DNA from: Phoronis australis
Taxonomy: Eukaryota > Animalia > Phoronida
DNA length: 64,000 nt
Direction of reading: 5' to 3'
Assembly (NCBI GenBank): GCA_002633005.1
Contig: NMRA01000025.1
Span: forward strand, 1,444,548 to 1,508,547
Shown in pieces: positions 1 to 64,000 of the stretch. The position numbers and the translations under genes were made by a program. The stretch's first letter is position 1. Every line of letters begins with the position of its first letter. The notes beneath the pieces were generated by a model. The model searched no databases and had not been told where the DNA came from. It was given only the letters and a program-made list of their open reading frames with translations.

Positions 1-122
1 GGCAAGGGGCAGTCTCTAATATAAAGGTCTACTTAACTTCGGTTCCATTGAAAACAGTTCATTGGTCATTCGGAATGAGGTCTGTTCTGAGACGCACAAA
101 CTCTAAGCTTTAAAATTTGCAG

Positions 123-296
123 AGATTTCAAAAGGACATGAAGGATGATGGATTCAGGAAGGTGGAGAGCAAAGATTTGATCTTGCCCAAGGAAATTGAC
201 TCCGATACAACTATCAACGTGTTACTTGAACCATGTAACTGGAAGCACAGTGGTGAAAAGTGTGGCGCCGGGGTAGAATTGTTTCCCCCAAACCAG
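123..296 (+). CDS. Paralog A of TNFR-ZU5-UPA-DD receptor, UPA-like exon (gene 5' part lies upstream of the window)
   Basis: tttgcAG acceptor, CAG|GTAATC donor, 174 bp, phase 0-0; RFQKDMKDDGFRKVESKDLILPKEID...PPNQ aligns without gaps to exon 25713-25886. Confidence 0.85.
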
Positions 297-1326
297 GTAA
301 TCATTGACTCGGGGCAATGTAGGAACTAAAAGAGCTCAAATGAAAGCTGAAATAACTAGAATTTGAGAAATGAAGACTTTTGAGACTTTTAAAACTCACA
401 CTTACGTCTACTGTAACAAAAGATATCTGGCCAAATCAGATTTGTGAAGCGTCAAAGGATTATTAAACGAGTACCTATTTGCAAGTTGAAATGTGCTTAT
501 TCAACGCGCACTGGTTCTTAATTAACACGCAGAGTTGCCTAATGAACAGGCTAAACGCCCGGAATTGTTTCTTAAACCTTTATATCTCTGTGCTTATTCA
601 CAGGTACTCTAAAGAGCCATGGAACGCAAAACTCTTCAAATTTATCTTTTAAACAATTCCTGACGAAAGTACCATCACCCAACGTCCAGTACAGAGTAAT
701 TCACTTTCCTACCCCTAACATACCTGGTGAGCAGGTTGAATTCTGTGTCAGTGGCAGAGGACCACTTTCAATATTGCAGTTTAGTCTGTTTATCGCGTTC
801 CAGGCCTCTTTAAAATCGGCCGCGTTTCGTTTGTGCTGCTTCCTCTCGGCGGTACGTACTGACTGTAGACTTGCCGTTGGTTGGACATAATGCAATCGTT
901 CACTTGGCCAAATCGGCAACTGGTCATTTTTTACACTGCGCGAGTAAGGAGATATGACGTCTTGTGTACTGGCCCGCGCATTGTAAAAATGGCCAGTTGC
1001 CGACTTGGCCAACTGAATTAAGGACTGTCCAAAACAAATTTTAGAACGGTATTTGTTCGAATTGGAACGAATTTTAATTCTTTAAAAAGACATAACCGGC
1101 CTTCTAATGTGTCTCTCTATGAGCAACGTGCCTTTGGTGTTTTGATCAATGTGAGGCATAATTCGCCAAAAAGCTTCCGGCGTATGAAGCGCTTTTAGGA
1201 GATTCACTGTTTGTAAGGCTTGTAGTGACGATGGTTACTGCCCTGAAGACTACATGTGCCTGTGTTTAGCGTACTGGTACAGTTCGCGATTTGCCTGTCT
1301 CACCCTTTTCCGATATTCGTTTACAG

Positions 1327-1590
1327 GAAGTGACGGTGGGGCATTTCGTGGACTGCAGGACACCCGTGTGTGCAGCTGAGTGGATTTTAACTAATATCCA
1401 GAGGCAAAACTCCTTTAAGGCTATCCTGATTTTCACGACGACGTATGTCCCTCCAGAGCCAGAAGACAGTTTATTACATAGCATTAGAAGGCTCTTGAGA
1501 CAGGGGGACAATGAGCGCCGCCCACCAGAAAGTGAGAGAACTCCGTTAGCCATAGAGTTCGACTTAGAATGTGACATGCCACAGCCAAAG
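1327..1590 (+). CDS. Paralog A, second UPA-like exon
   Basis: ttacAG acceptor, AAG|GTGAGG donor, 264 bp, phase 0-0; EVTVGHFVDCRTPVCAAEWILTN homologous to 27677-27925. Confidence 0.85.
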
Positions 1591-1939
1591 GTGAGGCTAT
1601 CTCAGACATTATTGTCTGACGTAACAGAATTAAGCTTTGACAATGGGTAATTTTCTTCAAAATACAACTCACCCGAACTGCCATGCGACTGAGCCTAGCC
1701 TTCTGCTAGTAGTGAAAATTAACTTTGATCCTTACTCAGGATAGAAGACATTTCTGGGCTTGATCAGAAGTGGCCATTACTTAGTGTCCCTGACCCAGTT
1801 GCACTAGTTGGCTTGACTCGACGGGTCATTTTAGGTTTTGCGCATCATGACAGTCAATAACAGTGACTGTAACGAGGTGGACTGGCGAGGGAGTTTCAAA
1901 ATTGTAACAAACTTAAAATAAAAGAATTTAAAGTTCGTT

Positions 1940-2135
1940 ACTCTTGTCTGATTTAGTCGACTTAACGTTATAAAACTTAATTTTCCTTAGCTTGTTTCTT
2001 CCTCAAATTATATGTGAGCTCTGAACTTAAAATATAAAAGAATTTAAAGTTCAGAGTTCACATATAATTTGAGGAAGAAACAAGCTAAGGAAAATTAAGT
2101 TTTATAACGTTAAGTCGACTAAATCAGACAAGAGT
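1940..2135. repeat. Near-perfect inverted repeat (89-bp arms, 18-bp spacer)
   Basis: 1940-2028 is the reverse complement of 2047-2135 with one mismatch. Confidence 0.9.
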
Positions 2136-2480
2136 GTAATTGGCAGAAGGGGGGGGGGGAGCGGGGTTGCTCGTACAGCAACTTAGGTCTTTAAAGTTTG
2201 ATCGCTCACCACTACAAGGGTGTAGACTCGTCATGCTTGTCCGGGACCCACCACTGATCATGTCACGAAATTTTGAATTTATAGACGCTGAGGTTGGCCA
2301 GTAATGAAATATACCAAATAAACACAGAAAAATCAGGAACCCCAAATGGGAATCGAACCACATATTGGTGAATTGCTGATTGTATATATAATTGTCCAAA
2401 TCCCGTGTGAAAAAGGCGAAACACCGCTCATGGGATGTATGACTTAACAGTTGGCTGTAAACAGTAATTGCACAGATATC

Positions 2481-2550
2481 GGGTCCTCAGTAGCTCGGTG
2501 GTGAGAGCACTAGACCGACAATCTAGAGACCGATTCCCAGTTGGGGTTCC
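2481..2550 (+). mobile_element. tRNA-derived SINE-like head (degenerate)
   Basis: A-box-like TAGCTCGGTGG, CTAGA-loop-TCTAG stem, degenerate B box; no intact cloverleaf. Confidence 0.4.
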
Positions 2551-4208
2551 TGTTTTTTCAGTGTTTATTTGACGAAATTTTGATGTTTACAAAAGTTTCA
2601 AAGGGGTTACAAACTCGCCTTCCGTTCAAATGATTTATACAATTTACTGCTATAAAATTGGCCTCGAGCTGTGAGTTAAAATAGATGTGATCTTTGAGCT
2701 TGGAAAGAACTGACAGTCGTTGACTAGTCTCGGCGCATCATTTTAATCTCAGAGTGGTAAGCACCAACTGCATGCTTGAATAAAATCGACCCGTTTCAGA
2801 TAGCTGCGCGTGCCAGTCGAGGTTAGCATCCGGGATCTTTGAGGTTACCATGGGATTCGAAGTTGGTCAGTACCAGGATTTTGAGTTGGGGGCAGGTCAC
2901 AGGAATAACCAAAATTTCGCCACAAGCGCGCCCAGCCTAAAATGTAGGGATGCAGGGTTCTCGAATCTTTGGGTTTGTGATGTCACAAAAAAAACGTAAA
3001 CGGGAAGGCCTATGCGTTGTGCATTCGTTCGCCCCCAAAGCCCCCCTGGGTGCGCGCATATGCTAGTCAGCAATTTGCACCCGAAGTGCCAAATGGTATC
3101 TGGGAGAATTTTAGGGTGGGGCATGGCCACCTTGCCCCCCCCTCAATCCGCCACTGAGTACAAGTGCCATATTGCCGCGCCATTAGGCCCATGGGCGTCT
3201 ATGCAAAAGTGCGCTTATGTGCGCATGAGGTAATATGTGAACCATTGGGGTAAAAAAAAACATGGAAAATGGCATTATTCCGGATTTAGGCCAACGGACC
3301 ATGTACAATTTTATTTCGGATGTAGACCCAACGTCCACGTGCCATTTGTGTGCGGTGCTTTTACGGTATAATAAGAGTGGAAGAGTTACTGCGTATTCAG
3401 AACAAAATTCAGTTACACTTGACGTACATGCTATTTACGTATATATGCGTAGCAGTCTAGTTCTATATGGTAGCTAGCTACGTTATGACCTGTTATGTGA
3501 CTCGTGGTGACGTAATACTTGTGTTGTATAATGGGGCGGAGCACTGGGTTGCACACGTGACCTGGCTAATGTCGTTACTCTGACCCCAGCGTCAGCTTTA
3601 GTAGCAATCCTGGTAAAGGCCAAGTCAAAATCCGCAATTACCAAAGCTAGATTGCTATTTTGTGACCTAAGTACGTGCCATCTTATTTTCATAACTTCAA
3701 AGATACTTCGCTAGAATTGGGCGGCAAGTGGAGTTTGTTTTTCAATAAAATCAAAATGTCAGTCCCACCCAAACTGTGGTTTTGGCTGTAAAACTGGTTG
3801 TGCCCTTTTGACATACGCCCGTATTAGTTACGACCAGACTCATGATCTTTGATTGAAGGGTCATGAAGCAGTGACGGATGGAGGGGCAATGGGCAGTTCG
3901 GGAGTGCGAATGTCTGACGGGCAAAATCCTGGCTAATACTCTGCTCTGCACCCCCCTCCCAACTCAAAATCCTGGATCCGCCCCTGTGTAGATCTACACT
4001 GACAGCTGTGCCAAAGTTTGGGTTAACACGTTTCTTACCCATCGAGGACGCAGATTTGCGGTGGTACTATGTTTAATTATAAGACCGTCATTGGTTGTAG
4101 AAGATAATGACGACCCTGTACATATAATTGAACATTGTATAAATTAAACGAAAACCTTGTGATAGCACGCCGTAAAAATATCATGAACCATTCCTTTTCC
4201 GACTTCAG

Positions 4209-4369
4209 AGTGGCTTAGGTGAAATGAAAGTCTTGGTGAGTGAGGTGACTAAGGACGATTGGCAAAAGTTACTGGATATTGTGACTAAAGAAATGCGGCA
4301 ACATGAATATAGGCCTTTTGGCAGAAGTTTAGGCTACTCAGAGGGTCAAGTGGACAACTTTACACACAG
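4209..4369 (+). CDS. Paralog A, death-domain exon 1 (missed by the ORF track)
   Basis: ttcAG acceptor, AG|GTACTT donor, phase 0-2; ...WQKLLDIVTKEMRQHEYRPFGRSLGYSEGQVDNFTHR fits death-domain helices 1-3 (xxFxRxLGxSExxID pattern). Confidence 0.8.
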
Positions 4370-4632
4370 GTACTTAAAAAGTAAACTCATTTCCGTGGAA
4401 TAAATGAGTGCAGTAATTTCTCTCAGAAGCTAACCAGCTGTTTCTGCATACAGATTAACATGATAATAGACGACCAAAGCGACTTCTGGTGGCTGACAAT
4501 TCCTTAAGTCTGCACTTCTTTTTGACCTAACAATGAAATTTATTTTTGCGACCTGACGAAAGGCACGTAACCCTGTCTTCATTAATTAGCCCCTAACTTG
4601 TCACAATTGCGACAGGTTTGTTGTATGCTTCA

Positions 4633-5580
4633 TAGGCGGATTTAGGGGGGGCANCTTCACTGTGCAGTGAAGAAAAGTACTTCATTTTTTAAAGAAAATG
4701 GAATTTAAGTGACCATGAAAAACAGAAGCTGCTGGTAAGATGTGAATTTTAATCGAAGCCTTTGTGAATCACTCAGAAACTTATAATTCTCTCTTTGTCA
4801 AACCTTAACTTAAGACGATTTCGAAAGCAATGTGCGCACCGATGGGGGGCTCAGGGGGCTCGAACGAGCCCCCCAATTTGGCGAAGTGGGCGAAAAGGTC
4901 CGCCTGAGAGAGACAAAAGGTCCGAGAAAATGAGACAAAAGTCCACTAAACAAGCACAAACACGCAATTCACAGTGGTGCACCAGTTTTTTTTTCTTTTC
5001 TTTTTTTTTACTCCGCCGGCTATTTTGTTACCAAAAGGTCCACAACGCTATAAATTCGAGCCCCCCCATATTGAAGGCTGGGTGCGCGCATGCATTCATT
5101 AATGCCAACACAAAAAAACTGATTTGGTCTTTTGGGCATTTGAAGACTATTTCAAATACGACAAATTTGTTACAAACTGATTGCACAAAATATAAAAAGT
5201 GTAACAAGCATTGCAAAAGGAAGTAGGTTTCGCGCGCAAACGCTGTGGACCGTAAACAAGTAAGTCTCTTAGTATCAAATTACGAGTGAAGTCATGGTGG
5301 TGCAGTGGTAAAGCACGCACGGTCTATCTGACAGGTCGTGAGTTTGAGTTAATTACAGTTTTTCGAGTTTGACGCGTTCTCGTGTTGTTTTTTCTTGGAT
5401 AATACTCCAGGAATCAAGGAAAATGCTTGATTTTTAGAGGAAAAACAGAAAAATTTTCATGGACGGGAGAGGGGCAAACCTCCCCCCCATTCGGTGGCAT
5501 GCGCATCTACAATCGTGCTTTACGCAAATGTTTACAGACAAAATGTTTTCCCCCCTTGTGATATCTTAGATCCGCCACTG
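4633..5580. mobile_element. MITE with GGCGGAT...ATCCGCCACTG termini, containing a nested TGCGCGCACC-type MITE (~4831-5092)
   Basis: Terminal inverted repeats; body closely matches 39200-39940; nested part matches 21691-21933 inverted; same terminal family at ~2870-3156, 3870-3986, 13382-13590, 26896-27048, 47708-47861. Confidence 0.6.
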
Positions 5581-6610
5581 ATACTTGACGCAAACGCAGA
5601 TTTTTCGTTCTACAGAATGCTTACACTCTGCCGCTGCGCAATTTAGATGGCGCTGTAGAAGAGTGGATCGGATAGATTCCTAAATTCACAAATGACTATT
5701 CTGATGTTATAATAAAATAGTGACAGCCACGACTAATGGCCACACTGCGCAGACCAGACTCAGCACAGGCTAATCCGCAAATATACGTACACACTACCTT
5801 CCATTCCACCTCGTAGGTACACAAACAGTTTAGACATGTGCCTACCCGCCATCTGTTGTACACAAAAAGACCATTTGTTTTCTTTTGGCTGTTTTATAAA
5901 AGCATTGCTGTCATGGAGTAGCCAAACGCAGCAAACAAAATTGACGCGTCAGACTCGTTGAATAATTTTGTAACCACATTATGTTTGGGCCTGATTTATC
6001 AAAAGTCGTACAAGAGGGTCGTCCTGGATTACACAGTGATTAGAACTCTCCGGAGGAAAGAAAGCGCGTTATTTTTGAAATGTTAAGCACATTTTCTCAT
6101 AGGTCATGACGGAAACCGTCGAGGCGCATAGCCGTGGAAATATTCCTTAATTCGAAATTGAAAGGCCATCTCCAAGAAACGGGATTCTGTGGGGCTAAAA
6201 ATTGACCAGACAATTTTGCTTTATGCACTCGCACCGATCTTTCTTGTCTTTGATTGATGTCCAGAAGGTGACTAACTTAACATCACGGATCCACGGATAT
6301 TTGTCCACTTTATCCAATTTTCTTCCGTCGGAGTTGTAGCCCAGCGCAGCAGTAGCACTTCCTTCGTATTGGAAGGACGAATAGAGTGATGCAGCCGATG
6401 AACTATGTAGAGAATTCTGCAACTACAACAACGAACATGGCACGAAAACGCCAGACTTCAAAAGTTCTTGGCGGATATTGTGGCAAGTGGGTAAAAATAG
6501 GGCACTCTTCCGGTGCCGCTGTGTAACCTGGGTCGGCATTCAGTGACAGTTAGTTATAATCTGTCCGTCTATCATGAAAAGTACAAGCAGGGATCCATCT
6601 TTTTTTTCAG

Positions 6611-6827
6611 ATTTCCCGGAAACAAGGAAGAAGTCATCAGACAAATCTGCATAGCTTGGAGACTGGCTAACCCTAATGCACAACTAAGGGTGTTCATTGA
6701 GCATCTCCCTGATAGCGTAAGGAACGAGATTGGAGACGTTATCAAAGGAATACATAATCCGCATCACCAGCGCAGTCGCGCACATAGTCGTATATCATTG
6801 GACTCTCTGCCAGCCAGTGACGTGTAG
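6611..6827 (+). CDS. Paralog A, death-domain exon 2 and C-terminus (ends ...LPASDV*)
   Basis: T-tract cAG acceptor matches the phase-2 upstream donor; FPGNKEEVIRQICIAWRLANPNAQLRVFIEHL fits DD helices 4-6 with the conserved Trp; TAG at 6825-6827. Confidence 0.8.
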
Positions 6828-7770
6828 ACATTGTGAACACGTCAGTCTAAGACTGGTTCACTACAACTCCATACAGGCTGGAGCATATAGGATAATAGTT
6901 AAGCCAGTAACAGTTGACTAGCTCATGTTACCTAACGAATTTTTAGAGAAGCGTTTTAAAAACGTGTTTGATTCGTCGTCCTGATGGCTGTTCAAACTCG
7001 TGAACGGACCATTTCAAAAGTCGTGGCATTCAAATCAGATACAAGCACACACCTATGTACACTGCCAAAGATGTTCATTCATTTATGTCTTGTATGGGGG
7101 TTAAAACTCCATCAAGCGTTGTGAAACTGCAGGACTGACGTTCTATAGGTCAACTTTCCGTATTCTTAAATTTGTCAACTATACTCCTGTAAAGTCTATT
7201 TGTTGCTTTAAATAGCAGTAAACAGCACTTTATAGCTTTTTAAAGCAACGAAGTGGTTAAAATTACGAAGACGGTGTATATCTCCCTGCTTAAATGGAAG
7301 CTCGCTCGAACTCTCGATATATTCGTCGATCTTCCCAAGGAGCCAAGAATGGAGTAGATCACCAAGAGGAAACAGTCTCGTGAGTTTTCTTTGTGATCTA
7401 TTCTTGCTTTTCGAGGGATCGACGAATCTACCATGAGTTTGGGCGATGTCCTTTAAAGTTATGTAGGACCTTTTTGACATGTACTTTGTGTTCTTTTTAT
7501 AGCCCCTCATGCAGAAATGGAGCACCTTAAAACAATTCCTAAAGTTTATAATTGTGCTGTTATAAATCAGCGTGTTGTTATATTATAACTAAGAATTAAG
7601 GGTTCAAGTTTCGGTAGGGGCTGGACATCTTTTCAGACTTAACTCTAGGCACGGCCCCAGAAATCGCTTTTGCATTATATCCAGATTCTCAGTCACTCCC
7701 CTACTTACATTCACTATTAAGAGCGAGCTCAAAGGAGTACGAAACGCAATTGTGCTATGTTCAATTGTCT

Positions 7771-7840
7771 ACCAGTAAAGCCAGGATTCGAACCCGGGTC
7801 TCCCAAATGGAAGACCAGAGCTCAAACCACTGAGCCACAC
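7771..7840 (-). mobile_element. tRNA-derived SINE head (paralogous copy ~34912-34980)
   Basis: Minus strand has A box TGGCTCAGTGG and B box GGTTCGAATCC; anticodon and acceptor stems do not pair. Confidence 0.55.
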
Positions 7841-8840
7841 TGTCTGTTGACTATAGGTCACGTGATGTTACTAACGTATGGTGTAGGAAGACTACTGGAT
7901 AATTCGTAGTTAGGCTACTTCCTAACTTCTTTTTGGGGAATATAGTATCAGACTAATCTGACAGCAGCATCTCACGTTAACAAAATTTGCTGAACTCACA
8001 ACAATGTTCACGATAAATAAGTTTCAACGATAATCGCTCGAGCTTTCTTTGTCTTTGACGGTCGCTCGCAGCGCAACAACAAAACAAACAGCGGCAACAG
8101 ATGAACGTAAAAAGGTAGCTATATTTCGAGCATAATATCCTATAAGTCTGGTCAGTTATTTCTGAGATATGACTTTCCAAGTTTAGCCAATATGGACATT
8201 TTTCTAAGGTCCTACCTAACCTTAAAGCAATAACTCGACATCACTGTTGCGCATTTATGAAATTCAATGTACAACATCAGCTGCTTCCAAACTGTTCGAC
8301 TTACGAGCAGCTGACTTTTGCCTGTTGAATGTTCAGGTTTGTCAAGGTGAAAATCTCCCCTCGTTTAGACTCTTTATTTTTGTACTTTTATACTGGTCAC
8401 TGAGCAGACTCAATATTAACTTTAGAATGCTGTGCAAACCTTTAAAATCTATACCAGTCCTTGTCAGTTGATAAACGTTTTGTGCGGTATCCATGTATCA
8501 AATTTTAGAATGCTTTGTTGTTGTACAGTGAAATTAAATATACGTATGCCTTATCTAATTCACATTATTTTTTGCAATCTGTGTAATCAGCGTGTGCTCT
8601 TGATAAACGTTGCTTTCCTTACAACACCGGCTTGCGAAAGCAATGGAACCGTTTCCATAAGAAACAAATTCATAGGGTCCAAGAATTCGTGACTTGAAAC
8701 CTAAAAATTCGTGATTTCTTCATGCAATATAATTTCATAACGAAATATTTGAGTTACGAATTTTTGAACCATTGTTTCGTTGAAAAGGGAATACCTGTTC
8801 CTTACAAACAATATTCGTAAATTATGTTAAAACAGCTTAA

Positions 8841-8848
8841 GTGCCGTC

Positions 8849-8898
<50 letters not shown>

Positions 8899-9424
8899 NN
8901 NNNNNNNNNNNNNNNNNNNNNNNNNNNNNNNNNNNNNNNNNNNNNNNNNNNNNNNNNNNNNNNNNNNNNNNNNNNNNNNNNNNNNNNNNNNNNCACACAC
9001 ACACACACACAGACTTGCCCCAGAACAAGTTACTCCTGGAACAAGTTGTCGATAGGTGTGAATGCTGTCTGGACGCTATTTAAGCTACCGCAACTAACTT
9101 ACCCACTTGTAACAACTTATTCCACATTATCGAGATAGGGTAAGGGTAACTTGTTCTAGGGTAAGTTGCGCCACTTTTAATCGCTGTGTGGCCGCATAAG
9201 TGGGGTAGGGCGGAAGTTACTATCAGCTAGCTGCTGTTACATACAGGTTCGTTTTCTTTTGCGCGCCGTATTCGGGATTATGAGTCCGTTACCACGCACA
9301 GAGCGACAACTTCCGCCTTGCCCTAGTTATTGGGAATGTGCGCGTGGACGCTCCACTTAAAAGTGGGGTAAGTTGCACAAGTGCAAGTTTTCTAGATAAG
9401 AGTAGTTTGTGTGTGGACGGGACC
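8841..9424. mobile_element. PIF/Harbinger-like MITE with a (CA)n microsatellite spanning an N gap (8899-8993)
   Basis: TIRs GTGCCGTCCCCACAC...GTGTGGACGGGAC; related copies at ~23240-23470 and ~36545-37085. Confidence 0.55.
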
Positions 9425-9775
9425 TTACTTTACCAAGAAAATCAATGGCATCGGCGAGTCAAAAAGATTGATCAAAACGCCCTGGTTTGACCAGCACTTC
9501 CAACATTGGGCTACTCCTATCTCGCGCGTCAGATATCTTAGTCTAGGGATAGTTATGTTACGAATTGTCATTCAAAAATATTTACAGAGCGTGGTCATAA
9601 GGCAACGCTGATTACATTCCGTTTGTGGAACCAGAGTGGGGTCTGTGCCTCTGTTTGAAGCAAGAAACCAGCGAAAGAAACGCAAACGAAGGTGTGTCAA
9701 GAATGTTGCGTTATGATTGGTCAGTTACGCCGTCCGACATAATCTTGCAAAACTGCAGTTTTTAACCTCGTAAAT

Positions 9776-10445
9776 TCAACGTTTAAGCAAGATACGCCCT
9801 TGTTTAACTTGGAATAATTCAATTTCTGCTTTACAAAAAATCCCACAGTGAACCACACATTCGGTAACTGGTTGCAAGACATTTTAAATGCATTTTCTAA
9901 TAATTTTGGAACACTTCTGAGCGCATTCGCAGTTTTTTTTCTACCCATTTCCAAGTTTAAGCAAGGGCGTGGCTCGCTTAAACTTGGAATAATTCAGTTT
10001 CCGCCTTACAAAAATCACGTGGTTAACCAAACATGCTTTCACTGATTCCAATACATTGTAAATGTATTTTATATTACTTTTGAAACACCCCTGAATACAT
10101 TTCGTAGTTTTTTGTACGCAATTCCAAGTTTAAGCAAGCCACGCCCTGGATTAAACTTGGAATGATTGTTTATTAGCTTTGCAAAGTCACTTGATGAACC
10201 AAACATTTTCTGGCTGATTAAAATATGACGTAAGCACAACTTTTTTTCTTATCTTGATACTTTATTGAACACGACAACAATTATTTTCTTCCGAATTCCA
10301 CATTTAAGCAAGTCATTCTATTTTGTCTTTACAAACCCTATGTTGTGAAGTAAGCATTCCCTGAAAGATTACAAGACATTATGAAAACTTTTTTCTATCC
10401 CTGTAAATTATCGGTGATTAATTTTTACCCAATGCCAAGTTTAAA
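9776..10445. repeat. Degenerate ~173-bp tandem satellite (~4 units) with an internal palindrome
   Basis: TTCCAAGTTTAAGCAAG-like motif recurs at ~9776, 9949, 10122 and 10296. Confidence 0.7.
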
Positions 10446-11737
10446 AGATGACTGTAGTAAAAATAATGCAGCAGTAAACCGGTTCTAACATACACATAAA
10501 ACTCACATTTTCCCGAGTTGCACTACAAACAAAACTGATTCACATTTTATTGTAAAAACACTAATGCTGACAGCAGTCGCTGATTGGCTGATATGTCAGT
10601 GGCTGACAGGGCATCGACTGCTTATCATATATTTCTGCTCCACATTGGAGCATTGCGTGGATAGAATTTACATTGCGTTTTATAATTGTATCACTGATTC
10701 TTATTATTTACTTTTTGCCAGTGTAGTAAAAATTCCCCGTGCCTTTTTGTTGTTCAAACTCTGCAAAAAAAGGTGTCGTCTAAGAGGGCGGACATAGGAT
10801 ACCATCCGTTGCCCTTGCCTTGGTACAAAGCTGTATGCTAAATTAATTCAGAACAAAATACTGTTCCCTTCAACAAGCAAACTTGAAATAAATGTCTTTT
10901 CATTTCACAAAAAAATAAGAGGTGAAGCAAGCTTTCTCTCGCAGATTACAATAAACTTTAAACGCAATTCATGTTCTTGAGACTTCTCTTTCACATTTGC
11001 AATCGTCTTCTACATAATTTCAAATTTAACTAGTACTTGAAACAGTATGGGGTTTCACATTTTCAATTATATAAAAATTGTAATACCTTTAATGAGACAC
11101 TTTCATAGACAAAAAATGAAATCCTAGAGCTGGGCCCAATCTTTTTGGAAACCCCAGGGGATCACGGAAAACATGTTCCCCAAGTTAGTGCAGGTGGACC
11201 GTAGTCTCTTACTGGAGATGATGTATGTTACAACGAAAGTGATGGATAGTTTTTAAAGATATTTAAAAATAAGAAATTGACTTTGCTTTAACAATATCTG
11301 CATGGACAGGTCTAAGTTTTTATTTTTTCTAACATACCACCAAATTATAATACAACATAAAACATACTCTGTAAAGGTACAAAGGCTGGCATACAGTATT
11401 TTTCAAACTAAACTACACAATGTTGTAAATTGACAAGGCTAATAAAATATTTGTTTCTTTTCCAATAGAATCCCATCCAATTCTAGCTAAATCTCAACAA
11501 AAACAACTTATTGGGCAAGACACAATGTCGACATTCAACTCTGACAAAAGTTCGACTAGTAAACTGACAAATTATTCTGGTAAGAAGTTTATCCAAATTT
11601 GACAGTCTTGGAGTCTTCTGATGAAGTCTGTCAATTTGTTGGCATCAGGTGATACATAGTTACATCTAAAATGCTCTCTGTCCCGACCAAGGTTTGAACC
11701 CAGGACTATCTGCTTACACGTTAGCTAACACCTGCCT

Positions 11738-11882
11738 CCCGTTCAGTAACGCTAGGACCTCGCTAAAAAGCAAGACTTCGCGAGATTTCGTGAGAAATTG
11801 CTGTGCATTTTAAATGAGAGCACGTGACTTTGACTAGGTTTTAGCTAGGTCCTAGCGTAGGTCCTAGCGTCTACTGAACGCA
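11738..11882. mobile_element. Small MITE beside a SINE-like remnant
   Basis: TIRs CGTTCAGTAACGCTAGGACCT / AGGTCCTAGCGTCTACTGAACG; partial copy at ~23756-23800. Confidence 0.6.
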
Positions 11883-14800
11883 CGCCTGATGTGATCAACA
11901 TATGGCGTATGTGAAGACCAACAGTTATACATCATTCACTGCGCAGTAAAAGAAGAGTTCTAGAATCAGGTTAAGGTTATGGGAGATCCTAGACAAATAT
12001 CTAAACTTGGTAAAGCGGAAAACACATCTTGCAAATGGCTGATAGGATTCCAATAAAAACTTTCAGATCTTTTACTTTATGCACTGTTCCCCATCAGGCT
12101 TTTAGAGATTGTCTTTTGACTGATCTACTTTGGCATGGGAGGGCTAGCTAAAACAGGGACTTTCAGTAATTTCATGAAGAACTCAAACATTGATTAAAAC
12201 TATAAGGGTTACTAAAAAATCAGAATCGGCATTTTTCAGATTCCATCTTGAAAATTGGTCATGTTATCGACTCCACTGTTTTGTTATGAATGTATTCCTT
12301 TTTCCGGAATCTTATTAAAAATATGGTCAAGACACCCAATTAATGGCAGATTGATATATAAAATATATACAGACTCTCTACTTTCATGAATTAAAGTAGT
12401 GTTTTAGAAAGTTAAATTCCAAAGTTTGTAGATATTTGTCAGTAAGGTGCCACATAACCTTATGTCCTGACATTAAATTTTGGGTTACTCATGTTATTTC
12501 ATAACATGGCAACTGATACTTCTGTCCTCTGATTGTCTAGAACAGTTTGATAATTTTGACCCACCAGCCTGTGGAATAACACTTTTCATTTACGCCACCA
12601 GGATGTCACGCAACTAGCAATGTGACCAATCAGATACCATAAAAATTATAAACCCTGGCAACAAAGTAAGCGGATAATTTCAGTACATCAAAGCATTGAC
12701 GAAGCATCAGTAGCCAATTAATAAAAGAAATATAGACTGATCTATCGGGCAGATTAGGTTACATAGACTTGAGAGGGACATATGCTGCATTTAAGATGAT
12801 TCATTGGAAGCAGCTTCAAATGCTGAAACAGCAATGAAATGGGGTCCTCCAACTTTGGCTAATCTATTGACAGGGCACAGTAGCACGAATGATTATCACC
12901 GATTCTGTGTAAGCGATAAAGATGTTCACTAACATGTGCTGTCAATGAGACCAGTTGTGTGTCCCTGATTTAGCAGCTTGAACGTGCCGCGTCAGTTGAG
13001 GGGGACTCTTCCTCTTGTCCGTGACTTTCTGGAAGACAGGAAGCTGCTTGGAACCTGTTTAAAATAAATAGAATAGTTTAAATTCCTTTTATGCAAACAC
13101 GATAATACTACATACAAAACTCTTCAATCAAAAATACGCATTACAGACAAAATTGTTTTCATGTTGACGTGCATAATACCTGTGACAAATACATATACAA
13201 CGAGTTTTGAAAAGTGAACAAGGATTCAAATTTACTGTCAGTAGCTGAATGTTGAATCTATAAGAAAATCAAGTAAATGGAAAATCTATTATTCTCTGTT
13301 TCCACATTTTGACAATGATAATTTATTTGTCAGCAGATTCAAACAAGATCACTCATGCATTCAAGAATTTTATGTACTATACAGTGGCGAATCTAGGATA
13401 CCACAAGGGGGGCGGCCCAACATGTTGCCTCAGGGAATTGGGCAAAGCGCGATTGTACATGCACAGGGCACCCGAAAGTTGTGTCAGTTGAGGATGCAGA
13501 CCTTCTGTTCAGAAAATATATCGGTGGACTAAAAAAACGGGAACACGGTTCCACCGCAATATGGGATCTGAGCCCCCCCATCCGCTACCGGTCCTAGTTA
13601 GTTAACTCTCTTTTTCTTCGCGCTTCACGCTGTTTCTGTTTCATTTTGCTGGCGACAGCCACCGGGGGAGGGGGCGGGCCCCCGCCTATGCTATAGACAA
13701 CTAAATACAACCTATAAATGAAAGCGTTGATGGAAAAAACACGTTCCTGATAGAAGACAGCCTTCAAGGACAATGAGAACTGCATAAAAAGCTGAAAATC
13801 ACCTACCTTGCATAACGAAAAACCAATATTAACACAACTTAGATATGTCATTACCACTGTATGCTCCTCACTCACATGGGAACATTTGTATCAAACATTA
13901 CTGTATGCCACTATGTTTCAGTACAGTTGTTAAATGTTATCAACTGTATTTAGAGATGTCGACAACCTGCAAAAGACGCATAAGCATATGTTACCTCACT
14001 CAGTCTAACATGCTTTTCAAACAGCGAATGCTGGGCAGTGGTTTGTAAAATATTGTGCCAAAGCAAGTGGTATAGACAGTGTTATTTCACTGGCCCACTT
14101 TGTCTGTCTTTACATCCATTGGCGTATTGTTATATGTGTCTGTACTGAGCAGAGAAAGGCAAAAATATCGTATGCCAGAAAAGAACTCAGAGAGTTGTGT
14201 TCTGTAACTAAATAACTTTCGTCCGATTGTCATCAATATTTAGACCTGATGACATCACACAGCATACCAATGAAAAATTAATATTCATTAAATTGCACGT
14301 TTAACAATGAAATGAGTATTTCCACTTTATTTGCCAAAAATAACACTTTTACTCAACAAGCGTTATCTGAACATCTTCCTTAATCAGATAAGAAAGAATT
14401 AGAGACCCCTGCTTAGTCCATGCTGGCAGCCATGGCGATTGACGATGTCATAAGTGAGATATAAATGAAAACACCTCCACCAATTACGAGCAAATTGCGA
14501 GCTCCAAGCACTGGCGTATATACGGGGAGATGTGGTGGCAGGTACAACGGGGCATGACAAACTGTTCAATGCAAAACCCCTCTCGGTACGGTACATTCAT
14601 TGTATCCTATCCTAGCTCTTAATGATCTTAATCCTTTTCATTGCAAAGGTCCCAGGTTTCCAGTCATTTCAGCCCCTCGGTCATAAACCCAACCATCCCA
14701 GTCAAGCCACCTTTGGAAACAATTACCAAGACCATAATAACAAACAGAATGGGCAATGAAAATTTTAAAACAGAAACAATAACTCACGACAAACGAATTC

Positions 14801-14968
14801 ATGTCCACCATTCGAAATTTTGGTTAACAGTTGCACACTAGATGTCGCAAGTGCTTGCTTAATCTCAAGATCACTTGCGTGAACTTCGAATAGAAACTTA
14901 TTCCAAGTTCACTCATTATTCCAAGTTGAAGTACAACAGCGATCGCTACTATGTTCTCGTGCGGTGGC

Positions 14969-15094
14969 GCTTTCGTGACTTCGCTTTCATACGTTTGGGA
15001 ATTTCCAAATGAACAACGGTCTCTGGGATTTCCTTGACTGAACATGGTAACATTGAGTAGCTTATTTGCAAGCTGGAATTTCCCTGAATTTTCC
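14969..15094 (+). promoter_or_regulatory. Putative promoter of the TNFR-like gene with clustered NF-kB-like sites and an ISRE/IRF-like motif
   Basis: GGGAATTTCC 14997-15006, GGGATTTCC 15025-15033, GGAATTTCCC 15075-15084; minus-strand GAAAGCGAAGTCACGAAAG ~14970-14988; 70-160 bp upstream of the ATG. Confidence 0.55.
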
Positions 15095-15153
15095 AAACTA
15101 CTCTAGCCCACTGCCGGACTCGGCACAGAAGAGACAAAACCCGGCGGCGCAAA

Positions 15154-15219
15154 ATGCACCAGCTACATCACCTCATTACGCTGTTGCGGGTCACGGTCTT
15201 CGTGTGCAGCCCTATCACG
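15154..15219 (+). CDS. TNFR-ZU5-UPA-DD receptor (paralog B) exon 1, signal peptide
   Basis: gcaaaATGc context; MHQLHHLITLLRVTVFVCSPIT; ACG|GTAAGG donor, phase 0 matches the CRD exon. Confidence 0.7.
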
Positions 15220-15422
15220 GTAAGGTCAGACGGATAAGGATACCTATCATTATCACCGTGTAACCTAAAGCAAAATGGTGACATAAAAACTTCATTCGGC
15301 GTTTAATCTTTATTTTAGTCACATTTCTATTTCTTGGTTGAACTCCGCACAGAATTTTGAAGAAATTTTATCACATTTATTGAGTTTTATCGACTGTCAG
15401 CTTAAGCCGCTGAGGAGGACAG

Positions 15423-15432
15423 GGGAATTTCC
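15423..15432 (+). promoter_or_regulatory. NF-kB-like site in intron 1
   Basis: GGGAATTTCC matches GGGRNWYYCC. Confidence 0.4.
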
Positions 15433-16234
15433 AAAATGAATGACATTCAAATGGTGGATTTTTGGGGAAATTTGCCAGTTTCGGATGACGACGCAAGTTG
15501 TATAATTGTCAATCATATATAGGCGAAGTCCAGCCTTCATCGTTAATATTAGGTCTTTCATACTAAGAAAAGGAGTTTTTGAGTTTTCGGTAAACTCTTA
15601 TAAACTTCACTTTAATTCGTGTTGTCATAAAATTTTACTTGGTATTAGAGTATGCCGGATCTTGCGGGAGATAACATGTTCGGATTACTTCTATGGCGGG
15701 CACAATTGGGTCGTATGTCATGACGGTAGAGTTAATTTATTTAAAAGGAATGTTTTAGTTTATTAACGTATTAGTTTTGTTTTTTGTTGGAGGCGTCCTG
15801 GCTAAGGTGAATGGTGTCTTTTCACCCTGCATTTAGACTTATTTTTACTCTTTCCGTAAGCTTTTCCGTACGTTTCGTGAGACTGTTAAGCACCCTACAG
15901 TGATCGCATTTGTTCGGAAGCCTGTGGATTCCCTCGTCATCAATAAAATTCCACCTTTTTCAACACAGTTTAGTCGCTAGTTACCAGGGAAAACTTCAGC
16001 TGCCGCACTGTGATTTATGAAAAAGTTTTTTGAACGACCCTTGCCGTGTTCTTTTACATATATTTATTTGAAGCAAAATATTTCACCGTACAAAAAAGTA
16101 GAAAACAGATACACGCAGGCATCACACATCATAAACACACCCGGGATCAGAAAAATATCAAAGACGAAAATTACACAAATAGATGAAACCTTGCCGTGCT
16201 AGGTTATGCCATAGGCAACTTCAAAAACCAACTA

Positions 16235-16631
16235 AGGAGGGAATCAACAATTGGTCGGACTTCAAAACCACTGGCCTGTATTTCAAAACCAGTCGGCTGG
16301 ACTGCAAAATCAAATGGCTGGTGATCAAACGTGTTTTCCGGACTTCAAAAACTATCTGTCTGGACCCAAAACAGGATGGCCGGCGCTATAAGCAATTGGC
16401 TTGTGATTTGTTCGGCCATTGTGTTTGAGCACTGGCCAAGCCGGCCGTTTTAGGTCCAGCCAACCAGTGTTTTGGGTGCCACCATCTGATTTTGAGGTAC
16501 CGGACATCGCGTTTTGAGCCGGTCCGACCATCAAGTTTAGAGAACCGGCCATTAGGTTTTGCAGTCTAGCCAACTGGTTTTTAAGTCCGCGCATGTGGTT
16601 TTGAAGTCCGGCCAGTTGTTGATTCACCCCT
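16235..16631. mobile_element. MITE between two diverged ~200-bp direct repeats (~15860-16055, ~16670-16895)
   Basis: ~36-bp TIRs AGGAGGGAATCAACAATTGGTCGGACTTCAAAACCA / TGGTTTTGAAGTCCGGCCAGTTGTTGATTCACCCCT. Confidence 0.65.
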
Positions 16632-17473
16632 TGACTCTGAAATTAGATTTATTGATACCGTTTTTTAAAGCTTTTTTGTACGTTTTTGAGACTGTAAACC
16701 ACTTTACAAGGAAAGACCTTGCAGCGATCGCAGTTGTTCAGAAGCCTGTGGGCTCCCTCGTCATCAAGATAACTTTGATTCCCTTTTTTTAACACAGCTT
16801 AGTCGCTAGTAATCAGGGAAATTTTTGTGCTGCCCCATTGTGATTTACAATTTTTTGAACGTCCCCTGCCTTGTTAGGTTATGTCGTAGGCAACTTCAAA
16901 ACTCTGTGTAGTATCGTGCCCAGTGGGCGGGCCTGGTAATCTTCGATATAACAAAGTGTAGTTCTGTGGGGAGCGACAGTGTCGAATCCCGAAAAAGACA
17001 ACGTAGGCTAAGCGTTCCACAGCCAGTGAGTGAGTGCCAATTTGCCCAATATTCCATTGCGAAGAAGAACGGGAACATACCCCTTGGGCATCATTCCAAT
17101 ACCAGAGTTGCTGCAGTACGCAACTAGGAGGTGACAATATCAGCTATTGGCTGACGCCTAGCTGCCTCTCTATCACCTTTCATTTTGTCAATTACCGTTT
17201 AGAGTTTAGGATGTATGTATTTGTGCTACGCACTATTGTGCGACTTTCAAGTTCTGGGTTAAGCGACTGGAGCTCCTTAGGATTTGTCACATTTTGTGTA
17301 GACCCGGGAGTCGATTTCACCTTGTCCTGGAGGTAGGCTATTGGAAACTGATAAGTGGTCACGTGACACCCCATTGAGTATTGTTTACACTACCAGGGTT
17401 TTTCTGTTATCATCATGACGCGCGTAATTTCCATAAGTGGAATTACACGTGGTACCAAAATTTTATTTTTCAG

Positions 17474-17804
17474 TCAGGAAACGTATATGTCTACGAAGGG
17501 CGCAACTGCAGCGAATGCCCCCCGGGTCACCTGGTTCGACACCATTGCACTGAGAGCCAAAATACCGAGTGTGCTCCTTGTCCAGACGGGACGTATTCAA
17601 ACGCGCCAAACCCTTCTATCAGATGTAAACCATGTCGGATTGACTGTCCCAAGACGAATCGAGATCAAAGCATTGTGTTAAGAAATTGTACACACACAGA
17701 TGATATTATTTGTTCCTGTAGAGAAGGGTTGTGGTTTGATAACGTAAGAGGTCTCTGTCTACCGCATAGCAAGTGTCCACATGGATTTGACGTGGTTAAA
17801 AAAG
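17474..17804 (+). CDS. Paralog B exon 2, TNFR cysteine-rich domains
   Basis: CSECPPGHLVRHHCTESQNTECAPCPDGTYS...CKPCRIDC...NCTHTDDIICSCREG...CLPHSKCPHG is typical TNFR/NGFR CRD spacing; T-tract cAG acceptor, G|GTAAGA donor. Confidence 0.92.
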
Positions 17805-18410
17805 GTAAGACCTTAAATGCAGAAGCAGAAGTATGGAGAGCCACAGCGGAAAAGTTTCCAGGAAACAAATTTTCATGGTCTGCTGCAATGAAGTTTTCCT
17901 AACGTGTGAAAATTTCCTGACGTAATAAATATTTTGTCCTGGCGTCATAAATTATAGGGTCCTGGCGCGATAAATTATAGGGTCCTGGAGCGATAAATTT
18001 TGGATTTGCGTATATTTTTTTGGTCTTGCAGGGAATTTAATTCTTGAATAGAAAATTTTTGTCCTAGATTTTTTCCGCTTTGGTTTCAGCAGTTCAACAG
18101 ATTTGCGCTTAAAAATGTATGACGATAGGACGTTTTGGCTATCCCAAAGGTATCTGCAATAGAGCAACATATGTGCTCGACCCTCGCTCAACAAAATTCT
18201 CAGCAAAATGGGTGTTAATTCTTCTGTCATTTTATGAGGTTCTCTTTAAAAGTTTCTAAGAATTAAGTCGATAAATTTATTTGAACATCACCGGATATGT
18301 ATCCCTATCCTACTCTGAACTGGTGTGTTTGTTTTGTGTTTGTTGTTTTGTCATTTGATCAGTTTTGAAAATGACTAAGTAGCTACACAAGAATTGTCTA
18401 AAATTTGCAG

Positions 18411-18488
18411 GTACCTCCAATTCTGACGTAATTTGTGGTAGGACTGTCAAAAAGTCATGGTCAAGACCTGAGAGTACCACAACACCAG
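18411..18488 (+). CDS. Paralog B exon 3, end of last CRD and S/T stalk
   Basis: Splices to give KKGTSNSDVICG (GTxxSDxxC CRD ending), then RPESTTTP; phase 1-1. Confidence 0.85.
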
Positions 18489-18616
18489 GTAAAAGTTTGC
18501 TCGGTGCTTGACTGAATAAAGAATAAACAATAATAAACAATTTTCCGTGAAACAAATTCACGTGTTTGTATAAAATGTGTTTTGTATTTAGTAGTTTTGT
18601 GTAGAAATTTATTATG

Positions 18617-20033
18617 AAAGTCTAGACAGATAGGCTGCTAATTTTTGTAACTGAGTATAATCAAGATGGGCAGCGCAGCACTGAAAAAAGTGGATTAGCT
18701 AAAGCCCCCCAGCCACACTGTGGTGCGCCGCCCCTTGACCATGGGCGGCGCAGCACTGAAAAAGTGGGGGTTATAGCCCCCTCTCCCCTAGCCCCCTATG
18801 ATGCGCCCCCCATGATAATTGATGATAAGGATGAGTCTCAAGTCACGTGGTACTCGATCGTATCTTCGACGGAAGTTTTTCTATTATGGGATTTAAAGCT
18901 TCGATAAAATCTAATAAGAAGAGTGAGTTTTACCCGATTACTTGAAAAAAGACTACTTTTTAAAAGCTTCACCTTTGTTTAAGCAGATCAACAGCGAATA
19001 GTGTATTCATACTGACAAATACCGAGTTTACTACCTAAAAGATGCCCATTGTCATGTCTGTTCTCTGTTTCCTGAACTATTACCTCTTGATTCAAATTTT
19101 TAATGCTGTCTTTTGTTTCATTTTTTGTTTTGTTTTGTAGTGTTAAGTAGTACAAAAGTTTCCACCGGATACAGACGCATTGATAAAACTATAGACATTT
19201 TGATTGGTATTTCGGTGGCTTCGCTCATTGTATTAACCCTCACGGTAAGTCAAGGTCACACTTTGTTAAGCACTGCAAGTGTCAGTTAAGTTCGGAAATC
19301 AATTGTTACGAAACCACTTAAAGCNAAAGTCTAGACAGATAGGCTGCTAATTTTTGTAACTGAGTATAATCAAGATGGGCAGCGCAGCACTGAAAAAAGT
19401 GGATTAGCTAAAGCCCCCCAGCCACCCTGTGGTGCGCCGCCCCTTGACCATGGGCGGCGCAGCACTGAAAAAGTGGGGGTTATAGCCCCCTCTCCCCTAG
19501 CCCCCTATGATGCGCCCCCCATGATAATTGATGATAAGGATGAGTCTTAAGTCACGTGGTACTCGATCGTATCTTCGACGGAAGTTTTTCTATTATGGGA
19601 TTTAAAGCTTCGATAAAATCTAATAAGAAGAGTGAGTTTTACCCGATTACTTGAAAAGAGACTACTTTTTAAAAGCTTCACCTTTGTTTAAGCAGATCAA
19701 CAGCGAATAGTGTATTCATACTGACAAATACCGAGTTTACTACCCAAAAGATGCCCATTATCGTGTCTGTTTTCTGTTTCCTGAACTATTACCTCTTGAT
19801 TCAAATTTTTAATGCTGTCTTTTGTTTCATTTTTTGTTTTGTTTTGTAGTGTTAAGTAGTACAAAAGTTTCCACCGGATACAGACGCACTGATAAAACTA
19901 TAGACATCTTGATTGGTATTTCGGTGGCTTCGCTCATTGTATTAACCCTCACGGTAAGTCAAGGTCACACTTTGTTAAGCACTGCAAGTGTCAGTTAAGT
20001 TCGGAAATCAATTGTTACGAAACCACTCAAAGC
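18617..20033. repeat. 708-bp near-identical tandem duplication split by a single N (probable haplotype/assembly overlap); second TM-exon copy at 19850-19953
   Basis: 18617-19324 vs 19326-20033, N at 19325, few SNPs. Confidence 0.85.
19141..19244 (+). CDS. Paralog B exon 4, juxtamembrane region and first part of TM helix
   Basis: Long T-tract tAG acceptor, ACG|GTAAGT donor; ...DKTIDILIGISVASLIVLTLT; phase 1-0. Confidence 0.85.
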
Positions 20034-21469
20034 GGTTATAAACCCTCCAAGACCAACTATCGATTCAGACCACTCACCGATACGAAACTGGTTTCAGGTT
20101 GTTCAACTTGTAGATGATTCCAGCGCTTCGACAGAACAGTTTGTTACTGCTCGAGGCGAGGGTCAACTGTGACAAGTTGGCTTGTCACGGCGGGTCATTT
20201 TTGCGCAGAAATCGTACTGCCAGTTCTTTGCAAACCCCCGAGACCACTTCTTATCCGAGTGATGAACACGTTAAGACCGAATTTATAGCGGACAAGTGAT
20301 CTATATCTTAAGTTTGGTTCTTGGCGGAACACCGTTTTATAATCGGTTCTATAAGTGTTCTTCATGGAATAACACTTAAATACTATCGGCACATATGTGT
20401 TCCCTTCATATGGCAAAATATATTGCTCTTCATAATATTGCCACAGACGTCCAGAGACGATTGAAAATGTTCGTTCATACGCTCAGTTTCTTTTTCAAAT
20501 TTCTTCAAGAAGAACTAATATTCGCTTACAAAGGCAATCTACATGCAAATGGTAAAGAGAAATGAGTGTTCATAGTCTGCATTAAATTCAAAACATCAGG
20601 GGACTCTTTACTGCAGGTCGTGAGTTGTGCCGTACCCAAGACCGTAACATCGCATTTTTTTGCTGAAGTTCATAAGAGTGCGCATAAAAACTTCTTCAGC
20701 GGGGTGGTGTCATTTGCACCCAGGCGCCAAGACGGGCACCAACGCTCCTTCAGACATGCAAAAACTAAATGTGGTCCTAACCATAAGTATGTAGTACCCC
20801 CTCCCCCGGTCGACACCAGTTATGCCCTTCCTCCTGTGGCCAATGCAGTCCTGCTCTGCTTGCTTATCGGTTGAGCACAGTCAAAGACAGCCGCCCTTTT
20901 TGGTTGCTTCAGTGGGAAGGCGCCGTCATGACTGGGCCCAGGCGAGGCCCCCCAACCCGACCCCTATTCCCATTTGCATGTGTAGATGTCTGTCTCAACA
21001 TAAAACAGAGTAGTCCATTTTTAATGACCTGTAGGTTTCGAAAAGAGGGTCATCATCCAATTGACAGGCGCCAATGGAAAGTTTCCCAAAAGAACACCCA
21101 CTTCATTTAAGTACAAACTGCATGTTCTAAAGTTCGTCATCTTTCAGGAAGGAGCACCCACAAAACAAAATACGAAAAAGATAAAAACTGGAAAAGGTAT
21201 TACGAAACAATTTCTTGTACTTATTGAAGTAAGTTTAGGGAGTGGACCGAAACAAAAATCTCCTGTCAAGAATGAATAAACCACGACCATACCAAGGAGC
21301 GCAGTTTGGTATTGTTATTCCCGTGCCAAAAACTCTCGATATTCGCCTTCCGAATTGATTTTCTTGTTTCGTACCTATAAAAACGTAATAGTTACGACTG
21401 AACGTGCGACCCTCAATAAAATTTCTCTCAGCTGTATAATTCACCACATAATGAACACTCTGTTTGTAG

Positions 21470-21518
21470 TTTGCAGGCGTAGTCTTATTGGTGAAGCGGC
21501 GAAAGAGCATGAGTGCAG
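21470..21518 (+). CDS. Paralog B exon 5, end of TM helix and basic stop-transfer
   Basis: tgtttgtAG|TTTGCA..., FAGVVLLVKRRKSMSA, G|GTCAGT donor; phase 0-1. Confidence 0.75.
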
Positions 21519-22500
21519 GTCAGTGAGAAATTCAATTCCTTTCTCAGCAGGATGGTACAGCAACGTGTCTCAATTTTCAAACTGCTTCTAATGTTTTTGG
21601 TTATTCCTTATCCATATAAGATAAACTTGTAGGCTCTAATAAATGCTACCAAATAACAATCCAGAAATACCTCTCGTTGTTAACAGGAAACATGCGCGCA
21701 CCCAGCCTTCAATATGAGGGAGCTCGAATTCCTGACTTTGTCGACCCTTGCTAACAAAAAAGCGGGCGGATTAAAAAAAAGAAAAAAAAAACAAAAGAAA
21801 CGGGAGCACCTCTGTGAATTGCGCGTTTGCGCATGTTTAGTGTGGACTTTTGCTTCAGTGTCTAGGTCTTTTTGTCTCTTTGAGGCGGACCTTTTTGCCC
21901 ATTTCGCCACTTCGCCCCGTGGGTGCGCGCATGGGAAAATAAAAACTATTACTCCCACCATCCGTTTGACCTACATACATCATTTGAATAAAAAGATTCG
22001 ATTAAGAAAAGAATCGATAACTGCAATGTTGAAAGTGACCCGCGTTCCAAGATCTCTTTTTCTTATTCACTACTTCATGAAGAATTGCTTGTGAGAATTT
22101 TTTTATTAATTTCTCACTGTGCCATGAGTAAAGTGGAACTTTAATTACGTAACAAGTTCATTTAGATCTTTTTACAACGATGCGGGTCTAAATGGGGAGT
22201 CTTCTGTTTTGCATAAGGCGGGTGCATACTGTTTGAAGTGGATGCAACCCACTTTATAAGGTATTTGGTGACTAGCTGGTCCTGTGATTTTAAAGATGTT
22301 GAAAGACAGATCCAGAAATCCAAGTGTGCAGATTTAGAAGACAGAACGTGGAAATCTAACGACAGTCGCACTGTCTTAGGTCACTGAGTACACTGAGAGT
22401 AGGATAGCTGAATGTGAAATCAAATCTATCGAGTTAACACTTGTTTAGACTCTGGTGGCAAGGTACTGACTGTGTTCATAACATGTTTTTACCTTTCTAG

Positions 22501-22551
22501 ACCGAAGTATGTTCGGAAGCAGTGAAGACGAGTTAATCTCGATTATGCCAG
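22501..22551 (+). CDS. Paralog B exon 6, cytoplasmic micro-exon
   Basis: cctttctAG acceptor, G|GTATTT donor, 51 bp phase 1-1, (D)RSMFGSSEDELISIMP. Confidence 0.6.
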
Positions 22552-22889
22552 GTATTTACACGTGTTAGAAGTAATTTCCGTCCTAATTTTTTGTTACGAA
22601 ATTATTTTGCGACAAACAGATTCAATGACGCTTCCATTAGAACCCTTATTTATTAATTACACATTTTTTTCATTTACAACTTAACAGAAATTTTCGTATA
22701 AATAATAATAATGTTAAGGTAACTTCTAACGTTCGTGAAGTATTTTTACTGATTACTAACCATATCTTGTTCAGATAAAATAAGATCAATCTTAATATAA
22801 ACTGTTGGTGGCTTTGTGTCTTAACAATATATTACTGGTCAATACGCAGAGAATCATGTCTCATATTGTTATTTACCCTCAAACAACAG

Positions 22890-22934
22890 AGTTATCAGTC
22901 ACGAAAGACTGCAAGGCTCCATTTCTGAAGGCAG
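22890..22934 (+). CDS. Paralog B exon 7, cytoplasmic micro-exon
   Basis: caacAG acceptor, G|GTATTT donor, 45 bp phase 1-1, (E)LSVTKDCKAPFLKA. Confidence 0.55.
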
Positions 22935-23918
22935 GTATTTTCGTTGTAAAATGAAATGTAAATAAATTTGAGACTATTTTGTAAGATATGGGCGATATTC
23001 ACGGCATTTCGTGAATCTACTCAAAAATAGTTTGATATAGAACCGCTTTAAATCTAGATCGAAAAGTTTACCGAGGATCACAAATAGCCGAAATGAAGCC
23101 CAGATACCAAACGCGTAACTGGTCATTTGCCATATTCAGTGCTTTTTATTCTCAATACTAAAAGATAATGTCATGTTTTTTCATCTGAAAATTGCCGGCA
23201 TATGTTTACAAGCGTAACTCTGGCCAGATATCACACTAAGTACGTCCACACACATACAAGTTACTCCTAGAACGAGTTGTCGCCAGGTTTGGAGGCTGTG
23301 TGGACGCTATTTAAACTAGTTCAACTACCCCATTTGTGATAGACAATCTACCTTATCAAGGTGGGGTAACTTGTTCTAGGGTTACTAGTAGCGCTTCTAA
23401 TTCTTGTGTGGCCGCAAACATGGAGCAAGGCGGTGCATGGTTACATAAAGACAGTTTTTGCGAGCCGTATTCGCATTAAGCCTCAATTACACGAGAAACA
23501 ACTGACACGGCGCAGCTAACACGGAAAAGCTGATCAAGTAAAAGTCGGTGTGTGTAAACACCACTGACACGGAGCAAGTGACACCGCGCCGGCCAGTTTT
23601 CACCAGTTTGATAGGTAGAGCGAGTTGTACTGGATCAGTTGCTCCAGTTTAAACTACATGTCGAAGCACAGTATTGGCCGGGACAGGGTGGAAAGGGGCC
23701 ATCTTTCAATGCGTTTGTGCAATAGCGTATACTGGGTTGATCAGTTGGGTATAGATCAGTAACGTTAGGACCTCGCTAAAAGGAAGTCTTAGCGAGATTA
23801 TGTGCATGTAAACAATATCACTCTTCTTTAGTCATGGATAGTTGAATTGTGGCACAATATTAGAAGTACGATAGGATATTTCCCGTGGAACTCACCTACG
23901 CACTGCATACATTTTCAG

Positions 23919-24793
23919 ACACTCAGAAAACCGAAGCCTTCAACAGTACACTTCATCAACGTGAAATCCCTTCAAACACCATTGACAATCTTGAGACATC
24001 CAGCTGTCGTGTGTTTAGATATGACCACAGATACACTGAAGTCCCGGGAAGATCAAACTCCTTGGAAAGTTCTGAAGAAATAAATGAAAATGAGAAGAAT
24101 TCTAGTACCGGCCGTAATACATCGCCACAAACGCATGCGAGTAAAACTGCTCCGTGTTTTCCAGTATTTTACAACTGGCCTAAGGGGAAAGACTTCGAAA
24201 CTCATGAGCACTACAAGACATATCAGTACGACAGCGCAGGTGGAGATCTCGTGTTGTCGTCCAGCGTCAAAGTCTCAATTCCTCCGAAATCGATTAAGAG
24301 CGGGGAGGTTTTTGGGATTAAGGGTGGACCGGTAAAGAATGATCGGGAGTTTCACGATTTCTTTAGGAGCAAAGAAGATGAAGACGTGATCTCTCCTGTG
24401 TATCAGATCGACGTCGACGAGAGGAAACAGTTCAGTGGTCATGTTAGATTGGTTCTGAAGCACTGTATTCAGAATCCGGAGGCATGGAAGACAATAAAGG
24501 TCTATCACTGTCCCTCCGCGGATACCCTATCCCAACTGACGGAGGTTCCGCTGAAATCTAAAAACAACAACGTGGTTCAACCGATGTATTACGTGATCGA
24601 AAACAACCAGACCGTGTCTGTCTATACCAGGAAATTCAGCGTTTACATTGCCAGTGGCGATAGAAAAAGGAACACAAATATTAAGGCACATATTTACGCG
24701 AAACAGTGCACCAAGATGGAGGAATTGCCGAACTCTATAAAGATGAGAGTTTACATGGGCGACAGCTACCAGCATATCACAGAAAACTTTACG
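23919..24793 (+). CDS. Paralog B exon 8, low-complexity linker, ZU5 domain and start of UPA-like domain
   Basis: YDSAGGDLVLSSSVKVSIPPKSI...VISPVYQID...FSGHVRLVLKHC...TRKFSVY matches ZU5 hallmarks (GGxL, V-x-IPP, SPV, F-x-x-x-V-x-L-x-L-x-HC, xFS); ttttcAG acceptor, ACG|GTACAC donor. Confidence 0.88.
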
Positions 24794-25712
24794 GTACACT
24801 TTCTTGAAAATCTGTTAATATGAACATGGGCGAGTAAAATCTTGAGCCGTTGCCGTCTAGTAGACGAAATAAAACCATCTGACCTAAATATAATAATGCC
24901 TCGGTTTCGTAAAGCTTGCCGATCCGATGAGTTTGCTGTCGGCGTCAACCGACAGTCAGATGATCGATAGATTATTTGGAGCGCCGACGGGACGCCTTCG
25001 TCAAGAATCCTCATTCGCTACCCAATGAATACCTCCATATGTTATCAAGGCATAATGTTAAGGACTAACAACTCAGTATGCTAAAAATCTGCCACTCATT
25101 TTCTTACACGTCTCGACTCTATTTCTATCGGCATTAGAATCTTTACTATTGGATTTATGCTCCATCTCTATCTAAAATCAGACAAGGAAAGTGTTGATTT
25201 TAGAAAGGAACACCCTTCTCTATTAGTGGGGCGAACTCGTTCGCTTCATTTTTGTTAAAAGCGTAGTTTAAAGAATTTTAAAGCGTGATTTCCGTAAATT
25301 AGCAGATGCGTGGAATCACACCCACTAACCGCAGTAGCAGCCGAATCCCAAGCCTAATAGCAGATAGCCTTTTAAGCTTATTTACGGTTAGGTAAGACCT
25401 TATCAAAAAGTCTGTGTATTTAGGCAATTATCTACCGTACAAAATTACAGGTTTAAACTCAGAAGTTATCAGAAGGCCCACAGAATTTGATTTTTGACTT
25501 CTTACAAATCTGCCAATAATTGGGAAACATGACCTTGGCTTCTTGTAAAATTTATCAAAAAAGTAAGGTTCATTCATAGCAACACTGGTTAAAATAACAC
25601 GACTAAATTTTGTTTAATATAAATGTTCAAGGAGAAATTGCAATGACGATGTTATAGTTTTCTAAATCATCATGTCGCTTACGTTTTATGAAAATATTGA
25701 TTTTTTATGCAG

Positions 25713-25886
25713 AGATTTCAAAGGGACATGGAAGATGAGGGATACAATAGGGTTGAGTGGAAAGATTTGATCTTGCCGAAGGAAATTGACTCAGCTACAA
25801 GAATCAAAATATCGCTTGAACCAAATAACTGGAAGCACGACGATGTAAGGAGAGTCACCGGGCAAGAATTGTTACCCCTGAACCAG
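25713..25886 (+). CDS. Paralog B exon 9, UPA-like
   Basis: tatgcAG acceptor, CAG|GTAATT donor; homologous to 123-296. Confidence 0.85.
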
Positions 25887-26259
25887 GTAATTATTGAATC
25901 GGGGCAGTCAAGGAAGAAAATGAGACCAAATGGAAGATGAAGTGGAATCTCCTAAAAGGAGACTTTCGCAAGTCACGACTTGTGACGCACCAAAGGGTTC
26001 CTAAACAAGTACCTTTCTGCCTGTTGATTTTATGTATTGGTTCATTCGATCGCTTTTTAGTGACGCCTGTTGGCCAGTTGAGCAACTGTCCCATTTTAAG
26101 CACTGAACTGTCACTAAGATAAAAACAATCTTTATTCTACACAAAATCAAAATGTTCCAAATGTTTAGACACAACATTAAGATTACAACACCAGAAATGC
26201 AACAGCTATTGAAAGCTATACAGCCGATCCCATTTAAGTTTTGTAATTAAGAGAATTTC

Positions 26260-26660
26260 ATCTACAGGAAGTTCAATAGCATTCTGTACTAGTTCAATAG
26301 GATTCTCAATAGAAAGTTCCATAGGATTCTGTATAAAGTTCAATGGGATCTTATATAATATTATGTCGAATTTCCTACTGGAGTTGTTATAGGTTCCAAA
26401 AAGTATTATGTAAGCATAATAAATCAATAGGATTCTATAGGAAGTTCAATAGGATTCTATAGGAAGTTCAATAGGATTCTATAGGAAGTTCAATAGGATT
26501 CTATAGGAAGTTCAATTTGATTGTACATAAAGTTGAATAAGATTCTATAGGATGTTCAATAAGACTCTATTGGAAGTTTAATAGGATTCTACAGTAAGTT
26601 AAATAAGAATCTATAGGAAGTTCAATAGGTTCTTATAGAATAGTCCTTTTCGATCCTATA
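26260..26660. repeat. 22-bp minisatellite (CAATAGGATTCTATAGGAAGTT)n with degenerate flanks
   Basis: About four perfect units at 26425-26516 plus decayed units; absent from the paralog A intron. Confidence 0.8.
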
Positions 26661-27676
26661 GAATTTCCCAATGAATTCACTATAGGCTCAAAAAGTACTA
26701 TATAAGCATAATACATAGAACAATATAGGCAATGTCATCCTTACAGGAAATTGTTTCTGGCACTGCAATGAGCAGACTTTGTATATAACTTAAGGTGGAA
26801 TAGCCTTGCAGAATATTCTGAGAGTATTCTATAAGAATTTCAATACGATTCTATGAGAAGTTCAATACTATGCTGTAGGAAGTTCAACGGGATTCAGTGG
26901 CGGATTTTTTTTGATAATAAGGTCAGCAAACCCAAAAATTCGAGACCACTGTATCCCTACATTTTGGGCTGGGCGTACGTATGTCGCAAAATTTTGGTTA
27001 TTCCTGTGCCCTGGCCTCCCCTAACTCAAAATCCTGGATCCGCCCCTGGGATTCTATAGAAGGTTTAGGGGGATTCTGTTGGAAATTCAATAGAATCTTT
27101 TAGAACACTCCATAGAATATGATTTTGGATCCTTTAAAACTTCCTATAGTTGGGGGGATGCTTTATGTTCAAAAATTTGCTTTTTACATAATATGTAAGG
27201 CAATGTAGAACACACACACAATATTAAATATAATTATTAAAGGAAATCATATCTGGCAATGTTATGAGTAGAACTAGTATATGCTTTAATATAGGAAATC
27301 CCTTCGGAACAGCAAAATGATGGAGCAACATATTACAACTCACCTGAATATTAAAATTTAGAAAAATTAATGACTCATAAGAGCTGAAGACAAAAACAAA
27401 CTGATATCTTACTATATGCTCATAGGATAATTGTTTGAGGAAACGTTTCGAAATCAGATTTCTGAAAATTTTCCTATAGGATTTTTTTCTATAGGAATTC
27501 CTATACGAAATATTGATCCTATAGGAAATCCTATAAGAAATCAATATTCCTTTAGGAATTCCTATAGGATCCTATAGATTATTTTCGTAAGAGCCTTCGC
27601 ACTCTATCTGACCCATGTTTGGTGGCTCAGTTCGCCGTTTGCCTGTTTCACTTTGTTTTCTGATATTCACCAACAG

Positions 27677-27925
27677 GAAGTGACCGTGGGGCACTTCGTG
27701 GACCATCCGACACCCGTATGTGCAGCTGAGTGGATCTTGACTAACTTCCAGAGCCAAAACTACTTCAAGGCTAACCTGATTATCGAAGTGACCCATGTCC
27801 CTCCAGAGCCACAATTCAATTTCTTACGTTTCTTTAATTTGAGAGACAATGACCGTCGCATAAAAACCACCACGGAAACTCCATTAATCATAGACTTCAA
27901 GCTATGTGACTTGGCAATGGCACAG
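27677..27925 (+). CDS. Paralog B exon 10, UPA-like (open copy)
   Basis: caacAG acceptor, CAG|GTGAGG donor, 249 bp, EVTVGHFVDHPTPVCAAEWILTN... Confidence 0.8.
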
Positions 27926-28569
27926 GTGAGGCTTTCTCAGACATTAACCTATAACGTGANGGGGGATTCTGTTGGAAATTCAATAGAATCTTTTAGAACA
28001 CTCCATAGAATATGATTTTGGATCCTTTAAAACTTCCTATAGTTGGGGGGATGCTTTATGTTCAAAAATTTGCTTTTTACATAATATGTAAGGCAATGTA
28101 GAACACACACACAATATTAAATATAATTATTAAAGGAAATCATATCTGGCAATGTTATGAGTAGAACTAGTATATGCTTTAATATAGGAAATCCCTTCGG
28201 AACAGCAAAATGATGGAGCAACATATTACAACTCACCTGAATATTAAAATTTAGAAAAATTAATGACTCATAAGAGCTGAAGACAAAAACAAACTGATAT
28301 CTTACTATATGCTCATAGGATAATTGTTTGAGGAAACGTTTCGAAATCAGATTTCTGAAAATTTTCCTATAAGATTTTTTTCTATAGGAATTCCTGTAGG
28401 AAATATTGATCCTATAGGAAATCCTATAAGAAATCAATATTCCTTTAGGAATTCCTATAGGATCCTATAGATTATTTTCGTAAGAGCCTTCGCACTCTAT
28501 CTGACCCATGTTTGGTGGCTCAGTTCGCTGTTTGCCTGTTTCACTTTGTTTTCTGATATTCACCAACAG

Positions 28570-28818
28570 GAAGTGACCGTGGGGCACTTCGTGGACCATC
28601 CGACACCTGTATGTGCAGCTGAGTAGATCTTGACTAACTTCCAGAGCCAAAACTACTTCAAGGCTAACCTGATTATCGAAGTGACCTATGTCCCTCCAGA
28701 GCCACAATTCAATTTCTTACGTTTCTTTAATTTGAGAGACAATGACCGCCGCATAAAAACCACCACGGAAACTCCATTAATCATAGACTTCAAGCTATGT
28801 GACTTGGCAATGGCACAG
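28570..28818 (+). pseudogene. Second copy/allele of exon 10 with an in-frame stop
   Basis: Same splice sites, but TGG is TAG at 28624-28626. Confidence 0.7.
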
Positions 28819-29399
28819 GTGAGGCTTTCTCAGACATTAACCTATAACGTGACTCAATTAAGTGTTGGCCAGGGCAATTTTTCACAAAATACAATTGATC
28901 CAGATCAGTTAAAACTGTCAAGTGACTGAGCTCACCGTCGTTCAACAATAAGAATTGCCCTGTCCCTTTTTACTCCTTATTCAGGATAGAAGTTAATTCT
29001 GGACTTCAGAAGAACTGGCATTTCGTTAGTGGCTTGACCCGACGGATCAATTTAGGTGTTGCGTATCATAACACTCGCTGGTTCCCTGCGTGTCCGCTAG
29101 GGGTAGAGGACACGCAGGTATCCTTTAATTTGGATGGTCGAATTTTCAACAGGTGGTGTTTTATGCAAACAAACTGGCATGATGAACGGAGGAGGTGTAA
29201 AAGTGGAATTTTCAGTTTGTGCATGGTCTGCCAGTGTTCACATAAATGGGTGCTTAATTGGGATATGTTCAAGAAATGTGAATCGGAAAGTTGTGGTTGT
29301 GCCTTTTCATGTGCACCGGTTAAACTGGCCCCGCGGCTATTAAACACTACAGCAGAAACGACATACTTAGTGCAGTAGAGAGAAAACAAACAAATAAGT

Positions 29400-30410
29400 A
29401 CATCCATTCATTCATGCATGCACACCTCAGGAGAGACCATTCTCGTATCTTGTATTAAGTAAACAACTCAACGTGAACAATATGGAAATTTCCCATTTCG
29501 CAGAGAAGCTGTCATATACAAAGTTTTTATATGCAATTAATTTTTCAGTATTATAGTACTCATAAGTATATGTAACGAACTTGTGAAAATTAGGTATATT
29601 TCTGTGACATCTCTCCTTGTAAATGTACTGTTTGGCTTGTAGGAGCAAAATGTTAAACAGAAAATTGTGCGTCTCAGTCATAAAGTCCAAGAAAAAAACG
29701 TTCGTAAGAGAGACAGTTTGGAAGCTAAATAAAACATTTCTGAAGTAGCTTTCCGAATTCCTTCCAGAAATCTCGTACAAGGCAACATTCCCAAAAAAGG
29801 TGTGACAGCGTTTCTGGAGCTTTATTACAACAGGAACATAAGTTAGAATCCCGAACACGAATATTGACTAAAAAGGTATTTGTTGCAATAATCCTTTGTA
29901 GTATTCTAAATTGGAACCATCTAATGATGGGATCCTTTGTAATTTCATTAGGCAATGCGTATATTTTCTTCCAATCTAAACTCCTAACTCTATTTCCCAT
30001 TTACACTCTGACTTAGAAGATTTCTTAACGTCATTAAAGACTGAACAAATATGTCTACAACCCTTCAAATCTTTCCTTAAGTGAGTAATTGCTAAAGGCA
30101 TGCAAGGAGAGTAGGCGTTAACATTTTTAAATTTACTTTGATATAGACTTTTTTGAAACCTTCTTAGAACAGAAACAACACCGTTCTATTCTACAAAGTT
30201 GGTTTGACATCGAACCTATTTTCCATATGGTTCAAACTAACGAAATGATCATCAGAAGTATTCATATCTCTAATAAGTCTTAAGCCTTTTACAAACCAAG
30301 TCTTATAGAAAACACTTATGCTTCCGATCACCAAGTTACTATTAAACCACAAAGGTTGATTCAAAAAGTCTTTTTTACTCACAAAAATTATTAGAGAGAA
30401 AACTTGGTTC
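29400..30410 (-). mobile_element. 3' fragment of an L1/Tx1-clade LINE (ORF2 zf-RVT region), frameshifted
   Basis: WKKIYALP..RWFQFRILQRIIATN..LCSCCNKAPETLSHLFWEC..VRDFW is the typical C-terminal zinc-binding region of L1/Tx1 ORF2. Confidence 0.8.
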
Positions 30411-30416
30411 ACAAAA

Positions 30417-30841
30417 GTGCCGTTTACACTACAAAAGTTGACACGGATCATCTGTCATGACACGAAATGAGTTGTTCTGCGCAAGTATGTGTCTAAACGG
30501 GACTGAACTGGAGCAAGTTGACACCGCGGTGACAACTTTTGCCACCCGTTTGTGAGGCAGAGCAATTTGCGCTAGAACATCTTGCTACTTGTCAATTATG
30601 TGTCTAAACGTGAAACTGGGGCAAGGCGGAAAAGATCATCTCTACTGCGCTTGTGTAATGACCTAAATACGGGTTCTCTGTCTCTTCGTGATATGTAAAT
30701 CTGCGGATGTGTGTTCCACTCTCCAGCCTAGAATTTTCGTCTTGCCACATTTAGTGAGTTGTGTGTAAACGGACGCTTGACACCGATCAATTTGCTATAT
30801 GTCAGTTGCGCCGCGCCAAAAGCTGATGTCTAAACGGGACT
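30417..30841. mobile_element. Harbinger-like MITE (copy at ~60268-60671; partial inverted copy ~23500-23740)
   Basis: TIR-like GTGCCGTTTACAC / GTCTAAACGGGAC; clear similarity to the copy in PNP intron 1. Confidence 0.6.
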
Positions 30842-32362
30842 AACGATGTTGACAGAGATACAAATCGTTCCTGCATTTGTAAAGCTAATCAGTGACTGTC
30901 GAAATTGCATCAACCAGTGATAAAACGTACTGCTGAATTATACCTGCGTGTCCTCTATCCCCTAACGGACACGCAGGGGTCCAGCGAGATGATTACACTC
31001 AATAACTATCAGGAGGAGGACTGGCAACGGTACTGGCAGGTGGTGCTGTTTCAAGATTGTAACGAACTTTCAATGCCTTTTAAGTTGAGAACTTAGTTTT
31101 AATTTGACGAAGAAATAAGCTAAGGCAAGTTAACTTTTATAACGATAAGTAACTGGCAGAAGGCAGGCTCAAACAGCAACTTGAATATTGGTTTGATCAC
31201 TCATCAATATTATAGAGGCATAGCTGGCCATGTTTGTCTGAGACCCACATGTCACTAAATCAGATTTTTGTTTTAGACTTGTGATGAAATTGGCCTCAAG
31301 CTGTAGCTTAGCTAAAATGGGTAGGATTTCTGCCAGTGAGCTTGGAAACAACTTTGTATTCTCGGCGCATCATTTTAATCTCAGAGTATGATCATGTGGT
31401 ACGCATCAACTGCATGCTTGAATAAAATCGACCCGTTTCAAATAGATGCGCGTGCCAGTCGAGGTTAGCATCCGGGATCTTTGAGGTTACTATGGGAATC
31501 AAAGCTGGTCAGTAGAAGTACCATATTGCCGCGCCATTAGGCCCATGGGCGTCTGTGCGAAACTGCGCTTATATGCTAAACTTAGGCGCATGAGTTAATA
31601 TGTGAACCATTGGGGTAAACAAGGCATTATTTCGAATATAGGCCCATGAACTATTTGCCATTTTATTTCGGATGTAGGCCCAATGTTCACATGCCATTTG
31701 TGTGCGCTGCTTTAACAATATTTCGAATAATTCTGGTGGAACACTTATTGCGTATTCAAAGGAAAATTCATTTACAACTGACGCTCGTGCATGTTTACGA
31801 ATATGCGCACAACTCCAGTTCTAGGGTATATGGTATAATGTGACTCATAGTGGCGTAATATTTCTGTTGTTCTCAAGCACTGGAATGCACACGGTACGAC
31901 CGTGGCCTGGCCAATGTCGTTATTCTGACCCCGCCAGCGTCAGCTTAGTAGCAAACCTGGTAGTAAGAGGCAAGTCAAAATTCACAATTACTAAAGCTAG
32001 ATTTCTATTTTGTGACTTAAGTACGTGTTATCTCATTTTCATAACTGATTGGATAGAATTGTACGACAAGTGGAGCTTTATAATTTATACTTTCCAATGA
32101 ACTACCCAAAATACTGTTTGGGCTGTAAAACCGGTTGTTTACATTTGAGATTCGCCCGTATTAGTTAGTACCAGACTCACGATCTTTGATAGAAGGGTCA
32201 TACGTAGCGGTGGCAGATTTAGGGGGATGGGGCAAGGGGCCATGCCTCCCCTAAAATTCTCCCAGGTTCCATGAACAGTGAAAATTAAACGAAAACCTTA
32301 TTGTAGTACGCAGACAAAATTGCCATAAAGAATATCATGAACCATTCCTTTTCCAACTTCAG

Positions 32363-32523
32363 ACTGGCTTAAATGAAATGAAATTCTTGGTGAGTGATGT
32401 GCCTAAGGACGATTGGCAAAAGTTACTGGATATTGTGGCTAGAGACATGCGAGAAGCTGAGATTAGACCTTTTGGCAAAACATTAGGCAACTCAGAAGGT
32501 CAACTGGACAAGCATGAGTACAG
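32363..32523 (+). CDS. Paralog B exon 11, death domain part 1
   Basis: ttcAG acceptor, AG|GTATTT donor, 161 bp; ...WQKLLDIVARDMREAEIRPFGKTLGNSEGQLDKHEYR. Confidence 0.8.
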
Positions 32524-33854
32524 GTATTTAAAAAGTAAACTCAGCTCTGTGTTATAGGAGAGTATATTAATGATTCATCTCAGAATTAAGCTAACCAGCT
32601 GTTTCTGCATACAGATTAACATGATAACAGATGACCAAAGCGACTTCTGGTGGCTGACTATTCCTTAAGTCTGCACTTCTTTTTTGACCTAAAAAAGAGA
32701 CACATTTTTGTGAACTGACGAAAGGCACATAACCCTATCTTCATTAATTAGTCCCTAACTTTTCACAATGATTGCAACAGGTTTGTTGTATCACTTGACA
32801 CTAACACAGTTTTTCGTTCTACCAGGAAGAGATCTCTTCCTGGTTCTACAGAATGCGTGCACTCTGCCGCGGCGTCATTTAGGTGGTGCTGTAGAAGAGT
32901 GTATCGAATACTTTGCTAAAATCACAAATTACTGTGCGTACACAGGCAAGCCAGGCTTCTTCCTGACGTTCTGCCATGACGTTCTTTGAATGTATGGTCG
33001 ACACTACCTTCCATTCCACTCCGTAGCCGGTACACAGACAGTTTAGACATGTGCCTCCACGCCATCTGTTTAGCACAAAAAGACCGTTTTAGTTCAAGTT
33101 GGTTTTCTGTTTTGGCTGTTTTAAAAAAATCATCAAAATAACTTTCAATTGATGCGTCAGACTCGTTGAATAATTTTGTAACCCCATTATGTTTGGGCCT
33201 GATTTATCACAAAAGTCGTACCATAGAGCCGTCCTAGATTACACAGAGATTAGAGCTTTCCTTAATTTGTCCAGCAGAGGAAAGAAAGCGCATTATTTTT
33301 GGAATGTCAAACACATTTTTTCATAGATCATGTTGGAAACCGTCGAGGTTTATGGCCGTGGGAATATTCCTTATTTCAATCGTTTAAATGTGTCGAAGCT
33401 GAATGGCCATCTTCAAGAACCAGGATTCTGCGGGGCTCAAAATTGACCTGATATTCTTGCTTTATTCACTCGCACGAACTTTCTAGTCGTTCATTGGATT
33501 GATGTCGAGAAGGAGACTAACTTGACATCGCGGATCCATGAGTATTTGTCAATTTTATCCAACTTTCTTCCGTCGGAGTTTGGAGCACGTAGCAACAGTA
33601 ACACTTCCTTCGCCGCAATGGAAGGACAAAGAGTAATGCAGCCGACGAACTTTGTAGAGAATGAACATGTTGAACTCGACTGGCACGAAAAGTGCTTGAC
33701 GGATATTGTGGCAATTGGGTAAAAATACATGAGAGCAGGATTCCGGTGCCGCTGTGTAACCTGGGTCGGCAATCAGTAACAGTGAGTTATAATGTGCCCG
33801 TGTATCATGAAATTTACAAGCAGAGACTCTCAAAGCAATTGTTTTTTTTTTCAG

Positions 33855-34098
33855 ACATCGCGGTAACAAGGAAGAAGTCATCAGACAAATCTGCATAGCT
33901 TGGAGACTAGCTAACCCTAATGCACAACTAAGGGTGTTCATTGAGCATCTCCCTGATAGCGTAAGGAACGACATTGGAGACGTTATCAGAGCAATGCAAT
34001 CGAGGTGGCCTCGGAGATCACCTCAACCGCTCAGTCTCACACATGTCACACATTTCCGTCGTAGATCATGGGCGTCTCCTACGAGCCAGTGCCAATGA
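33855..34098 (+). CDS. Paralog B exon 12, death domain part 2 and C-terminus
   Basis: T-tract cAG acceptor; HRGNKEEVIRQICIAWRLANPNAQLRVFIEHL...SQCQ, TGA at 34096-34098; the 12 exons sum to 2427 nt in frame. Confidence 0.8.
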
Positions 34099-35446
34099 GC
34101 TATAGGTTATATTCATCTCATTGGTCAGTGCCGTGTAGACATCGTGAACACGTCTAAGACTGGTTCACTTCAACTCCATACAGGTTGGAGTATGTAGGAT
34201 AACAGTTAAGCCAGTAACAGTTAATTAGCTCATGGCACTATCGTTTTACAAACTTGTTGATTCCTGCTCCTGATGGCTTTTCGATCTCGTGAACGGACCA
34301 TTTCAACCGTGGCATTCGAATCACTAGATACAAGCACACACACCTATGTATACACTGCCAAAGATTTTCATAATTTATTGTATTGATGAACTTCAAACTC
34401 CATCCAGCGTTGTGAACTGCCGGACTGGTGTTTTATAGATCAATAAGTACATGTCTTTACAGCTTATAGCTTTTTGAGTAACGAAGTGGTTAAAATCGCG
34501 AAGACGGTAGGCCTATATATCTCCTTGCTTTAATGGACACTGGTTCGAACTTCCGATATATTCGTCGGTACTCCCAAGGAGCCAAGAGTGGAATAGATCA
34601 CCAAGAGAATACAGCCTCGTGATTTTTCTTGATCTATGACTGTTCTTGCTTATCCAAGGATCCACAAATCTATTATGAGTTTGGGCGATGTCCTTCAAAA
34701 TTATGTAGGACCTTATCGACATTGTGTTGTTATATTATAATTAAGAATTTAAAGGTTCGAGTCCCGGTCGGGGCCGGAGATCTTTTCAGACTTAACACTA
34801 TTTTTTATCAGCACTGCCTCAGAAATCGGTTTTGCAGGATATCCAGGTTCTCATTCACTCCCTTACATACATTCAGTAGTAAAGCAGCGCTCTGAGTGAG
34901 GAGACATAGTGCCAGTAAAGCCAGGATTCGAACCCAGGTCCTCCAAACGGGAGCCCGTAGCTCAAACCACTGAGCCACACTGTCTGTTGACTCTAGGTCA
35001 CGCGATGTGACTATAGCGTATGGCGTGTAGGAAGACTACTGGATAATTCTTAACTAATTCCCAACGATTTTTTGGGGAACAGTGATTAAATCATAGCATC
35101 AGAATAATCTAACAGCAGCATCTCAGGTTAACAAAATTTGCTGAACTCACAACAATGTTCACGATAAATGAGTTTCAACTCATAGTATAGTCGCTCGAGC
35201 TCTCTGTATCTTTGACGGTCGCAACAACAAGTCCGATGGCCAACAAGATGTAAGAAAGGCAGCTATATTTCGAGCATAATATACTGTGAATCGGTCACTT
35301 ATTCCTCAGATCTGATGTTCCGAATTTGGCCGAATGAATTTGGACATTTTAAGGTCCTTCCTAGTCTTAGAGCAATTACTAGACAGCACCGTTGTGCATT
35401 TAATGAAATTCTATGTACAAGAGCAGCTGCTGCCAAACTGTTCGGC

Positions 35447-35984
35447 GCCAATCCCGACTTAGTCAAGACTCATCCGACGAAAACTTCATGGGTCGGATCG
35501 TTAGGTTTTACATGCTATCAGTTCGAACCGGGATACACTGATCAAGAAATACTAGAGAGGCGCCGTGAACATGCAGACAACGGAACGTACGGATAGTTCT
35601 TTGGTAAGCCGGATTTCCTATCATCACTGTCGACGAAATGCCGACTACAGACACGGAGATGTTTCACTGCCTCATACTTGCTATTAACAGCGTACCTTTC
35701 ATTCTTCACTACCGCGAGCCACTTCCTAGGCATTCCAGGCTCTCGAGGAAGTCGAAAAAACGATATACCCGCTTTCTTCGCAGCTTCGTAGTTCGGACAA
35801 GCGGGAACGATGCACCGCCCATATAGCGGCATTAACTCTGCAGACGAACCACTGACGTTGCTGCGTCGTTTCTCACTTTCTTCACAGGTTAACGGCAATT
35901 TGAGGTCGACCGTATAAGAGGCGATGTGGATATAGACCGATCAAGACGATAAAAAAGACTAATTAAATCGGGTGGCATTCTCCT
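35447..35984 (-). mobile_element. Truncated Kolobok-like element with an open THAP-domain ORF (35542-35898)
   Basis: CIVPAC...FFRLP...RKW...RVCSRHF...VP is the C2CH THAP signature; terminus GGGTGGCATTCTCCT|TTAA matches the element at 51918. Confidence 0.75.
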
Positions 35985-38900
35985 TTAATTAAAGTTTGCA
36001 TTTTCCTACGACTTTTGCCTGTTGAATGTTTACGTTTGTCATACTGAAACATCTCCACTCGTTTAGATTCTTCATTTTTGTACTTTTATACTGGTCAGCA
36101 GACTCAATATTAACTTTGAAATGCTGTGCGAACCCATAAATCCTTATCAGTCCTTGCCAGTTGATTAAAATTTTACATGGTATGCGTGAATAAAATTTTA
36201 GAATGCGTTGTTGTTGTCGAATTGAAACTAAAATATACGTACGCCTTGTCTAATTCGTATTTTTTGCAATCTGTGTAATCCGCGTGTGCATTTGATAAAC
36301 GTTTCCGATGATCGGATGCTGCTTACTTTACAACACTGGCTTGCAAAAGCAACGGAACCACTTCCATCAGAAACGATGCATGTGGTCTCATGATTTCGTG
36401 ACTTGAAAACTAGAAATTCGTGATATCTTCATGCAATACATTTGCATAATGAAATGTTTGAGCTACGAATTTTTTAACCATTTTTTCATTGAAAAGGGAA
36501 CACCTGTTCCATTCAAACAGTAAATTATGTTAAAATAGCTTATAGTGCCGTCCACACACACACAGACTTCCCCCAGAACAAGTTATTCCTGGAACGATCG
36601 TTGTCGCTAGGTGTATGCTGTCTGGACGCTATTTTAACTAGTGCAACTTACCCCACTTGTGACAACTTAGTCCACATTGTCGAGGTGGGGCAACTTGTTT
36701 TAGGGTAACTTGCGCCACTTGCAATCGTTTGTGGCGGCAAAACTGGGGTGGGGCGGAAGTAATTATCAGCTGCGGTTACATACAGACGCGTTTTCTTTTT
36801 CGCGCTGTAGTCTACTCGGCATTATGTGTTCATTGCCACGCACACAGTGACAACTTCCGCTTTGTTGTGCGTGTGGACGCTCCACTTACAGTAAAAGCAG
36901 TACTGTAGTGGGGCGTAGGCGCACGTAGGCGCAGCCAACCACCTTTTGGCATTTGAACGTAGCACCTACGCACCATAAGTTACGTAGTGTTCAAGGTGAT
37001 ACGGTGGGCTATGGGCGCCTACTTACCTCTTATTTTACCACTAAGCTAGTGCAAGTTGTTCTAGGGTAGGCTGTGTGAAGACGTAACTTTACTCTACCAA
37101 CTAAAGAAAATCAATGGCACAGTCGAGTGCAGAAGATTTATCAAAATTACCTGAGTAGGTCAGTCCTTCCAACATTGGGATACTTTTATTTAATCCACGT
37201 CAGCAATCTTAGTCTAGGGATAGTTATGTTACTAATTGCCATTGAAAAATACCCGCAGCCTGGTCACTATTCAACGCTAATTACCCCTTTGTGGATCTAG
37301 AGTAGGGTCCAGTTACGTGCCTCTAAGTATGAGTCCCAAACAAGGACTAAAAGTTTCCTAAACCTATTGTATATTTCTGGACATGCGAAAGCGCGGATTG
37401 TCCTTTGTTTTACCGATCATCACTAAGTAAATTTTTGGTTTTAATACAGATGAAACGTGAACTCTACGTTGAATTCTCAATATTATCGAAAATAAATAGG
37501 TGTCTTTTCATGCAACGTCTCTATAATTTAAGGACTAAATCCCTATTTATTTTCATTGAATTCAGGACTCAAAATGGAAAGAGGAGCTCGTAAAAAAGAT
37601 GACTTGATTGTAAGAGATAACTACACCCGCGGAGTGAAGAAAGACACAAATATGCTGTAGAGATAGGGAAGTTATTTGGTCGACAGCTTCATAAATTGAA
37701 GGAAATTGTCGTCGACTTACTGAAATTTAGACTTTCCAAAGCTATGTTCGTCGTAATTGTCCCTGAGGACTCATTTTATACACCCACTCTGACCAAACTC
37801 TGAGCTGAGGTTCACTGCATATCCATCAACTTAGGCTGGTGTTCCACTCCCCAAAAGTTCCTACACCTTTATTGTGGAAACTACGCACCCAATGTCACCA
37901 AACTCCAAAAAGAATTTGATATACATCAGCGTACTAGTATATGATCACATGAATTGGTAAATACACTACCAGGAGCAATTACAAAGAGAGCAGACACTGA
38001 AGGTGAATTTGACCTCTGGTTTTACTTCGCCATCCTAATAAGCTGTTGGATCAAAGTCAGCCATACAAATGCTTTTCCGGCGTCATATGCAGTTCCACAA
38101 AGGGATATCGCCATAGCACTTACTGTACCATTTCTTTATCTCTGAAAACTTGGCATTTTGTCCACAGATTTAGAGAAATGTGTAGCAAAGGCGTGGAGCT
38201 ATTTGATCTCTTACGAACGGAAACGGTTGAGGATCACTTCACACCACAGCATCTCTACGATTTGAGGTGAAAGGGGGACAGCGATATTGAAAATACACTG
38301 AAAGTCCTCAATCTTATGCGCCGGGACACAGCGAAGTTTTCAGATACTCTTCTTTGTTGTTGTCGCTTATACTTTGCTTGTGGGGTCTTCAGACCCACAA
38401 TGAGAAAGATCGTTTTCATGCTGCACCGCTTAAAAATACTGAGAAACAAAATTTAAGATGGCAGTGGGGATTGGGTCCAGGGGACATGTATCACTGTACT
38501 AACATAGAGTGTGTGTGTCAAGCTTCCACTACAAGAAACAACAAATTGTTTTCTTAATTGTATGTCTCGTTTACGAATAAGTATGACATGTAAGTTTTGT
38601 TTGAAGGCAGTGTTGTAAGTACAAATGTGTCAAAGTAACGGAGCAAAACAAGTGCTCTTTCTTAAAGATACTTTTTCAACAAAAATGAACTTCTATAAAA
38701 AGAATCCTACCTTGACTCCCCAACCGGTCAAGATTGGACAACTCGACCGGTTTGCGCACCCCAGAATTTATAGGTTTAGATCAAACACGCCATGCTGTTC
38801 AGTTGTGGTTAGTAATCGCCTCTGGCTGCTGAGGTTATAGATAATGAGGCTATCATAAACACGTCAGGGGAGACAATAATATTTTTAAATTTTCGTTTTG

Positions 38901-41900
38901 AAAGTTTGTAAATATCACATTTGAATACTTCCTGAGGACACGTAATTAGGTTTTTGAATTTTGAAAATTGGATAAGTGACCTTTGCAACTTTTGTTTAAT
39001 GTTGCAATATGTTTCTCATTAATTCTGCTGGGTGTGCAACATAATTGGGCCAATTAGGCTACCAAACCATCAGGCACCACTCAGGTCCAATCAGAACACG
39101 GAGCAATCGTAATGGAGCTATGGCTACGTATAGGCTCTCCCGCGATATCCCAGGTGACCGGCAGTAGCGCTGCGCGCTACGACTCCGTTTCCGTCGTCTG
39201 CTTCACTGTGCAATGAAGAAAATTACTTCATTTTTTAAAGAAAATAGAATCTGAGTGACGATGAAAAAACAGAAGCTGCTGGTAAGATGTGAATTTTAAT
39301 CGAAGCCTTAATGAATCACTCAGGAACTCATAATTCTCTCTTTGTCAAACCTTAACTTAAGACGTTCCAAAGCAATCGCGTCATTATGATTAATGCCAAC
39401 ACAAAAAACGGATTTGGTCTTTTGGGCAATTGAAGACTATTTTAAATACAACAAATTTGTTAGGAACTGATTGCACAAACTATATAAAGTGTAATAAGCA
39501 TTACAAAAAGAAGTAGGTCTCACGCGCCAACGTGGACCATAAACAAGTAGGTCTCTAAGTATCAAAGTACCAGTGGAATCGTGGTGGTGCAGTGGTAAAG
39601 CACGCGCGCTCTATCCGCCAGGTCGTGATTCAACCTGGTTCCCGGGCCTAACAAGATGACGTCACGGATAACTTGTGAAGGAACCAATCTCGTGGGTCTG
39701 TGTAGGAGACTAGTCGTGATTTCGAGTCTGTGGTAATTGCAGTTTTTCAAGTTTGACAAGTTCTCCGTGTTTTTTTTTCTTCTTGGATAATACTTCAGGA
39801 CTCAAGGAAAATGGTTAATTTTTAGAGAAAAAAAAACAGAAAAAGTTTCCTGGGCTATGCGCATTTACAATCGTGCTTTGCGCAAATGTTTACAGACAAA
39901 ATGTTGGGCCCCCCCTTGTGATATCCTAGATCTTCCACTGTACTGTATGAATACAGGACGTTATCGTAAACAAAAGTCAACGACAGTAGAAAGATGAATT
40001 CCGAAAAGGCACAATCACAATTTCTAGGCTTCACATTTCCTGAATATAAATTTTAAGCACCATTTTGTCTGTACAACAGACCACATTTACACTTTAGTCC
40101 ATCAGTCATGCCAGTTTATTTGCGTAAAGCGCTGCCTGTTGAGAATTCGACTAGCCAATCAGAAACGCCAATGTAAAAAATTTCAAGAGGAAAAATTAAG
40201 TGATACCTGCGTGCTGGCACGGCTACCGCCCCACCTAGCGGGCTGACGCGGCTACCGCCCCACCTAGCGGCACGCAGGGAACCAGTGAGTGACGCCCTAC
40301 CATGTGACAGATCGATGATTGGTTCAAATCATAAAACAGGGTTTACTTTTCTTTTAGGAGTATTGGTGACAATGGTTTTACAGACAGGAACATACCATAA
40401 TTTTACTTTGACCTCCTTTTTGTAGAGAAAATAGATCTGCCTTTGCATACCGACATTTTCTATTTCAGGAAATAAGTACTTTTGAAAAAAGCATGTTTTT
40501 TTCACAAGGTGCACGAAGTACACATTTGAAATTGCCTCCCCCCCCCCCGCAATAGAATACATAATTTTTTTCTATAACACAAAAATTCTATTTCAAATGT
40601 GTATATTATTTACAAGTTCATGTATAAGAGTTTAATCACACAATCAAAGATAACAGTTTATAAGACTTCTAAGTAGCTCATCACAATCAAACAGTAGCGA
40701 TCAGCTACGTAACACTTATGTATTACACGTCAGCCTCATGGTGGTCACTTTCTAACTCCGGCTACGTGAGCAAACGAACCCTACCAAGGAATCTGGAAAT
40801 GTCACAGCATGCATCTAATGCCATCGATAACAACAGAAACGAACTGCCTTCAGTAGACACAAGACACTAGAGAAAAAAGCTAGCATTGATCACGTGCTTT
40901 GCTGCTAATGCCTCTAGCAATATCTTGCGAAGACTTCATTGGTCCTGTGTTTTCGCACCTTATTTCTTGCATCTACGGAACGCAGACTTGGATTTGACAA
41001 TTCCTAAATAAGATGGGCTAACTATAGTTAGTTACTCATAGACAGATGAGAAACTAACAAGACAACAGAGCCGGGGACAGACGTACCACCAGGTGTCAGG
41101 ACACGAGATGGTATCGTGCAGCATATCTTTGAAACTATAGTTTATGATAGAATAAACATTTAAACATTAAATGCGTGATCCACACAAAAACATGACACAT
41201 AGGTGAGTTACAAAAATATAGACCTGTCAATCAAAGAGGACACCTTATGACTTTAATGTCACGATTTTAGTACAGTTGAAAAAAAAAACGTGCACAAGTC
41301 AGATTCAACCAAAATAAGAGTTAATACAAATAAGGAATAATCTGCCTGAACAGTTTCTGGAGGGTAAAGCACACTAACTAGAACCGGACCACAAAGCCTT
41401 GTTTCGCAAAAACGTGACTTGTGTTAGTCTGATTTATGCAAAAAAAAATTCTGTATTTAGCTCCCAAAGTATGAAAATATATACACAAAGCAAAATTTCT
41501 TCTGAAATAAAACCTTTCCCTATCACAACATGAGATATCTGTCAGTAATTGGTTAACAAGGGATAGACTCTGATAAAAGACATTTTCACCTCCCAAAGAG
41601 AGTCTATCGAGATGCCAGCGTAAACAAGCACAGCACCTCTATACCATTCAACATCCTTGGACTATATACTTAAATTAAAAACAAACAACAAGTTGAGTAC
41701 TACCAAATAAATAACATAACAAGAACATTTCGCCACTGACCAGTTAGCAAACCTCCAGTTGCATTGTTAAATAGTAACTGGATTTAATCAAAGATCAATG
41801 TACGACAATGAATCCCAGCAAAAGATTGAGCTCTCCTGAAAAGTTTGTTTACAACTTTACAACTCTGTAAAATGGTAAAACAGAACAACATTGTGAATCA

Positions 41901-44900
41901 ACCAACATTGACTGAGGTCTTCACCTGCTTAAAATGCATTGATATATATTGCCCCAAATTTAGATTGCTTAAACATACGAAACTATCTGATATTTGAATG
42001 TACATATCGAAATCTAAAAGACATTTCAATTAAAGTGAAACACAAAAGTTTTTGATGTTAGTTTAGTAAAATTACAGATCTGTTGTTATCTAGTAGATAC
42101 CTTGCTTGATGGTAATTGCTGTTCCCCTGGTGTCAGTGTTGCAAACTATCCATGGAACAACAGGACGTGAAGTGAACGACTGGGCAAAGGCCTGCACCTT
42201 GGTTGCGCATTCACTTCCATTGGTAATATACAATTACGCAAACTACGACTTGCAACTGAACATAGTCCATGTTGATCATTCATGCTTTCTCAAAGGACCA
42301 AGAAGTTGGCCATCCGCAGGGCTGTCTACATCACTTAATATTGCTTCATGGACAGTAAATATATGCCAGGGGAACACTAATTATGAAGCAAGGTGTCTAG
42401 GAGAGAACCAGGATCTGTACTGTTAATAAAAAATAATATCAAATTGAACAGTTACTTTCCCCTTTATCTTTAAAGAAGATGGGGTAGTTGTTCGAGAAAT
42501 TACAAAATCAGTTGATTGGTACAGCCCTTAACCGCGAACAGAATCTCGATTTACCTTACATACAATGATACGTTTCAAACACCAAAGAACTCCCGTGTTT
42601 TTTCATTGGGGAGTTTGCAAATGCTTCATTAAAACCTCGATTTAGTAACACAATACACAAAACACACAATAAAAGTGATATCCCTTAGGTCTTCATAGGT
42701 ATCATAGTGGATACACCTATTCAACTATCATGCAATACACAGTGTCATATTCCAAATTCAAAACCGCATGATGAAGTAAATTCAAAATGGTATTACGGAT
42801 ATTAAATTTCGAAACCGCATTACAGAGTAAACTTTAAATATTTGTGAAAGGTTCAGCCTCTAAACATGAGGTTTTAAAGAATTTTAACCAATTTTTCACA
42901 TTCTACAAAGTGAGTTTGATGCAATCATGGCAAGAGTGCACCAGTGAAAGTCAAGTATTCCACGAGCAAGCTAACAACTTTACTCGAGTACTCTAGCAAA
43001 ATGGCCGCCACCAAGGTGATTGATCTGTGAGACTGAAATATTGATCACAAACATCTTAAGTCTGGCTTGCACGCCACCTATTGGCCACATCACGGAATCT
43101 AGTGAGAGGTTGAATTATCAATAGCAGATTTCCAAGCGATAAACTCGCCGCAAGTGTTTAGCATTACAGTGCACTACCCTGGTTTTGTTTAACAACAGAA
43201 GTACATGACAGCTGAAAACCACATATCAACTAAAAGTTATAACCATTCTGAGCTCTGGAAGTGAATCAGAATAATTAAGATACACAGTCACAAAACTGTG
43301 AAATCAATTCCGCTTCATTATAAGCAATTATTTCTAAAACCCTCAGTGGAGTTTCTGCTCATTTCACCATGGAAACACTTTATTATCGGTCAGATTGGTT
43401 ACGCCTTATTGTGGAAGAGACCTTTGGTAAACACGTCTCCATGAAAACACTATTATCAATAAGACGGAGTCCTCCGTAGTAAGGAAGTGACGTTTGCAGA
43501 GTCTACAGGCACAAAGCCTGCAGCTAGTCTTAATATAATAGGTAGGACAGTTCAATAAAATTGGAAAATAAAATACATCTAAAAGCAGGCAATGAACAGA
43601 ATGCAACAAATTTTTCAGTTAGTAGTCAGAGACCGAGTCTCACTTAGTAACTCACAACACCATTCATAAAAATAAATTTATGGTACACCACAGAATGTTT
43701 GAGTTGAAAAAGTGACCATAACCTTTTTACCGATTGCCAAAGAGGCAAAGTCCAAGTAATAAACTCCGAAATGATTCAGACTGATAAATTAAATTCCACG
43801 AATCACTCGCGCATGCATGAATATCAGGTGGGTGTAACAAGATCAAATGAACTGCGCAAGAGGTCGCGAGGTATATACCTAAAATGGACAATAAAAAGTG
43901 GGAAACTCTGAAGGAAAGCAAGACGACTATTTTATCAACGATGACTGTCATAGCTCAGACTTTTACTGCTTCCGGTTTTTTATGAATTCAGGCGATCACT
44001 GTTATGCCTCTACCCTGATTAAAAATGATGGTAGTAACAATGCTTTTTTGGTGAAAATTCTGCATTTAGGTAGTTATCATAGGCATATAAATATGGATGG
44101 TCATATGATAGCTATAATCTAGCAAAAAAACTGGCGACGACGGCCCCAAATTAGCAGCAAAATACTAAAACGTAATAAAATATAGGAATTAAGTTCTAAT
44201 CAACGTTTTCACGCTGTGACTGTTACTATTGAAAGAACTGAATGTTGTGTGAATGTAATACCCTGTTGCCATGGTTTCAGGAATTAGGTACCTAATTGAG
44301 CAGAAGCTCCACAACATGTTAGTACAACTGTGCTAATGTTTTCACGCCTGAGAGAGTATAAGTTCCGCATCAGACAGATGAAAACAGACTTGGGAATATA
44401 TCCCATTCGGTGGTTTTCAAACATTTCGTGAATTCTTCGTTAAAGACACACAAACAAAGCAGTAAACGTGAAGACCCACTTTGTAATAAGCGAAGTGAGT
44501 GGTAAAAGTATTTAAAAGCGTTTAAAATGTAATCAGGTGCTCATCCCTTCATCGGCATGGCAGAACTTTAAAACAAACATATGAAAGAAAAGGGAACTCT
44601 GCTGCAGATCAAGGAGTCTACAGGTCCCCTCCTCACTGAGCCAACTATCTATGCCTACCGCAGGGATACCCTGGTCATGATCCCATATCGCATACTACTT
44701 GAAAATTAAGACACACCTGTTGGTACAATACATGTACCATGCTTGAGCCTTAATACAATAACAGACTTTGCTGTCATGTGAACATCATTAGATTAAGAAA
44801 AATAAAAATCATGACGAATTTGTTTCTTCTGAAGTAGACGAGACAATGGAAATTTATCAAAGACATACGTAATATTTTCCAAAACATGTTCTAAGTGTCC

Positions 44901-45176
44901 CCCTTCATCCGTGATTGCAGAATTAAAAACACCTGTTGGCCCAAACAACGAGGAAAAAACAGTGACGGCCAGAACGTTTCATTTTGGTTATTTTTGTATA
45001 TTTTCGCTGTCTTAACCGCCTTAGTCAGCATGACATGCACATCCCTTAAGACCCAGATTTACCCCATTTGTGAAACCTGTGAATACAACGGAGAGAGACC
45101 AACAACAGCAACTAAGACGAATATACAAGCCATCATCATCATGACCTCATACATATTCATAAGGCAGACTGTGACA

Positions 45177-45388
45177 TCATGCATATTCATCAGGCAAATT
45201 GTGAACCATCTCAATGACCAGCCGCTGCATAGATGCGCTTCGTTCTTTTGTAGTTTCCAATACTTCTTCATGATTGGCCGCCCGCTGGTCGTCATAATCG
45301 GTCACGCACTCGTTGGTTACCATGGAGATTCCAAAACACCGCATTCCGCAATGTGTTGCGGCGATTACTTCAAACACAGTACTCATAC
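45177..45388 (-). CDS. PNP: Purine nucleoside phosphorylase exon 6
   Basis: GMSTVFEVIAATHCGMRCFGISMVTN...NHEEVL; ttttcAG acceptor; TGA stop. Confidence 0.95.
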
Positions 45389-45796
45389 CTGAAAATCAAG
45401 CAGACTTTGTGTTGAACCATTACCAGCTTTTAAAACGATGAAGATTAAAAAAATGTCAAAGTCGGTATATATGTTGCCATCAATTTTGTTAATTAAATAC
45501 AGGGTTTTATTATTTTTTGTCCTTTTACGTACTTAATATTTCACCCCGAAGTCTTGAAACAAGTGTTCAAGCATAAGTTCCAACACATTCGGCAGAAAAT
45601 AAGTAGAAAATTATAGACATTGCTAACACAATTTTAGAAATGTCCACTTGAAAATAGTTGTATTTATACATAATCAAAATAAGGTGACTATAATAAATGA
45701 TTTTTTCAGGATTTGCCATTGTAATCTTAGTAAAGCTAGGACAGTGATGTTAAGTCTTGTTGTATCTACAATACAGTTTGCATCAAGAAAGCAACA

Positions 45797-46099
45797 ACAT
45801 GGAATACTGGTTGGTCTGTTAACATGGAATACTGGCTGGTCTGTTAACATGGAATACTGGCTGGTCTGTTAACATGCAATACTGGTTGGTCTGTTAATCA
45901 CATGCAATACTGGTTGGTCTGTTAACATGCAATACTGGTTGGTCTGTTAACATGCAATACTGGTTGGCCTGTTAACATGCAATACTGGTTGGTCTGTTAA
46001 CATGCAATACTGGTTGGTCTGTTAACATGCAATACTGGTTGGTCTGTTAACATGCAATACTGGTTGGTCTGTTAACATGCAATACTGGTTGGTCTGTTA
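45797..46099. repeat. 25-bp minisatellite (AACATGCAATACTGGTTGGTCTGTT)~12 in PNP intron 5
   Basis: Directly visible tandem units. Confidence 0.9.
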
Positions 46100-46569
46100 C
46101 ACGCTATTTCCTCCTCCATTTAAAATTAACCACATCTACTAAATTAACATGGCATGTATTGAACTGTGTTAAAAATTAACCGACTTCTAATAGCAAAGCC
46201 AAAATGGAAAAATGATGTCTTTACAGTTTTTTCAGCGAACTCCACGACATATCAACAATCTGACCACTGGGTCTCTTGTGATCGGGTCACAGATTGCAAC
46301 CAAATCATGGCGAGGTTTGATCACAACGTGACCAGTATGTCATCTGTTAATCAGATTGCGAGCAAGCCATGTAATTTCCTGACAAAACTTCCAAGAGAAT
46401 TGTTATTGATGCAGCAATGACATAAGAACTAGATTGATTTTTGATGAACTCGACAAACCAACAGAGCTTCTCTAGTAATTTTATGGTATTGTAGATACCA
46501 TGTCTTTGAAAAGAATGAACCTCATTCGTAAATGTTGCAACATTTGACCTCATTCCGTATGTCACTCAC

Positions 46570-46760
46570 CTACAACATCAGCTCCCAATAATCTCAACAT
46601 GTTACATTCTGCAATAGTTTCAAACGATGGTCCACCAAGCATCACATAGACCCCCTCCCTTACAGTGTCTCCAATACCGATTTCATTTGCCTTTTTTTTA
46701 CAGAGCTCTCGTAATTTGCGATCATACGCTCCAGAAACAGCCGGAAAACGGGGGCCCCAT
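46570..46760 (-). CDS. PNP: PNP exon 5
   Basis: WGPRFPAVSGAYDRKLR...EGVYVMLGGPSFETIAECNMLRLLGADVV; 191 bp, AG/GT bounded. Confidence 0.95.
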
Positions 46761-47036
46761 CTGAAAAATGCATGTAATCAAAACATTGAAGGTGGCATGT
46801 TTTAATTCAAGGACATGAAATAATATACAATGCAGTCAAATACACTTTTTCAATTAAGCATCAAAAAGTCATAGTAGTTCAAGCTGCATTTCGTCCCATT
46901 TAGCTGTCTAAAAAGCAAAAATCGAATTTGGCCTTTTATTCTAACAAAATCAGTCTCATAATATTCGCTACTTTGATCGAATTCTATTTCTGCTACCATC
47001 ATTAACATCAACGACTCACCAACGCACTTCAGAGTA

Positions 47037-47661
47037 CTGTAATTATCCTCTTATTTCGCACACTCACCTCATTTCACGTACAAAATTATTTGGAAATTAT
47101 GTTTCTCACTTATTTCGCGCAAGGCTACAAGGTGGAAATTTCTTGCTTTAAGTAATTCACACACAGTCAGTTTTAAGAGGTAGAATACAAAAACGATATT
47201 AGAGTGCAGCTTGAAAACCATGTTTCGATATTAGTCAAAGCTTCCTCAGGTCAATTTTGCACTTCAGAAAATATCAGTGCAAAGCCCTGTTATAAATCCC
47301 AGAAATACCCGCTTCTTTAACTGTGTGCAAATAAGGTTTGAACACTGTACATTTACCACTTAATCACCCATTCATATTGAATATCTCATGGTGATGTAAA
47401 CATGAAGTGAAAGTATCATTCGCTCAATTTTTTCACAAATGACACTGGCAGGTTAAAGTACTTTAAACTTTTACAATTAATTGCAGTCCGCAAGTTGCAT
47501 TTTGTTAAATATGCGCACAGGCAGTTGATAATGCCTGTTTACTCAGCTAATTTCATACATCTATCAACTACGGGGTCTGCATATTCGATTTGTTTTGCAC
47601 ACCCTGACTATCCGGAAAATATGATTAACTGAATTATTGCGAGATAAGAGGAGAATTACTG
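47037..47661. mobile_element. Tc1/mariner(pogo)-type MITE with TA target duplication
   Basis: TA|CTGTAATTATCCTCTTATTTCGCA ... TGCGAGATAAGAGGAGAATTACTG|TA. Confidence 0.65.
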
Positions 47662-48047
47662 TAACCAGTTATGGAGGAGGTGCTGGAATTGCCGAGATGC
47701 ATTAATGCAGTGGAGGATTTAGAGGGAGCCAAGGGGCCATGGCCCCCCTAAAATTCTCCCAGATTCCATTAGGCAGTTCGGAGGTGCGAATGTCTGACGG
47801 GCAAAGCCCTGGCTAATATGCTGCCCTGGCCCCCCCAACTCAAAATCCTGGATCCGCCCCCGTAATGCGGTGTCAAAAGTAACAAAACAATCATATTGGA
47901 TAGGTGACCTTTTTGTACCCTTGCCACGAAGGCCAGCCTTCCTAGCTAAGTTACTTGACGTCATTTTTACAAAGAACCACGGGTGAGAACAGAGTAGAAT
48001 CGGCTAATTCCTGCTAGGAAATGGTCTACTACAGGCACCAGACTCAC

Positions 48048-48223
48048 TTGTCATCATTTGGGCCCACCAGAGGGTTCCTACATGCAAACCCAGGCATGCT
48101 AATATGGTCCTTCATGATCATGAAATCTCCCACCTTGTACTCAGGGTTTAGCCCACCCGCAGCGTTGGTCACAAACAGTGTCTCCACTCCCAACAGCCGC
48201 ATCACCCTGACAGGCAGAGAAAT
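48048..48223 (-). CDS. PNP: PNP exon 4
   Basis: [41 protein letters not shown]...NPLVGPNDD; 176 bp. Confidence 0.95.
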
Positions 48224-48888
48224 CTACAGAAAAACAACAAGTAATAGACAGTGAACAAGAAAATTTAAAAATTGAATACATTAAAACCTCCTCAATTTAG
48301 GAGATAATATGAGGCAATTATTTTTGTCCAAAATCAACAACATAGCAACCGCGATTTTCTCTTATCTCTTTTGACATTGATGACAGATTTTAGGCAGATC
48401 ATTTGACTTTACAACAGTTTAACTTTTTCTTCTTCAACCGACTGCTCGCATTAAGACAACAAAAGTTATATAACGGAAAATACTCAATCAGTAGCAACCA
48501 ATATTTTAATTGCCAACTGGGATAAAAAATCAATTCTCATTACTACGGTGTGGCTACACTTCAAACACAACCAATTACATTACAGATTCAATTCCTACAG
48601 GTCTTAATAGAATTCATTTTGAAGCTGTTTTGAGAACATGCAGCAGCAGACTAAAAAATATTTGTAAGGTGAGATGCTTCGACTGAATTTTTTTTTAATT
48701 TTGATTATGTCAATTTCTGTATAATCTGATCATGGTATTCAATCTCAGTGCAAACTGAAACGGAAACCTAACCTTATATCTAAACAAAACGTAAGTGAAC
48801 CCTTTGCGTGAGTTTGAATGTGATAAATTCATGTTATCAACAAGCAACAATATGAAAAAAAGATTATTAGGAAATGAAATGCACTAAC

Positions 48889-48992
48889 CATTTGTGGTGG
48901 ATATCCTTCATACGGATGGAATCGTCCCTGCATACAAACAACGGTCTTTCCACCGAGAACGCCAAATACAAACTGGCCGACATGTCCAGGCA
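48889..48992 (-). CDS. PNP: PNP exon 3
   Basis: [31 protein letters not shown]; 104 bp. Confidence 0.95.
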
Positions 48993-51917
48993 CTGTAATG
49001 ATACAGGTTAATTTTGATGCATTTTCGACTCTTACTATGGGTACGCATCCTTTCCCCATATCACAAACTCTCCCAGCACACCAAAAGCCCTTGCCACGGA
49101 ACTTGAACCACACTTGGGTACTCTTACCTAAGACAATTTTCAGTGCAAATGACAAAAAACACATAAAACCTGGGTTGCACACTTCGGTTACAAAAAGCAA
49201 CTATTAGTCCAGCCTCTACTACAGTGTTTCAATTTAGACAACATAGTGTTGTGGAATTGGTCTCAAACTGTTTCTTAGCCAAACTTTACATGATTTCTGG
49301 CTTTGTAAGATGAGGCTCTTCAAGTTGACTTTTTGAGTCATTTCATTGTTGAGCATGGTGACACAGAATAACCAACTGTCATTTCTTTGCAAGACAAAAA
49401 ATCACTTCTCATCTGAGTAAGGACCAGTTTGAGACAATTCGATAACAGCACAGGGACTAATTCATACTTTAATTCCTTTGATGGAACATACCGTAGGTTT
49501 AATAACGTGTTAATTGCACTAAAAATTGTCTGCGGTAAGAGTTTCCGCGGCAAACATTTTGTGCGTGGTTAGGCTTTGTGGAGCGTGGTAAGATTCAAAG
49601 TATGCATTGCAGAGAGAGTGAAATATACCAGTTTCACCAAAAAAGCCTTCACAAAAGGTAAAAATCCTCTCTACTATAAAAAAACCTATAAACTCATTCA
49701 ACGAACACTGAGCAAACAATTTGTAATTGGATACCTTCACTTTCATGGATTACAATTCTTTAAATATCTTTTAAAATACAACTCTTCAACTTATGAAACC
49801 TTATATTTTTCAAATTCTTGATGATCACAGAAACCTAATGTGCACATGAAAATAATGCCTTACTGTTTGTAGTCATGTGATTGTGTTTCCTTAAAAATTG
49901 TGATTTTTCCAAGTTCGGCGCGGGCTAAGTCGCAGCTGCCATATACGTGACAGATTTCGCATGCAACTCAAAAATTTCATCTGTAAATTGTATTATGTAC
50001 AATCCGGGTGTCTGGATAAAAATTAGCAAAGCCTATTTAGACCAAAAACCCAGTCGTCAAGAACCTAGACCTTGAATATTTTTTTAATGGCTGCCTTCCC
50101 CTCCAGTTTTTCAGAAATAGTTTTACATTTGTGCTGGATTTTAGCTGATTCTCAATTTTAAAAAGGCTGTCATGCTTCCAACCTTTGACTGATTGAATCC
50201 CTGAGTCTCAAAAACTTTCTAGCCATCTCGGCATAACGATAATACAAAATTCAAACACCTAAATGGCCAAACTCCGCTTAATAACTGCTATCAGTATGCA
50301 GTTTGTTTTTTTTTTGGGGGGTGGGTTAACCATCACCAGCTGTACTGCGTTGTTGGACATGGAGCCTGAACTTTAAGTGACCTGAAGGTGACATGTTTCA
50401 ACAACCTGGGTTAGCCAAGGGCCATGATTGCAAAAATAAAAGCAAATAAAAAACAAATTTGTTGATGAAATTGGGAGTATTTTTTATGAAAAAAATCCAA
50501 CAAACTGTTGAAGTGCTGCCCGAGACAAACTCCTGCAATTCTCTTGAACTTTGGGTGTTTTATTCATGCTTCTTTGTGGCTAAACATGTCCCAAGTCAGC
50601 TACATTCATTCACTTTCACTGTCAAAAGTACGAACTACTGTATTAGATCATACTGCAAGCGATTTCTGAGAACTGGACATTGCTCAATTCACTAAAATCA
50701 AAATTCATGGACCATCATTTTCTAGCACCGAAAACAACTCAACACTCAGTCTTCTGGAAGAAGGCTTGTTCTAAGACTGAAAGTTAGATAAAGCTTCCTA
50801 CCTGTCATATTGAAACACTGGTAAGTTATGAATGCAGAAAAAATTCCTCAATTTGGGACCAGAAAGCGTTGCTTTTTAATTTTTCTTACTACTTCTCATT
50901 ACATTACTGCAAGAATTTAAAAAAATTCACAGTGGTTTGGTGACACCTGTATGGCACATAACAGGCTACCAACAAAGCAAAGTTTTCTTTACAATTATTT
51001 CTGTAGAGAAATATCAGGAAATAAAAATAAAATTCTACACCATCATTTCTAAAATCAATTAGTCTATTTTCACCAACCTTTAACATATTTACATTGCCCT
51101 GAGGTTAGAAAACAAGTATTTCGTCTGAATTTGGCAAATATTGAGACAACTCGATTTACGTGGTGACACATTATCCACTTGTTACACCTCAAGGGTAAAT
51201 CAATTTCCTTAGTTTGTCTTTAGATCTGAAGAAACTGAAAGCCAATGTTTGACAAGATGTGATAAGAGAACGTTCACCACACACAAGAATTATTTTCACT
51301 TAATGAAGCAAATTCATTTTCAAAAGAGTGAGGTATGCTTTCAAATCCAGGGTCTGGACCAATTTCAAGTCGCAGAGTAGTTGCAAATATCTGACCAGGG
51401 ACATTGTATTTTTTCAGCACCTTCTGCAGTGCATTAACAACACATGTGTTGTTGCAATTGGCACTCAATCAAACTACAGTCATCATACTTCCATTCTATG
51501 CAACAATAAATTTCAAAAGAACCGTGTCTCCTAGCTTTAAGAGTCATATCACGGCATTGTTTACCTACGCAGGCGAAGCGACAGGCATGGCGGCAAACTC
51601 AAATCACTCGAATGATGGAAGTCCACACTAAGTGGAAGTACTTCATAGTCTCAAACCAAGACTAGCATAAAAGTCTTGTGTAGACCTCAAAAAGGAGGCC
51701 ATTTGGTCAGATTTTTTGCAGTACTAAGATACAATTTTTATGGGTACCTTAACATTACAAATTGTTTCCAATCATCACAGTTGTATTGCAAGCCAACATA
51801 AAATGTTACTTAATGATTGATAATCTGGGTTGCGGGCAAGATGATCACAGCTTGTGTTGATTGGCCAGAGTGGTAAAATTTCATGTTTAGCTGATTCAGG
51901 TTCACCAGTTGACTTAA

Positions 51918-53603
51918 AGGAGAATGCCACCCGATTTAATTAGTCTTTTTTGTCGTCTTAATCGGTCAGAATCCACATCGCCTCGCATACAGTCGACCTT
52001 ACCTTGCCAAGAGGTGTCGCGTTAACCTGTGAGGAAGGTGAGAAACGACGCGGCGTCAGTGGTTCATCTGCAGAGTGAATGCCGCTATGTTGCGGTGCAT
52101 CGTTCCCGCTTGTCCGAACTATGCAGCTGCGAGGGAAGCGGGTATATTGTTTTTTCGACTTCCTCGAGAGACCGAAATGCTTAGGAAGTGGCTCATGGTA
52201 GTGAAGAATGAAAAGTACACTGTAAATAGCAAGTATGAGGCCGTGATTGAAACATCTCCGTGTCTGTGGCCTGCAGTCGTCGACAGTGCCTGACGAATGC
52301 CGGCTTACCAAATAACTATCCAATCCATACGTTCCGTTGTCTGAGCTTGTTCACGGCGCCTCTCTAGTATTTCTTCATCATTGTATTCCTGTTTGAATTG
52401 ATAGCCTGTGAAATTTAACGATCCACCTGCGAAGTCTTCATAGGAATCGACTGATGAGCTCTCGTTTAAGTCGGGATTGCCAGTTGTCATTTTGATGTTT
52501 ATTACTGAGTGTTCTGTTTCAAAATGAATTATTCTCACCCTAACCAATACTTATATAAAACTGAAACAAAGTCTGCCTCATTAGACACAATTTGTAATGC
52601 CTTTGGAGTGTTTGTGAGTGCAAATGATTCGAGAAGCCAGCCGCGTGAATAAATCACTGCGTTACCGGCTTTAGGTGCAATAAAACTAATTGACGGGATG
52701 ACACCGAGGCCATGTGAGCTCATGCTAATTTAGTGTTTGCTGGCAGAAACTGTTGTGAAACAACTCAGTCGATTTCCACCCCACGGCCTGGTGTTAGGGG
52801 AGTCTTTATTTACATTTACATTATTAAAATAATGATTGTCAATGTACAATTTCTGCCCTGACGGTGTAATGGCCAAAGCGGAACCTAAATTCGCGGCTCC
52901 CGACGCGGAGTAAGTAGATTTGCAGTTTCGTGGGTAATTCACCAACATAATCGCGTGCGCATTACGAGTATAGTATTTTCTTGACTGGAAGTTCAGTTTC
53001 CAACTTTGGCTGGTTTATATTCCTAATGTCTGATTAGTTTCCAAGCCACTGGCCGGGATGACGAGTCAATCCGGCTGAACGCGACGGGCCTGATCAGGCT
53101 CCGAGCCACTGGCCAGAATAACAAGCGTCTTAGAACTCAAAAAATCACAAGACAGTCTAAACAACACAGATCTGGGTTCTCCTGTCTGTATCTCATGGTA
53201 AATACTTCGAATTTGTCTCCGAACAGAACAGAAAATCCTGCTACGGACATTATTGGCCTGCCGAACTTTGGAGGCTATGGTATGTCCAAATACCAATAAA
53301 TCCGTAACAGCGAAATAAAACAACACGTTTTTATAAGAACTTGGTGTATTTTTAAGGGTTTCACATCGAAGTTTGATGATTTATTGGTGTTAAACGATGA
53401 ATTCAAGCGATAAGCTGACACCAGTTACCCATGTTGTGAACTGCTGAACAGACTGCGTGTGAAACCAATTTCGTCACTGGATAATTTTAAAACCTCCGTC
53501 TGCCGTCAGGTGTCAGGTAACGCAACCGTACGTGCCATTATGGAGTAGAACTACTCGATCTTAATTGATACAAATTAGGTTGTTTTTTGGGTGGCATGCT
53601 CCT
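51918..53603 (+). mobile_element. Non-autonomous Kolobok-like DNA transposon in PNP intron 2
   Basis: TTAA at both flanks; TIRs AGGAGAATGCCACCC / GGGTGGCATGCTCCT; frameshifted THAP remnant (52075-52293, +) and an opposite-strand ORF remnant with GYQFKQEYNDEEILERRR. Confidence 0.8.
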
Positions 53604-54590
53604 TTAATCCTTGATTGACCAATGAAGTACCCGATGCTAGAGATGTTCACCAGACTTGAAAGTTTTTAGGGTTTAGGTTCGAGATTAAGACAGTGAGACA
53701 ATTTATTTTATATAAAAGTAATTATTGAGCACGTAAAGAACAAGCCACAGGAATTTTTTCAAGAGAAACTTTCACAGCATCCTTAACGTGCATCAATTTG
53801 ACCAAAGCACTTGTGGCACTCGTGGAAGCTTTTTGACAGGATGTCTTTCAATCACATGAACCACAATATTTGAACTGTACAAAAAAGCAGAGAGTTTACC
53901 CTTATACTTTTCCTTTAGTGTTTTTAACGACTTAATGACATTAATGTGGCAGATTAGCCCTAGAATTCTGGTATTTTTTAATTTGGATTTTCACTTTTCT
54001 CAAGTTGTATATTTAGCTAAGCCAATATATGACGAGTCTGTCAGGTAGCACCTAGCCTTGCGACAAATTCTTTGAACTTTAGTTTAGTAAACTTAGATCT
54101 CGAAGATCAGGGGTGGCCAAGACAACTGTCTGGTTTAGGTTAAGTGTTCACGTTCGGGTAAGCCCCCAACCCTAATATCTTGGTTTAACGACGATCCCCC
54201 AAATTTCCAGGCTCACCACTTAAAGCACCCAGGCATTAACCTAAAAGTTTACATTAAAAGAAAAGGCCAAGCCAAAATTAATTTTTTTTTGTATCACAGT
54301 ATTAAACACCTTTAACCTCAGCAATATAAATGACATTAACAAAATACGGTACAACAGTATGAGATAACGCCTCTCCCACTGCCATACTACCTGGGCCCCC
54401 AAGGTTAACAGATTTTACTTGAGAAATTCAAAAAATGTTTAATCCTCTCTTGTGACATTCCAAACCTGGAGCTGTGCAATGGGATTGGTCAATTTTTAGT
54501 AGAGTATCGTTTACATATTTGATATAACCATGGATTTGTTAAAAACAAACAAGACCGACCGAAAGTTAGTGGTCAGTCTCACAATCTCAC

Positions 54591-54760
54591 CAGTGCTCAC
54601 TGGAAAGTTGGGTATTTCCTTGTAGGGAATGAACTCTTTGTCTTCCAAAATGTCTGCTAGCCCACCCAGTCCTGATCCACATATGATACCTAGCTTCGGC
54701 CGATGAGATGTCCTCTCTATGATGATGTTGGCAATCTTTTCGATTTCTTCATAGTTGTGA
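54591..54760 (-). CDS. PNP: PNP exon 2
   Basis: HNYEEIEKIANIIIERTSHRPKLGIICGSGLGGLAD...YKEIPNFPVST; 170 bp. Confidence 0.95.
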
Positions 54761-57700
54761 CTGTGAAGCAGAAAAGAAACATTGTCTAAAGGTACAGGTT
54801 ACAAAAACGGTGCGCACTCATCCCAAATAAATTGAAAATTTAGGGAGGTCATTCTAGCAACATCAGCCACGTAAACATCCACCATGCGGATGTATTAGTG
54901 GACCAATAATTTGTTGCTTGTTGGCCTACCACATCGCTGCACACATCACCACATCCCATATTCCAATAACAGGGTGACCCTCATCACCAACACTAATAAA
55001 TTGATCCTTTTGTTGCAGTAAGCGATGTAGTCAATTCAAATTTCCATTACTCTGTACTCTGGTCTATATATCCAGTTTCGTTTTCATCTATCTTAGGTCG
55101 CAAAAATCTACCATGTCAAAATAGCCAACTTGATCAAGCACTACATTGACATAGATGATCAATCACCTGGTCAATGTGCTGAATGGAGAGCTGTGCCTAC
55201 TGGTTTCAGAAGTCATTGACCTCAGATAGGACAATAGGAATGCTGGATGTTAGCCAAACAACTTGTATTGTGCCAAACTGGTTCTTCCTTTGTAGGTTGG
55301 ATGTCTATGGGCAACACTTGTATTTGGCCACTGAGCCAATGAGATTAATTTTCCCTTGCAAAATTGTTCTCACCCCAGTCGCCAGAGCCTTTTCATATCA
55401 AGTTAAATCCAGCACTAGCGAAGTGCCAACAAAAACTACAAAGTTAACTTGAGCATTCCTATTATCTTTGGTAGTTAACAAACATCAGAGTAATCGCTAG
55501 ATGATGGGTTTGTCACCAAAGTTATCACAAGCAATATCACCTTCATTATTGAGACAGCAGTGATCCCTATCAGTAATTTTGACAGAGACTTAAGTTGAGC
55601 ATTTGCCACAGCAATGATTCACTGTTACATCCTTCTGCTAACTGTGTAGTTAACTTGAACCATTGACTTCAATGTTTGACTGAATCTAAGCGTTCCCACT
55701 GACCTGGGAGTAATATACATATTGGTCCTAGCACTGACCGACGCTCTCCTAAACACCGAAGTGTCAACATTAGTGGGAAAGGCCTTTAATACCATGACTT
55801 TCCCATTTAGGGAACTCCGGCCAATTGCAACTCCACTGCGACTCCACTTACCTTTCTCATTGACTGGCGAAATCAGGGTTAGTGTCTGCAGTTTTATAGA
55901 TTAAACACCAGATGACATATTTGAATTGCTCTTGGGCTAATGGATTCGAGATCAATAAATATCTATCGCCATTTACGAAGAATAACGCCAGACTGGTCAA
56001 TGTTATTCTCTGTTATATGTACGTTATCCTATTCATTTACGTGCAACTACTGAGAGTGGGAATAACGAATGTCTCATTGGCTCTCGCATGATTGATGTCG
56101 CAACCTCTAGCGATTACTCCAGCTGAAATAGACTTAATGTTTTCCACTGCAGCAGAGTTGCTGTATTCGCCCTAGTAAGCGCCCATGCCCCTGTAAGCAC
56201 CCCCCACGCGTTTTCAGACTTTGCAAAAATAAGCGCCCAATCCATGAACTTGGAATGCCGTGTACATGCAAAAAATGCCTTACCTACAGTTCTAAAATTC
56301 TACAGCAACGTCTTCAATTTATCAATAAAAACCGACAGTCCTGAAAAAATCATTGTGCGCGGAATTTGTAGACCACGAGCCTCGCCGCTATATCAGTATT
56401 TAGCCGTGACTATACACTTCAAACTTCTGCCGTGCTTCAAAAAGAACGCAAGCGCGAATTGAAGACCAAGAAAAACTTGACCTTTGTTCAGTTAAAAGCA
56501 CGTGGCCAGGAAGTGCGCTACTGACAAGTATCTGTCATCGAAGATTAGTCTTCGGGAACTATCTATTCATGAAACGGGTAGCATACATCGGTAAGAAATA
56601 AGTACTGGCACTTATTTCTTCTTAGTGTGTTTCTGAATCTGGGAGTAATGTGAACATTATAGTCCTAGTTTTGAATGCAATATATTTTAAACGAGACCAC
56701 TAGTACAGTGTAATTTCTCACATGAACTGGAATGTGTTACGACACGGCTGGGTAATAACACAGAGAACGTATTTTTTTATGTTACATTGGTGAATCACAA
56801 AGTAGTGCAAAGTAGAAATCCATGTGCCTTACATTTTATCGTCTGCAAAACACCAACAACCAAACAATGCTGAAATTGCGTGAAGGTGACAATATAACAT
56901 CCAAAGCAGCAGCATCGTGTACACGTACCTACTTCCCAGTCGGAAGTACACGCATACAGCTTCTTAAGCAACCCATCTTTGGCAGTGAATTCCATCCACG
57001 TTCATTCAAACAGAGACAAACCCCAACTCAAGAAACCACGCGGTGAGAGTGACTATAGATTCTGACTAGCTGTGCTGTCTCAAGGTCAATTCAGTGCTCA
57101 CTTGGGGAAGCCCTGCTAACTGTGTTACTGGGTATTGATAAACATTTCTTAAGTTTTAGTATTACAACTTCAAAGACTATTAAATTCTAACTAGAACGTT
57201 TGTTAGGAAAGCTAAATGCAATTTACAATTATCAGGTTTAAAATGAAATTATTTACAAAAAGTAATAGGGTTTAATTTGTATTGCGCAAGCGGGCTTTTA
57301 TAAAAGTTGCGTCATGCGGTTGAAAGTTTTAGACACGTCGAGTTTTTTGGCAAAAAGATCGTTTTTATGGTTCATGTGAGAAAACAAATCCTACACTCAT
57401 CTCAGGCTTATGACATGGGCAAAACCTCTCGGAAATTTCTTCAAAATCCCACAGAAAGCCTCGGGATACTTTAAAATGGGCGCCTACGGTGTAGTTAAGA
57501 ACATTTACACGTGCACAATCAATAAACAGCACGCCCAAAGCCACGGTAACATTGAAAGTTTTAAATATTCTTTTCTTGAAGTTAATTACAAACAAGACCA
57601 TCCCGGATTACTTTGCAACACTCGAATCCCGCTGTATTTACCCACAATGCCTCAAACATCCATTGGGCATATTTGCTGCCTCGTTTTCGTGTTATTAGTT

Positions 57701-59414
57701 GTAGTCTGATCCTTTGCAAGTTTTTCTCAGTTGCATTACTCAATTCATCCTTCCAATGTCAACAAAGTATTATTGCTGTACTGTGGGCAGCAATTCCGAC
57801 AAGAGAAAGTTTGATAAACTGGACAAATACCCGCGGAAGTGTGATGGGTGAAGTTCTTCACCTTCCCGACATCAATGCGGACCAAGTGGGTAAAATAAGT
57901 TCATCGGATTAATTTTGAGCCAAACAGAATTCCGTTTCTTGAAGACACCCGTTCAATTCTATTATTTTTTAACAGCAGAAATCGGGAATATTTCCACCGC
58001 CCCTCGCCGTTTTACAACATGATCTGCGAAAATGTGCCGGATTTCCAAAATGAGATCACGCGTTTTCATATCTCCGGGACAAAGAAGAGTTCTATCATCG
58101 TGTAATCTGAGACTTCCCTATTGCCAATGCAATGCCTTTGTTGAACTTATTTCTAAACTAACATGCCCATGTGGCAGTGAAATCCCCGCCATAACCTGGG
58201 GTAACACTAATACCTGCCTATACTTGAAGACGATATATTCCTAATGGATCAACAAAACATTTTAAATGAGTTAGCGCCTTGTGACTTAATTGTACTCTTT
58301 TCTTGGAATGTGTATCAAACGTAACTTCAAGCCTTGGGATTAGTCCACCAGTGTATAGGCTATGCAAGGATGGCATACAAACAAATACCTCGTTTACACT
58401 GCAAAATTTAATTCTGCTTACCGTAGCCCTCTTTGTGGCTCAAGTCAGTTTGCAGAGCATGTAGTACCAGCTTAGTTGTAATCAACTCATTAAGCCAAAT
58501 TTGCTTGAGGAGATGTGTTCAAGCTGAATTAAGTGTTAGCCGATACATACCGCTAAGTGTAAAGAAGCAACATAAGTTTCATTCAGCAACATCTATGAAC
58601 ACCGTTGTTTTGGTTCATGTTTGACACGAAATTGAGGAAAATTCATCAAAATCTAACCCAAACATGAGAGGTACCTGAGACTGTTGACAAGCATCAGGCA
58701 CACCTGGGACTGTTGCTAAGCATCAGAGACACTTGGGACAGTTGCCAGCACTGTTTGTTGTCTGCCCCTTGACAAGTAAGATATCATTCCCTATATAGTA
58801 CGGTAATCAAATTAGGGACTCTGAAAATTTAATTATTTTGCTCATGGTCGAAGCTTGTCCCAAATTCTAGAAACACTGGAAGTCCCAAATTCAAGAATCA
58901 TCGGAAAACCAAAATTACAAACTCTGAAGATTGAAAACACAGTGTTCGAAGTTTAAGAAATACAACGAATACCAAAATCGCCCTTTCGAAAATTCAAGAA
59001 TGAAGAAAACTTTTTGCGACAGTTTCTGTGTCCCAAATTCTAAAGACTCCCAAATTGGAGAATTTTTATTGTAGGCTGCCAGTATGATGTCCCCAGTCAC
59101 TGGTTTTCTGGTGATACTGTTAAAGTAAGCAATTCAACAAAAAATCAACTAAATGACATTCAAATGTTTTCCTATAGTGAGGAACTTTGATACGCAATGA
59201 AAAAATAGATTCTATTTGTTATTTCTCATTTCGTTATGGCCTAAACATAATGTTCTTGAATAAAACCAGTCATGTTTTTGGAATTAGTAAAGCAATATGA
59301 AGTAGTAACTGCATATCATTTAGTCATTTATAGGCAGCATTAACTATTTAGCAAACTTGATGACAAACAGCGCAATTTGTGTAGAACTGCTTCTCCTAAA
59401 TAATACAGTATAAA

Positions 59415-59661
59415 CACGTTATGCAACATGTGTTTGTACCAGTGTCTGATGGATTCTTGATATCTGCACGTTATGCAACATGTGTCTGTACCAGTGTCTT
59501 ATCGATTCTTGATATCTGCATGTTGTGCAACATGTGTCTGTACCAGTGTCTTATCCATTCTTTATATCTGCATGTTGTGCAGATACATGTTGTACAGGTA
59601 CATGTTGTAAAGGTACATGTTGTGCAGGTACATGCTGTGCAGGTACATGCTGTGCAGGTAC
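59415..59661. repeat. Degenerate ~51-bp repeats grading into a 15-bp (ACATGYTGTGCAGGT)n array
   Basis: Directly visible tandem units. Confidence 0.75.
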
Positions 59662-62112
59662 GGTATATTTCGTGACGTAATTGCCACAAATGCAAAGATG
59701 CAAGCCGTACTACATAACGAGATATTAAAATGCTGTTATCGGCAATGTTAAAGGGAGGTAACAAAACAACGAGAAACCGGTAAAATGTACATTAACATGG
59801 CCTGAAGTATCACCCTTGCAAACCTCTTTAATTGAAGATTGGGTGTGTACAATATATCTTTCCAAACCAACACAAGACAATTCCACACACATTCGCCAAC
59901 CATCCTGTTTTTCACGGGTTCATCACCCTTTGTACCACATTCTACCACAGCATCAGAATGTCCTTTCTTGCAAATGAGACGAAATTTATGAATATATATT
60001 TTTGTGCTTCTCATGATTCACCCAGCTTATATTCTTGAGCCCTACTTCACAGACATGACCAAAAAAAGAAAAAATTCATCAGGATGTTTCTGTGAGTTGA
60101 AGAATTGTCCCTGACGTGTTCCAGCCAATTAAAGATGTCCTGCTTTTTCATTCTTGAATGTTGTCAACAATGGTCCCTGTACTAAAAGGGGTACCAGGGA
60201 GAGAAATAGGGTCACCAGTATGAAGACCTCAGGATAATGGGTAGCAAATCTGACATCTCGCTTTATACTGCCGTTAACACTTCAAAAGTTGACACTGATC
60301 AGCTGACACAGTTGTTCCAGTGTGTAAACGGGACTGACACAAAAATTGACAACGCGGTGACAAATTTTGCTCCCCCCCTTGTGAGATCAGAGCAATTTGC
60401 GCTCGAACATCATGCTCCATGTCAATTATATGTCTTAACGTGAAACTGGGGCAAGGCGGAAAGGATCATCTCTACTGCACTTGCCTAATGACATACGTAC
60501 TCTACAACTCTCGTCATTTGTAAACCTGCGCATGTGCGATCCAGTCTCTCCAGCCTACAATTTTCGTCTTGCCACAGTTAGTGGGTTGCGTGTGTAAATG
60601 GCCGCTTGACACGGGTCAGTTTGCTCCGTGTCAGTTGCGCCGGGCCAAAAGTTGATGTCTAAATGGGACTTATGGTATAGAGGTGGGTTTGATAATAATT
60701 ATATACAAGAATGTATCAAGATCCCCCCCACTGGACAATGAGGTCATTCGGTGAATGTTGAATATGTTTACCATTTAAAGTCTGAATGTTCACAATGAAT
60801 GACCACAATGAATGACCACAATGAATGACCACTGACAAAGTATTAACAACAATAACATGGCCACCCAGTGAGTAAACATTCAACATTTTCAAATTATTTT
60901 TCCATGAAAATACTTGTAGGTACTATTTTGACAATAAAATGCGGTTTGCCTTGATTCCAATTGATACACAAAACAATTAAACATTGGTTTGTATGTTTAC
61001 ATCAAAGTTCTTGGTGTTAACTCTTAAAATTGTTTCATAGTTAATCTAGGTCATGTAACCAGGTCATCCACAAACTCGGTCAAAAATCTAGACTTAGATA
61101 TCAATCAGCAGCCCTACAACTTTGAGAATCAGAGCAAAGATTTAAAGCAATTCAATCTTTAGATGGGGATGTCGCCGTCATGCATTGGCATCAAGACGTG
61201 AAATTTAAAGTAATCCTGTTACTTTCTCCACTAAAATTTTAATCACAAAAATTCTGTATCAGAATTAAACTGTATTCTGAATTAAACCAAATGTGCCTGC
61301 GCTAATATACCAGCAAAATTTTAATTCATGATTTACCACTGGTTTTGTACCCAATTAATAATAGCCTGTCAATGCCTACCCATTACAGGAAATAGGAGCG
61401 TCAAAAATACCAGTATTCCGGCAGTCCCAGGAATCCTGGGGGACAGGAACCTTTGGGAAATTAATAACTTTATTTTTCCCTGAAATAATTACATGATTTC
61501 GAAATACATGGGAAGACATTATTGAGTAGGCCCTGGCCTAGGCTTAGGCCTACTGAAAGATTCCTGTGCCTGTGGTTGTGGTTACATTTTTGAGATATCA
61601 TGTAGACCCAAAGAAGAAACTTTCTACCAGTACACTTCGGACTTGTCAAACAGTAGCAGTAGCTTATTAGCATAGCAGGTGGTTTGGAACAGGCACACTG
61701 GTTGCACTGGGGGTATCCGTGCACAGGGCGATATTGCCTACCGGTGGACATTACTGTGTCACCCGTGAACAAGGCGTGCAATCCAATATTTTGACGTCAT
61801 TCGAACACACCTCCAACTTGAACCAATCACGGAATAGCAACATCGAGTGGACATCGGGAGTCTTAAACTTGACCTTCGTCTAAATAAATGAGAATAATGA
61901 ATGAAAAAATCGTATGAATAACTCTAGTGCCTGGATTTTCACTTACTGCAACTACTTCAGAGTTGTAAATGTGAATACGAGTCGGGGCATGGAACAGTAA
62001 ACAACAAGACATCGGTCGTAGCCGTGCGTAGGCCATGCCAGGGTCGTATGTCAGTAGGTTGTTGAAAATCAGTGATGTCACAAAAATCGCCGCTCAGTAA
62101 AGTGTAACTCAC

Positions 62113-62144
62113 CCGTTATGGACCACCAATCCATTCCTTGACAT
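62113..62144 (-). CDS. PNP: PNP exon 1 (start codon)
   Basis: caagATG, MSRNGLVVHNG, GG|GTGAGT phase-2 donor joins exon 2 in frame; total CDS 885 nt (294 aa). Confidence 0.75.
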
Positions 62145-64000
62145 CTTGAACAACCTTCGCTTGAACCAACTCTAACGAAACAACTGTACACGCGCCTCGC
62201 TCTCGAATTCTTTACTGATTGTCAGACTCTGTTTACGCCGTGTTATACTGTGAACCTTACTACGCAAGTCAACAATGTCAAATGTTTATCATGTATTACT
62301 ACGCTGCTTACTTACGTTTGACGAAATGGGGTGATATAGAAATTCACGAATTTGTGCTTTCAAGACACAAATAAATTTATCGGTACAATCTAATGAGGGT
62401 ATAGGTTTGCATACTTGGTGGACACAAAGTCATGACATAAGTAGAATCATTCTTTGTCTCGGATGCATACATAGCAGCAAATTGACACAAAACCAGTCTG
62501 AATGGTAGCTCTATAACTGGAGTTTTGAAAAACCACATGTGGTGACCGTTTCGTGGGGTCAGTTTAGTCTCGATGTTTTTGATATCGATTGTATTTTTAA
62601 GTAAACAATTCTCATGTTAAAACTTGCACCAATTCCATGAAATCTGATTTAGAATAACATTTAATACAATTAAAAACACTAAAATTGACCCACACCGATA
62701 CTGCAAATAACAAATTTCCGCCGTAGGTAAGAACAAGTCATAAAACCGCAGTTTTATTTTTCACATTAAAATGGAAAGTTAGTGTTAATACAGGGCCGTA
62801 GGAAGCGATTAAACCGTGGCAACCGACATAGGCGTGGGGCCGGGAACAGTCGAGAAAAGAAAGAATGCGAAATACGGATAAGAGAGAAAATTCAAGAGGA
62901 CATTTAACAACTCTGCATCAGTGACCTTGGCCAGGACAATTGTCGTTAGGGTCTCCGCTTTTGCAGCACAGGTCGTCTAAACGCTCTTGAAAACGTGCAC
63001 GAAATCAGTCATACACATATTTCGAAAAATCGAGAAAGTTTGTAAAGCGACGCTTTTGCGGAGAGTACTTATTAACTGAATGTTTAAATTCCATAAGTTA
63101 ATTTTGCGAATGCAAAGCCGTATATTTTTTCCAGATGCCCCACTCTGGCAAGGGATAACGGAGAGAACTTTCGCTTTATTTTTTCTCGAAACTGTATAAT
63201 AAAATTTTTATTTGAGAAAAATTGATGACTTGACAGATAATGTCAATTGCTGCGCATATCCTATATTTAAAAATATAGATATCTTCATATTTAGGGGCCC
63301 GCCCTTGAAGGAGGCCATTGATGACATTCAAGTGGCCACCCTTTTAGTCACGGGGTTTTTATTAACAAATTCTTAAGGGACCGCTCACGGAGAGAGGGCC
63401 CAATGTTGGAATCGATTACCTCTATTTTCCTGTTTTTAGTGAAATCGTGCAACCGGCTTTCGTGTTGAAGGAGGTCACTTCACTCCCTGCATCGTTTTGG
63501 GACCACACGACGGTGGAATGAACTGTCACCCTTTTTTTCCAAGCTTAATGATGTTTAGCCTTTCATCTTAAGATGTCCCATTTCAGACGGTACTCTCTCT
63601 CGGTGGAGCAGTTCGGAGAAAATGTCCCTTTGTCCCTATATACATGTAAATCCGACACTGCCAAGTATTCACAATAAAAGTTGAGATTCCAAATTCATCA
63701 AAAAAAAAAAACACAAAACATTCATGCACAGCACAGCCACTNGGGGGGGGGGAGTTGTTTGGCCAAATCGAAATGGTTTGTGCCTCCTCCATCTCGTGGT
63801 CATGAAAAGTGGAACCGTATCATTCCAAATTTTCTCAGTAAAGTAGGCCTATTACCAAACTGACGGTGCTGCCTTTCATATGTGTTACTGGGAGGCAATT
63901 CTTTTTCAAAACAATCATTACTTGCATAAAGTGGTGGTTCACTGTTTTAATGCCAGATCATTCATCATTTTATTCGTTAGGCCTACGCACCATTTTAAGA

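Follow-up and report, generated by a model that had tools for sequence, protein, structure and literature searches.

In Phoronis australis, a gene within the window (the whole 64-kb stretch of DNA analysed) encodes a predicted single-pass receptor of the TNF-receptor (TNFR) family, with cysteine-rich repeats outside the membrane and a ZU5 domain, a UPA-like region and a death domain (DD) inside. Since its ZU5 domain keeps the Phe-Ser site of human NLRP1 and PIDD1, this is likely a self-cleaving death receptor, best read as nearer to UNC5CL, PIDD1 and NLRP1 than to the non-cleaving UNC5B. The fuller reading, in which ZU5 would be cut between Phe481 and Ser482 and clustering would free a UPA-death-domain fragment, appears to us evenly balanced.

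The gene model comprises 12 exons, all with GT-AG introns, which give an open frame of 808 aa with no internal stop and an end at 34098, confirming the in-frame joining proposed by the first-pass annotation (Table 1).

Table 1. Features of the receptor gene and its surroundings, in window coordinates.
Feature	Position	Strand	Evidence or remark
Tandem paralogue, equivalents of exons 9-12	123..6824	+	Splice sites and phases shared, open frame
Paralogue exons	123-296, 1327-1590, 4209-4369, 6611 to stop 6825-6827	+	
NF-kB consensus sites at 14997, 15075 and 15423, around the start codon	14997..15432	.	GGGRNWYYCC
Exon 1: start codon, predicted signal peptide (aa 1-22)	15154..15219	+	Frame, hydropathy
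Exon 2: TNFR cysteine-rich repeats (aa 23-133)	17474..17804	+	Pfam TNFR_c6, PDB sequence matches
Exon 3: end of third repeat, Ser/Thr stalk	18411..18488	+	GT-AG, in frame
Exon 4, first copy: stalk, first half of membrane helix	19141..19244	+	In frame
Exon 4, second copy, likely other haplotype	19850..19953	+	Duplicated block; RNA joint to exon 5
Exon 5: end of membrane helix, KRRK stop-transfer	21470..21518	+	Frame; RNA joint from exon 4
Exon 6: cytoplasmic linker	22501..22551	+	RNA joint to exon 8
Exon 7: doubtful, 45 nt, phase-symmetric	22890..22934	+	GT-AG, in frame, yet skipped in reads
Exon 8: low-complexity linker, ZU5 (Pfam stretch 24227-24505), first UPA strands	23919..24793	+	
Candidate distal catalytic His438 (CARD8 H270 / NLRP1 H1186 type)	24506..24508	+	Strand order, spacing
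Predicted self-cleavage site Lys480-Phe481/Ser482	24632..24640	+	Superposition on NLRP1, alignment
Exon 9: UPA-like region	25713..25886	+	RNA joint from exon 8
Exon 10, open copy: UPA-like region, linker	27677..27925	+	Alignment to Lingula XP_013409010.1
Exon 10, second copy, in-frame stop at 28625	28570..28818	+	Likely another haplotype or sequence error
Exon 11: first half of death domain	32363..32523	+	Frame, Lingula alignment
Exon 12: second half of death domain, tail, stop	33855..34098	+	Frame, Lingula alignment

The Pfam model TNFR_c6 matched the ectodomain in three stretches (E 4.1e-20, 72.3 bits against a cut-off of 29.4), in line with the approximately three repeats claimed earlier, and 36 PDB sequences, nearly all of them TNFRs, matched the repeats at E<=0.01 (best OPG, 1.3e-16; DcR3; DR6). 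The single membrane helix followed by KRRK, another earlier claim, was borne out by one internal 19-residue hydropathy peak (2.52) at about aa 178-201. The signal peptide is predicted from hydropathy alone (12-residue peak of 2.32, with an Arg inside). About 480 residues lie between the membrane and the death domain. Matches to TRAF-motif patterns were at chance level and were dropped.

The ZU5 domain was recognized by Pfam (24.1 bits, cut-off 21). When an AlphaFold model covering the ZU5 part (pLDDT 75.7) was searched with Foldseek, the top match was the cytoplasmic domain of UNC5B (3g5b, E 5.5e-7), and together these matches uphold the ZU5 assignment of the first-pass annotation. Fold scores were higher for ankyrin and UNC5B (Z 11.2-11.6) than for CARD8 (9.1) and NLRP1 (7.5-7.9). 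A PDB search with the single ZU5 sequence returned no matches, and one with a ZU5 profile found ZO-1 and UNC5B.

A search of 1.84 billion proteins gave 12 matches that are 21-34% identical to the window protein. The best was Lingula anatina XP_013409010.1 (P0001, uncharacterized LOC106172725), which carries TNFR_c6, ZU5 and Death and is collinear with model aa 345-745; the nearest named relative is a brachiopod protein at 24-29% identity. For the UPA-like region claimed earlier, the fold was seen only in the Lingula relative, of which residues 460-799 (Atlas model) align to UNC5 ZU5+UPA with a TM of 0.55-0.56, but the P. australis sequence itself gave no UPA match in Pfam or among PDB sequences, nor did a three-sequence profile of exon 10. 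Only 2 of 1000 shuffles reached the score with which the UPA-like regions of P. australis and the Lingula relative align. The full-length fold of the Lingula protein had a mean pLDDT of 48.2 and was poor outside ZU5, and therefore tests neither UPA nor closure.

For the death domain, no Pfam match was obtained when exons 11 and 12 of the window gene were scanned singly, and exon 11 of the tandem paralogue scored E 0.054. The assignment made earlier is nevertheless sustained by homology, since the alignment of aa 680-780 with the Lingula death domain, itself confirmed by Pfam, scored 80 against 25.5 +/- 4.3, a value reached by 0 of 1000 shuffles. The best PDB matches of the Lingula death domain were Fas, PIDD-CC and RIPK1. 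PDB matches obtained with a death-domain alignment were discounted as direct evidence because the Lingula row drives them.

The ZU5 domain ends in K480-F481/S482, a site missing from the first-pass annotation. F481 (model residue 164) was the last residue aligned to residue 1212 of NLRP1 (6x6c_E), and when cleaved NLRP1 and several GAIN chains were superposed, the alignments stopped exactly at F481; for the Lingula relative, they stopped at F605 of H-F-T. NLRP1 cleaves itself at F1212, S1213, using the triad E1195-H1186-S1213 (PMC9700037). The Phe was present in 13/13 aligned sequences, as was Ser/Thr at the following position (P. australis and 12/12 relatives). A His at -2, giving H-F-S/T, was found in nine of the 12 relatives (9/13 aligned sequences), and the P. 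australis copy has Lys480 there instead. PIDD1 cleavage requires the -2 His (PMC9162469); CARD8 tolerates its loss and uses His270 (PMC3210808). By strand order and spacing in the model, His438, which lies at a strand end 15 residues past the conserved His423, is a candidate equivalent of this distal His of CARD8 and NLRP1. A His occupied column 438 in three of the four sequences without the -2 His versus none of the nine with it, and one relative had neither. The Fisher p of 0.014 for this exclusion is overstated, because the tree traces the pattern to only about two independent lineages.

The first-pass annotation had proposed that ZU5 gates the death domain. In a gate model of this kind, the receptor is uncleaved and its ZU5-UPA-DD is shut as in UNC5B or ankyrin until opened by ligand. 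The best fold matches, UNC5B and ankyrins, are indeed non-cleaving, Lys480 replaces the His that PIDD1 needs, and UNC5B and ANK2 are known to adopt the closed supramodule (PMC9162469); all the same, we regard an uncleaved receptor as unlikely, given that the Phe and Ser/Thr are invariant in all 13 sequences in spite of the low identity of the relatives, and that UNC5B itself carries Leu where they have Phe (PMC3210808). Cleavage is kept in UNC5CL and not in UNC5 (PMC10084454). With the cut-site residues kept as in UNC5CL, PIDD1 and NLRP1/CARD8, the PIDDosome-like output also raised earlier is therefore favoured over the UNC5B-type autoinhibitory gate; the dependence-receptor idea found no support in the analysis.

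In a self-cleaving receptor, Ser482 of the folded domain would attack the bond just before it, and His438 would act as base instead of the -2 His; for this copy we give the step somewhat better than an even chance, and the likelihood would be higher in relatives with H-F-S/T. The cut halves would be held together by the last ZU5 strand and the death domain kept quiet. Release might be triggered by binding of a TNF-type ligand or by an NLRP1-like destruction of the membrane-bound half, and the UPA-death-domain fragment set free when ligand clusters the receptor would be 327 residues long. Its UPA could lower the threshold of death-domain assembly with FADD/RAIDD/RIPK/IRAK-type partners, leading to NF-kB or caspase output; PMC7794386 describes UPA as promoting filament formation. 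Taken as one claim, the steps from release through partner assembly to output are proposed by analogy and fall a little short of even probability. Closure and cleavage of ZU5-UPA-DD are not mutually exclusive.

RNA reads, examined over part of the gene, supported two of the 11 predicted joints and one skipping joint. Three reads of X3 joined the second copy of exon 4 to exon 5 (19953 to 21470), and exon 8 was joined to exon 9 (24793 to 25713) in one X1 contig, 2 reads of X2 and 4 of X3. Exon 6 was linked directly to exon 8 (22551 to 23919) in 2 reads of X2 and 4 of X3, so exon 7 is skipped or is no exon. Of the earlier 12-exon count, the open frame thus stands, but the reads point to a product without exon 7, of 793 aa with the frame kept. 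The exon 5-6 joint was not among the joints in the reads over the stretch containing it. This and the stop in the second exon-10 copy count against our preferred reading of a self-cleaving receptor. We infer with high confidence that all exons belong to one mRNA. Reads and window sequence disagreed at several sites, and the reads may stem from other alleles or paralogues; those over exon 4 formed two sets, both differing from the window sequence. Within intron 4, a few sense-strand reads covered 20396-21015; depth just behind exon 4 was seen in one run.

Exon 4 is doubled in 708-bp blocks that are 98.6% identical and flank a single N at 19325, and exon 10 in 892-bp blocks that are 99.1% identical and flank a single N at 27960. 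The doubled exons are most likely unmerged haplotypes; real alternative exons were rejected because, in both cases, the near-identical copies lie on either side of one N. The 5' part of the tandem paralogue lies outside the window, and the dN/dS of the gene against it is 0.69 over 594 nt. This value, the stop in exon 10 and the two exon-4 read sets might point to a decaying member of the tandem family that makes no working receptor; such decay is quite improbable, considering that the 808-aa frame is open across 11 canonical introns, that spliced sense-strand reads map to the gene and that the stop sits in a duplicated block beside an assembly gap. It is more improbable still that the TNFR/membrane and ZU5/death exons form separate genes, or that the main product is a decoy receptor whose coding exons end with exon 4 or exon 5: the unlisted exon 5-6 joint would allow it, and the intron 4 reads and the depth behind exon 4 could mark an alternative 3' end, but Lingula XP_013409010.1 holds all parts in a single chain, two coral proteins likewise hold TNFR, ZU5 and Death, in the single-exon relatives P0004 and P0006 the frame of ZU5 also encodes, ahead of it, a hydrophobic helix and basic residues, and the phases of exons 5 and 6 fit together.

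Exact matches to the NF-kB consensus numbered three in the window, all within the 436 bp around the start codon; the chance of this is 1.5e-4, as calculated after the sites were seen. Their position at the gene start suggests an inducible immune receptor.

The architecture is already catalogued in invertebrates. In a coral table of 2016, ten TNFR rows have ZU5, and two of them have TNFR, ZU5 and Death in the P. australis order (PMC4979521 Table S1), although the main text of that paper never names ZU5. The ZU5-bearing TNFRs of Acropora digitifera include 02522Acd and 07000Acd; in 02522Acd, TNFRSF 62-146, ZU5 354-444 and Death 704-775 are spaced nearly as in the P. australis model, whereas the table lists domain hits only and gives no cut site, UPA or mechanism (PMC4979521). 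Lingula XP_013409010.1 likewise has TNFR_c6, a membrane helix, a long linker, ZU5, UPA and Death (24% identity over 414 cytoplasmic columns), but is uncharacterised and differs in fewer TNFR repeats, a longer linker and H-F-T in place of K-F-S. Given these precedents, TNFR-ZU5-UPA-DD is no new chimera; the first-pass annotation had rightly pointed to TNFR+ZU5 in cnidarians and warned that the combination might not be wholly new. In the part of the literature covered, no paper on this receptor was found. Word-based homologue searches were weak negatives: nothing among 349 candidates with the window ZU5, the query itself only among 7046 with Lingula 465-903, and nothing among 4756 with an alignment. 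The whole Lingula protein gave no TNFR plus ZU5 cluster in the Atlas, a blank that says nothing because only clusters of 50 or more are included.

The coral, brachiopod and P. australis proteins may together represent an old self-cleaving class that wires a TNF-type ligand to fragment release, with some lineages, P. australis included, independently swapping a PIDD-type His for an NLRP1-type distal His; this proposal is tentative and we lean against it. If true, a surface receptor would be its own PIDDosome or inflammasome seed. Vertebrate death receptors signal via clustering of an attached death domain, and NLRP1, CARD8 and PIDD1 signal via self-cutting and release of a UPA-death-fold piece. 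A receptor that pairs a TNFR ectodomain with an intact cut site in its cytoplasmic ZU5 would unite both signalling modes in one chain. If the protein cleaves, the coral TNFR group known since 2016 from a domain table would gain a testable function, and the finding would bear on the evolution of death-receptor and inflammasome signalling; if not, it is an ordinary further member of a catalogued architecture.

Fas, TNFR1, DR3-6 and p75NTR resemble the P. australis receptor in their cysteine-rich repeats, one membrane helix and C-terminal death domain. To our knowledge, vertebrate death receptors are without a ZU5-UPA insert. The netrin receptors UNC5A-D are type I membrane proteins with a cytoplasmic ZU5-UPA-DD, the source of the top Foldseek match, but their ectodomain is of Ig and TSP1 rather than TNFR type and their cut site is lost (PMC3210808, PMC10084454). 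Membership of UNC5 was rejected because of that ectodomain, and membership of PIDD1, which has N-terminal LRRs and two ZU5 domains, because of the TNFR repeats, membrane helix and one ZU5. Although none of UNC5CL, PIDD1, NLRP1 and CARD8 has a TNFR ectodomain (UNC5CL has no ectodomain, and NLRP1 and CARD8 are cytosolic with a CARD at the end), UNC5CL, PIDD1 and the FIIND of NLRP1/CARD8 are like the P. australis receptor in that ZU5 ends in F/S at the superposed position, with UPA (predicted in P. australis) and then a death-fold domain after it.

The receptor gene is real and transcribed. The window, at ~40% GC and with spliceosomal introns, is animal DNA, and the first-pass annotation of 12 GT-AG exons joined in frame into 808 residues was reproduced: each exon is flanked by AG and GT, and the frame contains no internal stop.

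Exons of the predicted receptor gene (window coordinates)
Exon	Position	Feature
1	15154-15219	
2	17474-17804	Pfam TNFR_c6
3	18411-18488	
4	19141-19244	
5	21470-21518	
6	22501-22551	
7	22890-22934	bypassed in RNA reads
8	23919-24793	Pfam ZU5
9	25713-25886	
10	27677-27925	
11	32363-32523	
12	33855-34098	

The domains read from the sequence at first pass were assessed by profile and fold searches. The TNFR repeats were recovered (E 4.1e-20, three stretches), as was a single membrane helix (~aa 178-201) followed by KRRK. The ZU5 domain held on both counts, scoring 24.1 bits against a cut-off of 21, and the AlphaFold model of the last 216 residues of exon 8 (pLDDT 75.7) had the UNC5B cytoplasmic domain as its top Foldseek match (E 5.5e-7). 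The claimed UPA and death domain gave no direct match, since exons 9-12, scanned one by one, yielded no Pfam family match of consequence; they stand through a relative, Lingula anatina XP_013409010.1, the best of 12 matches among 1.84 billion representative proteins. This 903-aa protein carries TNFR_c6, ZU5 and Death; over aa 345-745 of the model the two are collinear (pairwise E 2e-27, 24% identity). The score of window aa 680-780 against the Lingula death domain was matched in none of 1000 shuffles and that of the ZU5-to-death-domain region in 2/1000, compared with 948/1000 for a linker control, which showed no match. The Atlas model of Lingula residues 460-799 aligns with UNC5 ZU5 and UPA (TM 0.55-0.56). 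Because the evidence consists of the Lingula alignment, shuffles and model, the window's death domain and UPA are indicated by way of this relative rather than directly. Val occupies the exact exon 8 end position in 9/10 single-exon relatives, as a GT donor would yield (the count excludes the Lingula protein, P0001, and a shorter relative, P0009), suggesting that the relatives share this intron and form a genuine family.

The C-terminal end of the ZU5 is K480-F481-S482 (24632-24640). Where a match of the structure search is a chain that terminates at its own cleavage site, the alignment breaks off at F481 (model residue 164). This residue pairs with residue 1212 of NLRP1 (6x6c_E; Z 7.5, rmsd 3.2, 117 aligned), and the alignments to several GAIN domains and to rat NLRP1 (7crv_C) break off there too. 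Such alignments of the Lingula model end at F605 of its H-F-T. Among the 13 aligned sequences (the window and 12 relatives), F and the following S or T are each conserved in all; His stands at -2, two residues before the Ser/Thr, in nine, and the window has Lys. The window's His438 lies 15 residues after His423, the match of the His shared by CARD8 and UNC5B, where the following strand of the model ends. A His occupies its column in 3/4 sequences lacking the -2 His vs 0/9 having it, a pattern that is suggestive only, because the tree groups those sequences into about two lineages. Relatives P0005, P0010 and P0011 form a well-supported ZU5 subgroup without the -2 His, and the column His of two of them apparently arose independently of the window's. 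CARD8 His270 lies 18 residues past the shared His (PMC3210808), NLRP1 H1186 works with S1213 (PMC9700037), and in UNC5B the Phe is replaced by Leu (PMC3210808).

After folding, the receptor would most likely cut itself at F481/S482, and the halves would remain bound, as do those of CARD8 (PMC3210808). A 327-residue fragment with the UPA and death domain would be set free once a TNF-type ligand clusters the receptor or the membrane-bound half is lost. In NLRP1 and CARD8, UPA lets the C-terminal fragments assemble at a lower threshold (PMC7794386); UNC5CL is a ZU5-UPA-DD protein that is anchored in the membrane and cleaves itself (PMC10084454). Every step past sequence and fold is one that we infer, and we consider the mechanism overall evenly balanced between right and wrong. 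That the ZU5-UPA-DD stays uncut, as a closed supramodule, seems rather unlikely. Two points count against cleavage: PIDD1 requires its -2 His (PMC9162469), and the highest fold scores belong to ankyrin and UNC5B, which do not cleave (Z 11.2-11.6, vs 9.1 for CARD8). CARD8, cut at S-F/S, hardly requires its -2 residue and does require His270 (PMC3210808). The 64 kb contain three exact matches to the NF-kB consensus, and all of them fall in a 436-base stretch spanning the start codon (14997-15432; chance 1.5e-4, computed post hoc), which would fit an inducible immune receptor. A near match to the consensus lies at 15025, inside this cluster.

A tandem duplication (123-9643 vs 25708-37309) includes a paralogue corresponding to the final four exons of the gene. 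In this upstream paralogue, exons 9-12 share splice sites and phases with the receptor gene and the frame is open, with dN/dS of 0.69 over 594 bases. Two blocks are doubled across a single N: 18617-19324 vs 19326-20033 (98.6% identity), holding a second exon 4, and 27068-27959 vs 27961-28852 (99.1%), holding a second exon 10 that contains a stop; we infer that these are unmerged haplotypes. It is improbable that the receptor gene is a decaying copy. Between gene and paralogue, only 4/129 bases differ in the portion of exon 12 that encodes the death domain, far less divergence than in exons 9-11, which may reflect gene conversion or strong constraint.

Four RNA sequencing runs (X1-X4; ~18-19% of each raw run sampled) were aligned to 19326-26250 and 19838-21680. 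The predicted exon 8-9 joint was found in one X1 contig, two X2 reads and four X3 reads (none in X4), and the exon 4-5 joint in three X3 reads; three loose read ends each in X3 and X4 join a diverged exon-4 end to an exon-5 start. Exon 7 of the earlier model was bypassed by an exon 6-8 joint (two reads in X2, four in X3), which preserves the frame and gives 793 aa, and the exon 5-6 joint was absent among the joints listed for 19326-26250. At the joints found, first mates map to the minus strand, as expected for sense transcripts in most stranded libraries. Several mismatches between reads and window mean that other alleles or close paralogues may be the source of the reads. A single gene is therefore supported by this partial RNA together with the Lingula and coral proteins; split genes, or a decoy form, are very improbable. 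At 24341-24346 in exon 8, reads of three runs lose one base and gain another that compensates, and X3 reads have a 12-base in-frame gap at 23998; these would represent diverged alleles or further paralogues. A few sense-strand reads in intron 4 (20396-21015; X2 and X3), along with X2 coverage immediately after exon 4, may mark an alternative 3' end that yields a truncated decoy, or else a repeat.

Elsewhere, the window holds a LINE fragment in intron 10 (29430-30454, minus strand; zf-RVT E 4.4e-8 at 29728-30000), two copies of a THAP-domain element (35545-35940, minus; 52042-52290, plus; 82% identical over ~570 bases) and exons of a purine nucleoside phosphorylase-like gene (~46500-54800, minus strand; PNP_UDP_1 E 2.7e-11 at 46565-46777, the remaining exons recognised by eye).

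Quistad (2014) is said to note ZU5 in coral TNFRs. The cnidarian TNFR-ZU5 combination mentioned at first pass was located in Table S1 of PMC4979521, where 10 rows with ZU5 are all Acropora digitifera TNFRs; 02522Acd and 07000Acd read TNFRSF, ZU5, Death, and the rows for ids 6604 and 18784 are inconsistent. "ZU5" is absent from the main text of that paper as accessible, and from the accessible text of two invertebrate-TNFR preprints (10.1101/2024.07.27.603686, 10.1101/2021.12.26.474206); PMC8195603, in the sections available, covers ZU5 autoproteolysis and TNFRs apart from each other. Full-text literature searches, mostly judged from listings, returned no paper on a self-cleaving TNFR. The architecture is already catalogued but unstudied, and the new point is a predicted self-cleavage site in the ZU5 that is intact and testable. 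Membership in UNC5 or PIDD1 was rejected. The receptor would resemble a death receptor in its working, with a tail of the UNC5CL/PIDD1/NLRP1 type.
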